A DNA stretch of 63,814 bases, counting the filler, from Folioceros fuciformis (taxonomy: Eukaryota): NCBI GenBank assembly GCA_049999805.1. It is 13 parts of 13 records of this genome, joined end to end, with 100 filler letters (N's around TTAATTAATTAA, not from the genome) between each part and the next. Parts side by side here need not be neighbours in the genome. Positions count along the whole stretch, not along the records: positions 37,340 to 43,110 come from JBNGIO010002937.1; 12 more parts are not named here. One strand, 5' to 3'. A program made the translations under genes and the position numbers. Below the pieces are notes generated by a model. That model did not search any database. It saw only the letters and a list, made by a program, of their open reading frames with translations, and had not been told where the DNA came from. This document shows, piece by piece, positions 1-63,814 of the stretch; position 1 is the first letter of the stretch, and every line of letters begins with the position of its first letter.

Positions 1-197
1 CTACGAGCCTGGATAATGTGTTGCCAAGCCACCTTAGGGCACCCAGTCGAACTATCCTCCGCGCGTTTCCACAAGAATGACGTCAACACCTGTTGCAACC
101 ATTTCACCTCCGTCTTGGAAGGGGCCCACAAGAACAAATAATACCATAGAGAGGCTGTGAGGAAAGGTTTACAATTCGAAAGGTTTACAATTATAGT

Positions 198-1416
198 GTT
201 CTTGTTCTACTTTGCCTTTGGCATGTGCGTCGTGCTTGGCTCCGTAATCTTATGAAGAAAGTCCAAAACAGGGTAGACAAGGAAGCCATATGGTAGAAAT
301 TAGGTGAACTCATGTACGTCAAGGGTTCCAGCACATCAATTCGAGATACAATTCGGGAGGGTGAGCAATTGCTATTTTCCTTCTATGCCAAGTGGGAGAA
401 ACGGCAACCCGCGTTCGTGGGCTATTTCAGAACAACCTGAGGTGCACAACTAGGTTAGTCCATATCTCCAGCCTCATATTCTCCCTTTTCAAGCTTGTGC
501 ACCTACACATCTTCACAAGGCCTGTCTTGATTGCAGGCATGTTCATAAAAAATGCACGCATGCTTCCACATGGAAGGCAAGATTGTGCCTCTACTATAGA
601 GGCATGGCATCGGTTTTTTAAGTAGAAACTTAGTCTTACGAGGGCATCTCTTGCTGACAGACGAGTAGACTGGCTGTTACATCAATTATGCTTTGTAGTT
701 GCGTCCCATTATTGGTATGTGAACCATTGCAAAGAAGGAGGGTATGTGGTTAACACAACCGAGGAGAAACTGGTGCACACTGCAATAGATGAAGCAACTC
801 TGATTGAGGATGATAATGTTACTTTGCCTTCCCCACCTTGTACCACAACTTTATGCAAGAGTTCCACAGATGCCCATGTGACATATACAATTGAGAATGT
901 TGATTCCATGTGGGCTACATGTGAGTGTGCTCAAGGGAGGAAAGGCTTTATTTATAAACACATCGTAAAAGTGCAAGATATGCTTGGAGTGCTCTCATAC
1001 ACACTCCAGATGAAACGTCAGTATACAGCAACGAATGGTCTGGTAATTCAGGAGCCTGTAACGACTCTTGCTTTATGTGATAATAGAGAACAGTTGATGG
1101 AAAGCGTTTCGTGCAACCTGCAACCCGCTGTGGAGGGTGTTTTATGTAATGAAAGCAGAATAGAAGATCAGATTCGCTTCCTGGAACAAGATTGCAATGC
1201 TATTGTGAATTTGATGCACAAGAATAAAGAAGTCGTGGGGGATGCAGCACTTTTGGTGAAACGTACACTCATGAATGTCCAACGTTTGATTGCATATGAG
1301 CAGGAAATGCTTGCAGCACGATAGCCTCTTCAAGCATTCACCACCAACGAGGGAGACAACAACATCGTTAGGACTAAGCCATTCTTCTCACCACCAAAGA
1401 AAAGAAGAAGAGAGTG
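198..1416 (+). pseudogene. MULE-transposase-derived SWIM zinc-finger pseudogene (At1g60560/At4g13970-like)
   Basis: Manual translation gives VLLCLWHVRRAWLRNL, IEAWHRFFK*KL, RRVDWLLHQL and a SWIM-like ATCECAQGRKGFIYKHI. GT-AG intron 454-536 restores QLGMF. Several in-frame stops. Confidence 0.75.
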
Positions 1417-3032
1417 ACTTGGAAGTTATCAGCAAACAAAGAAAACTAGCGTAGGTGTAGGTGCAATGTAGGTTCTAGTAATGTCTCCCTTCAGATGTTT
1501 TGACCAATGCTGCAATTAATTAAAAACTCAGTCTTGGTGATCGTCCTCTTCACTCGTCTTGGTGATCCTTCTCCACGTTTGCCTCAGTGCGTCCCAGCTG
1601 CGCATGCTTGAACGCTGTGCGTGCCGACGAGTTCGACTTTGTATCGTGCCAGAGTATCATTGCGATATTCAGGACGACGGGAACTTGAATTAGTTCCCCT
1701 CACCCCTGGTGGCCTGTCACGGGTTGGCACGGATACGAGAGAGAGGGGTAGGGGAGAGGAAGGCCATGCTCATGGCTTGGCCTGTCGGTTCGCCAGGTAG
1801 TACCCTGGCGAACCGATATTTAGGCCTAACCGCATCTGTTGGGCTTGGAATGTCCCACTCCTATGGGTTGCCCATGTTTCTTCATCTAGGGTCTTGCGTT
1901 TTCCTAGGGCACAAGGAAAATGCAAGACCCCAGACGCAAGGTAACGAACACATGTTTGGAGGCTTGTTTGCCCCGCAGCACAAGGTTGGACTTCATCTGC
2001 AGGAAGACAACAAAGGCAAATGGAGTCAGGTTCCAAAGACACTACGAAGGGTTGGAGTCCTTCCTAGACATCGTCCATGGCATGCCCACCAAATATTTCA
2101 GCAAGTCCACACAAAGCAAAAATACGCACGCATGAACTATGTGCACGAACGGTGCCGGTCCATCTCCACTGGTGCAGGGCAAAAAGTACTGTGGCACCAA
2201 GTCCGCTCGCCTCGGTGAACCAGGTGTCCTTGCAAAAACACCAGCCCACTGGTAGTGACTGCAAGCCTGGCCCATTTCACTACAAGCCTGGCCTATTTTC
2301 TATTTCTCGGGAATGATGTCAATAATGGTTCGTCATTATGCCATTGTAATAAACATGGTATATTTTCTAGTACCATAGTGTTTTTGTGCGGAACATCTAT
2401 GGAGCCCCAACACCATCTCACATCACTCAACTAACACAAGTTTCTGTTTCTGGACATATATGAGTTGAGATCATTTATAGTCATTGATCTTTCGGAGGGC
2501 TTGGGGGCATCTTAGGTATGCCCTGGCTTGAAGACCGTCAACCAAAAATTGACTAGGCAATTAAATGTGTTCATATTAAGTAAGAGGGTCAGAAGGTGGC
2601 GACTGATTCACCTCCTAACAAGGTTTGCGCCTGATGGGCTTATTCCACGGTTTTGAGCTTTTGGGAAAAAAAATAGTGTCCCTCCAAACTACGTGTCCAC
2701 ACATTGTCACTCTTGTAAACATATTGACGTAAAAAATGCAAGTTATGAAAAGGCACATGGTGATGTACCTTGGATTTCCAGCCGGTGTTCTATTGAGGTA
2801 CGAAAATGGTCACCAAAACAAATGAGAAAAATTTCACATATGCGGTTTGGATGGACGTTTTCACATCTAATCCCAAAGTAGCACTAAAATGTACTTACCA
2901 CTATTATTTATCAATAATCTGAGCTTTGTGTTTTTGGTTGTCTAACAGTTTTGATGATTCTTGGTTCAGTGTGGGAGTGCACCAGTAGATCGGTGCACTC
3001 ACCATGTGGTTTGAGAGTGCACCGGTAGACCG

Positions 3033-3118
3033 GCACACTCTGCATGTGGCTTGAGAGTGCACACTCTGCATGTGGCTTGAGAGTGCACACTCTGCATGTG
3101 GCTTGACCGGCACACTCT
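3033..3118. repeat. 26-bp tandem repeat, about 3 copies
   Basis: Unit GCACACTCTGCATGTGGCTTGAGAGT starts at 3033, 3059 and 3085; degenerate copies upstream near 2975-3030. Confidence 0.9.
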
Positions 3119-3174
3119 AACGTGCACTGTTTGATATATGGGGTTATGCAATTGATGTTGTTTGTGTTTTTAAG

Positions 3175-3749
3175 AAACTAGGAGACATTGTCGACCATGA
3201 ATTGTTGCCTAAGCCATTCCAAGATTTTGTGTAATTTGCCCATAACTGGAAACGGATGGAAGAAGAAAGACAGAAGCTTGCGAGTGCAAATCTAGATGTT
3301 GGCCTATGCAAATTTAGAGTTCCGAATTCAAATAAGAAGGTGAAGTATCAGGTAATCCAGCAGAATGCATTGGAAATGAAAGCGAAACTGGCTAAGCGTC
3401 CATACACAATGCTTGTTGCGGACTTGCTAGAGGTCTTTAGAAACATGAGTATGACCGACAACTATTAGACGAAGAGTTGGAGGAAGTATTAAGCAACTTC
3501 AGCGAATGCACCAGTAGTAGTGTTTATAGGATTGTGTTCATGCATGGAGTTGATGGAATAACGCAAGCGTGGGAGGCATTGCGTCCATGGTGCAAGAAGG
3601 GCACAATTCAAACATTGATATGGGAGAAGACTAACATTCCTCCAAATGCAGGTGTTGTAGATACGGTAGAATATCTAATAGTGGGTAGTGCAGTGAAAAT
3701 GGAAACTCTATGGTTAAGGCTCATCTCTTTGCTAAACAAGGTTTCTCTT
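3175..3749 (+). pseudogene. Putative beta-class amino (N6A/N4C) DNA methyltransferase N-terminal fragment, truncated by a copia LTR
   Basis: YQVIQQNALEMKAKLAKRPYTMLVADLLE has the spacing of the consensus KIIxGDCLExLKKLPDESVDLIVTDPPY. Followed by TIQTLIWEKTN (IIWxK) and VEYLIVGS (HEYILV). Stops and one frameshift near 3470. Catalytic motif is degenerate and motif I is absent. Confidence 0.5.
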
Positions 3750-3957
3750 TGACAAAAATATACCTTTAGTTAGGTATGTAACCTAGACGTACAACTAGAG
3801 TTATTTAGGATTATTAAACAAATATTTTATATATGACTCGTGTTTTTTTAGTTAGTTGAACATTACTATTCAAGTCTTCTCATTTTTAGCTCTCGCTCTC
3901 CACGCTTCATGATGTCAAGCTGCCTTGACTACAAACCAGCGTTTCTTATTCTTGTTA
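3750..3957 (+). repeat. Copia 5' LTR (208 bp)
   Basis: Starts TGACAAAAATA and ends TATTCTTGTTA (9/11 inverted match; CA decayed to TA), directly before the PBS. Confidence 0.75.
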
Positions 3958-3969
3958 TGGTATCAGAGC
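3958..3969 (+). promoter_or_regulatory. Primer-binding site, tRNA-iMet
   Basis: TGGTATCAGAGC. Confidence 0.95.
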
Positions 3970-4014
3970 GTGGCTCGCTGGTAATTATGTTCTAGGAGAC
4001 ATGTTCTAGAAGAG

Positions 4015-4527
4015 ATGCCGAGGAACAGGTCCAACAACGGATCTGGAGGTAGAGGAGGTTTTGTGAAATCCTTCTCTTGGCCTTCCCACAGATCATCTGT
4101 TCGCTCGCGTACCCCCTGGCCTGGTGCTGCTTTTCAACCTGAATGAGACCACTCTCATTCAGAAAGATGCTTTTCTTATGGATGTCACAAGAAATTCTCT
4201 ACGGCATCCCATACGACTGTTGTAATACCTTGTCAAACTTGCGGGCGCCTATACAGACCTAGTCAATCTTCTGTGAGGAGATTCCCTTCAGCACCTAATC
4301 CCTGCACAAGGAGCACTTTTTCCCCATCGACCTCAATTGGAATGTTGGAAGGATTATTAAATGAAGCAGTTCAGCGACAAGGATTTTTCGAAAAGCGGCT
4401 AGACTCAACAGATCTCAAGATTCACAGATTTCTTGTCAGATTTTCATCTGAAATCATGAAATTGACTCAGCAACTTCAGATCTTTAATGACATATTGCGT
4501 TCCTCTGCTAAGGAGCACCTCGATTAA
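4015..4527 (+). pseudogene. Extra 5' ORF (ORF0) of copia, 170 codons, one internal TGA
   Basis: MPRNRS...SWP...CFSYGC...CQTC...coiled-coil-like C-terminus; same frame as ORF 4273..4527; lies between PBS and gag. Confidence 0.65.
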
Positions 4528-4985
4528 CTTTCCTGTTTTTCAGTTGCTCTAGGGATGGTGAATGATCGTGGTGACTTCCCCAGGTGCTGGAATCTCTATG
4601 TCCCCTCACATCTCCTGCTTCGGCTGGCCTAGCACCAACGGTTAATAACCGTTTCCACTGAACTCGCCAGTGCCCTAGAAAAGATGTTAGTATGCTAGTT
4701 TTCTCTTTTCAAAACAACCTGCTAACAAGTCACGAAACCCTAACCGCTTACATGTCAGATGGTCAAGGACATCCCAGATGTCAACAGGGGACTATTTCTT
4801 TAACTTCCGTGCGACTCCTCATCTACGTCATAGATTAGACACTGAATATGATGATCTAAGTACCCCTACACCTAGTACCATCAGTCCTACTCGTGCTCAT
4901 TCACCAATTCCACCTGTTTCCTCCTCCTGTGCCACCTCCTCCAAACCCACCTTTGTCATCAATACCACCCGTTTCCCCTTCCAAC

Positions 4986-7664
4986 ATGGCTGCTGCTTCA
5001 ACACCAACCTTCACAGCAGAGCTGAAAGAAAAAGACACGTTTAATGGGAACCGGTATGAAGTATGGCGTGTTCGGATGAGGTCCAATCTTCGTGCAAGAG
5101 GACTATGGTCAGTAGTAGATGGCTCGTCCCCATAGCCTATACTACCTGTTACTAGAGCTGCTGCTCTAGTTGGAGGAAATTCAGTGACACAAGACGATGT
5201 GGACAAGTGGAACAATCTTAATAGCATTGCTGTTGCTATTTTAATCTCTAGACTTGATGAATGCCTAATCCCTGACGTAGAGTACCTGACCAAGGCCCAT
5301 GAAATATGGAGTCAGCTTGAGAACACATATGCCGTCAAAACTATGTTGACCTTATGTGCTGCAAAGCAAGAATCCTATGCTCTAAGGATGCGGGAAGGAG
5401 AAAGTGTGGCTGCCCACACAAGCAAATTTTGTCACCTTCACTCGCGCCTTATCCAGCTGAACTCCACTATGACTGAAGAGGATGCAGTTGCCCAACTATT
5501 GCTCAGCTTGCCTGCCTCGTATCAGACATTTGTATCACTCCAGAATGGACCCCTTGCTACAACACGTCAGAGTAGATTAGCAAGAAATCAAGTTAATCTA
5601 AGTCTGGAGAGCGTTATAGCTGCACTTTACCAGGAGGAGCAGAGCCGACTTCGATTTCATTCCAGTGGCTCTGGAAAGACCCGAACAGATCGAGTTCTGT
5701 ACACCTCACGTCAGCGTGGAGGTTTTGGGAGAGGACGTGGCAGAGGAGGAAAGTTCACATCTTCTGAACGACAACAACAACAAACCTCTATTGCTGGTCC
5801 TTCTTCTTCTGCAAGGAAACCCGGCAATTGCAACTGGTGTCACACCCCTGGGCATTGGGAGCGGGACTGCCGCAAAAAGAAGGCTGGAGAGTCTCGTCGA
5901 CCCAAGCCAGAGGTTAACTTTGTGAGCAAAGAGAAATCCCCAATCGAAGGAGGCAAAGCAGTTGTCAAGATTTTCACTATCTGTCTATCCTCATCTTCAA
6001 GTGATCTTGGAAGCTAGTATCTTAACTCTGGCGCTACTGCGCATATCTGCAAAGATAAACGCCTACTCAGCAACTACAAGCATATCTACAACTCTAATCA
6101 GACTGTTCTGCTTGGGGATGAACAGAAATCGACAAGTTTGGCGATCAAAGGTCACGGTACATGCCGTTTTTTAATGACTGACAATTCAGTTCTGCATGTT
6201 CTAGGGATTCTTCATGTACCAAGTATGGCGAAGAATCTCCTCTTCGTTAGGTTGCTCGCCATTCACCACAACTTGGAGTTTCGTTTTTTCGGCACCACTT
6301 GCGAAGTATTCAGGAACTTAGAACTTTTTAAGGATCTTTTAGAGCTTGCCTCCCCCACTCGACCTGGTGTCAATGTTGATCCCGATTTCTCTGACAATGA
6401 TAATGTCCCTCTTGATACCTCTGACTTTGATCCTAATCCTGCTCAGTTTCCACAAGGGGATTCCACTGGTGCTCCACTCATCCCAGTTCCTGCACAACCT
6501 GTTGGTCTTGACCCTAATTTGGACCCCAATTTTGTCATGGTCCCTGACCCTGTCCATCCTGATCTCAACCCACCTCTTGATGCACTCCTCCAGCCTCTTG
6601 AGCATCCCCCTGACTTACCAGCTCAAGAGGAGGTCCCTACTGCTCCACCTACTGTCGTTGATCCTTCCATGGCTACCCCTAGACGCTATCCCCTCCGAAC
6701 AAGGCTTCCTCCTTCTCAGTGGGCTGAACTTCCTTATTCCTCCGTCGATTTTCGCCCCTCCGTCAATGCTGCCACTTCAGCTAGGAGTTCCCCCCTTTTA
6801 CTTGACCTCGCTTCTATGGATGAAGCCTATTCTGGCCCAGATGCTGACCATTGGCAAGCTGCAGTAGAGGAGGAATACCAGTCTATCCTTAAAAATAAGA
6901 CCTGGATACTTACAGACTTGCCACCTGGTCGGAAAGCCGTGACGTGTAAATGGGTCTTTAAGACCAAGTTGAATGCTGAAGGTGACATAGCCAGATACAA
7001 GGCCCGTCTTTGTGCTTGTGGCTTTACTCAGGTCCTTGGTTTGGACTACCATGAGACCTTCTCACCTGTTGTCAGAGCACAATCAGTTACGATATTGCTT
7101 GCTGCTGCTGCTGAGATGAACCTAGAATTACACCAAATGGACGTATGTACAACATTCTTGCATGGCGAAATAGAAGAAGAAATATATATGGAACAGCCCC
7201 AAGGTTATGTGGACAAACGGTTTCCAAATAAGGTTCTAAAACTGCTAAGGGCCCTGTATGGCCTCAAGCAGAGCGCTATGCTATGGAATAAGAAGCTGAA
7301 CGAGGAGCTCAATGCATTAGGTTTTGTACAGAATGCTGCAGACTCATCTGTTTATTATTTGGTCGATGACGCAACCTTCTGTATCCTCGCTGTCTATGTT
7401 GATGATTGCATGTTTGCATGCTCCAACATTAGCCTGCTCAACAAAATCAAAAATCTCCTGAGTAGTAAGTTTGAAATGAAGGATGTGGGAGCTCTTAAAT
7501 TCTGCCTTGGTGTTCAAGTACTGAGGAATAGAGAGCAAGGACTCATCGTTATTCACCAAAAGAAGTATCTCACAGAAATCCTGAAGCGTTTTGAGTGGGA
7601 CCAGGCTCGACCAGTTTCCACTTCAAGCTCTGTGGGAGTTAAGCTTACCTCTGACCAGTGCGCC
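4986..7664 (+). pseudogene. Copia gag-pol pseudogene
   Basis: ORFs 4893..5135, 5184..6017 and 6138..7772 are in one frame separated by TAG stops; gag, CCHC, PR and RT motifs present. Confidence 0.93.
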
Positions 7665-8461
7665 TGTGGACTCCACATGCTGAACAGACCCCTGGGAAAG
7701 GATAGGTTTTCTTTTTCTTTTTTTGGATCTGTGAGTGAGTGTTGTAGAGGAAAGGTTGGGAGATTAGGCTAGAATAGTAGCTAGATTTATGATGAGTCGA
7801 TAGAGTAGGTAGGTTGTGTGGTAGATAGGGCACGGGCTCTGGTTCCTCGGGGTAAGGTAATGGGGGAACAGAACGGGCGGCTGGTTGGGCAGATCCTGGT
7901 AGGTAGGCCTGGCCAGATCGCCATGCGGCCGCTGGCTGGCTGCAGCTAGAGGTGGTCAGGCAGGCAGCCCGAGGTGGCGCTGGATCCAGGCCAGACGGGC
8001 CTTGGGCTGATCCAAGCGGTAATGGATGGCAGCGGGTGCTGAGGGGCAGGTCGCCCGGCAGGCGATCCAAGCGGGTTTGGCCGGAACGCTAGACAACCCA
8101 GCCCAACCCATTTGAATGGGTAGCACAAGCAAGCCAGGGGCCCCTAGCTGCTGAGGAACCTGACCAGCAGCCAGGTCGGCCAGCTGCATGCAAGCCGCAG
8201 CCAGGGCCGGTCGGGCTAGCAACAGGGTCAGGGAACTAGGAGTCGGACCGACCACAGGAGTGGGCCGGGACGAAGGTAGGCAGGCCAGCAAGCCGGCTGC
8301 CTGAGTGGATCAGGCATGGCGGTTGGTCAAGTTGGGCTGATAGCAGGAAGGCGCCTGGCTTGCAAGGAGCTGGCCGGGGTGGGCTTGAGTCGGGTAGTTG
8401 ATGGCTGCAACGCGGGGAGCTGATTGGGAGGACTCGGGGGTGAAGTGCCTGGCTGTAGGAG
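7665..8461 (+). repeat. Gypsy LTR family B (5' end), inserted into copia RT; runs to contig end
   Basis: Starts TGTGGACTCCACATGCTGAACAGACCCCTGGG. The first ~120 bp match the reverse complement of ~15140-15261, which directly follows a gypsy PPT. Confidence 0.8.
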
Positions 8462-8561
8462 NNNNNNNNNNNNNNNNNNNNNNNNNNNNNNNNNNNNNNN
8501 NNNNNTTAATTAATTAANNNNNNNNNNNNNNNNNNNNNNNNNNNNNNNNNNNNNNNNNNNN
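8462..8561. other. Artificial contig-joining linker (first of 12)
   Basis: N44-TTAATTAATTAA-N44 puts stops in all six frames. Identical linkers at 8462, 12708, 16431, 21104, 25388, 30492, 37240, 43111, 46511, 50970, 54177 and 59848, each 100 bp. Confidence 0.98.
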
Positions 8562-8562
8562 G

Positions 8563-9132
8563 TGGATTCTTCAAACACAAGATCAGCCTAAGCGTACTCT
8601 TGTTGTGAGGGAGTCATATAATAATCTTCTTGATGCTATCTTCCCTCAACAACGTCATATGTCGCTTGCTCAACCACCCAGGAATCCTACTTATCTTCCA
8701 TTTGTTGGAAACGGTGACCCTAGAGGTTTTTTGACCACACACACATCACCACATATAAGTATGTCACAATTAAATGCTAGGATAGAAACAAATCAACATC
8801 ATGTTGATGAGCGATTTCAGAGCATCTATCACAAACTTGCTGCAATCAGTGTTGACATGCAAGAATTAAAGGAATAAATAGGACATTTGGACTTTAAGTT
8901 GCTAACCTTATTGAAACCTGCTTTGCTTGCAAATCCTGCTCTTAGAGGCATCGCACGCAAGTATGCAAATAAGAAATACAACTTACACACCTTTGATGCA
9001 CCAAATTCTTGTCCTTCTTGCTCTACCTATGCATTTAACAGATGGGAGATTAGAATTCAAAGGATAGCACATGTAGTTGCAAACCTATCTGCCATTTTAC
9101 CTATGGTAGATCACTTTGCAAACCCTTTGTAG
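8563..9132 (+). pseudogene. Extra 5' ORF (ORF0) of copia, at least 189 codons, one internal TAA, 5' truncated by contig end
   Basis: ORFs 8605..8877 and 8887..9132 are in the same frame; coiled-coil-like segment then SCPSC; ends 160 bp before gag. Confidence 0.6.
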
Positions 9133-9291
9133 ATAGAGCTGCTCCTGTAGCCTATCTAAGATGCAACAGTAGCATCTTTATGCTCCCCTCCTTTCTCTAT
9201 CATAAGGATTGTGTACCTTATCATGATAGGCCACAGATCTGCACATAGCCAACATCCTAACTGTTAGGATAGGATTTCCAGAATCCTAAAA

Positions 9292-11439
9292 ATGGCTGAC
9301 ACCACTAATCTTAGTGGTGATGGGTTTAAAGAGAAAGACCGGTTTGGGGGGACAGACTATGACATTTGGGTCATGCGTATGCGTGAAGCCCTGCAAAATA
9401 AAAGACTATGGAAGATAGCCACAAGAGAAGAAATACTCCCTGGTTCTTCTTCCCCTAAAGCTACTCCTTCTTTTGCTGAAACGAGATACCAAGAGTCTTG
9501 GTACATTAAGGATGAAGCTGCAATGTATTTAATAAGAAGTGGACTAAACTCTAACATGCTTAGATAGACTTCTGGATGCAAAACATCTGTTGAGATTTGG
9601 TCCAGACTACAAGATCTATATGCAGGTGTAAATACTACAAGTCAGATGACTGCCCTTCAAAATATTCAAAATTGCAGAATGATAGAGGGGGAGACAATTG
9701 AAAAACATATTGGGCACTTTAGGACACTTGTTTCTAAATTAAAAAGTGCTTCTCAGGAAATCCTCAATGATGAGATACTTACCTTGTATTTCATGATGTC
9801 TCTTCTTGGCTTCTGGTCACATTTTGTGACCTCATACAATGCCTCTCAACTTCAAGCTGCTTAGATTGCTAAGGCTGCAAATGTCACTATACCACAAACA
9901 ACATTTTCAGAGATAGTGGGAGCTCTTCTTTAAGAAGAAGCAACAAGAGGAAAGAATAAGCGTGTTGGCAAGCAGCACGCTCTTTACATCACAAACAAAA
10001 ACAAAGGTGCAAGGCCTAACTTTAAAGGTAAACATAATACCTTTCAAGATGCTGGCAGCTCACGGCGAGCTACAACACATAACAAACCCAAAAGGACTCG
10101 AAAACGCAATTGGTGCCAACTTCTAGGACATTGGGAAAATGAGTGTCGGAAGAAGTAGGCCGGAGTACCTCGCAAGGAGGACAATTCCACTTCTGAGACA
10201 TGTGTTGTGGTGAAAAAGCAAGCCTCACCTTCAGCCCCTAACAGTAGGGATAAGGAAGTTTGCAATTCCTCTTGCTAACCCCACCTGTTTGTCTGCAAAT
10301 ATACAAGGTAGACCAAATAATGAATGATACCTTAATACCGGTGCAACATTGCACATATGCTTTGATAGAAATGCTTTTGTCACATACAAACTAGAAGACA
10401 ATCAATTTGTCTACCTTGGTGATGATAGATCACTTGTGTCTCTAGTAGTTCCCTCTGGAATTACACTCACACTGAGAGATGTATATTATGTCCCTGAAAT
10501 GACTAAGAATCTCATCTCTGTTAAGAAAGTAAACTTGGATAATAATACTCACATCCTGTTTACCCCTACAGAGTGCAGGATCATTGATGCCTTTGATCCT
10601 CGCAAGATTCTAGCTTTTGGCTCATCTAAACATGATCTATTTCGCCTGCACACATGCAGTCACACAGCTAAGACACACTTAGCTTCCAACTTTTCATAAG
10701 CAACTAACAAGCTAGAAGAAAAGGCTAAGTTATGGCACGCTCGCCGAGGTCACCCTCATCTGACAATGGTGGAGAATTCACATCCAATGAATTTCAGTCC
10801 TATTGTGTCGCTGAGGGAATAGGTAGACAACTTACAGTTGTTTATTCACCACAGCAGAATGGTGTTTCTGAGCGCTTGAATCAGACTTTGCAGGAAATGG
10901 TTTCCTCTATGTTACATCAAGCCTCCCTGCCACTCCCCTATTGGGTTGAGGCCCTTATGACAACTGTGTACTTGTGCAACAGGCTGCCTACCACTGCCAT
11001 TGTGAGGCAAACCCCCCATGAAGCCTTCTTTGGGAGAAAACCAGCTATCTTGCATCTTCGCACCTTTGGTTGCCTTGCTTATGCTTTTGTTCCTAAAGCA
11101 AAGTGCACCAAGTTAGCTACTAAAGCCAAGAAATATCTCATGATAGGTTATACTTAAGGTATTAAGGCATATAAATTATATGATGTACCTTAGAATCTGG
11201 TGGCTTATGCCCGTAGCGTGACTTTCGATGAAACTCGTTTTTGGCAGCCAGTGGGAGCACTTCCCACCTCCCCAGAGGGTTTTGATTTGTCTGCTCTTTT
11301 TTACATCATAGTTTTTCCTGACCTTCCACATTAGGAGTTTGCTCCTGCAAGAGGGGAAGATAATCAGCAAAATGATGGACAAGTCGTAGAGCAGGCAAAT
11401 GAATTAGTAGTACCTGATCTTGTTGCTGATATACAGGAT
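9292..11439 (+). pseudogene. Copia gag-PR-integrase pseudogene with internal deletion
   Basis: FKEKDRFGG gag start, decayed CCHC knuckle, LWHARRGHP fused directly to SDNGGEF, then PQQNGVSER. Interrupted by LTR family A. Confidence 0.9.
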
Positions 11440-12449
11440 TGTGGAGGCAAAACCCCAAGCACTGATTGCCAACAGGTTCCACCTTTAGTGGCCACACTTA
11501 TCCCACTGTCGTTGAGACATTGGGTTTCGTTCCCACGAAGGAGCGATGGGGTTCCTTGCTGCTATGGATGGAGGGTCGGACTTGATCGACTACATGATGG
11601 ATTCAAGGGCTCCCCTCCAGCTCCGATCAGGCGTAGGACAGGCCTCGCTGTCGGGCGGTCAGCTGCACCTCTATCGGTGCCCACAAACTCATTCTAGTCA
11701 CTACAACGACCCTAACTTCTTAGATCTGCGACTTCCCTTACTCACTTCACTCACTCTCACTCCAGCACCAACACCAGCAACTAACAATGACACCACTACC
11801 TTCTACACTTCCCTACTAACTCCTCCTACCCGGCAAGAGTCACTAGACTAACCCCAAAGAAAAGAAAGAAGGGAACACACTCCCCTCTTGGATATCTCCT
11901 CCCCACAACCTTACCAGATGCCATGAGACATGGCCGGCCTACAGCACTTGTCCAAGCAAGGAACAAGAGTGGACAGGTCGAGAGAAAGACACATCCTTTA
12001 CAATCAAGAGCTAGGGGCAAGCCCCTTCACCCTGGTCATTACACCTTGTGATCCTACCAGACATTATACAACCGGTAACACGCTGCCCGCGATCCTACCA
12101 GACACTGTACAACCGGCAACACGCTGCCTGCGATCCTACCAGACACTGTACAGCCGGCAACACGCGGCTTGCGATCCTACCAGACGTTGCACAGCCGGCA
12201 ACACACTGTGGGTCCTAAACCAAGCAGGGACAGACCACAAAAGCTCATGAAGAGAGGACCTCTAAGAGCTCACGAAGAGATAGACTGATTGCCAAAGTGA
12301 ATGACTCCCTCCTCCTACAGGCTCACCTGGTCTTATAGAAGCCTCTCTCTCTCTCTGACTTCACCTCTCTCTAACTTGAGAAATATTATTTTAATAGGAC
12401 CACTAGCCTAGCCGGCTATCACCAGCCACTTATTTAGACTTCTAGCACA
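11440..12449 (-). repeat. LTR family A, complete copy (~1010 bp)
   Basis: TGTG...CACA termini; TATA-like CTATAA on the minus strand near 12335; purine-rich GGTGGCAGGA before its minus-strand start; homologous copies at 20324, 36776 and 51070. Confidence 0.8.
12050..12207. repeat. 41-bp tandem array (~4 copies) inside LTR family A
   Basis: GATCCTACCAGACACTGTACAACCGGCAACACGCTGCCYGC at 12050, 12091, 12132 and 12173; also at 20946-21103 and 37209-37239. Confidence 0.95.
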
Positions 12450-12817
12450 TCCTGCCACCAATGAGCTCCTGGCCCTACCACCACAAGGATCTACCACCTC
12501 TTAGACTATCCTGAGACTTCGGAGGATGTTTGATCTTCAAAGATATGCGGATGCCGCCTCTTCCTTGCTGGATGGCCGCCCGCTAAGTCTTCCCCTGCAA
12601 CTGTTCACCCTTGGTGGCTGAGCCAGCCTCGAAGGGAGGAGTATGAGAAGTGGGAAAGATAGAGAGGAGGTGGGAGGCAATGGGATCAGCAGCTGGAACC
12701 TGGCCTGNNNNNNNNNNNNNNNNNNNNNNNNNNNNNNNNNNNNNNNNNNNNTTAATTAATTAANNNNNNNNNNNNNNNNNNNNNNNNNNNNNNNNNNNNN
12801 NNNNNNNATGTTACAGT

Positions 12818-14656
12818 ATGCACAGCTGCCCAAATGCTATTAGGCTGAAGCTGTCGCTTATGCAACCTCTGGAGCCTAGGACATCTAGCAGAACACGAAG
12901 GCAGCCTGAATTCTACGAATCTGAAGATTTCAGGCACCCCAAGTCGCATTTAACATATTGCTTGGCCTCCTATTCTGCTTGGTATGAACCTCCAACATAT
13001 AAGGATGCATTGTCGTGCCCAGATGCACAGTTGTGGCAGAAGGCCATAGACTCGGAGCTGAGCTCCCTATATGAGAACAAGACTTGGGTCTTGACCAGTC
13101 TCCCACCAAATAGAAAGGCAGTAGGGAGCAGATGGGTGTTTAAAGTTAAGCTCCGGGCAGATGGCACCGTTGAGAGATACAAGGCAAGAGTTGTTGCAAA
13201 AGGCTACTCCCAAATTCCAGGAATAGATTACGATGATACCTTTAGCCCAGTGGTAAAGCTGACCACACTCAGGTTGTTCATTGCCCTGGCCGCGGTCAAT
13301 GATTACGAATTGGAGCAACTTGATGTCACAATAGCTTTTCTGTATGGAAACCTGCAAGAAGACATTTTTATGCAAGTACCGGATGGCGTCAGCATCCCCC
13401 CTGACCTGCAAAACCCAGTCTGTAAGTTGCTCAAATCGCTGTACGGTCTTAAACAGAGTGCAAAGGCATGGTTTGGGAAGATAGATACCTTCCTGCAGGA
13501 GTTGGGGTACGCAAGCTTGAATGCTGACACCAATGTATACATGAGACGTGAAGCAGGTTCCTTCATAGCTTTGGCCATATATGTAGACGATATCATAGTC
13601 CTTAGTAATTCGCCTCGGCTGATCTTCATTCTCAAGCGTCAGCTGAGCAGCGAGTTCAAGATCAAGGAAGCAGGGGCACTTACTTTCTGTCTAGGCATGC
13701 AGTTGCAGCGAAATCGAAAAGAGGGCACGATTTTCCTGCATCAAACAAAATATGCCATGCCAATCTTAGAACGATATGGAATGACTAAATGCAAGCCTAT
13801 CTCTACACCTGTAGAACAAAACACAAAGTACGAAGCTCAGGTTGGAAGCATACCTGAGGATGAAGCAGCCATCGTGGATCAGTATGCCTCCAAGAACGGG
13901 TCAGTCATGCATCTTATGATAGGCACAAGGCCTGATTTAGCTTTTAGTAGCGGGCTGACCTCAAGATTCGTCTCCAACCCAAATTCGAAGCATAATGATC
14001 TGATGACGAGGCTGTATAGATACATTGCAGCCACCGTGGACTGGGGCATCCTGTATAGCTCAAAGGCACACAAAGCATTGCAAATGGTCGCCTACAGCGA
14101 TGCGGACTGGGCCGGAGACTCTGACAGCAGGAAGAGTATCTCCAGCTACGTTACCTTGCTAGCTGGAGGCGCCATTGGCTGGAGTAGCAGGAGGCAGCCG
14201 ACTATTGCGCTCTCTTCGACCGAAGCTGAGTACAAGAGCCTCACTGAGGCATGCAAGGAGGTCACCTGGACAGTGGGAGCGCTCACCGAGCTTGGTGTAC
14301 CACAGACCCTACCGGTGACTCTATTCTGTGACAATCAAAGTGCTATAGCCTTGACTATGAACCCCAGGTTCCACGCGCGCACCAAACATATAGAAATTCA
14401 GCACCATTACATAAGGGAAGTTGTAAATGCTGGAGCAGTCAGAGTTGAGTATTGCCCGACGGAGCTGATGACAGCAGACATCTTGACGAAGGGGCTTGGA
14501 CGCGTGAAGCACTATCAACACGCAGCTGGGCTCGGACTCCGCGCATCAGGCAAGGACTTGAGGTGGAGTTCGGCTCCGGATCCAGAAATCGGGAAGGGCA
14601 AGGCGATGGCGGCGCGCGAAGACAAAGACGAAGACAAAGACGAAGATGAAGACTGA
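12818..14656 (+). CDS. Copia pol C-terminal part (RT + RNase H), uninterrupted frame
   Basis: 612-aa ORF with YKARVVAKG, LYGLKQS, YVDD, YSDADWAG and RTKHIEI; acidic C-terminal tail. Confidence 0.95.
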   Translation: MHSCPNAIRLKLSLMQPLEPRTSSRTRRQPEFYESEDFRHPKSHLTYCLASYSAWYEPPTYKDALSCPDAQLWQKAIDSELSSLYENKTWVLTSLPPNRKAVGSRWVFKVKLRADGTVERYKARVVAKGYSQIPGIDYDDTFSPVVKLTTLRLFIALAAVNDYELEQLDVTIAFLYGNLQEDIFMQVPDGVSIPPDLQNPVCKLLKSLYGLKQSAKAWFGKIDTFLQELGYASLNADTNVYMRREAGSFIALAIYVDDIIVLSNSPRLIFILKRQLSSEFKIKEAGALTFCLGMQLQRNRKEGTIFLHQTKYAMPILERYGMTKCKPISTPVEQNTKYEAQVGSIPEDEAAIVDQYASKNGSVMHLMIGTRPDLAFSSGLTSRFVSNPNSKHNDLMTRLYRYIAATVDWGILYSSKAHKALQMVAYSDADWAGDSDSRKSISSYVTLLAGGAIGWSSRRQPTIALSSTEAEYKSLTEACKEVTWTVGALTELGVPQTLPVTLFCDNQSAIALTMNPRFHARTKHIEIQHHYIREVVNAGAVRVEYCPTELMTADILTKGLGRVKHYQHAAGLGLRASGKDLRWSSAPDPEIGKGKAMAAREDKDEDKDEDED

Positions 14657-14726
14657 ACCCTGATTCAAGTTTCTTATAAGTTAGAGTACTTTATGTAAAT
14701 AACTTGACTATACTAACCCTGCACCT

Positions 14727-14885
14727 GAGTGGGAGTGACAGGTTATATTTAATTTTCTTTTTATTAGTTCAGGTTAGGGTTAGGGGTTAGGTGACGGTTA
14801 CAATCAATAACCGTCACCTGGTCAAGTTCATATGACATGTATCGTGACATTCTATTCAATTCCCTTCTTTATCTACACGCGAACA
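14727..14885 (+). repeat. Copia PPT and start of 3' LTR, interrupted
   Basis: GAGTGGGAG at 14727-14735 followed by TGACAGG at 14736. Confidence 0.7.
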
Positions 14886-15261
14886 TGTCACCCACCGTCT
14901 TCAGATCCTTCCCTCCATTCTGCTAGCCAAGGCCCCTGACCCGGCAAATCTACTCATCTAGTGCCCTGCAGCCTGTATCTAGACAGCTAACCATCAGTCA
15001 GGGCCCGGGCACCTTCCCTTGCATCTGCAGTCAGCCGGATCCACCCAAGACCACAGCCCAAATCCCACTGCCTCTCTTGCTTAGGATCCGGCAGCCAGGC
15101 GACTGCCTGGCTCCCAAATCCAGACCCCAGCTATCTCATAATTAATCTAACTCTAATCTAACCGAATCTTCTAACCTTTCCTCTACAACACTCACTCACA
15201 GATCCAAGAAAAAAGGGAACCCATCATTTCCCAGGGGTCTGTTCAGCATGTGGAGTTCACA
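14886..15261 (-). repeat. Gypsy 3' LTR, family B, short variant (376 bp)
   Basis: On the minus strand TGTGAACTCC...GGGTGACA, preceded by PPT GAGAAGGGGAG (15264-15274). The left boundary is less certain. Confidence 0.7.
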
Positions 15262-15295
15262 TACTCCCCTTCTCATTTGTTGGCATCCTCGCCAA

Positions 15296-16430
15296 CTATT
15301 GATAATACTTCTTCATACGCCAGCCATTAACCCTGGTTGGCAAGTTAGGGCCGTTGAGGTGCTGTAGTTGAATGGACCCATTCTCATACACCTCTAGCAC
15401 CCTGTAAGGTCCCATCTATCTCAAATGAAGCTTACCTGGAAAGTACATGTACCTATTGTCATATAGCAAGGCTAAATCTCCAGGCACAACATACTCTTGT
15501 TTACGCAACCTCTGGTCATGCCACTTCTTCCTCCTCTCTTTGACATCAAGGAAAACAGCCATCGCCCGTCCCTTGTCCTCATCATGCTGCAAAAAAATGG
15601 TCAGCCTCTCCAACTGGCTCTCCTCCACAGGCAATCGGTTGCTCTCCTACATTCTCCAGGTGGGTACCTCAAATTCAATGGGCATCACCAGTGAGTGTCC
15701 ATAGGTGAGGTAATAAGGGCTTTGCTGGGTAGTAACCTTCTTAGTAGTCCTATACGCCCACAAGGCTGAATGGAGCTTCCTATCCCAGTCATGAGCATAG
15801 GTGACGGTGAGTTTGCTGAGAATCTTGCACAATAGCCCGTTAGCCTTCTCCGTGAGTCCATTGGCCTTAGGGTTGTAGGGAGTGGTCTTCCTATGACTGA
15901 TATTGAAGTATTCAGTCATGTGCTTGACCACTTCATTGATGAAGTGAGTCCCCCTATCACTCACCAGCTCCAACGGGCACCCATACCTTGTGATGATTTG
16001 CTCAAACAAAAATCGGGCCACGACATTTGCTGTGTCCACAGGCAAAGCTTGGGCCTCCACCATGCGTGTGCAATAGTCAGTTACCACCAGGATGTATTGG
16101 TTCTGCCTTCCCTTGGACTTGGGCTGAATTGGTCCTACAAAGTCAATCCCCCACTTCTTAAATGGTGCTAGGGCTAGAATGGGGACCAATGGCCATTGTG
16201 TGGTCCTAGTAAGCTTCCCCACCCTTTGGCATGCATCACACCTCTTGATGAATTCTCCAGCATCAGCATGCATTGTTGCCACCAATACCCTGCTGCCAGA
16301 ATTTTTCTACAGGTCACATGGGCTGCATAATGGCCTCTTGCCTCTCCCTCATGTAGGGAGCTGATAACTTGCTCCACTTGGCTAGGTTTGACCCACAACC
16401 TCTCCACGCCATCAGCTCCTGTGCGATACA
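15296..16430 (-). pseudogene. Ty3/gypsy integrase (non-chromovirus), with stops and a frameshift
   Basis: HHCC (LHEGEARGH...CDACQR), PFKKWGIDFVGP, VSDRGTHF, NGLTEKAN and a GPY module. Stop is about 20 bp before the PPT; no chromodomain. Confidence 0.93.
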
Positions 16431-16538
16431 NNNNNNNNNNNNNNNNNNNNNNNNNNNNNNNNNNNNNNNNNNNNTTAATTAATTAANNNNNNNNNNNNNN
16501 NNNNNNNNNNNNNNNNNNNNNNNNNNNNNNTGCACTGG

Positions 16539-16843
16539 GCTCTGATACCATGTCAATAGGATCGACTCCAGTCTACGTGCAAGTGTAGGAGAGGAGAGGA
16601 GAGAAGAGAGGGTGGTATTGGTGATCACAACCATGAAAACAATACACATCACCACTGTCTTACTATGGAGGTCCGAGGTCTCCATTTAAGTAGTACATTT
16701 AGGGCTACACAACTTCCAGGTTCAATATGGGATAATCTACACTATCCTAAGTTCACTAATAACTAGAACTAGTCTAGTATGAACCCAACTGGGATAACTA
16801 ACACCACATGAGTTTAGCTCATATAGAGCTCGATAACTCAACA
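16539..16843 (-). mobile_element. Copia-type 5' LTR (16551-16843) plus tRNA-iMet PBS (16539-16550)
   Basis: Minus strand TGTTGAG...ATTGACA followed by TGGTATCAGAGC. Confidence 0.8.
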
Positions 16844-16849
16844 CCGACA

Positions 16850-19800
16850 AGCCTCCATCTCTTCACCCCACCACTTAGCACCCCGATCCTCCCTACAGTC
16901 ACACTCATCAAGAATCCATCAAGAGTCCCTAAGCATCAATCACCTGACTGCCCAACCGGTCCAACCACCGAATCAGGCGCCTCACCACTGCCATCAACTC
17001 CGCCTACTATCCTGCAGCGATCCCATCCGCCTGGTGTCCGACTCTGATTTGATTTCCCAGTCCGATGTACGACTACCTGCCCACCTGGATCCGGTCAGCC
17101 AGACTGACCCTGGCCCTCGCTTGCTTCAGCCTAAACCCAGCTCGCTGGCTTCGAGCCTGGCCTGCCCGCTGGCAGCCACACCCAGCCATTCGCATGCTCC
17201 TGGCTCGGTCTGGCTCAGTCGACCCACCATTGCACTGCCGACCCGAATTTGGCCCACCGGCCAGACGCCAGCCCCTAGCCTACCAAACAACCAGGCCTCC
17301 CGGACTGGTAAGCCAGCCTGCCTGCTCTCAGCCTTGCCGCGATCCACCCCTGGACTACCTGGAATTCGTGTGCCAGCTGTCGGGCTTTGCATCGCTGCCT
17401 GCCAAGCTCTCAGCAGCCAGGCGGGAGGCAGGATGGCCAGGCCAGTGGCCAGCTTGCCAATCAGCCAGGCCGCCCGCAAGCCAGCCTGCTCTGCCCGCCT
17501 GGTAGCTACTGTAGCCGCTATCCAATCAGCCTGCCTACTAGCTTGTCGCGATTCAGCCAGCCTGCTATCTGGGTTCGATTCGCTTGCACCAGCCTGGATG
17601 CATAACCTCTTGCTTGCTTGGATTCGGCCGTCCCCTGCCCTGATCCACCAGCCCCCCGATCTAGCCGTCTATCCACTGTCGCCTCCTTGGATCCGGTACA
17701 CCTGCGGCCTGGATTCTGGCAGCCTTGCCTGGCTGCCTGGCCATGCTCCAACCAGTGCTCCAGCAGCCTGTCTGGTTGTCTGCGTGCTTGACTCCTTGCT
17801 GGATTCCAGCAAGTTGGCCTGCCTCCGACCTGCGCCCGCCTTAGCCAACCGCTGGATTCACCTCCCACTGCCAGCTTAGGTCCGGTCCGCCTCCAGCCCG
17901 CCTAGTCCGCTCCAGCACCATCCACAACCAGCTGCCGGCAGCGCCCACCTACGGCCTGGATCATGCCAAGGCCCGCCTGGCCTGGATTTCCCTCCTAACC
18001 AACTTCCCCCCGGCCAGCCAGCCACCTGCCACCAGGCTGTCTGCAAGGCTTGGCTGCTCCTCTATAGCTGGCCGCTATCGGCTCGGCCACTTGCCATGCC
18101 AGTCTCGTCGAGGCACCCAGCTTGCTGGTCCGCCTACCTAGCTCCAGAATCGGCCAGCTAGCCAGCCCCACCACCTAGCTCAGATCTACCTTTGCTGATC
18201 GGTCCAGTTGCTGGCGGACCTGGATTGCCTGACTTCAGCTGCATGCCATCCCGTCAAACCAGCCCGAATCTAACTTCGCCATTTTGCCACCCCGCCTGAA
18301 CCCTGCCTCACCGCCGTTCGACTTCCTCCGGTCACGACCAGCCCAGCCTGAAGCATTGGCCAGCTTGCCCCGCTTCAGCCAAGTTGCCGATGGGCCAAGG
18401 TCCAGCCAGTCGGCCTGGCTACCCGATTCTACCCCGACCAGCCACAAGCAGCTGGACCACTACTGGCCTCCGGTTCCGGCCCGCTAGCCCATTGAATCCT
18501 CCAGCCACCAGCCCCGCCAACCACTGCCGGCTGTCTACCTGCAGGGTCACCTGTCATCAGCCGGCACGCTGGCTGCCTGATGCCTGCCTGCAGCCCGGTC
18601 GACCCCCTGTGCCACTTCAGTCATGGGGCAACCAGGTTGCTAGCTAGCCACAGTCCAGCCAGCCGAACGAACTGCTAGACCCCCGTGGCTCGCCTGATCT
18701 GGTGTTGGGTCGCCTGCCTGGACTCCAGCTAGCTTGCTGGCCCCGCCGACCTGCTGCTGATCAGTCCAGCTGCCTACAAGCCGGCCTGCCTTGCATCCTG
18801 ATTCTGGACTGCCACAGCCCCGAAGCTGATCCTGACGCACCGGTCCTGCAACCAACCTCATCCACGCCGGCCAGGCTTCGGTGCTGCCTCTGGCCTGGCC
18901 TGCTTCTAGCTCCGACCTCGCCGCTCTACTCCCAACTGTGACCAGCCAAGCCGCCCGATCAGCCCATCCTAGCCTGGCGTCGGCGGCCGAATCCGTTTGT
19001 CACCTGGCCCGCCAGCCAACTCGGCCAGCCAACCAGCCAGCCTTCCGGATCGACCAACCGACCCACCTCCAGGGTGCCTGGCTGCTGGCAGCCCAATCTA
19101 CTGGCCCTCCACCTGTGGTCATACCTGCCAGGACATCCTTAGTCACCAAGCCCTGCCCGATCGACAGGCCCGAGGCCCTAACCTCTCGATCCAGCCAGGC
19201 ACCACACTACCCGGCTTCCGGATCCTACCACACCACCAGCAGGCCACCGATTGCCTGGTTATGACAGTTAGGCGGCTGTTGCCTGGATTCTACCCAGCCC
19301 GCATGCATCCGTCCCAGGCTCACGGTTGTCGAGACTCCTCAGCAGCCCGTCACCTTTCCTCTACCTTTTGCCCGGACTTAGCTTGGCTGCTCTACCTTTG
19401 TGGACTCCTAAGTCATCCAGCTCCGGCCAGCCCGGCCGCTCCTGGTCGTCGGGCTGCTGGTCAAAATCTGGCCAGCCAGCCAGCCAGGCCCCCAGCCTCC
19501 CCGGCCTGTTTTGAGCTCCAGCCTGGTCTATTGTCCAGCCCAGCTGGATCCACCAACCGGCCTAAAGCCTGGACTTGTAGGACCGCCCCCCATCAGCCCA
19601 GTTGCCTACCTGGCCAGGCTACCCCCCGGCTTGCAGGCCGCCTGTAAGCCTGGCTGCCCAGAGCTTGCATCCCACCAGCCCAGCTGGCCGAGCAACCAGG
19701 CCGAATTGGCTGCGCCGACCTGCTTCGGCCCAGCCCCTGGCCGGCCTGCTTGCAGCTTGCCAGGCCGACTGGTCGGGCAGCCCCAACCGGCCATTTGCCT

Positions 19801-20323
19801 ATCTACCTCTAGCCAGCCCGCCATCATGCTGCTACTTGCTTATGCTTCGCCCCCGTTGCCTCAGCAGCTGCCCACCTGGCCTACACGACTGCCTGCTAGA
19901 CAACCTGCATGATCCGGCCAGGCCCCCGGCCCGGATCTGGCCCCAAGCCTCCTTCTTGCCACCAGCCCGGGTTGGACTGCTGGCTGGGTTCGAGCAGCTC
20001 CGCCTGGCTGCCTACCTTGCTCCCTCCAGCCCTCCGACGACCTACTCGGTTGACTACCTCGCAGCTCCGGCCAGGACCCCGGCCTAGGTCTAGCCATGCG
20101 GCCTGCCAGCAGCCAAGGTCGCCTACCCGGCGGCTGCCTACTCCTCCCTCGGCCAGCCGGCTGCTTGGCCGCCCGACTAGATCCACCAACTAGCCTAGCC
20201 AGATCAACCAGTCAGTCTCCTATACCTTCTGCCTCAGCCGCCACTGTCTGGTCTCACCCAGGTCAAGTTAGCCGACCAATGTGGCTAGCCGAACAGCCGG
20301 CCCATTCCTCATCCGGCTACCCT
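16850..20323. repeat. C-rich degenerate CCAGCC/CCTGGC tract related to the family B LTR interior
   Basis: Strong C over G skew; shares the GGATCAxCCCRAGGCCYGCCTGGC motif (~17958) with 27957, 28657 and the reverse complement of 7981-8013. Confidence 0.65.
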
Positions 20324-21103
20324 TGTGGAGGCAAAACCCCGAGCACTGATTGCCGACGGGTTCCACCTTTAGTGGCCACACTTATCCCACTGTCGTTGAG
20401 ACATTGGGTTTCGTTCCCACGAAGGAGCGATGGGGTTCCTTGCTGCTGTGGATGGAGGATCGGACTTGATCGACTCGATGACGGATTCGAGGGCTCCCCT
20501 CCAACTCCGATCAGGCGTAGGACAGGCCTCGCTGTCCGGCGGTCAGCTGCACCTCTCTCGGTGCCCACAAACTCACTCTAGTCACTACAACGACTCTAAC
20601 CTCTCAGATCTGCGTCTTCCTTCACTCACTTCACTCACTCTCTCGCTCCAGCACCAACACCAGCAACTACTAGCAACCAGCAACGACACCACTACCTTGT
20701 ATACTTCCCTACGGACTCCTCCTACCCGGCAAGAGTCACTAGACTAACCCCAAACAAAAGGAAGAAGGGAACACACTCCCCTCTTGGGTATCTCCTCCCC
20801 ACAACCTTACCAGACGCCATGAGACATGGCCGGCCTACAGCACTTGACCAAGCAAGGAACAAGAGTGGACAGGTTGAGAGAAAGACACACCCTTTACAAT
20901 CAAGAGCTAGGGGCAAGCCCCTGCACCCTGGTCATTACACCTTGTGATCCTACCAGACACTATACAACCGGCAACACGCTGCCCGCGATCCTACCAGACA
21001 CTGTACAGCCGGCAACACGCTGCCTGCGATCCTACCAGACACTGTACAGCCGGCAACACACGGCTTGCGATCCTACCAGACGTTGCACAGCCGGCAACAC
21101 ACT
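20324..21103 (-). repeat. LTR family A, partial copy
   Basis: High identity to 11440-12207; contig ends in the 41-bp array. Confidence 0.9.
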
Positions 21104-21203
21104 NNNNNNNNNNNNNNNNNNNNNNNNNNNNNNNNNNNNNNNNNNNNTTAATTAATTAANNNNNNNNNNNNNNNNNNNNNNNNNNNNNNNNNNNNNNNNN
21201 NNN

Positions 21204-24200
21204 TGTTTTCACTAGAACAGACTGTAAGATCGTAGATGCATTTGACCCTAGGAAGGTACTTGCGTCTGGATTCTCTGACCATGACCTTTATCGTCTTGAT
21301 CTTCATCAAGGAATAGCTGATACTGACCAGTCACTAGCTATTTCTTAAGCCTCTGCACAACAAGTAGCAAAGTCTAAGTTGCGGCATGCACGTTTGGGTC
21401 ACCCTCACATGGCAAAATTGCATGAGTTGGCCGTGAGTAGCCTGTATGAAGATGGCCCCATTGGACCATTGGTTGATACTCCTCTATGTGAAGCTTGTGT
21501 ATTATCTAAGAAACGCCAAGCAGCTTTCAAGAATAAAGCACCTTACCGTGCCTCAGATCTCCTTGAGCTTGTACATACAGACTAGTGTGGACTCTTATCT
21601 CAAGAGTCCATTGGAGGTGGGCATTACTTTCTAACGTTTATTGATGACAAAAGTCGTTTTGTCACCACCTATATCCTGAAGAACAAGAGTGAATGCTTTT
21701 CCTACTTTAAGGAGTACATTAAGTTTGCTGAATGTTGGACAGGCAAACAGCTCAAGACACTTAGATCTGATAATGGCAGAGAATTCATATCTAATGAATT
21801 TCAAAACTTCTGTGAGGACAAAGGCATTGGTCATCAACTCACAGTTGTTTATACTCCACAGCAGAATGCAGTTGCAGAGTGTTTGAATCTTACTCTGCAG
21901 GAAATGGTTTCTTCTTTGCTGCACGATGCTATGCTGCCACTCCCTTATTAGGCTGAGGCCTTGATTACTTCAACTTATCTGCGCAATAGATTGCCAACAA
22001 GTGCAGTTGCAGATAAGACCCCTTATGAAGCCTTTACAGGCAGAAAGCCATCAATACAACATTTGAGGACTTTTGGCTGCCTAGCTTATGCCTTTATCCC
22101 TAAATAGAAGAGAGTTAAACTCTCAGATAAAGCACGTAAGCTCCTTATGCTGGGCTATACAGAAGGGATAAAAGCCTATAAGCTATATGATGTTCCATCT
22201 AACAGAGTAATCTATGCTCGGAGCATTACCTTTGATAAAACCAGGACTTGGGCTTTAGTGGGAGCTCATCCTGTAATACTAGAATCTGATGATGCAGAGA
22301 ACTCATTGGAGATTTCCCATTTTGATCTCACAGACCATGGGACTCAGAATTCGGATGTATCTTCTACAAAGGGGGCAACTCAAGCCGCTGTTACAGAGTT
22401 AGAGGATGCACCTTTGTTGACTGACTCTGACCAGCCCGTTATGCAGGACCTGCATCCTCGTCAAGACATATTACATGATCCCCTACTTGATAGTGAAACA
22501 TTAGAATTTGAAGAGTTGCCAGATTCTGTTGATCCCACTGATGAGATTGCATCAACTCCTATGCCAGCTCCTGAACTTGCTCGTCGTTATCCCACACAAG
22601 AACAGCGAACTCCTGACTTCTATAGTGCACCTGATTTTTGTCCATGTTCTGCTCATCTTTGGGCATATATTGTTATCTCACTTGATCTTGTTGAACCACA
22701 GTCTTATGCTGAGGCTTTGAGCAGACTTGATCATCAAGACTGGCAAAAGGACATATAGTCAAAATATGACTCTCATTGAGAATGGCACTTGGGAGTTAGC
22801 TAAATTACCTCCTGGTAGGAAGATGGTCTCATGCATATGGGTATTTAAACTCAAAGTCAAAGCAGATGGCACATTTGATAAGTATAAGGCTAGACTTGTA
22901 GCAAGAGGCTTTTCATAAATCCCAGGTGTGGATTACTTGGAGACTTATGCTCCTGTGGTCAAGCTACCAACCCCACGAGCCATTTGTGCAATATCAGCAT
23001 ATAAGAATTATGAGCTGCATATGTTTGATGTTAAAACAGCATTTTTGAATGGTAAGCTTGACATAGAGATTTATATGGAACAGCCTCTTGGTTTTGAAGT
23101 CAAGGGGAAGGAGGATTACGTTTGCGAATTGAATAAAACCTTATATGGCTTGAAGCAGTTTGCTGTGGCTTGGAATGCAGTGCTAGATGCTGAACTTTTA
23201 GCTTTTGATTTCACCAAGAGCCAAGCAGATGGAAGCCTGTACATTTACAACAAGAATGATATTGTGTGTTATCTGGCAGTATATGTAGATGGTCTAATTC
23301 TGTCCAGTAACAATCAAGCTTTCATCATAACGATCACAGACTTGCTGGCCACAAAGTTTAAGATGTCGAACCTTGGCCCTCTACAAAGTTGTTTTTGCAT
23401 ATATGTACAGCGCAATAGAGAAAAGCGGGTCATAACTCTTACACAACCAAGATATTTGCTAACTAGCATAAAGCAGCTAGGTCTAAAAGATGCAAAACCA
23501 AGTGCAACACCCTTACCTTCTAGTCTGAAGTTGAGCAATGAAATGTCACCTCAGACAGATGCTGAAAAAGCAAAAATGGTTTTAGTTCCCTATAGAAAAG
23601 CCATTGGAAAGTTGATTTATGCTGCTAATGCTACCCGTCCAAAAGTAGCCTTTGCAACAAGCTCTCTCTCACAATTTCTAGAAAATCTTGGTCAAGAGCA
23701 TTGGACATGTGCTAAGAGAGTGTTTACATATTTGAAAGGAACTCTCAACAAAGGCATTCAATATAGTTACACACTTGGACAGCAACTTGAGCTTGAGGTC
23801 TATACTGACTCAGATTACGCTGGCAACATAAACAACAAAAAGTCAGTTTCTGGTTATGTTGTTAGTATTGCTGGTGGGCCGATTTGCTGGATGAGTAAGA
23901 AACAACCCACAATAGCACTCTCAAGTACAGAAGCTGAGTATAGGGTACTTACAGTAGCAATAAAGGAAGTGATCTGGTGCACATTATTGTTGAGTGAGAT
24001 GGGTATAGTTCTACCAACTTGTACAGTGATTCGCATAGATAATCAAGGCTCAATGTTACTGGCTCAGAACCCTATCTTTCATGCTAGAACAAAGCATGTA
24101 GAGGTTGAATACCACTTCATTCGTGACCTCGTCAAAGCTGGAAAGATTAGTCTGGAATACATCCCAACACAAGAGAATCCAGCAAATATTTTCACTAAAG

Positions 24201-24247
24201 CGCTTAGAAAGGAGCTTCATGAAGACATGTTAAACGTTTGGGCTTAG
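21204..24247 (+). pseudogene. Copia pol pseudogene (GAG-pre-integrase, integrase, RT, RNase H)
   Basis: HARLGHP, CEACV, RSDNGREF, YKARLVARG, LYGLKQ, YTDSDYAG and RTKHVEV; multiple stops; closely related to the element at 9292. Confidence 0.94.
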
Positions 24248-25487
24248 GGGACTCCTAGGAGTTCCTAGGCAATTCAGTTGAAAATTGACAGGACACAAGT
24301 GGCAGAGGGTCCTAACTACGGCGGCTGAAGGAAGAGCTCTCTTCCTTAGAATAGTCATTCAAGAAAGAACCATAGCTAGAGTCAGATTCTTCTGATTGAG
24401 GACTGTCTTCATCTGTTTTGGACGAATCTGGCGTATATGGATTGAACAGAGATTTGATTCTCTTCTTCTCTCTTTTTCTTACTTGACCAAAGAGCCTCCT
24501 ATCAGAATCTAAGTCTGCTTCTTCCTCCATCCATGTAGTAGACCCTGCCACAAACAGTGGGAGCTTAGAATGCCTCCTGCTTCACACCTCAACATAGTGA
24601 AGAAATGTAACTTCAGACATATCAGCAGCCAAAGCAAAACACTAGTTTTCAGACTTGCAACTTACTGTAGGTGCTGACAACGTGCCCTGCAAACAGCCAA
24701 CAGTTTTCAACCTTTATGCGCTCCATAGTCGATTTGATGCAGCCCACATCAACGTTGTACCAAAGAGGGCTGTGTGGATGCTTGATGGAACCAAATGTGA
24801 CAATCTATGTATCCTCATCCAGGCTTGGTGGGACAGGAAAGCTCACATGTTGATTTTGGTCAGTCTCAAATTCCCAAGAAGGAAGCTTTCCACTCTCAAC
24901 TTTGGTTGGCGGAACCTGTCTTGCAACCTAGGCGCCATGCTGATTGGACGAGGTGCTGAAGATCCTCCCATGGAGCCTTGAGATGCAGGCGGGGTCTTGC
25001 AGCGCTGAAGAATTCTTGTGGCGGCGCTCCGCGGGCTCCTAGATTTTTGCTTCTTGTCGGCGCTGCAGCCTGTTGTTCCAGAAGATGTTGCTTTCCTCTT
25101 GTTGCAAGCAGCTGCTCCAATGGCGGCAAACCACCCTAGGGCGTCCCATGCCTAGCATTGACGCTTGGTCGGCGCTCCGTCAGTAGAAGTATCCATCTCG
25201 CAAAGCTCAACTAGTTTCTGCTCCAGAAGTCTTATGAACGTGATGCTGAGGCGAACTTCACCCCTAAAGGTGACTCAACCTCTGCCCCTCCTCACCGAGC
25301 TAGAAACTGCAATTGGTGCGGAGCCGCCGGCCATTGGGCACGAGAGTGCCACAAGAAAGAGGCCAGAGAGCCGCAGAAGGCTTGTGANNNNNNNNNNNNN
25401 NNNNNNNNNNNNNNNNNNNNNNNNNNNNNNNTTAATTAATTAANNNNNNNNNNNNNNNNNNNNNNNNNNNNNNNNNNNNNNNNNNNN

Positions 25488-26291
25488 CTTCTCATCTCGA
25501 TCTCTCTTGAAGCAATTCCTTGCAAAATGTCCAACCTTGCCACAGTAATTGCAAGTGAGATTAGATCTACGATTTCTCCCCGTGAATGAAGAGGCCTCCG
25601 TTTGTTTCACAAGGTTGGCTGATCCATCGCCAATCTTCTTGGTCACAAAGGCTGATTCTTCCGATGTCGTCCCCTTCTCCTTTCGTTTGGTCTCCTCATG
25701 GAGTAGTCTTCCCACAACAATCTCAAATGTAAGAGCATCTACTCTTGATTCTAAAGCAACAATCAAATTGTTATATGACTCCGGCAAGCTTGCAAGAAGA
25801 GTCATCACAAGGTCATCATCCGTCACAGGAGCTCCAATGACTGCCAATTGTTGGGAAAGACTCCTCACCTTGTCTACATGCTCAATCACACTATCACTCT
25901 CACCCATTTGAATGGAAAAGAATCTACGCCTTAAGAACAAGCGATTCACAAGGCTCTTGTTCTCATACAAAGCCTCTAATTTCAACCAAGCCTCTCTTGC
26001 TGATTTGCAAGTGGTCACATGCATCAATTGTGCATCTTCTAAGTTGAAACAAATATTTGCAAAGGCCTTGCCTGCAAGCTCATCCCACTTGGGCTGTCTC
26101 TCCACTTCATTTGGACGCTCCTCGGTCCCCGACACAATTCCCCAAAGGCCTTTTTCAGCCAACAACATTTGCATCTTGAACTTCCACAAGTTGAAGTTGT
26201 CACCTCCAAACTTTGAGATAACTTGTAGAGTGACGGTCCCTTGGGTGTGTGGGCCCATAACCTGTTGAGATGTCACCCCCGCCATGCTCAA
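25488..26291 (-). CDS. Copia gag, open frame with CCHC knuckle; half-tRNA-primed element
   Basis: KFGGDNFNLWKFKM, LLASLPESY and CNYCGKVGHFARNC; 3' end cut by contig end. Confidence 0.93.
26249..26262 (-). promoter_or_regulatory. PBS complementary to the 5' half of tRNA-iMet
   Basis: GGTTATGGGCCCAC immediately after the LTR end CAACA; complementary to GTGGGCCCATAACC in the anticodon arm of plant tRNA-iMet. Confidence 0.88.
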
Positions 26292-26650
26292 AGGAGGTTA
26301 AAACAAGTTAGTTGAAGCAAGATGCAGAATCTCAAAACTAAGAGCACTATAACAAGGCTCTTAAACTCAAATAAAAAGGAGAATTACAAAAACAACACAA
26401 TACAAGTGAAGAGGGAGTTAGACTACATATACTAAGTGGGTTCATCCCTTCTTTTATGGACCTATGGGTGGCACTCTCATTTCGTGCCCAATATGGGATA
26501 AATGACCCCAAACCCTACAATACTTCTTTTGCCTAACATAGCAAAGTCTAATAAGTTATATATATATATATATTAATCATAACCTTAATCACTCTTACCA
26601 CTAATTAGTACAAACTCAATAAGCTGGATTAGCACTAAATAATCTCAACA
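26263..26650 (-). repeat. Copia 5' LTR (388 bp)
   Basis: Perfect 9-bp terminal inverted repeat TGTTGAGAT...ATCTCAACA; (TA)n TATA region near 26560. Confidence 0.85.
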
Positions 26651-27073
26651 TTAATCATGCTTAACAGCAAGGGAAATCAGGACCTCGGTTCGATCTCAAT
26701 CGGCTCAGCGCCCTAAGCCAGGAGTTCTGCACACAAGGTCCGGGGACATCACACCGTAGACCGCCCCTCCTCAATAGCAGGTCTGGCCCCTTATACTACC
26801 CTGGCCCATGACCCCCATCTCTGTCTACTAGGGTTAGCCTCAGTCCGCTGCCAATAGTCTCTCTCTCCGACCTAAGCCTATCCCTAATTCTAACCTAAGC
26901 CGCCCCTAACTCTGACCTAGACCTAACTCTAACCTAACCCTAATTATGACCTAATCCTAACCCCACCTAAACCAAGCCTAACGCTAACCTCCTGGACACT
27001 AGTTGCCCCTACCAACAATCAACCAGTGCCTCTCAAAAATGCTCTTCACTCCCTCGGACCCCTTGGATCATCT

Positions 27074-29735
27074 TGTAACCCTTTAGAGACCCCCTTCGCC
27101 TTCAGGTCCCTCACTCCACTCTGCTGGCCAAGACCCCTGACCCGGAAAAACTACCCCTCTAGTGCCCCGAAAGCGACAACCCACCATCTCTGCCAACATA
27201 ACCATCACTGGGTTTCCCACCCACTAGGAGCACGCTTGTACTAAGGGCTTTCTACCTTCAACCAACCAGGCGTGCTGCCATCCGCAAGCCGAATGCCACT
27301 TATGCCACTTATGTCCTCTAGTTGGGGTGGTATCCCCCAGCTTTGTCTGCACTCATTCTCCTGGCAGCCCACTTGGTGATTTTGAGTGTATCAAAGTGAC
27401 AACACTCTTGCCTGGAACCATCGTCTAGTAGTAGATGAGGCTCACCCTCTCTGCGAGGGCACCTGGGACTCCATACCGGCCGCTCGGCCAGACACTTTCA
27501 CCGCTGCTCATTCTCTAGACCTAGAAAGTACCCCTCCACAGTGTCATTGGAGCCTGCCTTTGGAGCTGGCCGTCCCCGAGCGCCTATGCCTACCTGGATC
27601 CCACCGGCAACCACCCCTACTAGCTGATCAACCCGGCTCCATGTCTGCTCGGCCGACCTCCTGCCTTCCGGATCCGTCAGCCTCCAGCCTGCTCACCAAG
27701 CGCTGGTCCCTGGGTCAGCCAACCCAATCTCCAGTGATCATTGCCTTGTAAACAGACTCCCCTGTTAACCAGCCGTGCCGCCCTAGTTGGCTGAACTCAG
27801 CGCCGTCCTTCCTCCAGCTGCATCTAGCCAACCAGCCCCAGGCGCTCTGCCCCCATATCAGCTAGCCATCCTGCTACATCCCGATCTACCTCTGTAGCTG
27901 GCTAGCGGCCGCCTGGCCTGAACCTCACTTGCCTGCCAGCACTACAAGCACGGCCCGGATCAACCCGAGGCCTGCCTGGCTTGGATCCAACATCACCCCT
28001 GGCTTGCCTACACTACCAGTCTGAACCCGACCAGTCGCCAGCCCTAGCCGGCTACCCGGCCTTCGAATCCGACCCTGGCCAGCCTGCTGGGTCCTCTAGC
28101 CACCGGCCCTACCTGATCTATTGGTCGCCCACCGGCTCCTAGGTCGCTTGGCTACTGCCCACAGCCGGCCTTTGCAAGCCAGCCACTGTCTGGCCGATCA
28201 GCCAGGCCGCCTGCCTGGCACCCATCCAGATCCATCCTAGCCAGTCGCTAGGCAGCTACCTGACTGCTTGCTGGCAGGCCAGGTCTGTCTGCCGCCGTTC
28301 CACCGACTAGCTCGGCTAGCCCGACCAGCCGGCCCCCCAAATCAGCCAACCGACCTACAGGCTGGCTACTCCTGTGTGCTCCAGGTTGCCTGGCTCTAGT
28401 CGTGAGCAGCCACAACCAGCCCTATCCACGCCGCCAGGGCTCGGCCCCGATTTGCTCCCGTCAGCCCGGCTGGACGGTCAGCCAGGCTTCCCAGACCCGT
28501 CAACAACCCGCCTGCTCATTGACCCGCCAGCCGTCTGCCCGATCTTTGCTAGTCCTTGGGCTATCTGCCTGGTTGCCTCCTTGCTCAGCCGCCTGCCAAC
28601 TGGCCTTGATCAGCCGCCTGCACCCTGGCCTCCATCAGCCGCAGCCAGCCCGGCTAGGATCAGCCCGAGGCCTGCCTGGCTTGGTCCAGCGCCGCCCCTG
28701 GCTTGGGTGTGCCTGTGCTACCACCCTTCTTGCTAAACTCCGGATCCAGACCCGTCTACCAGCAAGCCAGGCGCCGGCCTGGCTTCGGGATCTGCCCCCA
28801 AGCACCCTACCGAGCCACTTGCCATACAAGGCTGTCGGATTGGCCGCTTGCAGCCTGTTCCGCTGGCCGACCGCTGATGGCCGGCTCAGCCTCTGCTGCC
28901 CGGCCCAAGTCCACCCCGGCCAGCTCCTACAAGCCGAGCGGCTGGCCTGCTAGCAGCCCGACCTGGTCAGCCGCCATGGGCTGCACACCGGCCTCCCATC
29001 TTCAAGGATTTGGCCGGGTAGGCCCCCCCCTTCCCAGATCCTGCGTTGCCAGCCACCCGCCGGCTTAGATCCGTTGTCATGCCGCCTGTCGATACGGCCT
29101 CCTGGCTGGCTGGATCCGCCAGCTACCAGCTGCCGCCAATCGCATATCCGGCCAGGCCGACCGAAGCCACTGCCTGGATCTAGCTACCTACAGCGCAATG
29201 CCTTGCTGCATCCCCGCTTGGACGCCCGCAGTTTTTGATTTTACAGCCATTGGAGAGGTGCCGCCACCCAGCCTGTCCAGGACCTTATGCCATTGCCCGC
29301 GCCTGGCTGGTCTGCCTCCTGAATCTGATACTACCGCAGCCTCGGAGCGGCTTGCTGACCAAGACCCGACTGCTGCTGACCGCTTGCCAACCTCTAGATC
29401 CAGCCCCGGTCTCGACCGGCCTGGATCCGCCCAGCCAGGCCAGCCAGCCCACCCGTCAGCTGGCTGCTCCTTTGCGCTCCAGGCTGCCTGGCACCAGTCG
29501 TGAGCAGCCACAACCAGCCCGGACTCCGAGATGGGCCGCTTACCCTTCAGCTGGCCTGCCACCGACATGCCCGGCCTCCTGCCCTCCTGAACCTGGCCAG
29601 AAGCTAGCCCAGCAGACCCGCCCGCAGCTTGCCTGTAGCTAGGCCAGTCCCTTGGGATCAAATCCCAGTGCTATAACGACAAAGAGGGTTTGTGTGGACC
29701 TCGCGGTACCCCCGGGTACAATATTTTCCCCCACA
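27074..29735. repeat. Long C-rich LTR-like tract ending in CA before an Asp PBS
   Basis: Starts TGTAACCC; 27100-27167 matches 14899-14966; internal direct repeats at 27957/28657 and ~28397/29496; ends CCCCACA. Confidence 0.6.
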
Positions 29736-29738
29736 TTT

Positions 29739-29756
29739 TGGCTCCGTTGCCGGGGA
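29739..29756 (+). promoter_or_regulatory. PBS, tRNA-Asp (Athila-type)
   Basis: TGGCTCCGTTGCCGGGGA, 3 nt after CA; Athila consensus is TGGCGCCGTTGCCGGGGA. Confidence 0.88.
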
Positions 29757-29856
29757 ATTGAATAGATGTTGGGCACACAGGTAGGAGACTAACGGTTGAG
29801 TGGTGGAGTCTGAAGGAGGCCAAGGAGTAGGGGAGCCTAGAGGCGGTGGTTGATGG

Positions 29857-30491
29857 ATGCCGAGTGGAAGGAATAGCGCTGTGGAGTCTGAACCGTGGGA
29901 GCCGGCCTCGGAGCGACGTCAGCGTCAGGCAATGGAGCGACTTCAACAAATAGCCCGGAGGGTGCAGCGAGAACGTGGAGTTACTGCAAACCGGGAGGAG
30001 CCGAGGAGCCCAGCCATTGAGGAGAGCCAACCTCTGCTCGGGTTAATGGAGGTGGAGGAAGAGGTATTTGGTGTTGAGTGCTCTCGGTTACGACTTGCGG
30101 CAGGTCTTGGGACCCAACCTGGTCAACCTAACCAATCTAGCCAACCCAGTGAATCCAGTCTTGTTTTAGCTCAGGCAAACTTTGTGGGTTTAGAGGCCAG
30201 GTCTGGTCCGGTAGCCGAACGGACTACCCCAGTAGCCAGGCCCACTTCAGTAGCCATGAGCACTGCTCCAGTGGCCGTGACCACTAAGCAGTCATACCCC
30301 TTGTATGGAGAAAAGAAAGGATATGAGGACCCTGATGATTTTGTAGAGCGTTTTGAACAGCTGACCATCTCCAACCAGGAGGCGAACGATGTGCAACGTG
30401 TGCAGCTGTTCTATGGAGTTTTGCGGGGGGCTGGCGCTAAATGATACAAAAGGGAGTACCTTAAGACATCGACACCCCCAGCCACCTTCGA
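29857..30491 (+). pseudogene. Ty3/gypsy gag N-terminus
   Basis: EDPDDFVERFE...RVQLFYGVLRGAGAK*Y matches the retrotransposon gag pattern; the TGA replaces a conserved Trp. Confidence 0.75.
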
Positions 30492-30969
30492 NNNNNNNNN
30501 NNNNNNNNNNNNNNNNNNNNNNNNNNNNNNNNNNNTTAATTAATTAANNNNNNNNNNNNNNNNNNNNNNNNNNNNNNNNNNNNNNNNNNNNTGACACTGA
30601 CATACCCAGATACCCGTTCCTATGTTCAAACCATTATTATATTATTTTTATTATTTAATATTATTATGTTATTATTTAATCATTTAATATTATATATCTT
30701 TAATTAATATTAAACTACTCACGCAACCCTATGGCCTGGTACCGAACCTAAACCTTCCCAGGTCTGGGACCAAACCTATACCCACTCTTATAACCAAACC
30801 AACTATTTCCTGGTCAATTAACCTAATTAACACAAAGAAAAATAGGAAAAATGACCAGAAAATCAAGGAAAATTAGGGAAAATAAGTTGAAAAAGAAAAC
30901 CAAACCATACCACTATTAACCCTTTTTCAACCAAAACAAACTACTACCCCAAACTTTGGAGGTTCATAG

Positions 30970-33349
30970 TTGTTCAGACGGGTGTGCGTAAGCTGGGGAG
31001 CCAAATATCCTTAAGTGGTTAATACGGGGCCTATGATTAGTCCATCGCTGGAAGGGAGTGGCACCCGAGAAAGCACTCGTAGGTAACCTATTTTCGGATG
31101 TAGACTGCTGTAGCTACGGCTTCTGCCCAGTACTCACGGGAAAGACCAGACAGCTTAAGCATGGACTTAGCAGATTCCTGAAGATGCTTGTTACTGAGCT
31201 CAGCAAGTGGATTTTGCGAGGAAGTATAAGGTACGGTGAGTTGCCTGACTATCCCCAACTCCTTGCAATAATCCTTGAAAGCATTTGATGTAAATTCACC
31301 GCCGTTGTTACTGCACAGTGCAATGAGTGTCTCACCAGTCTACCGTTGTGCATATGGAACGTACTCCTGGAAACAGCCAAGGGTTTGGCTTTTTTCCTTG
31401 ATAAGGTACACCACTGCGTACCTGCTCCAGTTGTCCAGAAAAGTTAAGAAGTATAGGGCTCCGCCTAGGGATGCTGTGGACATAGGCTCGCATAGGTCAA
31501 TGTGGACCAGCTCTACTGCCTTGGTAGCTTGAGTAGGGTTCACATCCTTGTATGGAAGCCGATGATGTTTGCCAAACACACATGACTCACAAAACTGTCT
31601 GTCTGCAAATTGAAGCATAAATCTTTCTCTGTAGAGATTGTTGCTGGCCACCATCGCCTTTAGCTTGTCAAAGTTAACATGAGCAAGTCTGTAGTGCCAC
31701 AACATTACTGCTTCTTTCTTCTTGGTTTCAAGACTGACATTGACATGTGCTTGTGCAGGTTTGAGACCAAGCTTGGAGGAAATGTTCAGCTGATACAGGT
31801 CGTGAAAAGGGGCACCTGTTGCTAAGACCTTATTCTTATATTGGGGATCTGTGACAGTGAATTGCAGGCCTTTAAAAGAGACATCTCGATAGTTGTGTGT
31901 TGTTAACTTGCGTACAGACACAAGGTTTTTGACCATGGAGGGTACATGGAGGACATCCATAAGAACAAGTGTTGTTCTATCTGGAAGTAAGACAGGGATA
32001 GACCCTATGCCTTTGATGTGGAGGCCATTGTCATCCCCAAGAAGTACAAACTGACTAGGTGTCACATTCCTATACTCAGAGAATGACTTCTTGTAGTGAC
32101 AGATATGGGATGAAGCCCCGGAGTCTATGAACCAGACATGCTTATTAGAAGCTGTTGACACCATACAGACAACTAGAATGGTGTTGGATTTGTGGTGAGC
32201 GACATATGACTCCGGTGGAGCTGTACGGCGGGGCTCATTAGCCTTCTTCTTATGGCATTCGGCCTCCCAGTGGCCAAGGATCATACACTAGTTGCAGGGA
32301 CCCTTTTTCTTCGCCAAAGATGCTGCTTGTCGCTTTTTGTACTGTGAGTTGTCACCACTGCTGTTATTTGGCCAAGACTGACGGGGTGGTTGCTTCCTCG
32401 AGCCTCTATTTGTGTAGAGCGCCCGATTTGAAGTCTCTCCTCGGAGGGAGTTGCCACCTCTGCTTGCCTTACGTGTGGACTCTTCCTCGAGAAGAGCTCC
32501 AATCACATCAGACAGAGTGACTGCAAGGGCTTGGCCTGCTGGAGTTGCCTGGGCAAGATTTCGTAGCGACGAGCTTTGATTGCTCACGAAAGTCCAGTAA
32601 CTTTCAGGTAAAGAGAGCAGCAATGCAATAGCAGCCTGCATCTCAGTGGTCTTTGTGCCACTAGAAGAAAGTCTGGATCTCAACATTCTGAACTTGATGA
32701 CATGCTGTTCAACTGATTTGTGTTCCCTCATTTTTAGGTTGTAGAAGTCCCTTGTGGCACTTATCATCGAAGTTCCATTAGTTACTTGGTATACTTGAGT
32801 AAGGGAGTCCCAAACTGCTTTGGTGGAGTCCACATCTCGTGTATGATACATCATGGTTCCATCCAGTGCTGACTGGATGACACATAAAGCTCGTAGATCC
32901 AGTTTGGTCCATGCATCAATATCTGCCTATGCAGATCCCATTGCGGGTTTGGGTACAGTTCCTATCACTACACCCCAAAGATCATGTTCCTTAAGGATGG
33001 TTTGTACCCGTAAAGCCCAAATGTCAAACTATGTTCCGTTAAATCTGTCTTTTTGTTTAAAATCTACTTTCAGATTATGTACAGTAGTGTTGTTAGTCAC
33101 GGTGTTGGGCTGTTGAGCCATATTTGAAACAATTGCGTGTGCTGCAAGTGCAGCTAATTGTGATGTGTGACTGTTTACAGATACGGATGTAGTTGAACTT
33201 GACTGTGAGGACACGGGTGGCTGGTTAAAGGACAGAGGATCGACTACAAAATTTGGATTAGGATTCTGTTGGCGACCCTTGCCTCTACCTATTCCTCTAC
33301 CTCTGTGGTTTGGGTTATGTATTCCCCGCCCTTGGTTGTTGTATGACAT
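30970..33349 (-). pseudogene. Copia gag-PR-integrase pseudogene
   Basis: FKQKDRFNG, CN*CMILGHWEAEC, WFIDSGASSH, WHYRLAH, NGGEFTS and HLRIFGS. Confidence 0.92.
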
Positions 33350-33359
33350 GTGCCCCTGA

Positions 33360-34178
33360 TCACAGGGGTTGAGAAGCCTCGACTTCCAAAGCTTGAAATT
33401 GCTCAAGTTGAGTTGGGAAGGAGGATAGGTATACTTGAGACATTTTCATGAAATCAGCTATTGGTTCTTGCACAACTGAGGTTTTATCTGAGGTTCTGAC
33501 AGATGGTTCTATATGCTGAGCAGTGTTCAGGTTATACACTTGTCGTGATAGGAACTCAACATGGCGATTTAATGAATGAACCTGATTTTTTTACAAAGGA
33601 AATATGTTCCTTGGTGCTATTTGCTTGTGCCTTGACAAGATCGTGAACCTCTGACCGAAGCTTATCAAACGTATATGAAGAAGTGTCAAGATTGCATGAG
33701 CAAGAACTACAAAGGTTGGTGCGTACTAGCATCTTTGCTCTTTGTTCTGAAATCGAGAGTGGTGCTACTATTTCTTGTCAAATTTGATTCCTCAGGTTGG
33801 CAAGGGGATCAGGTTTTTGTACGTACCTATCCTGACTTGTGTTTTGACTCAATCTTGGTTGTGCAAGGGGCTAATAGTGATTTAAGAAGAAACGCTGCAA
33901 TTTGCGATGCTGTTCAGCCACGCTTTGTCCAGGCCTGCCTGCGAACGGGTCACAAGATGGGGTGTTGCGCCTTCCTCTCTATCTCGGCATTGCGCAGGAC
34001 TCAAGAGTAGTAATGCTCTACTGCGTTTGCAAGAAAAAGTATCCGCCATGCCCCCAAACCTGTTGAGAGAGCTTTTCAGTGCAGCAATCACCGCCCAGAA
34101 TTGCTCGTGAAGGAGATTCTTGATGCAATTATTGCTCTTGCAAGTGGCATAGATGCTAGGGGGCGCAATAGGATCCAT
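33360..34178 (-). pseudogene. Extra 5' ORF (ORF0) of copia, ~270 codons, decayed
   Basis: ATG 4 nt after the PBS; CKSNNC; later LCSSCSC then heptad-like LRSEVHDLVKAQ...VHSLNRHVEFLSRQVYNL; stops and frameshifts; ends just before gag. Confidence 0.55.
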
Positions 34179-34181
34179 CCT

Positions 34182-34450
34182 GCTCTGATACCATAAAGGC
34201 TAAGTTAGGATCGCGAGAGATAGAGGCAGATTTGAAGAAAGGGTTATTTGCATTAGGTCGTGGGGCTGCTTAAAAAACATGTGAGGGCGACCGTTGGGAT
34301 TGTGTCCCTTGAACGACGTCGGTTTGGTTTAGGGTGCGACCCTTAGCGGCACCGATACGAATCTATTGATTCGTATTTGGTGCCATTAACTATTTAGCCT
34401 AATTTAATTACTTAAGTAATAACCTAATGCTGGCTATACTCACATTAACA
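34182..34450 (-). repeat. tRNA-iMet PBS (34182-34193) and copia 5' LTR (~34194-34450)
   Basis: TGGTATCAGAGC on the minus strand; LTR start is TGTTAA (34450) or TGTGAG (34444), at the junction with LINE sequence. Confidence 0.75.
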
Positions 34451-36775
34451 GGACCATGATAGAGACGCCTCGCCTCGTTCCTGAATCATAATCTCCAGGG
34501 TTAGTACTAGCTCCTTCCTCTACCGCTCTCGCCCGGACCCACATTGTCCGCCCTGGTAGAAACAACTTTTTTCTTCGTTGTATGTGGTCTGCCGAAAGTT
34601 TGTGTTCCTGAAAGACAAACCACATCCCAGGTGCTGTCCTCTCACAGGAGATGCTGCAACCTGCGACACTTAGAGGCGGATTTTGACCAACCGCCCAAAC
34701 TTCTCACATTCCAAGATAGGACCCATAAGTGGCCCCCCCGCTCGTACTTCCCCATCTGGTCAATATCCATCACCAGTGTCTTGCTTGTTCAATAGCCTTT
34801 GAATTGCATGGGGTTTTGATGCTCAGTCGATGCCGACGCCCCCCATTCCAGCTTGAGGACTATTCGGCTTGAGCTCTTGCATCTTCTTATGTAACCGCTT
34901 TGATTTCCACACGGCCGAGACCACCCTTCCTTCATAAGTTAGAGCTCCCTGGCTTCCCCTTCCTTCTAGGAGCAGAGTCTTCCCAGCGTATGTTTCCATC
35001 CATGGGGCTGATAGGACCCATCGCCACTCTGCCTTTAAAGGAAGCGCCAAGAGATTAGCTTCCTTAAGTTGAATGTCCACCACTTGGTGATCGCGTGACA
35101 TGTACACACCACTATAGAACTCCACTTCCTTCCCCTCTTTGCTCGTTAATACACCTCCAGATGCCAGCATCCTGAAAATCTTCTCTTTTAATGTGCGAGA
35201 GGGCTTTGCAAATATGGACATAGGTGCCACTTCTCCTGCTGGACAAACCATGGCTAGAAATTGTTTTATGCCTCCCATCTTCCTTTCCACTAACACCCGA
35301 ATCTGACTCGCATTCACTAGGTAGGCTGGCACGTTTGGGAGTTTGTCTACGATGGGAAGGGAAGACTTTATCTAACTGGAACTCCCTTCCCCCACCCCAG
35401 AGCACCTTGGCTGGCTTCAATGGTTGTCCTCAACATTAAAGCCAAAGGTTGTCCCCTCCTCTTCAGGGAAGACTGCCAGCACTTCATGCCAAATTGGCTT
35501 AGATTCCTCATCAGCACAGGGGGTAGAAAACAGTTCACCCTATGAGTCAGAAGAAACTATTGACCTGAGGCAATTACTACCCAAGGCCCCGCGTGTAGGA
35601 ACCTCATCACTGCCCTCCCTGGTGATGTCCCTGTACCAGACCTCTTGGTGGATAGTCCCCAAATGTGTCCTCCCCCCAAGTTTACCTTGATTGTGGTCTT
35701 GGCCCATCCTGCATACCCTTGCCTCTTTAAGTTCAGCTGGAGCCAGACCTTTATCAACTTTGATTTTCTTGCCTTCGGGTGAAGCCGCTGCCAGGACCAA
35801 CCTCTGCACCGCTTTGTTAAGAGCCTTCCTCACCACTGCCACAGCAAGTTGGTCTTGCCGCAAAGGAATTCCCAACAAGTCTTCAAATATGCGGGATCGT
35901 TTCCCTTTGCCCGTTTCGAGGGATGCGCTGGAGCTGATTGCCTGCATCCCCACAACCCCGGTCTCCTTCCTATTTGGAACACTGATAGGCCCTCCACAAT
36001 TCGTGATAGGATGTCCATTGTTGTATCTTCCGGGCTCAGGATGAATGAAGTTACCTTGGGGGAGGCTGGGCTGACCTAGGCCTAGCCTTCCAAGTGCCCT
36101 CCTTGTCACCGGACATTATAGCTTCGCCCGTCCTGCAGACTGAATGGCCTGGAGCAGACACACTATCACTGACAACCTCACTAAGTCGGGCTAGAGGCCC
36201 TTGAGTTTCCGGCTGGAGTATCTCCTGTGGTTCCACTGCACTCTTGCCACTAGGATCGCAGCCCAAGGGCCGTTCGGTCTCGCCGAAACCACTAGATAGC
36301 ACTGGACTTCCGCATCCAGAGGGTGTTTCTCCCCCAGCCGGTCCAAGTGCTCCCTTCTGCTCCAAGCATGAGGTCTGGAGCCGACTCGAGAACAGCTCTT
36401 CGCCGTTTGCCACAGCTTCCTGCTGCGCATTTGGCATCTTGCTACACTCGGCTTTAGAGAACTCATCGTAGCCTCCTTCCATGTGGATTCCCCTCCCTGA
36501 TGGGGCGCGTGGAGCACCTCCAGGCGATTCATCCAGTAACATCTCAGCTGCTTCACCGGAGAGTCGGTGGACCGAATCTTGAGCAAAAAGGAAAATTCCT
36601 TGTTGGGGGGTAGGATCCCACCTCACCACCCGATCAGGAGCCTCAAGAGCCACTCTTCCATCTTCGCCATCCAGACTGCTTGGGACTGCATAATCCAGCA
36701 AGTCGACAACAGACCTATCCTCCTACTGCTCACTTGTTGAATCTGATCGACCACACCAACGCTCCCGAGACTAAT
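34451..36775 (-). mobile_element. Decayed LINE (L1-like): AP-endonuclease start of ORF2 plus putative ORF1 region
   Basis: Minus strand ~34730-34451 reads VLSWNVRSLG...WDVVCL/QEHKL...RGVSIMV. Upstream fragmented ORFs are assigned to ORF1 by position only. Confidence 0.7.
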
Positions 36776-37239
36776 TGTGGAGGCAAAACCCTAGGCACTG
36801 ATTGCCAACGAGTTCCACCTTTAGTGGCCACACTTATCCCACTATCGTTGAGACATTGGGTTCCGTTCCCACGAAGGAGCGATGGGGTTCTTTATTGCTG
36901 TGGAAGGAGGGTCGGACTCAATCGACTCGATGATGAATTCGAGGGCTCCCCTCCAACTCCGATTAGGTGTAGGACAGGCCTCACTGTCCAGCGGTCAGCT
37001 GCACCTCTCTCGGTGCCCACTAACTCACTCCAGTCACTACAATGACCCTAACCTCTCAGGTCTGCGACTTCCCTCACTCACTTCACTCGCTCTCTCACTC
37101 CAGCACCAACACCAGCAGCTAACAACAACACCACTAGACAAGACAAGACACATCCTTTACAACCAAGAGCTAGGGGCAAGCCCCTTCACCCTGGTCATTA
37201 CACCTTGTGATCCTACCAGACACTGTACAACCGGCAACA
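36776..37239 (-). repeat. LTR family A, partial and internally deleted copy
   Basis: Matches 11440 onward but lacks most of ~11800-11985; contig ends in the 41-bp array. Confidence 0.9.
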
Positions 37240-37894
37240 NNNNNNNNNNNNNNNNNNNNNNNNNNNNNNNNNNNNNNNNNNNNTTAATTAATTAANNNNN
37301 NNNNNNNNNNNNNNNNNNNNNNNNNNNNNNNNNNNNNNNGGGGAAGGCAGCTCAAACCCTTTTTTTGTGTTCTCTGGAATTGGGAGTGAGGATGAAGAAC
37401 ATTTTCAATGCCTTTGATTCCAGTGTTGCAGTTCATGGCGTAACTTACTGACTCACCAAGCTGCGTGTGTCACGCAACTGCTTTCAAACCCAGATTGCTA
37501 CAAGTCTTTGCTGCAATCTCTTCGAAACATAATCTTCCATTTTCTGGATATGGATTGCCCTCACTTGCAGCAGATTGTGCTGCAATCTGTGACATGCAAA
37601 GTAGTGGGAAACAACACTAGGATACAGGTACAAATGCTAAATGTGCAAGACGGAACCCCAAGCTTCAAGTGGGTGCTGGCCAAGCTCAGGACTCGGCTCA
37701 TCCCAACATTGCCCTAGCACGACAAATTCAGAATTTCTGTAATTAAATCCAAGAAAATAGAAGGGAAAAAGGAAACAGAAATTAAGGGGAAAAAGGAAGG
37801 GGAAGAAAAGGAAATGGGAAGGAATATAGGATACAAAATATGGCATAGGTATAAAATACAAATACAAACTATAGATATAGATAGGGGGGGGGGT

Positions 37895-38115
37895 GCATAT
37901 ATAGACTCCCAGGTGACCCCTCCACTATCAAAGGCCAAGGACCACCCAGCCACCCTGGACTCCTAGCCCGGTTACTAGTTCACCCAAAACCTCATGGTCC
38001 AAGGAGACCTTTGGGTATAAATACCCTGGTCTTATTCTCAGCCTAAGCCACTTTCTTCACCATGTTACAAAAAAAATCAAAGTCCATACATTCTGTCACT
38101 CAAAAAGGGGTTCGC
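37895..38115. repeat. Dispersed repeat shared with 54277-54560, probably gypsy internal non-coding region
   Basis: Shared blocks CATATATAGA, AAAGGCCAAGGAC, CTTTGGGTATAAAYACCCTGGTCTTATTC and CTCAAAA..GGGGTT. Confidence 0.7.
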
Positions 38116-38939
38116 ACATATTTTTTCCCTCTACACCCTCCTAATCCCACATGCACGTATACAGTCAATTTTAGCACACGGGCTCCATCCACATAAAGGC
38201 CAGGCACAAAAATGGCCTCATCTCAATATTGCAACACAATCCGACCCTCTGTTGCAAATGAAGTGCTTACCCCCTCCTCCCGTGGGCTACTCCGGACTGT
38301 CTGCCCTCTGCTCTCCAGTGGTACTGCAAGATCTTCCATCCCCCCAGCAACTGCTACTCCGTGCTCCGTCCTCCTGGTGCGAGTGGCCCTTCCAGACCTG
38401 CGGGTTGCAAGTTCCTGGACAGTTGCTTCTTCCACTACCTTGGTCTTGCTCTCCTCTACCGACATGGTCTCTCTCCAACCGGTAGCTTCTTCCACTACCT
38501 TGGATGGGCTCTCCTCTACCGGCGTGGTCTCTTTCCGACCGGTAGCTTCTTCAACTACCTCCGTTGTAGCTCAACTACCTCACCTGGCTCTACCCTTCCC
38601 CCTTTCACTCTGTTTCGGGCCTCATCCCGCTCCCGCTTGTACCTGTCCGCCAGCTTCTGCACTTTCTCCACTATAGACGCTGCTGTTCCTGGGCCCTCAG
38701 TAATTCATGTTGCATCTCTTGGTTAGTCCCATGGGCCTCTCTCACCTGAGCTAGGAGCAACTCTTGTTGCTCCTTCAACGTCTGCACTTCTCATGCTTGG
38801 CGGGCTTCCTCCTTTGCTTGCTCCTTGGCCGCGCTCAGAGTTTGCCGGATTTCTTCCAGGTGCTGCCGACTCGCTTCGGCCTCGACCAGCTTCTCCCGGG
38901 CCTCGGCCTCCTTCTCCCCCTGCATACTCAACCAGGTCA

Positions 38940-39170
38940 TGTTGCAGATAATTACAATATATATATAATACATTAGTTATGCATTGGGTTACACCTAAAA
39001 CGAAAGGGTAAACCCTAAATACAGTTATGTATCCATTTCACGGGTACAGGCTACATGCTCTTGAACCCCAGCAAATTTAGTCTAGTCCTTGTTGCAATGT
39101 TTTGGTGCGCGCTGAGTTTGATCTAAGAATTTGTCAGTGCATACCAAAAACTTAACTTGGTTTCAGAGCC
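38940..39170 (+). repeat. Copia 5' LTR (~38940-39157) and Met PBS (39158-39170)
   Basis: TGTTG start and TATA run; TGGTTTCAGAGCC has one mismatch to the iMet PBS. Confidence 0.7.
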
Positions 39171-39286
39171 GCAAGGCTCATTCCTTGATGCGCACATGGC
39201 AATTGTTTTTATAATCTATCAGTTATGACTTAATGGTGGGGTTCTTGGACCCTCCAACCAAGTAATCCCTAGTTCTCTCTGGAAGG

Positions 39287-39781
39287 ATGCCTCGCAGAAA
39301 TTTCTGTGCGCAATCCTGGCCAGAGACAAAGGGTAGAAGGGCACGCCACTTGATTGATTCGGAATTCGAAAGGAGGTACTTCAAGAAGTCTGCATCCGAT
39401 GCAGAGAAAGCTAATAGGGCCCAGTTCCTGAGCACCTTCCTTGACTCTTTTGCCTCAGCCTCTAACAGCCATAAGTGCGCATCTTGTGACAAACCTGTAC
39501 CAAGAAATAAGGGAGTTCAGTTCTATCGATCATCAGGTACTGAATACATAAAGAAACCAAAGGCTCAACCTGAGACGTTTTCAAAGCAGGAAGTAATTCT
39601 TAATTCAATTCTAAATATTAAGAGTACAATTTTGGAGTATACTACCAGGATTGATAACGTGTTGTCCAGGCAAGAGAAACTTGAGAGTCTTCATATTTCA
39701 GACCTGATGGCACTTGCAAAACAAGAGCAGGAGATTATTGAACTCAGGGAGCAATTAGCTCACCTGTCTAAAGCTTCCTAG
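39287..39781 (+). CDS. Extra 5' ORF (ORF0) of copia, intact 164 aa
   Basis: MPRRNFCAQSWP...HKCASCDKP...coiled-coil C-terminus; between the PBS and the gag ATG at 39812. Confidence 0.7.
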   Translation: MPRRNFCAQSWPETKGRRARHLIDSEFERRYFKKSASDAEKANRAQFLSTFLDSFASASNSHKCASCDKPVPRNKGVQFYRSSGTEYIKKPKAQPETFSKQEVILNSILNIKSTILEYTTRIDNVLSRQEKLESLHISDLMALAKQEQEIIELREQLAHLSKAS

Positions 39782-39811
39782 GAACTCTCACTGAAGTGGC
39801 TTGCAGGCACA

Positions 39812-41863
39812 ATGTCGGGTGCTACTGCTGACACATCGTCAGATAGGCTGCAAGAAAAGGACAGACTTACCCCAAATAACTATGATGCTTGGAGTTTTAG
39901 GGTGCGTTGCATCCTAGAAGAAAAACTGCTCATGGATGTGGTAGATGGCACTTTACCTAAGAAGGTTGCTGGAATGCCCTCTGGATTGACAACACCAGGA
40001 GGCACGGTTAAGAATTGGAACTTAAAGGACGAACTAGAGTGGGCGTCCAAGGACAGGAAGGCACATACCATACTTGTGTCTTCTGTCTCACAAGAGATGA
40101 TCCCTCATATAAAACTAACCCAGTCCTCAAACGAAGTCTGGTCACTTTTATCTGATACTTATGAGTCAAAAGACATGATGACTGAGGTAGCTGCAACATT
40201 GCACTTCCAAAATCTTTGCATGAAGGAGACTGACTCTGTTGAGAGTCAAGTTGCTAAGTTTAGGGCTGCTAGAGCCAAACTAGCATCTTGCGGAGTCATC
40301 CTCTGAGTCTAGGGCTACTATACAACTGCTAGCCTCCCTCCTTCCTAGTTATGAGCAATTCAGTTCCAATCAGCAAGCAACAGCAATTGTAATTCATGCC
40401 ACTACCACTCAACCTGCATCATCAAACCTCATTGTTCAGAAAGTTGTTGGAGCCATGTTACAGGCTGAAGCCAATAGGAAACATATGGAAAAGGGAGCAT
40501 CCTCCAGTTCCTACAAGCAGAGTGACATTGCCCTCTATTCTGTCAGAGGTCGAGGTAGAGGCAGGGGACGTGGACGAGGTGGCAGAGGGGGTTTTGGAAG
40601 AGGACGTGGATAGTCCTTCCAGCCCAACTCAAACTCCTCTTCATCAACCAAGCCTGGTAACTGCAATTATTGCAACAAACCATGACATTGGGTTAAAGAC
40701 TGTAGGAAGAGGATCAGAGACGAAGCAGCTAAAGGTAAGCACACATCATAATCAAATACAGCATAAGCAAGCACTCTTGGTCTACTGGCGGCGTGCCTTA
40801 TCTCATCAAAGAAGGATGTTAGAAATGGTTCCTTGATAATGGTGCCTCAAACCACAAGTGCTCAAAGAGAAAGTCATTTCTTACTGATGAGTCTTCCCTC
40901 GTTTGCCAGCAAATAGCAATAGTATTGGGAGATGATTCTACAATACCCATGAGGGGTTCTGGAACTATACAGATTACCTTGAAGGAAGGCAGTTTCCTGT
41001 TCTTAGAAAATGCTCTACATGTTCCAGCAATTGCTAAGAATTTGGTTAGTACAATGGCACTTGGAAAGACGAATCAATACAAGATGACTTTTGAAAGCAT
41101 AGAGTGTTACATTTCGAGGTTGCCAGCTCCAACTATTCCCATTGCACGAGGAAAGCCACTCTTTGATCTCGAGGACAAGATTAGATATTAGTAGGGCTGT
41201 TAGTAATGTTAGCCAATTCCTTGAGAACCCAGGAATGGAACACAGGACCATTTTAGGAAACCCTAAACCCTAAAAACCCTAAACCCGTGAAGAGAATATT
41301 TTGTTACTTGAAGGGCACACCTAGAAGAGGTCTCAGGTATACTAGGTAGCCAGATGGACTTGGGCTTTCTGCGTTCTGTGATGCAGATTGGGCAAGAGAC
41401 CCTGATACTCGCAAAAGTGTTGCAGCCTATTGCTGTTTTCTAGGGTAGTTCTGTGGTGTCATGGTCAAGCAAGAAGATGCCCACCATATGCCTTTCCAGC
41501 ACCAAAGCAGAGTATGGTGCTATGACACAAGCAGCTCGGGAGATCTTATGGATTCGCACTTTTCTCAAAGGTTTAGGCAAACTCCCAGCTGGTCCAACTT
41601 GACTATTCTACGACAATCAGTCAGCAATTGCTCTTTCTCGCCATCCTGTTTTTCACACGAGATCCAAGCATATAGAAATATCTCACCATTTCATACAACA
41701 AGCGGTTGACAACAAGGAGGTATTGGTAGAGTACATACCTATAGATGAGAATGTAGCAGATCTACTTACGAAAGCCTTGCCTAAATCCGTACATGAGAGG
41801 CACACATTCGCTGCTGGTGTACAGCAAATTCCAGCAGTGCTCAAGGCTGGAACAGCTCACTAA
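39812..41863 (+). pseudogene. Copia gag-PR / end of RT-RNase H; integrase and most of RT deleted
   Basis: LQEKDRL gag start, CNYCNKP*HWVKDC, WFLDNGASNH; jump near 41170 to VSQFLENPG, CDADWA and RSKHIEI; PPT-like AAGGGAG at 42075. Confidence 0.9.
41252..41286. repeat. Short interstitial plant telomere repeat insertion
   Basis: TTTAGG followed by AAACCCTAAACCCTAAAAACCCTAAACCC. Confidence 0.8.
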
Positions 41864-42101
41864 TTGCTAATAGTCTGTAACTTGGTGTAGGTGTAGCTTG
41901 GGGAGTAGTCTTGCTCTTTCACTTGTTACAAAGTGTTCTTCTTCCCTTTTTCCTAGGTCAACGTTTGTTTGCTCTAACTTTTCTTTGTCACTTTGTGGAG
42001 TGAAACTTGCACCCAAGAACCACCAAGGGGCCACACTTCCCCTTATTATCGTTGCAGTCTTATTATTCGCTCCCAAGGGAGTGAACTAATGTCAAGGTTA
42101 C

Positions 42102-43110
42102 CTACATCTCCCTAATCTCAGCGCCTGGCTCCAAGTTGATCTTGTGCTCCCCCCACTCTTTGGGAATTCCCTTCATGTCTGTCACCTCAAAGGCAAACAC
42201 ATCGATAAACTCAGGCAGGAGTTGCTTCATTCCCCCTTCCAATTTGGCATCCAGCTGTTTGGAAAACTTCAGCACCTTGCCTGGAAACACCTCTACATCC
42301 TTAATTTCATCAGCCTGCACCCATTCACGCTGCACGGGTGCAGAGCTGACTCCAAACCCTTCTTCCGGCTCTCGGGGATCTTCCTCCCTCATTCCCCATT
42401 CCCTGAATAGGTCTTCGGAGGTGAATCTAGTGACCTCTGTATCCTCACCAGCAAGCCCTTTAGACCTTGGGTCACAGTCCCCTTCCCTCATCTCATCTTC
42501 CTTCACACCCCTCTTGGCATGGGAGGCTTTTTCCTGGCCCTTCCCTTCAGCAACTCCAGCAGCCTGTCCTTCCACATTTGCTGCTTCAGCCCCTACCATG
42601 TTGCAGTCCAAGGTGATCCCAAAACACTCGACCCGGTTCAGGGTATAAGAAATATCCCTTCGGTAGTCCTCCTCTTCATCTGTCCATGATATGTGGGAAA
42701 AAGGGAATTTATCTTCCCCTTCCCCCTCCTCCAAATCAGTTGTGTCCCCCACGGACGTGTACCCCTCCGTGTCCGTTGGGGTCTCACCGAGGTAGACATC
42801 CCGGCTCCCGCTCAAACAAATCCTACCCTCCTTTGTCTTGGGGTTCCATTCAGGTGGTTTGAAAGCCACCTCCTTCCTTCCCCATGATAGCCTGCACCTC
42901 GATCCATACAGCCAAGTCCTGCCCAGCAAGATGTCGTAGCCTGGTGCCTTGTGTTGAATGACCACAAAATCGAGAAGGTAGGGAATGGTCCCTATGGTCG
43001 TGGTTACCCCTCTCAGCTCCCCCCCTGGCTGCATTCTAGACATATCGGCCAACCTCAAGACCTTGGTTGTGTGCTCGATCTCCAATCCGAGTTTCTTAGC
43101 GGTATCCTCC
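42102..43110 (-). CDS. Ty3/gypsy pol fragment (protease end, acidic linker, RT start)
   Basis: YDILLGRTWL; EFIDVFAF..DMKGIP...EHKINLEPGA; truncated without an LTR. Confidence 0.85.
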
Positions 43111-43382
43111 NNNNNNNNNNNNNNNNNNNNNNNNNNNNNNNNNNNNNNNNNNNNTTAATTAATTAANNNNNNNNNNNNNNNNNNNNNNNNNNNNNNNNNN
43201 NNNNNNNNNNGACTGGCGCGACTCTAGGCAGTGGCATCTTTCGCGCCCCTCCATCTCCTCTCACCAACCGGTGCACCTATTCCAATTGAAATCGCCCCGG
43301 ATGCTGGTGGACTCAAATCTCTAGGAGGGTCTTCCAAGCTTGTTGACCTCCGCACAGACAGAATTGCTGCTAGCACCTCTTC

Positions 43383-46300
43383 ATGGCTGAGAACACGGAT
43401 CCTCTTCCAGACTCTGTCACCAATCATGGTGTTGCTGGGGTCCTCTTTGGTGGACTAGCGGCATCAGAGGCTTCCTCTTCCCCCACTTTCTCCCTGTTTG
43501 ACGCGCTTGCAAGCTTTGCAGGCTCTACAGGGACACAGCCTCCCACGCGACCACCTTCAATTGAAGCCGCTGCATCCATTTCATGAGGGACTGGAGCCGC
43601 TGCTTCCACTTCCACCTCTGCGCCAGGCGCAAGGCCTTCCAATCCTTTGCCAACTCAAGGAGTTGGGCTTGGGAATCCTCTGCTTGGACAAGGAGTAGGA
43701 TTCGCCAACCCTCTGCCTTCTTTTAGAGCTGGATTAGGGAACCCCTACGCTGGATATGGAGGCGGACTTGGAGCGGGACTCCCCCCCCCCCTCTAAGACT
43801 GTTTGATGGAGGACTCGGTTACCCTGGAGCAGGACTTGGTGCTGGGTTAGGGGCTGGGTTAGGGGCGGGTCCCCTTCCAAATCCTTACCTACAAGTCCCT
43901 ACAGCAGGTGGCTTGCCCCTTCTCCCTCCCTATCCACCAGCCGGTGGTGTCGGCCTTCAACATTTGCTTCCCTATGCAGCACCGAGCTATCAACCTTCTT
44001 ATACAATTGAATTTAAGGAAAAAGATAGGTTTAATGGGAACAAGTACCCTATCTGGAGTGTCCGAATGCGAGCTGCTCTTGAAGCCTGACATGTGTGGGG
44101 AGTTGTGAGTGGGCAGCTCCAACAACCTGCTGTTACTGCCAATCAATTGGATAAGGAAAAATGGGACAAAGCCAACAATGTGGCATGCGCCTTGTTAATT
44201 AGTGGCCTTGATGAAGTTCTGGTGCCAAACGTTGCCTACCTGCCAAAGGCTAAAGACATATGGAACCAGCTTTCACAGACCTACGACGTGAAAAACATTC
44301 TCACCCTGGTAGTAGTTAGAAGCGAGCTCTTCTCTCTTCGCATGCGGGACAATGATAAAGTAGCTGTTTTTGTGGCAAAGTTTAGACACTTACGTTCTCA
44401 ACTTGCTTCACTTGGTTCCCCCATGACCGAAGTTGATGCAGTCACACAGCTGTTGACCAGCCTGCCCAATAGTTACCAGCCTTTTGTCTCGAGTTATGGA
44501 GCATCATTAAGACATGTTGCCAAGGCTATGGCTGCAGGACAACTTGTACAGATCAGTTTCAGAGACGTTATTGGGGCTTTGTTTCAGGAAGAGCAGACAC
44601 GTATAGGCTCTCATTCCAACTCTGGCCGAACTAAAATGGACAAGGTGCTTTACAACTCTAAGTCACGGCCTCCCCACACAAACAATAAACACAAGACTAG
44701 AAACTCATTTGCAGCTAGCCCTTCGAAAGACTCGAAACCAAGTCAAATCAAACGCACTGGCTCCAGCAACTGGTGCAAATATGCTGGTCATTGGGAGCAA
44801 GAATGCTGTAAAAAGAAATTTGGAGACCCTAAACGAGCTGATCAATCCCAAAAGGGGGCTGCAGCTCATGCCGTTTCCAAGGCCAGGCCATCTTCAGGCC
44901 AAACTTCCGGTAAGCAGCCGGTGGTAATGACAACTTGCTTGTCTACTTCCTCCAAGGTAGATAACTCCTAGTACTTGGACTCCGGAGCAACGACGCATAT
45001 CTGCCACAATCGAAGCTTGATTAGCAACTTTGTTCCTCTTCATACCTCTGAGAGGGTGCTGCTAGGTGACGAGCTCATCCGTTCAAGTCTAAAGATTTTG
45101 GGCAACGGTTCCTGTTACTTTTAGAACTCCAATGGCCGATGTTTCCAACTTGACGAGGTCCTTTATGTCCCTGACATGGCTAAGCTTTTGCTATCTGTTA
45201 GTCAGCTTTTACGGTTAAGTGCCTACACACTCACCTTTACCTCCACTGGCTGCAACATTTTTCAGACAGGTTCTGTTAAGTCGCTAGTTGCCCAGGGCCT
45301 CTTAGAGAATGACCTTTATCATCTTGGCATGCAATGCGTCCCTACCCGCAACATTCACCTGGTTGCTAAGTCCCAGCGAGTTTTAGCACAGCTTTGGCAT
45401 GCCAGATTAGGTCATGCCAACCAGGACAAGCTGATCCGTATGTCTATCCTCGATTGCTATAGGAAGCCCTTACCTAAGTGTTTCAAAGAGCTACCTACCT
45501 ACACTTCCTGTATTGTCGCTAAGCAGAAAGAGCTTCCTTTTCCCTCTACCCCTACATATCGAACTTCCACGCTTTTAGAACTTGTCCACGCTAACACTTC
45601 TGGGAAGATCCATGTGGCATCACTCGGAAGTTCTCTTTATTATCTGACCATCACCGACGATTACAGTTGGTACTCTTGGACATTCCCCATGAAACGGAAA
45701 TCGGATACCTTTCAATATTTCCAAGAATGGCTGGTCATGATTCAACGCCAAACAGGTTGCCTTCTTCGCTGCATCCAGTCTAACAATGGGACTGAATTTG
45801 TGAATTCACCTTTCAATGAATATCTGGCAGCACTGGGTATTACTCGTTAGCTCAGCATTCCATACACTTAGGAACAGAACGGCGTCGCTGAGCGTAAGAA
45901 TCAGACCTTACTTGATATGACGAGGAGCATGCTTGCCTGGTTTGGATTAAGCAAGGCATACTAGGCAGAAGCGATTGTCACCGCTACTTATATTTTAAAT
46001 AGACTCCTTACCTCTACTATGCCTGATCGTACACCCTTTGAAGTCATGTGGAAACGCAAACCTAGCCTTCTTCACCTTCGGGTTTTCGGGTCCCCGGCTT
46101 ATGCTCTCATTCATGCTGCCCAACGCAAGAAACTAGATGATAGGGCCCGTCCCCTTATTTTTGTCGAGTATGGCGAAGAATCTAAGGCCTATAAACTCTA
46201 TGACCGGCTTACTTGCAATCTAGTTTTTGCCCGCAGCGTTAGCTTTCGGGAGCTCGTTAACTCTGCCCCTTCCTCTGACGGGCTTGCTCCTGAGTCCTCT

Positions 46301-46510
46301 TTCGACCAGCCTGAGTTCGATTCTTATCCCTCTGAGTATTCCCAGGATGCTTCCTATGAACTATCCCCTGCCCTTTTTCCTGTGGCAGTTGGCAGTTCAG
46401 GGGGTGGAATTACTAAGCAGCCTGGAATTGCAATACAGTCTGGACAACCATCTGGATTTCAAGCTCCATCACCTGCCCATACTATTGACTCACAGTCACA
46501 GCCAACCTCA
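43383..46510 (+). pseudogene. Copia gag-PR-integrase pseudogene with Gly/Pro-rich N-terminal extension
   Basis: FKEKDRFNG, NWCKYAGHWEQEC, *YLDSGAT, WHARLGH, NNGTEF and QNGVAER; closely related to 51482-54176. Confidence 0.92.
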
Positions 46511-46610
46511 NNNNNNNNNNNNNNNNNNNNNNNNNNNNNNNNNNNNNNNNNNNNTTAATTAATTAANNNNNNNNNNNNNNNNNNNNNNNNNNNNNNNNNN
46601 NNNNNNNNNN

Positions 46611-48437
46611 CACCTCCTCGTTGACAAGATCGTCGTCATCCAGGATGCTAGCCCATTCTTCAGCTACCTTCACAATGCCATGACCTTCTTCAGCCACCTT
46701 CCCGATGACAATTCCATCTTCAGCCACATCCACGATCCCTACGCTATCGTCAGCCTCCTCCGCGATTCCTAACTCAGCTTCTGGTTCTGTGATGCTCTGT
46801 TCCAACTGGGATATGGCCAGTCCTACGGTTGTGACCTCAACAAAGTCCCGCTCAGGCTCTGCAAGCTGAACATTAACCTGGCTTGACCCGACGGGCTCTA
46901 CAATCTCATGCTTTTCATTTTCAACATCTTGAGTCTGCACCGCCACACTGCCTTGCTCTTCCTTTTTCTCTCTCGCCTCCCTTGCCTTCAATTGGAGAGC
47001 CAAAAACTTTTCCTTAGCCACCTTCACATCCTCTAGACTCCTGGTAACGTCCCCAAGAGTATGAGGAGGCTCCAATTTTAGTTTGGCAAACGAGGACAAC
47101 ACGTCTACCGACAGTATGATGCTCTCCTTGTCCTTGTTCCTGAGAGGGCTTGGCGCTCGCGTCTTCTTCGCATAAACCCTCTTTCCTTTGCCTGCTGCAC
47201 AACCTGCAAACCATCCATCTAGATCCACGTTACTTTTCTTGGAGGCCACCATCGTCGTCCCTTCGGATGCAAAACTCCCAGCTTCAAACTGTGCCCGCGT
47301 GCACTCACTGCCCTCCACACGCGATGCCACATACTTCTGCAAGTATGATTCAAGCTGATCACAATCGATAAGCTCGTGTGTGAAAGGCTGGACGAAGTTT
47401 TCGAGCTCCTTCTGTTTCCTGATAGCCTCCCTTTCCTTCCTTTCTGCTTGCCGCTTTTTGTAGCTCCGCTTCTCGTCAGCAAGCTGTTGTTTTTTGAATG
47501 CCCTTTCCCGCTGCCAAAACAGACCTTCTTTCACTCTATATTCACGCTCCAGCTCCCAAATTTCATTCCTATACTCCTTTATCTTCTTGTCAGCACGCTG
47601 CATCTCTTCCTGCAGCGCAGAAAATTCAGCACTCTCAGCAGTCTCTCTCGAGAGAGCTTCCGCAAAGATCTCCTTCTGCAGCTCTTGCTTCTCCTTGGTC
47701 TCTTTCAACAACTTGTTGAGCTCGTTGATCTCCTCGAGATGCGCTGATCGAGAGCCTTCGCCCGGCACCTCAGTGATCGAGTTCATACACTTCTTCGCCC
47801 TGGTCAGCTTCTGGACATGCTGGCGAAGCTCCTCTACCTGGAACCGAGACAACTTCGAGTCCTGAGCGTTAGACATCCTGTCCTGCAGGCTCTTGATCTC
47901 CGTTTCTATCGAGTCCGTCTTCAAAGCATGCAGCCTCTCCTGCACGGGTCGTGCCCGCAGGCTCATCTGCTCCCTGAATTCATCAACCAGCGCCAGTTTC
48001 TCCTGGACAGATTTCTTCCGGTCCACCAAAGTCCGGAACTCGCTCGTCAATGCAACCACCTGGCTGCGGACGTACGCAACCTTACGGATAGTTGCCTCAT
48101 GGTTCTTAAGCTTCCTCGGCCAGATCGTTCGTATCTGAGCAGTCCTCCCACGCAACGCTGCGATAGCCGCGTTTCTCTTAGCCAGTTCACTGTTCAGCAC
48201 CTCCTTGTCAGGACGTTCGAGCCTCTTGACTCGCTGTGTTCCGCTCATAATCCCTTCTCCGGCATCGCCCGAATCTTTGGTTTCCTTCATGTCCACCATG
48301 TTGCAAGAATCCCGCACCTCACACAAGCTCAAATCCGACAATCCGACACCAGAATTATGTGCCGGGGTGCCAGTATCTCCACCTACAACTTTTTTTCTCC
48401 TCTTGATTCTAACTCTGGCTTGCAGGCAAGGCTCCAC
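46611..48437 (-). CDS. Bfr1 / proton-pump-interactor-like long coiled-coil protein; intronless, 3' end cut by contig end
   Basis: Over 600 open codons; ERPDKE N-terminal motif, coiled coil, PFTHELIDCDQLESYL and FAKLKLEPP motifs recalled from Bfr1-like proteins; true start may be a downstream Met. Confidence 0.6.
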
Positions 48438-49258
48438 GATCCACTGGTGCTAAGAAGCGCAAAGTTCAGTGCATCTCCGGTCGGAACGAATACAAGCCGC
48501 TCATACATCCAGCCATTTTCTCTGCCCTTTACCCGCCATCGCCTTCCGGGTTTAGTCACACAATGGCACCTTTACACACCTTCTTACGCTTTAGTCACCG
48601 GGCACGTAAGGTAAGAAGAGAAGGCGCAAACACAAATGAAGGCACTGACACCATTTATAGATGAGTATGTACACATATAGCATCCAAATTCCTTCCATAC
48701 CCAGAAAACGTCTTTTTCTACACATAGATACTTCTATTTTGAATATAGTAAAAAACATTTTAACATTAAAAGAGATAAGTTTAGTTCAAGGTTTATAAAT
48801 TTTTATCAGTAATTGAAAAACAAAACTTCCTATTCAGCTCTATTCATGAAAACAGTTCTATTATGGAATGGTTAGGTTACGTCCATTAAATATTTTTCCA
48901 AAATAATATATTTTATTATTATTAAAATTATATATAATAAATATTTATTTATTTTACATAAATACTACTAAATAAGCATGAGACATACTTATATATATAC
49001 AAAGGGTACATATGATCAAACTAAATCAGGACTCTTTTTATACAAAACTTTTGACCTAATTTTGTATAAACTATTTAAATAAAAATCTACCATTTTCACG
49101 TTTCTAAACATTAATCCCTAACATTAATCCTTGATATACACTGTTGCTTAATTTCAAAACCCCTTACATCCATTATATTTTAATAGAGGTAACAACAATA
49201 TATCAACAAATTAGTCCACTAAACTTCACCATAATTTATTTATCACACCACTTTTTTT

Positions 49259-50779
49259 ATGGCAAATAACAACATGGACGAAATTTATCATGCAGCAAAG
49301 GTATGTGTGGAGTAATTCACTGTTTTATTCAATTGATGTAAACTCCGAGATCCAATATGCACAATTTGTGATTTCTTCAATGCGAGTTGTCAAGATTGTA
49401 TCGTCGTGATTATCACACAGTCTTGTTTTGGCTGTTTAGTATTCTCGCCCAGTTCTAGCTCGAATGCCTGTGCCGCCTCATAATGGATATGGGCAACCCG
49501 AGGATAGTTACCAGCATATTATTCGTCTGATTCCGAAGCCTCCACGGAAAGATTTCGATAAGTGGCTCCATAATGAGGGAAAGGTACATGACACAACAAA
49601 ATCCACCATGGAAGGCTAATGAGTTCCTCGAGGTACACATAACACATTGCACCATGCAAAGAGAAAGTTTAAACCCAAAGCATGCAAAGAGAAAGTTTCA
49701 AAGCAAAGCAAACAGACTTTACATATTCAAACCATTCTTCCAAAGGTCATGTGTATAGGCAAGTGACAACAAGAGCTCATACTTTTGATGCAACTTTAAT
49801 TCGTGGTTTGAAGAAATGTAAGCATAGATCTAATGAACTTTTGTGAGATGATGTGGATGATTTTATGCACCAGGTGCTGCGATTTGTTGCAAGGTTAGCG
49901 GAGGATGAGAGTCATCGATTATTAGAATATAATAAAGGAAGATTTTTTGTTTTTCAAGTAGGTGTATGGCTTTGAGGTTTCGCACATCTAGTCTAATGTG
50001 GTGCTTAGTTTTGTTGTTAAGATCATGACCGTTTTTGGGCTGTGTTTTGGAATACAGTATTATTTAGAGGATGACACCGTCTCAGTATTTGAATCACCGG
50101 TGAGAAACTCGGGAATACCAGGCGGCCGATTTTATAGTCGACAAAGAACAGGATTTAAGCCGAACAGTAATCAACGATACACAGACATGGACATGTTTGT
50201 AGGAAATATTATTGAAATGAACGGCAATTTATTTAAGCTTCTTGAAGCTGATGAGTGGACTCTGAAATGGATGGAGCATCATCCCCTACGACATCCCATG
50301 TCTGACATCCGTCTAGTGATGGAAAAGGTTGGTGTTCATTTATGCATTTTGACTAACTTTCATTAATCTTGTTTTCTTGTTTAGATGAACATTGTTTCAT
50401 GGGTTTGAACAACTAGGTACTATGTGAATTGAAGTCCCTATCTCATAAAGATCTCAAGAACCTCTTGATGTCATTACAAGAACAAGTAAGGTATGCTTGC
50501 ACATGATCCATGATGCATGTAAATAGACTTCACCTTTCTTTAAGGTAAAAGTAATACGATATCATGGATTTGCTAATCAAAAGTAACATATGTCGCATCA
50601 ATAGGAATGGCTCAAGTAATCAATTCACAGAAAGCTTTCTTCAACTCGAGAAATATAACATTCATCACTTTGATCAAGAATTGGTTACATTGAGACGAAA
50701 CTTCGATGACAACTTGGGAAGAACTGTGGAGTTTTTGTGTGCTATGATTGATACATGTTTGCAACATGAAAGTGACTAG
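49259..50779 (+). CDS. EFHC/RIB72-family protein with one DM10 domain, 262 aa, 6 exons
   Basis: Exons 49259-49300, 49440-49583, 49874-49957, 50058-50327, 50417-50490 and 50605-50779 (all GT-AG, 789 nt in frame). Motifs PPHNGYGQPEDS, PKPPRKD, VLRFVAR, YYLEDDTVSVFESPVRNSGIPGGRF and EADEWTLKWME. Confidence 0.85.
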
Positions 50780-51069
50780 TGTTCCATAATTTACATATAA
50801 TTTCTAAAAAACAAATACTCTTCTAACAAGCTTTTTTAGGGTTTAGGTAAATTTAAAAGATGTAGACAAATTTGTTTTTAGTAGGGTAGATAGAGTACAT
50901 GAGAGAAGATGGGATAGCATAGTCATTACTATCACTTTGTCTATCTTTAATTTTTTTTATCATAAGTTTNNNNNNNNNNNNNNNNNNNNNNNNNNNNNNN
51001 NNNNNNNNNNNNNTTAATTAATTAANNNNNNNNNNNNNNNNNNNNNNNNNNNNNNNNNNNNNNNNNNNN

Positions 51070-51481
51070 AGTCTAGTGACTCTTGCCGGGTAGGAGGAGT
51101 CAGTAGGGAAGTGTAGAAGGTAGTGGTGTCATTGTTAGTTGCTGGTGTTGGTGCTGGAGTGAAAGAGTGAGTGAAGTGAGTGAGGGAAGTCGCAGATCTA
51201 AGAGGTTAGGGTCGTTGTAGTGACTGGAGTGAGTTTGTGGGCACCGAGAGAGGTGTAGTTGACCGCCGAATAGCGAGGCCTGTCCTACGCCTAATCAGAG
51301 CTGGAGGGGAGCCCTCGAATCCATCATCGAGTCGATCAAGTCCGACCCTCCATCCACAGTAGCAAGGAACCCCATCGCTCCTTCGTGGGAATGAAATCCA
51401 ATGTTTCAACGACAGTGGGATAAGTGTGGCCACTAAAGGTGGAACCCGTTGGCAATCAATGCCTGGGGTTTTGCCTCCACA
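51070..51481 (+). repeat. LTR family A, 3' end, inserted into copia RT
   Basis: Reverse complement of ~11440-11848; ends GCCTCCACA. Confidence 0.9.
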
Positions 51482-54176
51482 ACAGCCATAGCTTCCTTCT
51501 CTTCATCATCTTGGGGAGATTGAGCAAAAGTAAGCTTCACCGTTAGACTGCCTAGTGTAGATACTGGTCGTGAATTTTCCAGGTTGAATCTATGCAGAGT
51601 CTCATTAATATATTTATTTTGGTGTAGGACTAGTGTCTTGGCACTCCTGTCACGAAGCAACTGAACACCAAGCACAAAGGTAAGCTGCCCTATGTCTTTC
51701 ATATCGTATCTGTTGCGTAACATTTGCTTAACCCAGTCCAAAAGTTCACGACTGTCAGAAGCTAATATAGCATCGTCCACGTATAAAGCTAGTATGACAA
51801 GATGCCCTTCCTTCTGATACAAGTATACATTTGCATCTGCAGGGTTCTGAGCAAACCCTATGGACTTCAGGTAAGCGTCAATATGCTTATACCATTCATA
51901 GGGCACTTTGTTTAAGCCCATAGATGGTTTTCTGTAGCTTGCATGCCCAATCTGGATGTTCTCTGTCCACGAAGCCGTCTGGCTGTGACATGTAAATGTC
52001 CTCTTCTAAATCTCCATACAAGAAAGCAGTTGAGACATCCATCTGTTCTAAATCCCAATCTTTAGCTGCAGCAAGGGCCATAATCATTCTAATGGACTGA
52101 GTTTTGACTACAGGACTAAATGTCTCGTTGAAGTCCACTCCTGCGACTTGAGAAAAGCCACGTGCGACTAAACGAGACTTGTAGCGTGCAATATCACCAG
52201 CTGCATTCAATTTATGTTTGAAGATCCACTTACAACTGACTACCTTATGGCCAGGAGGTAAGGGGGACAGCTTCCAAGTTTGATTTTGGAGGAGTGAATT
52301 ATACTCATCATGTATAGATGGAATCCAATGGTGCTTGTCTCTTCCTGTAATAGCCTACTGATAGGTCCTAGGTTTAGGAGGATGAGAGGTGCTTCTTGAT
52401 TGCAGATCCACTGAGACAGCAGCACGAGGAAACCTCCAATCGATTGAAGCATAAGGAACTTCTATCCATTGGTCCTGAGGAGGACGATGCCGTGCTGAAT
52501 ACCTTCGTTCAGGCTCAGGAGCAGGAACAGCTGGTATAGCAGGAAGGACAACAGCATCAATAGGGTTAGCACCCCCAGAAGGATCATCCTCTCCACTGGA
52601 ATCACTATCCGCAGCAGGAGGTACTTCTTCAGCAACAAATGCATCCCCAACTTCCTCTGCAGCAGGTCCAGGGACATTTCCTCCAATATCATCTGCTTCA
52701 AGTGGATGAGGTAAAAAATATGCTTCAGCCCCAGCATCTTCAACCACCAAATTCTGAGCTTTAGCTTCAGCAATCGGATTTTGGTGCAGGTTACCCCCGG
52801 AATCCGGTGCAGAAGGAGAAGTATCTTGGGGATATGAAGAGGGCTCATCAAAGATAGAAGACGAATCAACAGGAGAAGGAGAAGAGGCATGGGCAGGCTG
52901 AAGAATTTCTTTGAAGGAGACACTGCGAGCAAAGACAGAATGGTGAGATAAGGGGTCATATAGTTTGTATGCTTTGGCTTCTTCCCCATAACCAACAAAA
53001 AGCATTGGTTTGGCCCTGTCTTGTAACTTTTGCCGTAGGTGTGAAGGAACATAGACATCAGCTGGAGACCCGAACACGCGAAGATGCAAGATGCTAGGCT
53101 TCCGACCCCATAAAGCTTCATAGGGTGTACGACCTGGAACAGCACTGGTAAGAAGGCGATTGAGTATATAAGTGGCAGTAACCACAGCCTCGGCCCAGTA
53201 ACATTTGCTCAAGCCAGACCAGCTCAACATGCTCCGAGTCATGCCAAGTAAGGTTTGATTACACCGTTCGGAGACTCCATTCTGTTGGGGAGTGTAGGGA
53301 ACTGTGAGCTGTCTAACAATTCCCTGTGTAGCCAACAGATCATTAAAAAAAACATTAACGAACTCTGTGCCATTGTCGAAACGCAGGAACTTTAGAAGGC
53401 AACCAGTCTGTCGCTAAATCATGGTAAGCCACTCCTGAAACACAAGAAAAGTGTCTGACTTCCGTTTGAGGGGATATGTCCAGGAATATCGAGTATAATC
53501 ATCTGTGATAGTTAAATAATACAGAGCACCCCCCAAGGAAACCACATGAATCCTGCTAGAAAGATCGGCATGCAACAGTTCAAGAATATGGGAGAGGTCC
53601 TGAAGGCAGGTGCTGTGGGGAAAGGTAATTCTTTCTGTTTTGAACGTTGGCATGCATCACATAGTGGCAGATCCTTGAAACATTTGGGCAAAGGCTCCCT
53701 GTAATAATCCCCCATGGACATCTTGACTAGTTTGTCCTTGTTCGCATGTCCAAGGCGGTCATGCCAAACTTGAGCTTGATCATGAAGATTAGAAGGATAC
53801 TGCACCATATGCAAACTAGGAGGAGAAGAGCACACCAAATCTAGCTTGTACAGATCATTATGGTGCACCCCCTTTGCCACAACCCGTGCAGGGTTACCAC
53901 GCAAGGTAAGTACACAACCAGTTGGAGTAAACAAAAGATCATAGCGGCACAAACGCATTAACTGCCTGACGGATACTAAGTGCTTTGCCATTGCAGGAAC
54001 ATAAAGCACATGGTCAAGTACCAACTTCATACCATCAGCCAAAGGAAAGGAACAAGTACCCGTGCCATGGATGCGTAATCCAGTATGAGAATGTTCATCC
54101 CCTAACAGCACTCTTTCAGTTGTACTCTTGGTAGATATGAAATTGCTCATAAGTGACTTGTCCTTACAGATGTGGG
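51482..54176 (-). pseudogene. Copia pol pseudogene (PR end, integrase, RT)
   Basis: WHDRLGH, CDACQ, PQQNGVSER, YKSRLVARG, IYGLKQS and YVDD; frameshifts. Confidence 0.94.
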
Positions 54177-54983
54177 NNNNNNNNNNNNNNNNNNNNNNNN
54201 NNNNNNNNNNNNNNNNNNNNTTAATTAATTAANNNNNNNNNNNNNNNNNNNNNNNNNNNNNNNNNNNNNNNNNNNNCATATATAGAGACCTAAGGGGCCC
54301 CGGATCACCAAAGGCCAAGGACATACCCCACTCACCTACCTACAGACCTGGTCCTTAATGTTCTCAATGACCCGAGGGCCAAGGGGGCACTCGCTCATTT
54401 CCCCTCTTTGTCCCGGTCTCCAGTACACCCCAAACCCCGAAGCCCAAAGGGGACTTTGGGTATAAACACCCTGGTCTTATTCACCTACTAAGCCAATTCG
54501 CCTGTCCCTTCAGAAAAAAAATCACAACCTGCTCATTCCATCGCTCAAAATGGGGGTTTCGAAAGCTTTTTTCGTTCACACCAGCCACAAGCAACGTGAG
54601 GATCTCAACTAGGAAGTTATCTAATTAGAGAGGCACCAATAGGCTTCTTTATACAAAGTTTTCAGAGCGGGTGTCACACCCCGCCATAAAGTCTGGGTCT
54701 AAAAATAGTCAACTTGAAAGTTGCCCTTAATTATGAGTGGCATCACGTTCAAGATAGCATCTAGTTAAATCTTATCTAAATTCTATTTTTAAGATGCAAT
54801 AACTCCTGGCCTACTTTAGCGTTGTGGCCTCCTCCTATCCGTTCTTCTGGTCCTTCCTTTGCCACCAGATCCCTAGGCTCTCCTTCCACACTGCTGATCA
54901 GGCAAATCCTCCCATAAAAATTTCCACCTCACTCCCGTTGCTAGCTGTCCTCTCCTCCTCTATTGGCCACCTATTGCTAAGGA

Positions 54984-55883
54984 CTAGCACAAGTTCTTCC
55001 TCCACCCAAGCTTGTGCCTCCTCTTCGCAGGAGTCTTCTTACCTCCTCCCACCTTCTGTTTTCTACTGACGGTGGCCTCCTCTTTTGAGCTACTGGTCGC
55101 TCCAGATTCCCAGCTGCTCGACTTTGGCTCTGCCTCTTCCTTGGGCTCATCCGGTTTCCACTTAATCTCCCTAACAAGCCTCCACATATGCAAGGAAGCC
55201 ACATTATCCAACTCCGGCAAGCAGTTAGCATGTGAGTACAGGTGGACAAGGAAAGGGGAAATTAAGAGTGGGCGAGGATTGGGAGAGGTCAAATTTTGCC
55301 TCTCCTCACTCAGCCTGTCGAAGATGATCCTCCCCAAGTCGATCCTGCTCCTCTTGACCACCTCATGCATGAATAACAGCATATGGTCAGATAAATAACC
55401 CTGCTTCTTGTGCTTTAGGAAGCAAAGGAGCCATTTGACTAGACCCATGAGTTGCGCAGATGCCATCTCGCGCGTCAGCCATCCATTGGGCTCTCGTCCT
55501 ATGCCCGCCTTGAACAACGCTGTTGTTGCTGCCACCGTGCTCCGCTTCCGAAGGGACTTGATTACGACCTCTCTGGCTTCCTCCTCACTGTGCCCATACA
55601 TTGCCCTGACCAGGTCCAGGTCCCAATCTTGTGGCCTATCCCTTATTCCTCCTATCAGTGCCTTAGCCCACATCTATTGTGCACACTCCTGCACCAGGCC
55701 CGCATTCGCATAATTCCAGCGTTTTGCCATGAACCCGAGACCCAACTTCTCCACCAGATCACTTGCCCGAACCCTCCAGTAGTCCATGTTGGGCCAAAGA
55801 GCAATCTCGACCTGTGCCATAGGTTTGGATGTGGTGTTCCCGCAAGAATCAATCATTGTTAGCTCAACCACAATTTCCGCCAT
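54984..55883 (-). pseudogene. Retrotransposon accessory (env-like / putative plant transposon protein) ORF, one internal TAG
   Basis: ORFs 55674..55883 and 54984..55673 are in frame; motifs NGWL, IDLGRIIFDRL and ISPFLVHLY resemble gypsy extra-ORF proteins. Confidence 0.6.
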
Positions 55884-56661
55884 CCGTCACCCCTCCAGGG
55901 TGTGCTTGCGCTCTGCCACCACTGCCTAAGCTTGCTCCTCACAGCCTCGCGTTTCCTCGAGCTTGTCAGGAGATGCCCGCTATTACCGCGCGCTTGCTGC
56001 CTCTTCTTTGGTCACCCCGCTCAGCCCGGATGCTTGCACATTCATTTCCCTATAGCTTGCTCCCCAACACCGCTTCAGTCGTGGTTGCGCTCCACTTCGA
56101 AAATGCCCCCCGGACACTTGGACTTCCCCTTAGGGTTTCCATCTTCCAAAAGCCTTCCTATTTCCATGACTGCTACCGGTTTCCACTATCGGTTGCTCCT
56201 TTTGCAACAGCTTTCCTCATTTCTCGACCGTCGTCGGGTTTCGACTACCTCTCTTCTCAGACTAAGTCCACACACAGAGTGGGACACTCTACTCTCGGTT
56301 TGATCTCTAGCTCCTAACACAAAATGACCTACTATCTCTAGGGTCGCCCCCTTATATAGGCTTTTGCAAATTGTTTAAAGGCAAAAGGCCAAGGAACAAT
56401 CAGCCCCCTGGTCCGAGGACCAGTTATTGGTCAAACAAAACCCAAAACTAAAAACTCATATGCCAAGGAACTTTTAAGTACAAATACCTCGACCCACTCA
56501 CAACCTAACTCTATTTCACACCAAACTTAGCAAAAAAAACGAAAAATCACTCCAACGCGCACCTCAACAGGGAGTTCCTAGTTATCAGATCGTTCACACC
56601 CTCTCTCCCTCAAGGGCTCAGTTTCACCCTTATGGTAGCGATCCCAGCTCGTTGTGTGCTG

Positions 56662-58318
56662 TCACCAGGCCTCTTGGGCATCCGTCTCCCTCTTCCTCCA
56701 TGTCTGTCTGGTAGGGTTGGGGTCTGGCATGGGGATTGGAGGTGGGATTACTCCAGTGGGCGGCGGACTAGGAGAACGAGGTCCCCGCCCCTTCTGCTTC
56801 CCATGCAACGAAGAAGGCTGTCTAACATCGGATGGCCCAATCCCATGCTGCTGGTTGAAATCCAGTTGCGCGGCTAGCCAGACTAGCTCCATGCGGTCCG
56901 CCTCTTCCCTAGTCCTTGGTTCTCCCCCCTATTCCCAGCACCGGAGACAACAAGTCCTCTGGCTCCGTACTGGTGGGTGGTGGGGCACTCCGCAACGGGA
57001 TTCATCTCTCGGCCGTAGACATGGCCTTGATATTCCGCCGCTTGGGCGGAGGTGCTTAGGCTGGTGGCGCTCCTTCTTTTTGCTTTGGAGGTGGGCTGAT
57101 CAGGGAGTTGGGAGCAAAGGGCATGGAGGGCGACTTCGGTGCTACTCCCTGGCTATCCTCTAAGGGGTCCAAAACTGGTAGAGGCACTAGGGCAGTGGGG
57201 AGAGCCTTAGGCTCAGTAGCCGGCGCTGTGGTCTTCTTCGTGGGGCTAGTGGAGGAGCGACAGAGGAGGAGGGTGCTAGAGTGGACAGCAGCCAAGCGAG
57301 GGAGGCCTTTTCCAAATATGTTAGGACCTTATATTGGTCCCAAATATGAAAAAGGAAAGGGGAGAGTCTTGGAGCGGGTGGCTTCTTCTGCTAAAGTTTC
57401 CTAACATCGAATTGAATCTGATGCGCCACCACCTTTCCCAAATCCAAAGGGGTGCCCTGTGCTAGCCCATAGAAGAGTAACAACACTTCGTCGGCTATGT
57501 GGTCCATCTTCGTCACTAGCAGCCAGTTAACAATTAAGCGGGCCACTCCTCCGATTCGTGGCTCTGCGAAGTCGTGGATCAACCACCCGTTGACGGTTTT
57601 GGTGGAGTCTGCAACCAAGAGCATTGCTGCCGCTTCCTTCACCAGCTCATTGTTGGACTGGGAGTTGAGGTAGAGTCCGCCTTGCTCTTGTAGGATCACT
57701 AGAGGAGCATGGTGGAGGAGAGGAGAAGAGGAGGTAGAGAGGAGAAGAGAAAAAGAGGTCACATTGAGAGTGGTTGGCAAGGGAGCTCAAGGGGGTATTT
57801 ATACCCTCTAGAAGAGCTCCCTAGGAAGCTTCACAAGAAGCTCACAGGAAGCTGCGCAAGAAGCTTCCTATAGATTAGCTTAAGCTAATCTAAACTAATG
57901 ATACTTAACTAGACACTAATCTTAGACTAAACACATTAGTCTAAGCACATTAACTAGACACTAATCTTAGACTAAACACATTAGCCTAAGCACATTGGGC
58001 TTTAATAACCCTACAGCTCTTCCACTGGACGTCGATAAACCTCTCGCATCATTGGGGCAGTCCACAATGTAGGATTGTCTTGGATTTTTGCTAAGGCGGC
58101 CTTGCCCAGAGAGTAGTGCATCATGGTCCTGGAAATTCCCAAACGATCGCTGTGGAATTGATGGCCCAGAGGAACTGAAAAAACCCTAACTCTCACTGCT
58201 CCATCAAGTCTCTTGCTGCTGCTATCTAGGGCGTGAAGTTGGGGTAGGAGAGCATCTGCATTTGCTACCCGTTGAGCCTCTAGGTGTTGTCAACCTTAAG
58301 AAACTGCCCTAGCGCCAT
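56662..58318 (-). pseudogene. Second, paralogous accessory ORF split by a solo LTR
   Basis: YPNF..ARDLMEQ*ELGFF, IQDNPTLWTAPMMREVY, NGWL and LDLGKVV are colinear with the ORF at 54984-55883; 3' end approximate. Confidence 0.6.
57689..58015 (-). mobile_element. Solo LTR (327 bp) with 5-bp TSD
   Basis: TGTAGG...CCTACA termini; GCTCT at both 57684-57688 and 58016-58020; TATAAATA on the minus strand; 45-bp tandem duplication 57905-57996. Confidence 0.92.
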
Positions 58319-58778
58319 GGCGGAGGAGTTTTGCGGATTGAAGATGAGGGTGAAGTAGCAGAAGGCGTTGGCACTCCGACTTTTGCAAGGAGCAGGAAGA
58401 GCGCCAGAGTCGTGGAGAAAGCTAGAAGGCTGCAAGGTTCCGGTAGATGGAGTGGAAAAGGAGGTGGATGGAGAGAAAGCAAAGAGTCAGAATGAAGTTC
58501 AGGAGTGATGGCATGAGCGAGAGAGGGTCAGGTGGAGTATATTGGCTAGCGTACGCCAGTGTAAAGCTTTACACTTAGCGGCTCTAGTACACCTGCAACC
58601 GTCCGGGATGGTTACGCCTCACTTTCTACATAATGTCAGGGTATCGGATCTTCGATGGATCATCCTTACTGTCAATGTTTGTCCAGTGAAGGTCCAACAT
58701 GCCTTTGACTCCAAGGATTTCGGGGTCGCCGAAAATAGCCATTTATTGGAAAAACCAAATTTTCTACTAACTCCGGAG

Positions 58779-59081
58779 ATGAGTGTGGTGGAGTCGGAGA
58801 CGGCGCGGCAACTGCTAGAGGAGGAGCAGCGGGTCCTGGACAGGGAGAAGGCTCAAGCCGAGGAAGAGGCGCGCGAGGCGAGGGCTGAAGTGCAAGCGCC
58901 GAAAGAGCAACAGGGGACCCTGCTAGCTCAGGTGAGGGAGGCTCACGAGACTAACTTGGAGATGCAACAGGAAATGGCCAGGGCACAGGAGATGGAGATA
59001 GCCGCCGTGAAGCAGGCTCAGAAGTTGGCTGACAGATACAAGCGGGAGGAGTACTACTTCGGTGATTATTTTCAGACCTAA
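58779..59081 (+). other. Glu/Gln/Ala-rich coiled-coil ORF fragment, probably TE-derived
   Basis: Composition only. Confidence 0.3.
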
Positions 59082-59986
59082 TACTTATGCAGTTACCATT
59101 GATGACTTCGAGTCCCATCCAGCATATTGTCTTGTTATGGGGTAGTACATCGTCACACATTATGGAATTTGCAGCGCTATGTTCTTTGATGGCTAAAGAG
59201 CGTGGGTTTTTTTAAGAACGATAAGGGGGATCAAATTTATGTTGCTATGTGGTTGTAACCAATCCCATGAGGAACTCCATCTACTAGCACATCATCATCG
59301 ACCTTTTGGTTTGGGCAATGGTTGGACTGTGTGATAAGCAAGGTCCATGTACAAGTACGCTCCTAAGTACGTGGGCTGTGGTTTATCATAGTCCCCTTAT
59401 TCTCGAGACCCACCCATGAGGCCATGGGCAAGGAGGTCCTTGTACATATATGCTCCCATGTAATAAGTGGGTTGTGGTTTCTCGTAGTCCTCTTGGCCGT
59501 GGACAAAGACTTTTCAAGGCACTACCAGGAAATGTGTTAAAGCCTTTCACAACCACAAGAACAAGATTTTTTTTCTTTCCACAATGGTAGCCTTTTTTCT
59601 ATTGCTTTGTAAAGAGCCATGTGCAACATGGTTTGTAGGATGACAAAGAGTATAAGACTAGCTTGATCGGCACTTATAGCCCTCTTCAAAGTTTTCCTCC
59701 TAATTGTTTTTAGGTACATGGGATTTTTCATCTTTTTTTAATAAAATATAATCATTCTTAAATTAATATTTCATCGTTAATATTGGCTCTTTGCAAAATA
59801 TTTGATCTTACCTCTTTTTTATAATGTTTGAAACCGAATTCCGGAGTNNNNNNNNNNNNNNNNNNNNNNNNNNNNNNNNNNNNNNNNNNNNTTAATTAAT
59901 TAANNNNNNNNNNNNNNNNNNNNNNNNNNNNNNNNNNNNNNNNNNNNGGCCACAGGGATGAGCGCTTGTACTGGGGGAGCTTCTGC

Positions 59987-62900
59987 ATGAACCTTGGCTC
60001 CAGCTGCGTGCACTACACCATCCAGGGGATGCGGGGGGATCCGCTGGGAGTACTGTCTTCCAGCTCCGGGGCGGCTGTGGACGACAGCGATTACACCAGT
60101 GATGTCACTCACGACAGCCCCAGGACTTCCACTACCAACACCGCCGTCGCTTTGGATCGCGGAGGAGGGTCTTCGCGGCAGCTGCATCTCCAACAACAGC
60201 AACAGCAACAGCAGCAGCAGGCGCCGCAGCAGCTGCAGCAGTTGCAGCAGCAGGGGGTTGCGGGATTGCCTACCTTGGCTGCCAGTATGGGATCCGGGCG
60301 GGCCAAATGCGGGGGTGCGGGAGACGGGTTTAGGATGTGCGGGCTCGGAAGAATTGAGGACAGCAGAGGAGGAGGAGGAGCCCATCATCAGGACTGCTTC
60401 ACCAATTTCGTGGATGCGTGTACGCCGGCGGCGTCCGGATCAGCGGTGTGGAGGATGGCACATTCGCCCATGTTCTGCTCCAGAGTCGCGCTCATGGTCC
60501 GCCAGCCTCAGCCTCCGCCTCCGCCTTCTCCTTCCCTTCTTTCCTGCTTGATCTGCGGTGGACCTCATGGGGGCTGTGTGGTTGGTCGCAGATTATGGTG
60601 ACCTTGGTGGTGGTGGTGTTTGCCGTCTCGGCCTACCACGCATCCTTCTACGAGCTGCGAAGGTCTGTCACCTCCGCGTCCCTGACTTCGCAGGGCGGGA
60701 TTCTGCAGGCAGCGCAGGACAGTTTCCAGCGCGGCTTGGACGCCAACGCGGCCTCGGCTCAGGCTTTGGCACGCTTTCTTTCTTCATCACTTCCACCGTC
60801 CACTACCGTCTCTAACTACCAGCAGCTGATGCAACAGGTTACGGGGCTCTCCAGTCCTATGCACCTTTTGAAGAGTCAGTTATCATGTTTCTGCTGTTTT
60901 GCAAGACTGAATGACGATGATGGTTTGTCTGTCGATCTGCAGGTTGCCCCCTATCTCTGGATTGCTTATGCTACTAGGCCTGACACTGGGCTTCTGGGAT
61001 ATCTGGCTGCGACCGGAGAGTTTTTTGCCTACAGCAGCACCAGGAACACGTCTCTTCTCTATGCGGGCCCCTCGAGCGCGCAGTCTCCTTACACTACCAC
61101 GTCACCTCTCTGCATTACTCCGGCTTCCTACGACTGGTACTACCAGCCTGTGGATCAGAGCACAGGGCGGGCCATCAATGGAACGACGACTCCTTCTTTG
61201 GACTGCTTCTTGTTTCTTCCCAATCCTTCGATGGTGCAGGAGGCTTTGAACGACTCGGGTCGTGTCTTCTGGACAAGTTCCTTGACAGCAGACGGGGACG
61301 TGCTTCTTCTGTCCATGCAAGCCCTTGTGCTTCCAGGTTCCCTCACGCCAGCTGGAGTACTGCTCACGTCCACTTCCCTGTCCAGCCTAGCCTTTTGGCT
61401 TGGCAACCAGGATCTGCACGACGGAGACTTCTTTGTTACCGACGAGCAGGGCCATCTGGTGGTGCAATCTGGACTTCCCAACCCTCCACCTGTGGCTCCT
61501 CAGCAACAGCTCGAAGCGGAGTACTCCAACAACCCTGTGGTGGCCTCTGCAGCACAGTACCTGGATGTGAGGCTGGGGAATATGAGTAGCTTGGCTGTTG
61601 AGCATTATGTGGCGGGGAATGCCAAGATTAATGGGGGCCGGTATTGGATAGAGAGCAGGCCTCTGGACACCTCCTGCAAATGCCTGGCAAGTATCTTCAC
61701 TCTTTTGGTTTTATTGTGGTCTCGTGTGTGTTATGTCATGCAACTTTTGCTGAAAGTTGCGCTCGACTGTGTGCAGGTTGCCGTGGTCGTCATTCCTCGA
61801 AAGAGCATTGTGGGTTATGGTGGCCGTCGACTCCTGCTCATATTCGCATGTGTAGCCCTCGGCCTTGTGCTGGTGGGTTGTTTTCTTGTCCTGTTGCTGA
61901 CCAAGGGGGTGAGTGGAGCCATGCAAAGAGAGCAGTCATACATAGCTCAAGTGAAGGCTGTCAAGTCGGTGGAGAAGCGAACACATCACAAGCATCAGTT
62001 TTTTGCCAACATGAGTCATGATCTGCGAACTCCGTTGGCCGCCATCATCGGATTGATAGACATGATACTCTCGGACAAGGCGTCCATTGCTTCGGAGCTG
62101 GAAGCTAGCATGGTCCAAATGAAGTCCTGTGCAAATAGCCTTCTAGGCAAGAAATCTTTGTCAACCACTTTGACGATGTTCCAAGTTTCGTGAGGATCTA
62201 GCTTGTGTCTCCTAACTGCGGATAGTTTGTGTTTCCTCGCAAACAGGTATCATGAACTCAATCCTAGATCTGAGCAATATCGAAGGAGGCAAGTTGGAGT
62301 TCAACCCATCTGATTTCGACCTGGTCAGCACTTTAGAGGAGGTTGTGGACACATTCGCCGTGGTTGGCCTGAAGAAAGATGTGGAGGTTGTCCTGGACCT
62401 TCCTGACGACAGTACAGACTTCTGTAGATGGGTAAATGGGGATTCCCGGCATGTCAAGCAGGTCCTGAGCAATCTCCTGAGCAACGCTGTGAAGTTCACT
62501 GGGGAAGGCGGGCAGGTGGTTGTGCGTGCCTGGCCTAAGCCGGTACACGCTCCTTCTGTGGACGATAGGATGGCCCGCCGGCCCCAGGGCTGGCTCAGGA
62601 GAATGGCTAGGTGTGGCGACTTCAGGTGGCATGAACCCACATCAGGTAATGTCAGAAATGGAGCAACAGCGGTCCAGGACAGCGTGGAGTACGAATTCGA
62701 AGTTGATGACACGGGGATTGGTATACCTCCTGCCAGAAGGGAAGCTGTATTCCACAATTTTGTGCAAGCGAGTTCCAGGGTGCATCGTGTACATGGTGGT
62801 ACAGGACTTGGCCTCGCCGTTGTCCGTTCACTGGTGCACTCTCGTTCGCCATCTCGATTTCCTTATCTCTTTCTCTGCCTAGACCACTGTTCTGCTAGGG

Positions 62901-63814
62901 CCCGTTTGATTTGATTCCTGGGTGGGCCAGAGTGAGGACAAAATGGCCCCAGCTTCAATCACAGGAGTCTTGTCTGTTTCTTGTCCTGCGATTCTCTGAT
63001 ATTTCCTGGAAGACAAGCCGTCTAATGCTGTGCTCCTTTCAGGTACATGTTATGGGTGGGCACATTTGGGTTGCCAACAAACAAGAGCGGGGCACACTCA
63101 TCAAATTCGACCTCACTTTCCAGAAGGCTGTCAAGGAACTGCCGCCACGGTCTGCCAAGCGATTCTTCATTTCGGGCAAGGGCAGGGAGAGCTCTGCCGA
63201 CAATTTTAGGAAAAGTGTGAGCATCCGTCCCCTCACCTTGGCTCAACATCTGATCAAGGATGACAGCCGGCTGTCTCTCTCAGCAAGGAGAGAGGAGGGA
63301 GATGTACAGGTACTGCTGGCCATGCAGGGTAAGGCTGGTAAGCAGCTGGTGTACACTTGGATGGAGAGAAGAGGGGCAGTGGTATGGGACGTACCGGAGT
63401 GGAATGACATCTCGACCACCTTCCGCTGTATCATATCCAACATCCTGCATCACGGCTCTCCGCAGTCGTCACCCCAGTCTTACCCCTACCACATCTCTCC
63501 TCGGGTCTCCTATCGCCAGACTTCTCCTTCCAGATATTCCCCTCCCAGAATTTCCAGCTGCAGCAGCTTGCCGGAGGCATCCAAGGTCATCGCACAGGAC
63601 ACCTTCCCTCTGGTGGTTGCTCTAATCGACGTGGCTCTCATTCCGCAAGGCAAGGAGTTCCAGGCCGGCAAGTTCCGCGCAGAGTTGGAGAACTATAGGC
63701 GGTCCAGCAGCACCCATGGATACTTCCTGCACCTCGTGTGGATTGTCTCCCCTGACGCTGGCTACGCTGCCTCGGCAGCATGGCAGAGTCTTCGCACCCG
63801 CGCCGACTCCACCC
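59987..63814 (+). CDS. Membrane hybrid histidine kinase, AHK1/CKI1 clade; 3' partial
   Basis: Exons ~59987-60496, 60592-60837, 60943-61686, 61777-62146, 62247-62833 and 63043-end. Two TM segments, H-box FFANMSHDLRTPL, N-box NLLSNAVKFT, G1 DDTGIGI and G2 GGTGLGL. Receiver domain lies beyond the window; start codon uncertain (59987 or 60029). Confidence 0.9.
60191..60253 (+). repeat. CAG/CAA microsatellite encoding polyQ
   Basis: QQQQQQQQQQAPQQLQQLQQQ in kinase exon 1. Confidence 0.9.

Follow-up and report, generated by a model that had tools for sequence, protein, structure and literature searches.

A candidate 5' accessory open reading frame ahead of gag in Ty1/copia elements of Folioceros fuciformis

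Extra genes in plant LTR retrotransposons

In plant LTR retrotransposons, extra genes are frequent and unexplained. Those located at the 5' side have been described for gypsy elements, while the copia elements of the SIRE lineage carry one at the 3' side; the available literature agrees in this with the original prediction from which this analysis started. For the Tekay type of Ty3/gypsy elements, examples with a 5' ORF are Retrosat2, RIRE3 and RIRE8 from rice and Tekay 13-2 from sunflower. According to the portions of the literature available, RIRE3 and RIRE8 are 30-34% similar to Retrosat2 in ORF0 and 69-70% in ORF1. The same kind of source describes the 5' ORF protein of sunflower Tekay 13-2 as about 400 amino acids long, with a nuclear localisation signal and three helices and otherwise disordered; the ORF is conserved in 500 of 523 copies, and the text available reports no amino acid similarity across species.

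The most extensive data come from the REXdb survey, of which we cite the accessible part (PMC6317226). There, an upstream sense ORF ahead of gag is lineage-typical for Ogre (Ty3/gypsy, Tat clade), where it often carries the plant mobile domain (pfam10536; 57% of the Ogre elements), and the env-like eORF-3'F is found in 74% of the SIRE elements, falling into 19 groups with little mutual similarity (PMC6317226). Its authors suggest that extra ORFs were either acquired independently or evolve fast (PMC6317226). Extra ORFs were surveyed when they had at least 250 codons and were located outside tandem repeats and apart from the polyprotein frame (PMC6317226), so that ORFs of 160-190 codons were not covered there. 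As far as the surveys are available, only the SIRE 3' ORF is reported as lineage-typical in copia, and the 5' ones belong to gypsy (Tekay, Ogre).

Here we report on a frame of 164 codons, termed ORF0, that precedes gag in a Ty1/copia element (E4) of Folioceros fuciformis. Like Tekay, E4 has an ORF in sense orientation that follows the 5' LTR and precedes gag-pol and for which no homologue outside the elements was found, and as in Tekay the ORF0 probably diverges far faster than the polyprotein. Tekay elements are, however, Ty3/gypsy chromoviruses with LTRs of about 3 kb, whereas E4 is a Ty1/copia element with an initiator-Met PBS and an apparently short LTR, and the frames found here have 164-190 codons as opposed to the about 400 amino acids in Tekay 13-2. 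Ogre shares with E4 the upstream sense ORF ahead of gag but is a gypsy lineage, and no Pfam family, hence no plant mobile domain, was matched here. With the SIRE eORF-3'F the frames share that they are sequence-heterogeneous extra ORFs in copia; that ORF is located downstream of pol, whereas ORF0 is upstream of gag, in elements known from their 5' parts alone.

A further parallel is offered by plant pararetroviruses. In caulimoviruses a coiled-coil virion-associated protein is encoded by a small ORF ahead of the capsid gene, and rice tungro bacilliform virus contains AUG-free upstream ORFs and reads them by leaky scanning. As proposed for E4, a small protein, helical or basic, is specified just ahead of the capsid gene by a polycistronic RNA, and the AUG-poor upstream ORFs allow ribosomes to arrive at the following one. 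This is an analogy only: these viruses are another virus family, related to Ty3/gypsy, and AUG depletion was observed here in only two of four leaders. We propose that positions 39287-39781 are a genuine and fast-evolving ORF, a candidate 5' accessory gene for one group of Ty1/copia elements, and put the probability of this reading at roughly 0.5.

Ty1/copia elements and their leaders

In the window, which is the whole stretch of DNA analysed (63,814 nucleotides, filler included), 13 short contigs follow one another with N spacers between them. At 3-8 kb in length, the contigs contain only the 5' parts of the copia elements E1 to E5. Four frames were followed up, those of E1, E2 and E4 listed in Table 1 and positions 34178-33360 in E3; E5 is a fifth element. 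Pfam searches identified gag and pol domains of Ty1/copia elements: Retrotran_gag_2 and DUF4219 in E1 to E5, Pol_BBD in E1 to E4 and in a C-terminal piece of E5 (E = 0.00023), gag_pre-integrs in E3 and E5, rve in E5, SH3_retrovirus in E5 and E2, and RVT_2 in E1. The predicted gag motif [FL][KQ][EQ]KD[RT] is present in all five elements; the GHW knuckle, predicted as well, occurs at five places (E1, E2, E3, E5 and a gag remnant at 25329) but was not found in E4. The copia domains and the gag motifs support the view that E1 to E5 are Ty1/copia elements sharing one gag type, a single lineage having been suggested at first for four of them. A sixth element in the tail of contig 5 (24240-25387) was considered and rejected; a degenerate gag remnant is all that is present there.

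The primer binding sites (PBS) were typed with a motif that we take to be the canonical initiator-Met one. The sequence TGGTATCAGAGC is present at 3958 in E1 and at 34193 on the minus strand in E3, and the PBS of E4 agrees with the motif at 11 of 12 positions. The 5' ends of E2 and E5 are cut off by contig ends, the E2 frame starting at the edge (8562) and without ATG. The predicted arrangement of three elements with an initiator-Met PBS and a fourth one truncated was thus found. According to the accessible part of the REXdb paper (PMC6317226), most copia groups use the complete tRNA-Met as primer, and half-tRNA-Met primers are used by Bryco, Osser and part of Gymco-II. The full-length tRNA-Met type of PBS speaks weakly against these half-primer groups.

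No LTR pair was found for E1 to E5 within the contigs, which hold 5' element parts, and E4 is truncated near 41990, so that its 3' LTR is absent. The putative LTR of E4 starts with TGTTG and its end abuts the PBS. Read depth amounts to 615-670 at 38498-38883 and to about 50 at 39077-39269, a fall that places a repeat boundary near 38900-38950. The leaders, from PBS to gag, are long in all elements (640 to about 1060 nt).

Table 1. Features of the elements E1 to E5 in the window.
Feature	Position	Strand	Remarks
E1 PBS, perfect initiator-Met type	3958..3969	+	
E1 ORF0 relic, 170 codons	4015..4527	+	one in-frame TGA at 4141-4143
E1 gag	4986..6014	+	DUF4219, Retrotran_gag_2; in-frame stop at 5133
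E2 leader frame, contig-cut	8563..9132	+	one TAA at 8875-8877; heptad segment and CPSCSTYAFNRW
E2 gag, start region and middle part, broken	9292..9861	+	DUF4219, Retrotran_gag_2; gag motif at 9325
E3 gag	32291..33121	-	in-frame stops; gag motif at 33061, knuckle at 32275
E3 PBS (34193-34182) and leader, frameshifted relic	33122..34193	-	
E4 putative short 5' LTR or LTR remnant	38941..39157	+	boundaries deduced
E4 PBS, initiator-Met type, 1 mismatch	39158..39169	+	TGGTTTCAGAGC
E4 ORF0, intact, 164 codons	39287..39781	+	ATG to TAG; shuffles, codon score, AF2
E4 gag, N-terminal 164 codons, broken beyond	39812..40306	+	Retrotran_gag_2 E = 1.5e-18
E4 protease region	40826..41182	+	Pol_BBD E = 6.6e-18; tblastn
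E5 leader relic CKLC-RLYRDTASHATTF	43508..43558	+	matches E1 CQTCGRLYRPSQSSVRRF
E5 gag	44012..44968	+	Retrotran_gag_2 E = 2.3e-27; gag motif and knuckle

The intact frame of E4

A separate frame ahead of gag had been predicted for four elements. A sense ORF between PBS and gag, as in Tekay and Ogre, is indeed intact in E4, but the frames at this place in E1 (one stop), E2 (one stop) and E3 (six stops) are broken. ORF0 of E4 begins 117 nt past the PBS and ends 30 nt ahead of the gag ATG at 39812, and both are in the same reading frame. When the 640-nt leader was subjected to 2000 dinucleotide shuffles, the stop-free length of ORF0 was reached once and the length of its ATG-initiated ORF never. 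Applied to the longest stop-free frame of each leader, 2000 such shuffles gave chance probabilities of 0.0005 for E4, 0.04 for E2, 0.085 for E1 and 0.28 for E3. The codon-frame score of E4 ORF0 is 0.159/0.190, of which 0.159 falls inside the span of scores for 20 Pfam-supported copia segments in the window (0.102-0.231) and exceeds the 95th percentile (0.154) for 108 further stop-free frames. The E2 frame likewise scores in the coding range (0.180/0.174), and the score of E1 is noncoding-like (0.084/-0.001). ORF0 of E4 contains no tandem repeats, and with 164 codons it is shorter than the at least 250 codons of a REXdb eORF-5'F, as are the broken frames with 170-190. It is very unlikely that E4 ORF0 is a chance frame. 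An intron across its second half (GT at 39537, AG at 39806, both chosen by eye) was dropped as numerology.

Alternatively, the leaders might be long noncoding regions for packaging, dimerisation or translation control, with frames, Cys pairs and helices as accidents of single copies. The frames of E1, E2 and E3 are individually non-significant and in E3 an antisense open frame is longer (124 versus 108 codons), the RNA of the E4 leader folds better than 20 of 20 shuffles (z = -3.0), several short uORFs lie ahead of ORF0, standard pairwise tests gave no significant similarity, and homology searches no homologue, all of which would fit such a region. It would leave unexplained the length of the E4 ORF, the coding-range scores of both E4 and E2, the confidently predicted helix of E4 and, among the leaders, shared amino acid patches written in different codons and a Cx[ST]C motif in four of four; we consider it rather unlikely.

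The read depth of the ORF0 bins (47-80) is like that of the gag-pol bins (26-187; DNA runs X1 and X2, one sample), which indicates that ORF0 belongs to the repeated unit. At least four well-supported differences fall within ORF0, at codon positions 1, 3, 3 and 3, a number too small to gauge selection. Run X4, guessed to be RNA, shows no depth at ORF0 and at most 0.65 at gag-pol, and is uninformative on expression. The E4 gag switches frame near 40290 and returns for the protease region (tblastn). Gag and protease of this copy thus contain at least two frame changes in about 1.4 kb, so that an intact ORF0 of 495 nt is compatible with equal decay.

Since ORF0 and gag of E4 share a frame with only one TAG and ten codons between them, ORF0 could also be an N-terminal extension of Gag, both being one protein, with the stop confined to decayed copies or read through. 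The E2 frame matches its gag frame as well, and the gag frame is open upstream for 42 codons in E1, about 95 in E5 and 108 in E3 (33445-33122), the latter with an ATG at 33347 and resembling the start of the E2 frame. Such frame agreement has a one-in-three chance, however, and the open stretches ahead of the E1 and E5 gags consist of low-complexity DNA, rich in pyrimidines or in Gly/Pro, that contains few stops anyway. All five gags have an ATG of their own 11-20 codons ahead of the KEKDRF-type motif, four in-frame stops separate the E2 frame from gag, and in E1 the gag ATG follows 458 nt beyond the ORF0 relic in a different frame. In addition, the TAG of E4 (39779-39781) is covered by reads, and none of the listed differences from the window changes it. 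Taken together, we judge a Gag extension quite improbable.

The ORF0 protein and its putative remnants in related elements

The E4 ORF0 protein consists of a basic N-terminal part, a lone Cys pair (C64-A-S-C67), the surroundings of which are predicted as flexible, and a predicted helix at residues 100-163. In the AF2 model (single sequence) this C-terminal helix of 64 residues is predicted confidently, with block pLDDT values of 81-96; it is the only confident part, two thirds of the model being of low confidence. A phmmer search among 1.84 billion protein representatives detected no homologue, nor was one found among proteins of near and longer length, and metagenome contigs scanned with E4 ORF0 and E4 gag yielded nothing. 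The E2 frame, in which X took the place of the stop, retrieved no homologue either. Pfam returned no family for ORF0, only sub-threshold rows at E up to 1; Rfam had no match, and the PDB sequence search gave chance-level rows only (E >= 0.1).

The leaders of the other elements contain putative remnants at the same place. In E1 the ATG of the relic follows the PBS by 46 nt, and the relic includes MPR…SWP, CFSYGC, CQTCGRLYR and a C-terminal amphipathic segment. The E3 leader has open pieces at 34178-33885, 33777-33559 and 33590-33363, and the predicted E3 frame is a composite, since CSSC lies outside it in another frame. The other three predicted CxxC motifs (CQTC, CPSC and CASC) are present, and all four have the form Cx[ST]C, the base rate of which is 0.056 per 170 codons. 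MPR…SWP was found in E1 and E4 and Cx4C in E1 and E3, each in two elements as predicted. The heptad-like segments were evaluated with a crude custom score and 300 shuffles each: they stand out in E1, E2 and E4 (equalled in 0, 0 and 2 shuffles) but not in two pieces of E3 (33 and 24).

Several short patches, identified post hoc, recur between leaders. The pattern MPR, up to 30 stop-free residues, SWP occurs twice in 127,624 six-frame residues, both times at the frame starts of E1 and E4, which use different codons for Pro, Arg and Ser. RLYR occurs four times in the complete six-frame translation of the window, and CxxC(G)RLYR is found there only in the leaders of E1 and E5, with different Arg and Leu codons. 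A third patch, PRN…SG…IKxP, is given by VPRNKGVQFYRSSGTEYIKKP of E4 and the similar APRNH-ISFVKKSGS-FIKSP of E3. The links that these amino acid patches suggest between E1 and E4, E1 and E5, and E3 and E4 are patchy and weak.

The frames had been described as too divergent to prove homology by eye, and standard alignments lead to the same result: tblastn and Smith-Waterman comparisons between leader frames gave no significant pair (z at most 1.2). The score of E2 against E3, with the CSSC-bearing piece, was reached in 13-14 of 1000 shuffles, and that of E1 against E4 in 22 of 1000, with loose gaps only. Frameshift-aware alignment yielded 11 of 500 shuffles each for E4-E3 and E2-E3 (p about 0.02) and 33 of 500 for E4-E2; 12 pairs were tried, so that a p of about 0.02 for two of them fails correction. 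Along the frameshift-aware path, E3 33661-33363 resembles E4 ORF0 and E3 33346-33160 resembles E2. In a comparison with real sequence windows, the score of E4 on the E3 leader (55) was matched by a host coiled-coil gene (57).

The missing robust similarity between families also fits ORFs that are real but unrelated, each family having evolved or captured its own in a permissive long leader, an origin that has been suggested for many extra ORFs in plant LTR retrotransposons. In E2 the order of motifs differs, the coil being ahead of CxxC. Outside this group, the REXdb extra ORFs are highly heterogeneous, with 45 groups in copia in the accessible part of that survey (PMC6317226), and Tekay 5' ORFs are without amino acid similarity across species in the sources available. 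We regard independent origins as unlikely: the frames agree in position and orientation and belong to one size class of 164-190 codons, E1, E2 and E4 are alike in their coarse build of a basic start, Cx[ST]C and an amphipathic helix, the MPR…SWP and CxxC(G)RLYR patches are shared, and no cellular homologue points to capture. The putative decayed remnants at the same place retain short patches only. Most likely, ORF0 has therefore long been part of this copia group and evolves much faster than gag.

Possible expression and significance of ORF0

In E4, two ATGs are present in the 522 nt from the ORF0 ATG to the gag ATG, whereas 6.9 are expected (P = 0.0095), and the E3 leader contains nine versus 15.9 expected (P = 0.0145). 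No AUG depletion was found in the leaders of E1 and E2, four short upstream ORFs are located ahead of the E4 ORF0 AUG, and the distance separating the ORF0 stop and gag ranges from about 12 to 458 nt; all three speak against the proposal.

If ORF0 is a gene, it would be translated ahead of gag from the full-length RNA, and the translation of gag would depend on leaky scanning or reinitiation, for which the 30-nt spacer of E4 and the AUG-poor ORF0 appear suitable. The protein could oligomerise through its C-terminal helix, while its basic part might tether this accessory factor to the particle or to nucleic acid; the Cys pairs, perhaps shared between subunits to bind zinc, could aid this attachment. 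In a wider and more doubtful version of the proposal, which we hold only tentatively, a very fast-evolving 5' gene with basic part, Cx[ST]C and coiled coil is conserved in position throughout a whole group of Ty1/copia families in this genome and is expressed from a bicistronic genomic RNA, in which a scarcity of AUGs maintained in the first cistron lets ribosomes pass on to gag. Among copia elements it would correspond to the 5' ORFs of Tekay and Ogre, and also to the small proteins encoded before the capsid gene in plant pararetroviruses. Its product may act as a zinc-bridged oligomeric factor that is particle-associated or anti-silencing.

If ORF0 is spurious, it simply adds to the chance ORFs of decayed repeats. 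If it is real and lineage-typical, its compact protein of 164 amino acids, with one long helix and one Cys pair, would be easily tested, and tests of oligomerisation, nucleic acid binding, particle assembly or effects on silencing would be feasible. The elements would also offer a natural case for studying gag translation behind a long upstream ORF. ORF0 would add a novel variant to the extra ORFs that Tekay and Ogre elements of Ty3/gypsy carry on their 5' side, and if it is real and lineage-typical, both superfamilies have given rise to small accessory genes at the 5' side.

Leader frames of the five copia-type elements

The window of 63,814 bases is made up of 13 contigs of 3-8 kb each, with joints (44 N, TTAATTAATTAA, 44 N) at 8462-8561 and 11 other places; since contigs are joined, neighboring elements are not necessarily neighbors in the genome. 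LTR retrotransposons, nested and decayed, from a genome that looks plant-like make up most of their content, together with a few host genes. Four contigs have the same repeat at an end; it is ~780 bp long, its copies are 90-94% identical, and it includes tandem units of 41 bp. It is probably an LTR or satellite-carrying repeat of high abundance, at which the assembly breaks.

The leaders, reaching from the primer-binding site (PBS) to the gag ATG, were analyzed in five copia-type elements (E1-E5), E5 being added here to the four of the original prediction. There, each of the four had been given a separate frame upstream of gag (ORF0). Only the E4 frame is an intact ORF; those of E1 and E2 are interrupted by one stop each, and the proposed E3 frame (34178-33360) is a composite with six stops. 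The PBS-like TGGTTTCAGAGC upstream of E4 ORF0 fits the initiator-Met primer-binding motif at 11 of 12 places.

Leader lengths are 1016 nt (E1), 1060 nt (E3) and 640 nt (E4), and at least 730 nt (E2) and ~800 nt or more (E5) where contig ends cut them. The gags are also broken, with in-frame stops at 5133 (E1) and 33028 (E3) and at least two frame changes within 39812-41182 (E4), and thus breaks in the leaders are expected whatever these once were. The stretch immediately 5' of the gag ATG is rich in pyrimidines over ~120 nt in E1, and in E5 it is of low complexity and codes for Gly and Pro; in both elements it leaves the gag frame open upstream and could therefore pass wrongly for a coding extension.

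Positions of elements, leader features and other repeats and genes
Feature	Position	Strand	Remark
E1, contig	1-8461		
E1, PBS	3958-3969		perfect; then 46 nt to the ATG
E1, leader frame	4015-4527		ATG at 4015; in-frame TGA 4141-4143
E1, pyrimidine-rich tract	4860-4985		
E1, gag ATG	4986		frame differs from leader frame
E1, pol frame	6018-7769	+	open for 584 codons
E2, contig	8562-12707		
E2, leader frame	8563-9132		starts at contig edge without ATG; TAA 8875-8877
E2, gag ATG	9292		
E3, contig	30592-37239	minus	
E3, leader open pieces (three frames)	34178-33885, 33777-33559, 33590-33363	minus	
E4, contig	37340-43110		
E4, PBS-like site	39158-39169		
E4, ORF0	39287-39781		164 codons, ATG to TAG
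E4, gag ATG	39812		30 nt past ORF0 end, same frame as ORF0
E5, contig	43211-46510		
E5, low-complexity tract	~43700-44010		
Sixth copia gag	26285-25440	minus	
Fourth perfect initiator-Met PBS motif	16550-16539	minus	8 nt from contig start 16531; element runs off contig
~780 bp repeat, copies	11439-12207, 20323-21103, 36775-37239, 51070-51482 (reverse)		
Coiled-coil-like frame in unassigned repeat	38630-38950	minus	just upstream of E4 LTR
Coiled-coil-like frame in unassigned repeat	58608-59081	+	contig 12
ORF of element cutting E4	43043-42102	minus	retropepsin-like DILLGRTWL motif by eye; no Pfam hit
Long open frame	46563-48299	minus	>578 codons, to contig edge; coiled-coil-rich by eye; no Pfam family
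Host histidine-kinase gene	60595-63813	+	HisKA, HATPase_c; at least three long exons, introns ~60-110 nt

Chance tests, predicted structure and proposed translation of E4 ORF0

For each leader, the sense frame that stays free of stops the longest was compared with 2000 dinucleotide shuffles. In E4 this frame has 171 codons (p = 0.0005), and the length of the ATG-initiated ORF was reached by none of the 2000 shuffles. The values are p = 0.04 for E2, p = 0.085 for E1 and p = 0.28 for E3, where the antisense frame is longer than the sense frame. A codon-frame score was trained on 20 copia segments in the window that have Pfam support (0.102-0.231 in leave-one-out); it gave 0.159 for E4 ORF0, 0.174 for E2 and -0.001 for E1; for 108 other stop-free frames of at least 90 codons, the 95th percentile is 0.154 and the maximum 0.193. 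A search for tandem repeats in E4 ORF0 found none.

A CxxC had been reported for all four frames, and all four leaders do contain one, each of the form Cx[ST]C, but the CSSC of E3 lies outside the proposed frame, in a different one. Per 170 codons of window translation, CxxC occurs at 0.26-0.29 and Cx[ST]C at 0.056. The heptad-like segments also predicted were recovered with a crude, self-made score in E4, E1 and E2 (of 300 residue shuffles each, 2 surpassed the score for E4 and none did for E1 or E2), whereas the E3 pieces were not significant. AlphaFold2 run on the single E4 ORF0 sequence returned a model with a mean pLDDT of 64.9 and a pTM of 0.32, in which residues 100-163 form one helix (block pLDDT 81-96) and 11-31 and 38-59 two weak ones; pLDDT is below 50 at 1-18 and 57-91, the latter including C64 and C67.

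Between the E4 PBS and the ORF0 ATG there are four ATGs, each beginning a short frame. The ORF0 ATG is flanked by A at -3 and C at +4. The 522 nt from there to the gag ATG contain two ATGs, an out-of-frame one at 39399 and an in-frame one at 39707, where 6.9 would be expected (P = 0.0095). ATGs are scarce in the E3 leader too (9 versus 15.9 expected, P = 0.0145), and no depletion was seen in E1 (18 versus 13.8), E2 (14 versus 13.9) or E4 gag (11 versus 9.5). Folding of the E4 leader RNA gave z = -3.0 against 20 shuffles. Gag would be reached by leaky scanning or reinitiation.

Tests of kinship among the leader frames and their elements

Comparison of the leader frames within the window by tblastn gave nothing below E = 0.1, and Smith-Waterman scores of leader-frame pairs did not exceed z = 1.2 against shuffles. 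The score of E2 with the CSSC-bearing piece of E3 was reached by 13-14 of 1000 shuffles and that of E1 with E4, with loose gaps only, by 22 of 1000. With a frameshift-aware protein-to-DNA alignment of our own, applied to 12 pairs, z was 3.8 for both E4-E3 and E2-E3 against 60 simple shuffles; against 500 dinucleotide shuffles the scores were reached 11 (E4-E3), 11 (E2-E3) and 33 times (E4-E2). When ranked against 246 real stretches of 1 kb, the E3 leader came first with E2 (58; runner-up 55) and second to third with E4 (55), below a host coiled-coil gene (57); in the alignment control, the long frame at 46563-48299 gave the top chance-level score against the helical E4 ORF0. The alignment scores between leader frames are hints, not proof, of a relationship.

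Short shared patches, all of them picked post hoc, strengthen these hints. As predicted, two frames begin MPR...SWP: in the 127,624 residues of the six-frame translation, the only two cases of MPR followed within 30 stop-free residues by SWP are those at 4015 (E1) and 39287 (E4). E1 CQTCGRLYRPSQSSVRRF matches CKLC-RLYRDTASHATTF of the E5 leader at 43508, RLYR occurring only four times in the whole six-frame translation, and E4 VPRNKGVQFYRSSGTEYIKKP aligns with APRNH-ISFVKKSGS-FIKSP of E3 across the frameshifts of the latter. In the MPR...SWP and RLYR patches, the common Pro, Arg, Leu and Ser use different codons, which fits a constraint on protein rather than RNA.

Copia-type gag and pol domains are present in all five elements, and in all five an ATG lies 11-20 codons ahead of the common [FL][KQ][EQ]KD[RT] motif. 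That motif had been predicted together with a GHW-type knuckle; CxxCxxxGHWxxxC is present in E1, E2, E3 and E5, but was not found in E4. Since the motif is shared, each of the other gags has 24-45% identity with the E5 gag, and element DNA can be aligned only within pol, E1-E5 are, judged by sequence, distinct families with gags of a single type. Another copia gag of the window, the sixth, lacks the motif and has a GHF-type knuckle. The E1 pol frame leads from the protease (Pol_BBD, residues 1-80 of the frame) over a Pro/Asp-rich stretch directly to the reverse transcriptase (RVT_2, residues 293-535); integrase domains are absent from this frame, and because they are missing between protease and reverse transcriptase, E1 looks like an internally deleted copy.

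Copies in reads, homologues and known extra ORFs

Reads of two DNA runs from one sample (X1, X2) were placed at 80% likeness or more. Summed contig depth is 47-80 in the ORF0 bins and 26-187 in gag-pol; because the two are comparable, ORF0 is part of a multi-copy, diverged family. Depth is 220-800 over most of an unrelated repeat upstream of 38900 and exceeds 6000 over the segment 41972-42164, at which E4 is cut by another repeat; this very high-copy segment has a summed depth of 11617 in X1 and is also found in a run guessed to be RNA. The best-supported differences listed include 39329, 39331, 39343 and 39538 in ORF0 (codon positions 1, 3, 3 and 3) and none in its TAG. One diverged contig, 369 nt of X1 record 5, aligns to 39144-39512 without gaps and differs at 41 places; X2 record 12 seems to represent this locus too. 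In a further run, X3, changes of C>T at 182 places and of G>A at 209 are in strong excess over all others across 37340-43110, the pattern of a bisulfite-type library, and these differences are thus not variants. The two coiled-coil-like frames of the unassigned repeat are related (~70% DNA identity); their best Pfam row, SOAR, is sub-threshold (E = 0.0046, 17.3 bits versus a cut-off of 25).

No relative of E4 ORF0 was found among proteins of similar or greater length, by phmmer against 1.84 billion representatives or in JGI metagenome contigs; a search with the E2 frame also returned none. Pfam gave no family, Rfam no match, and the PDB sequence search no match better than E = 0.1.

Full-text literature searches turned up no account of a 5' ORF that typifies a copia lineage. 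A review places extra ORFs upstream or downstream of gag-pol, most often 3' (PMC7264820), and the REXdb tally, restricted to ORFs of at least 250 codons, has them in 582 copia elements, where they fall into 45 groups (PMC6317226). There, the 3' ORF of SIRE is the sole one named as typical of a copia lineage, and 5' ORFs are known in Ogre (PMC6317226), in agreement with the background assumed originally; 5' ORFs are also known in Tekay-type gypsy elements (PMC3485330, PMC11728184). In bean and Medicago surveys, the extra ORFs reported for copia or Athila elements are 3' only.

Taken together, the results show the intact E4 ORF to be a real feature of the sequence, and it probably represents a true gene of the E4 family. 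It is plausible that ORF0 is an old feature common to this copia group; what it may do is deduced from the build of the protein alone. If true, ORF0 would be a copia variant of the kind of extra ORF already known from LTR retrotransposons.
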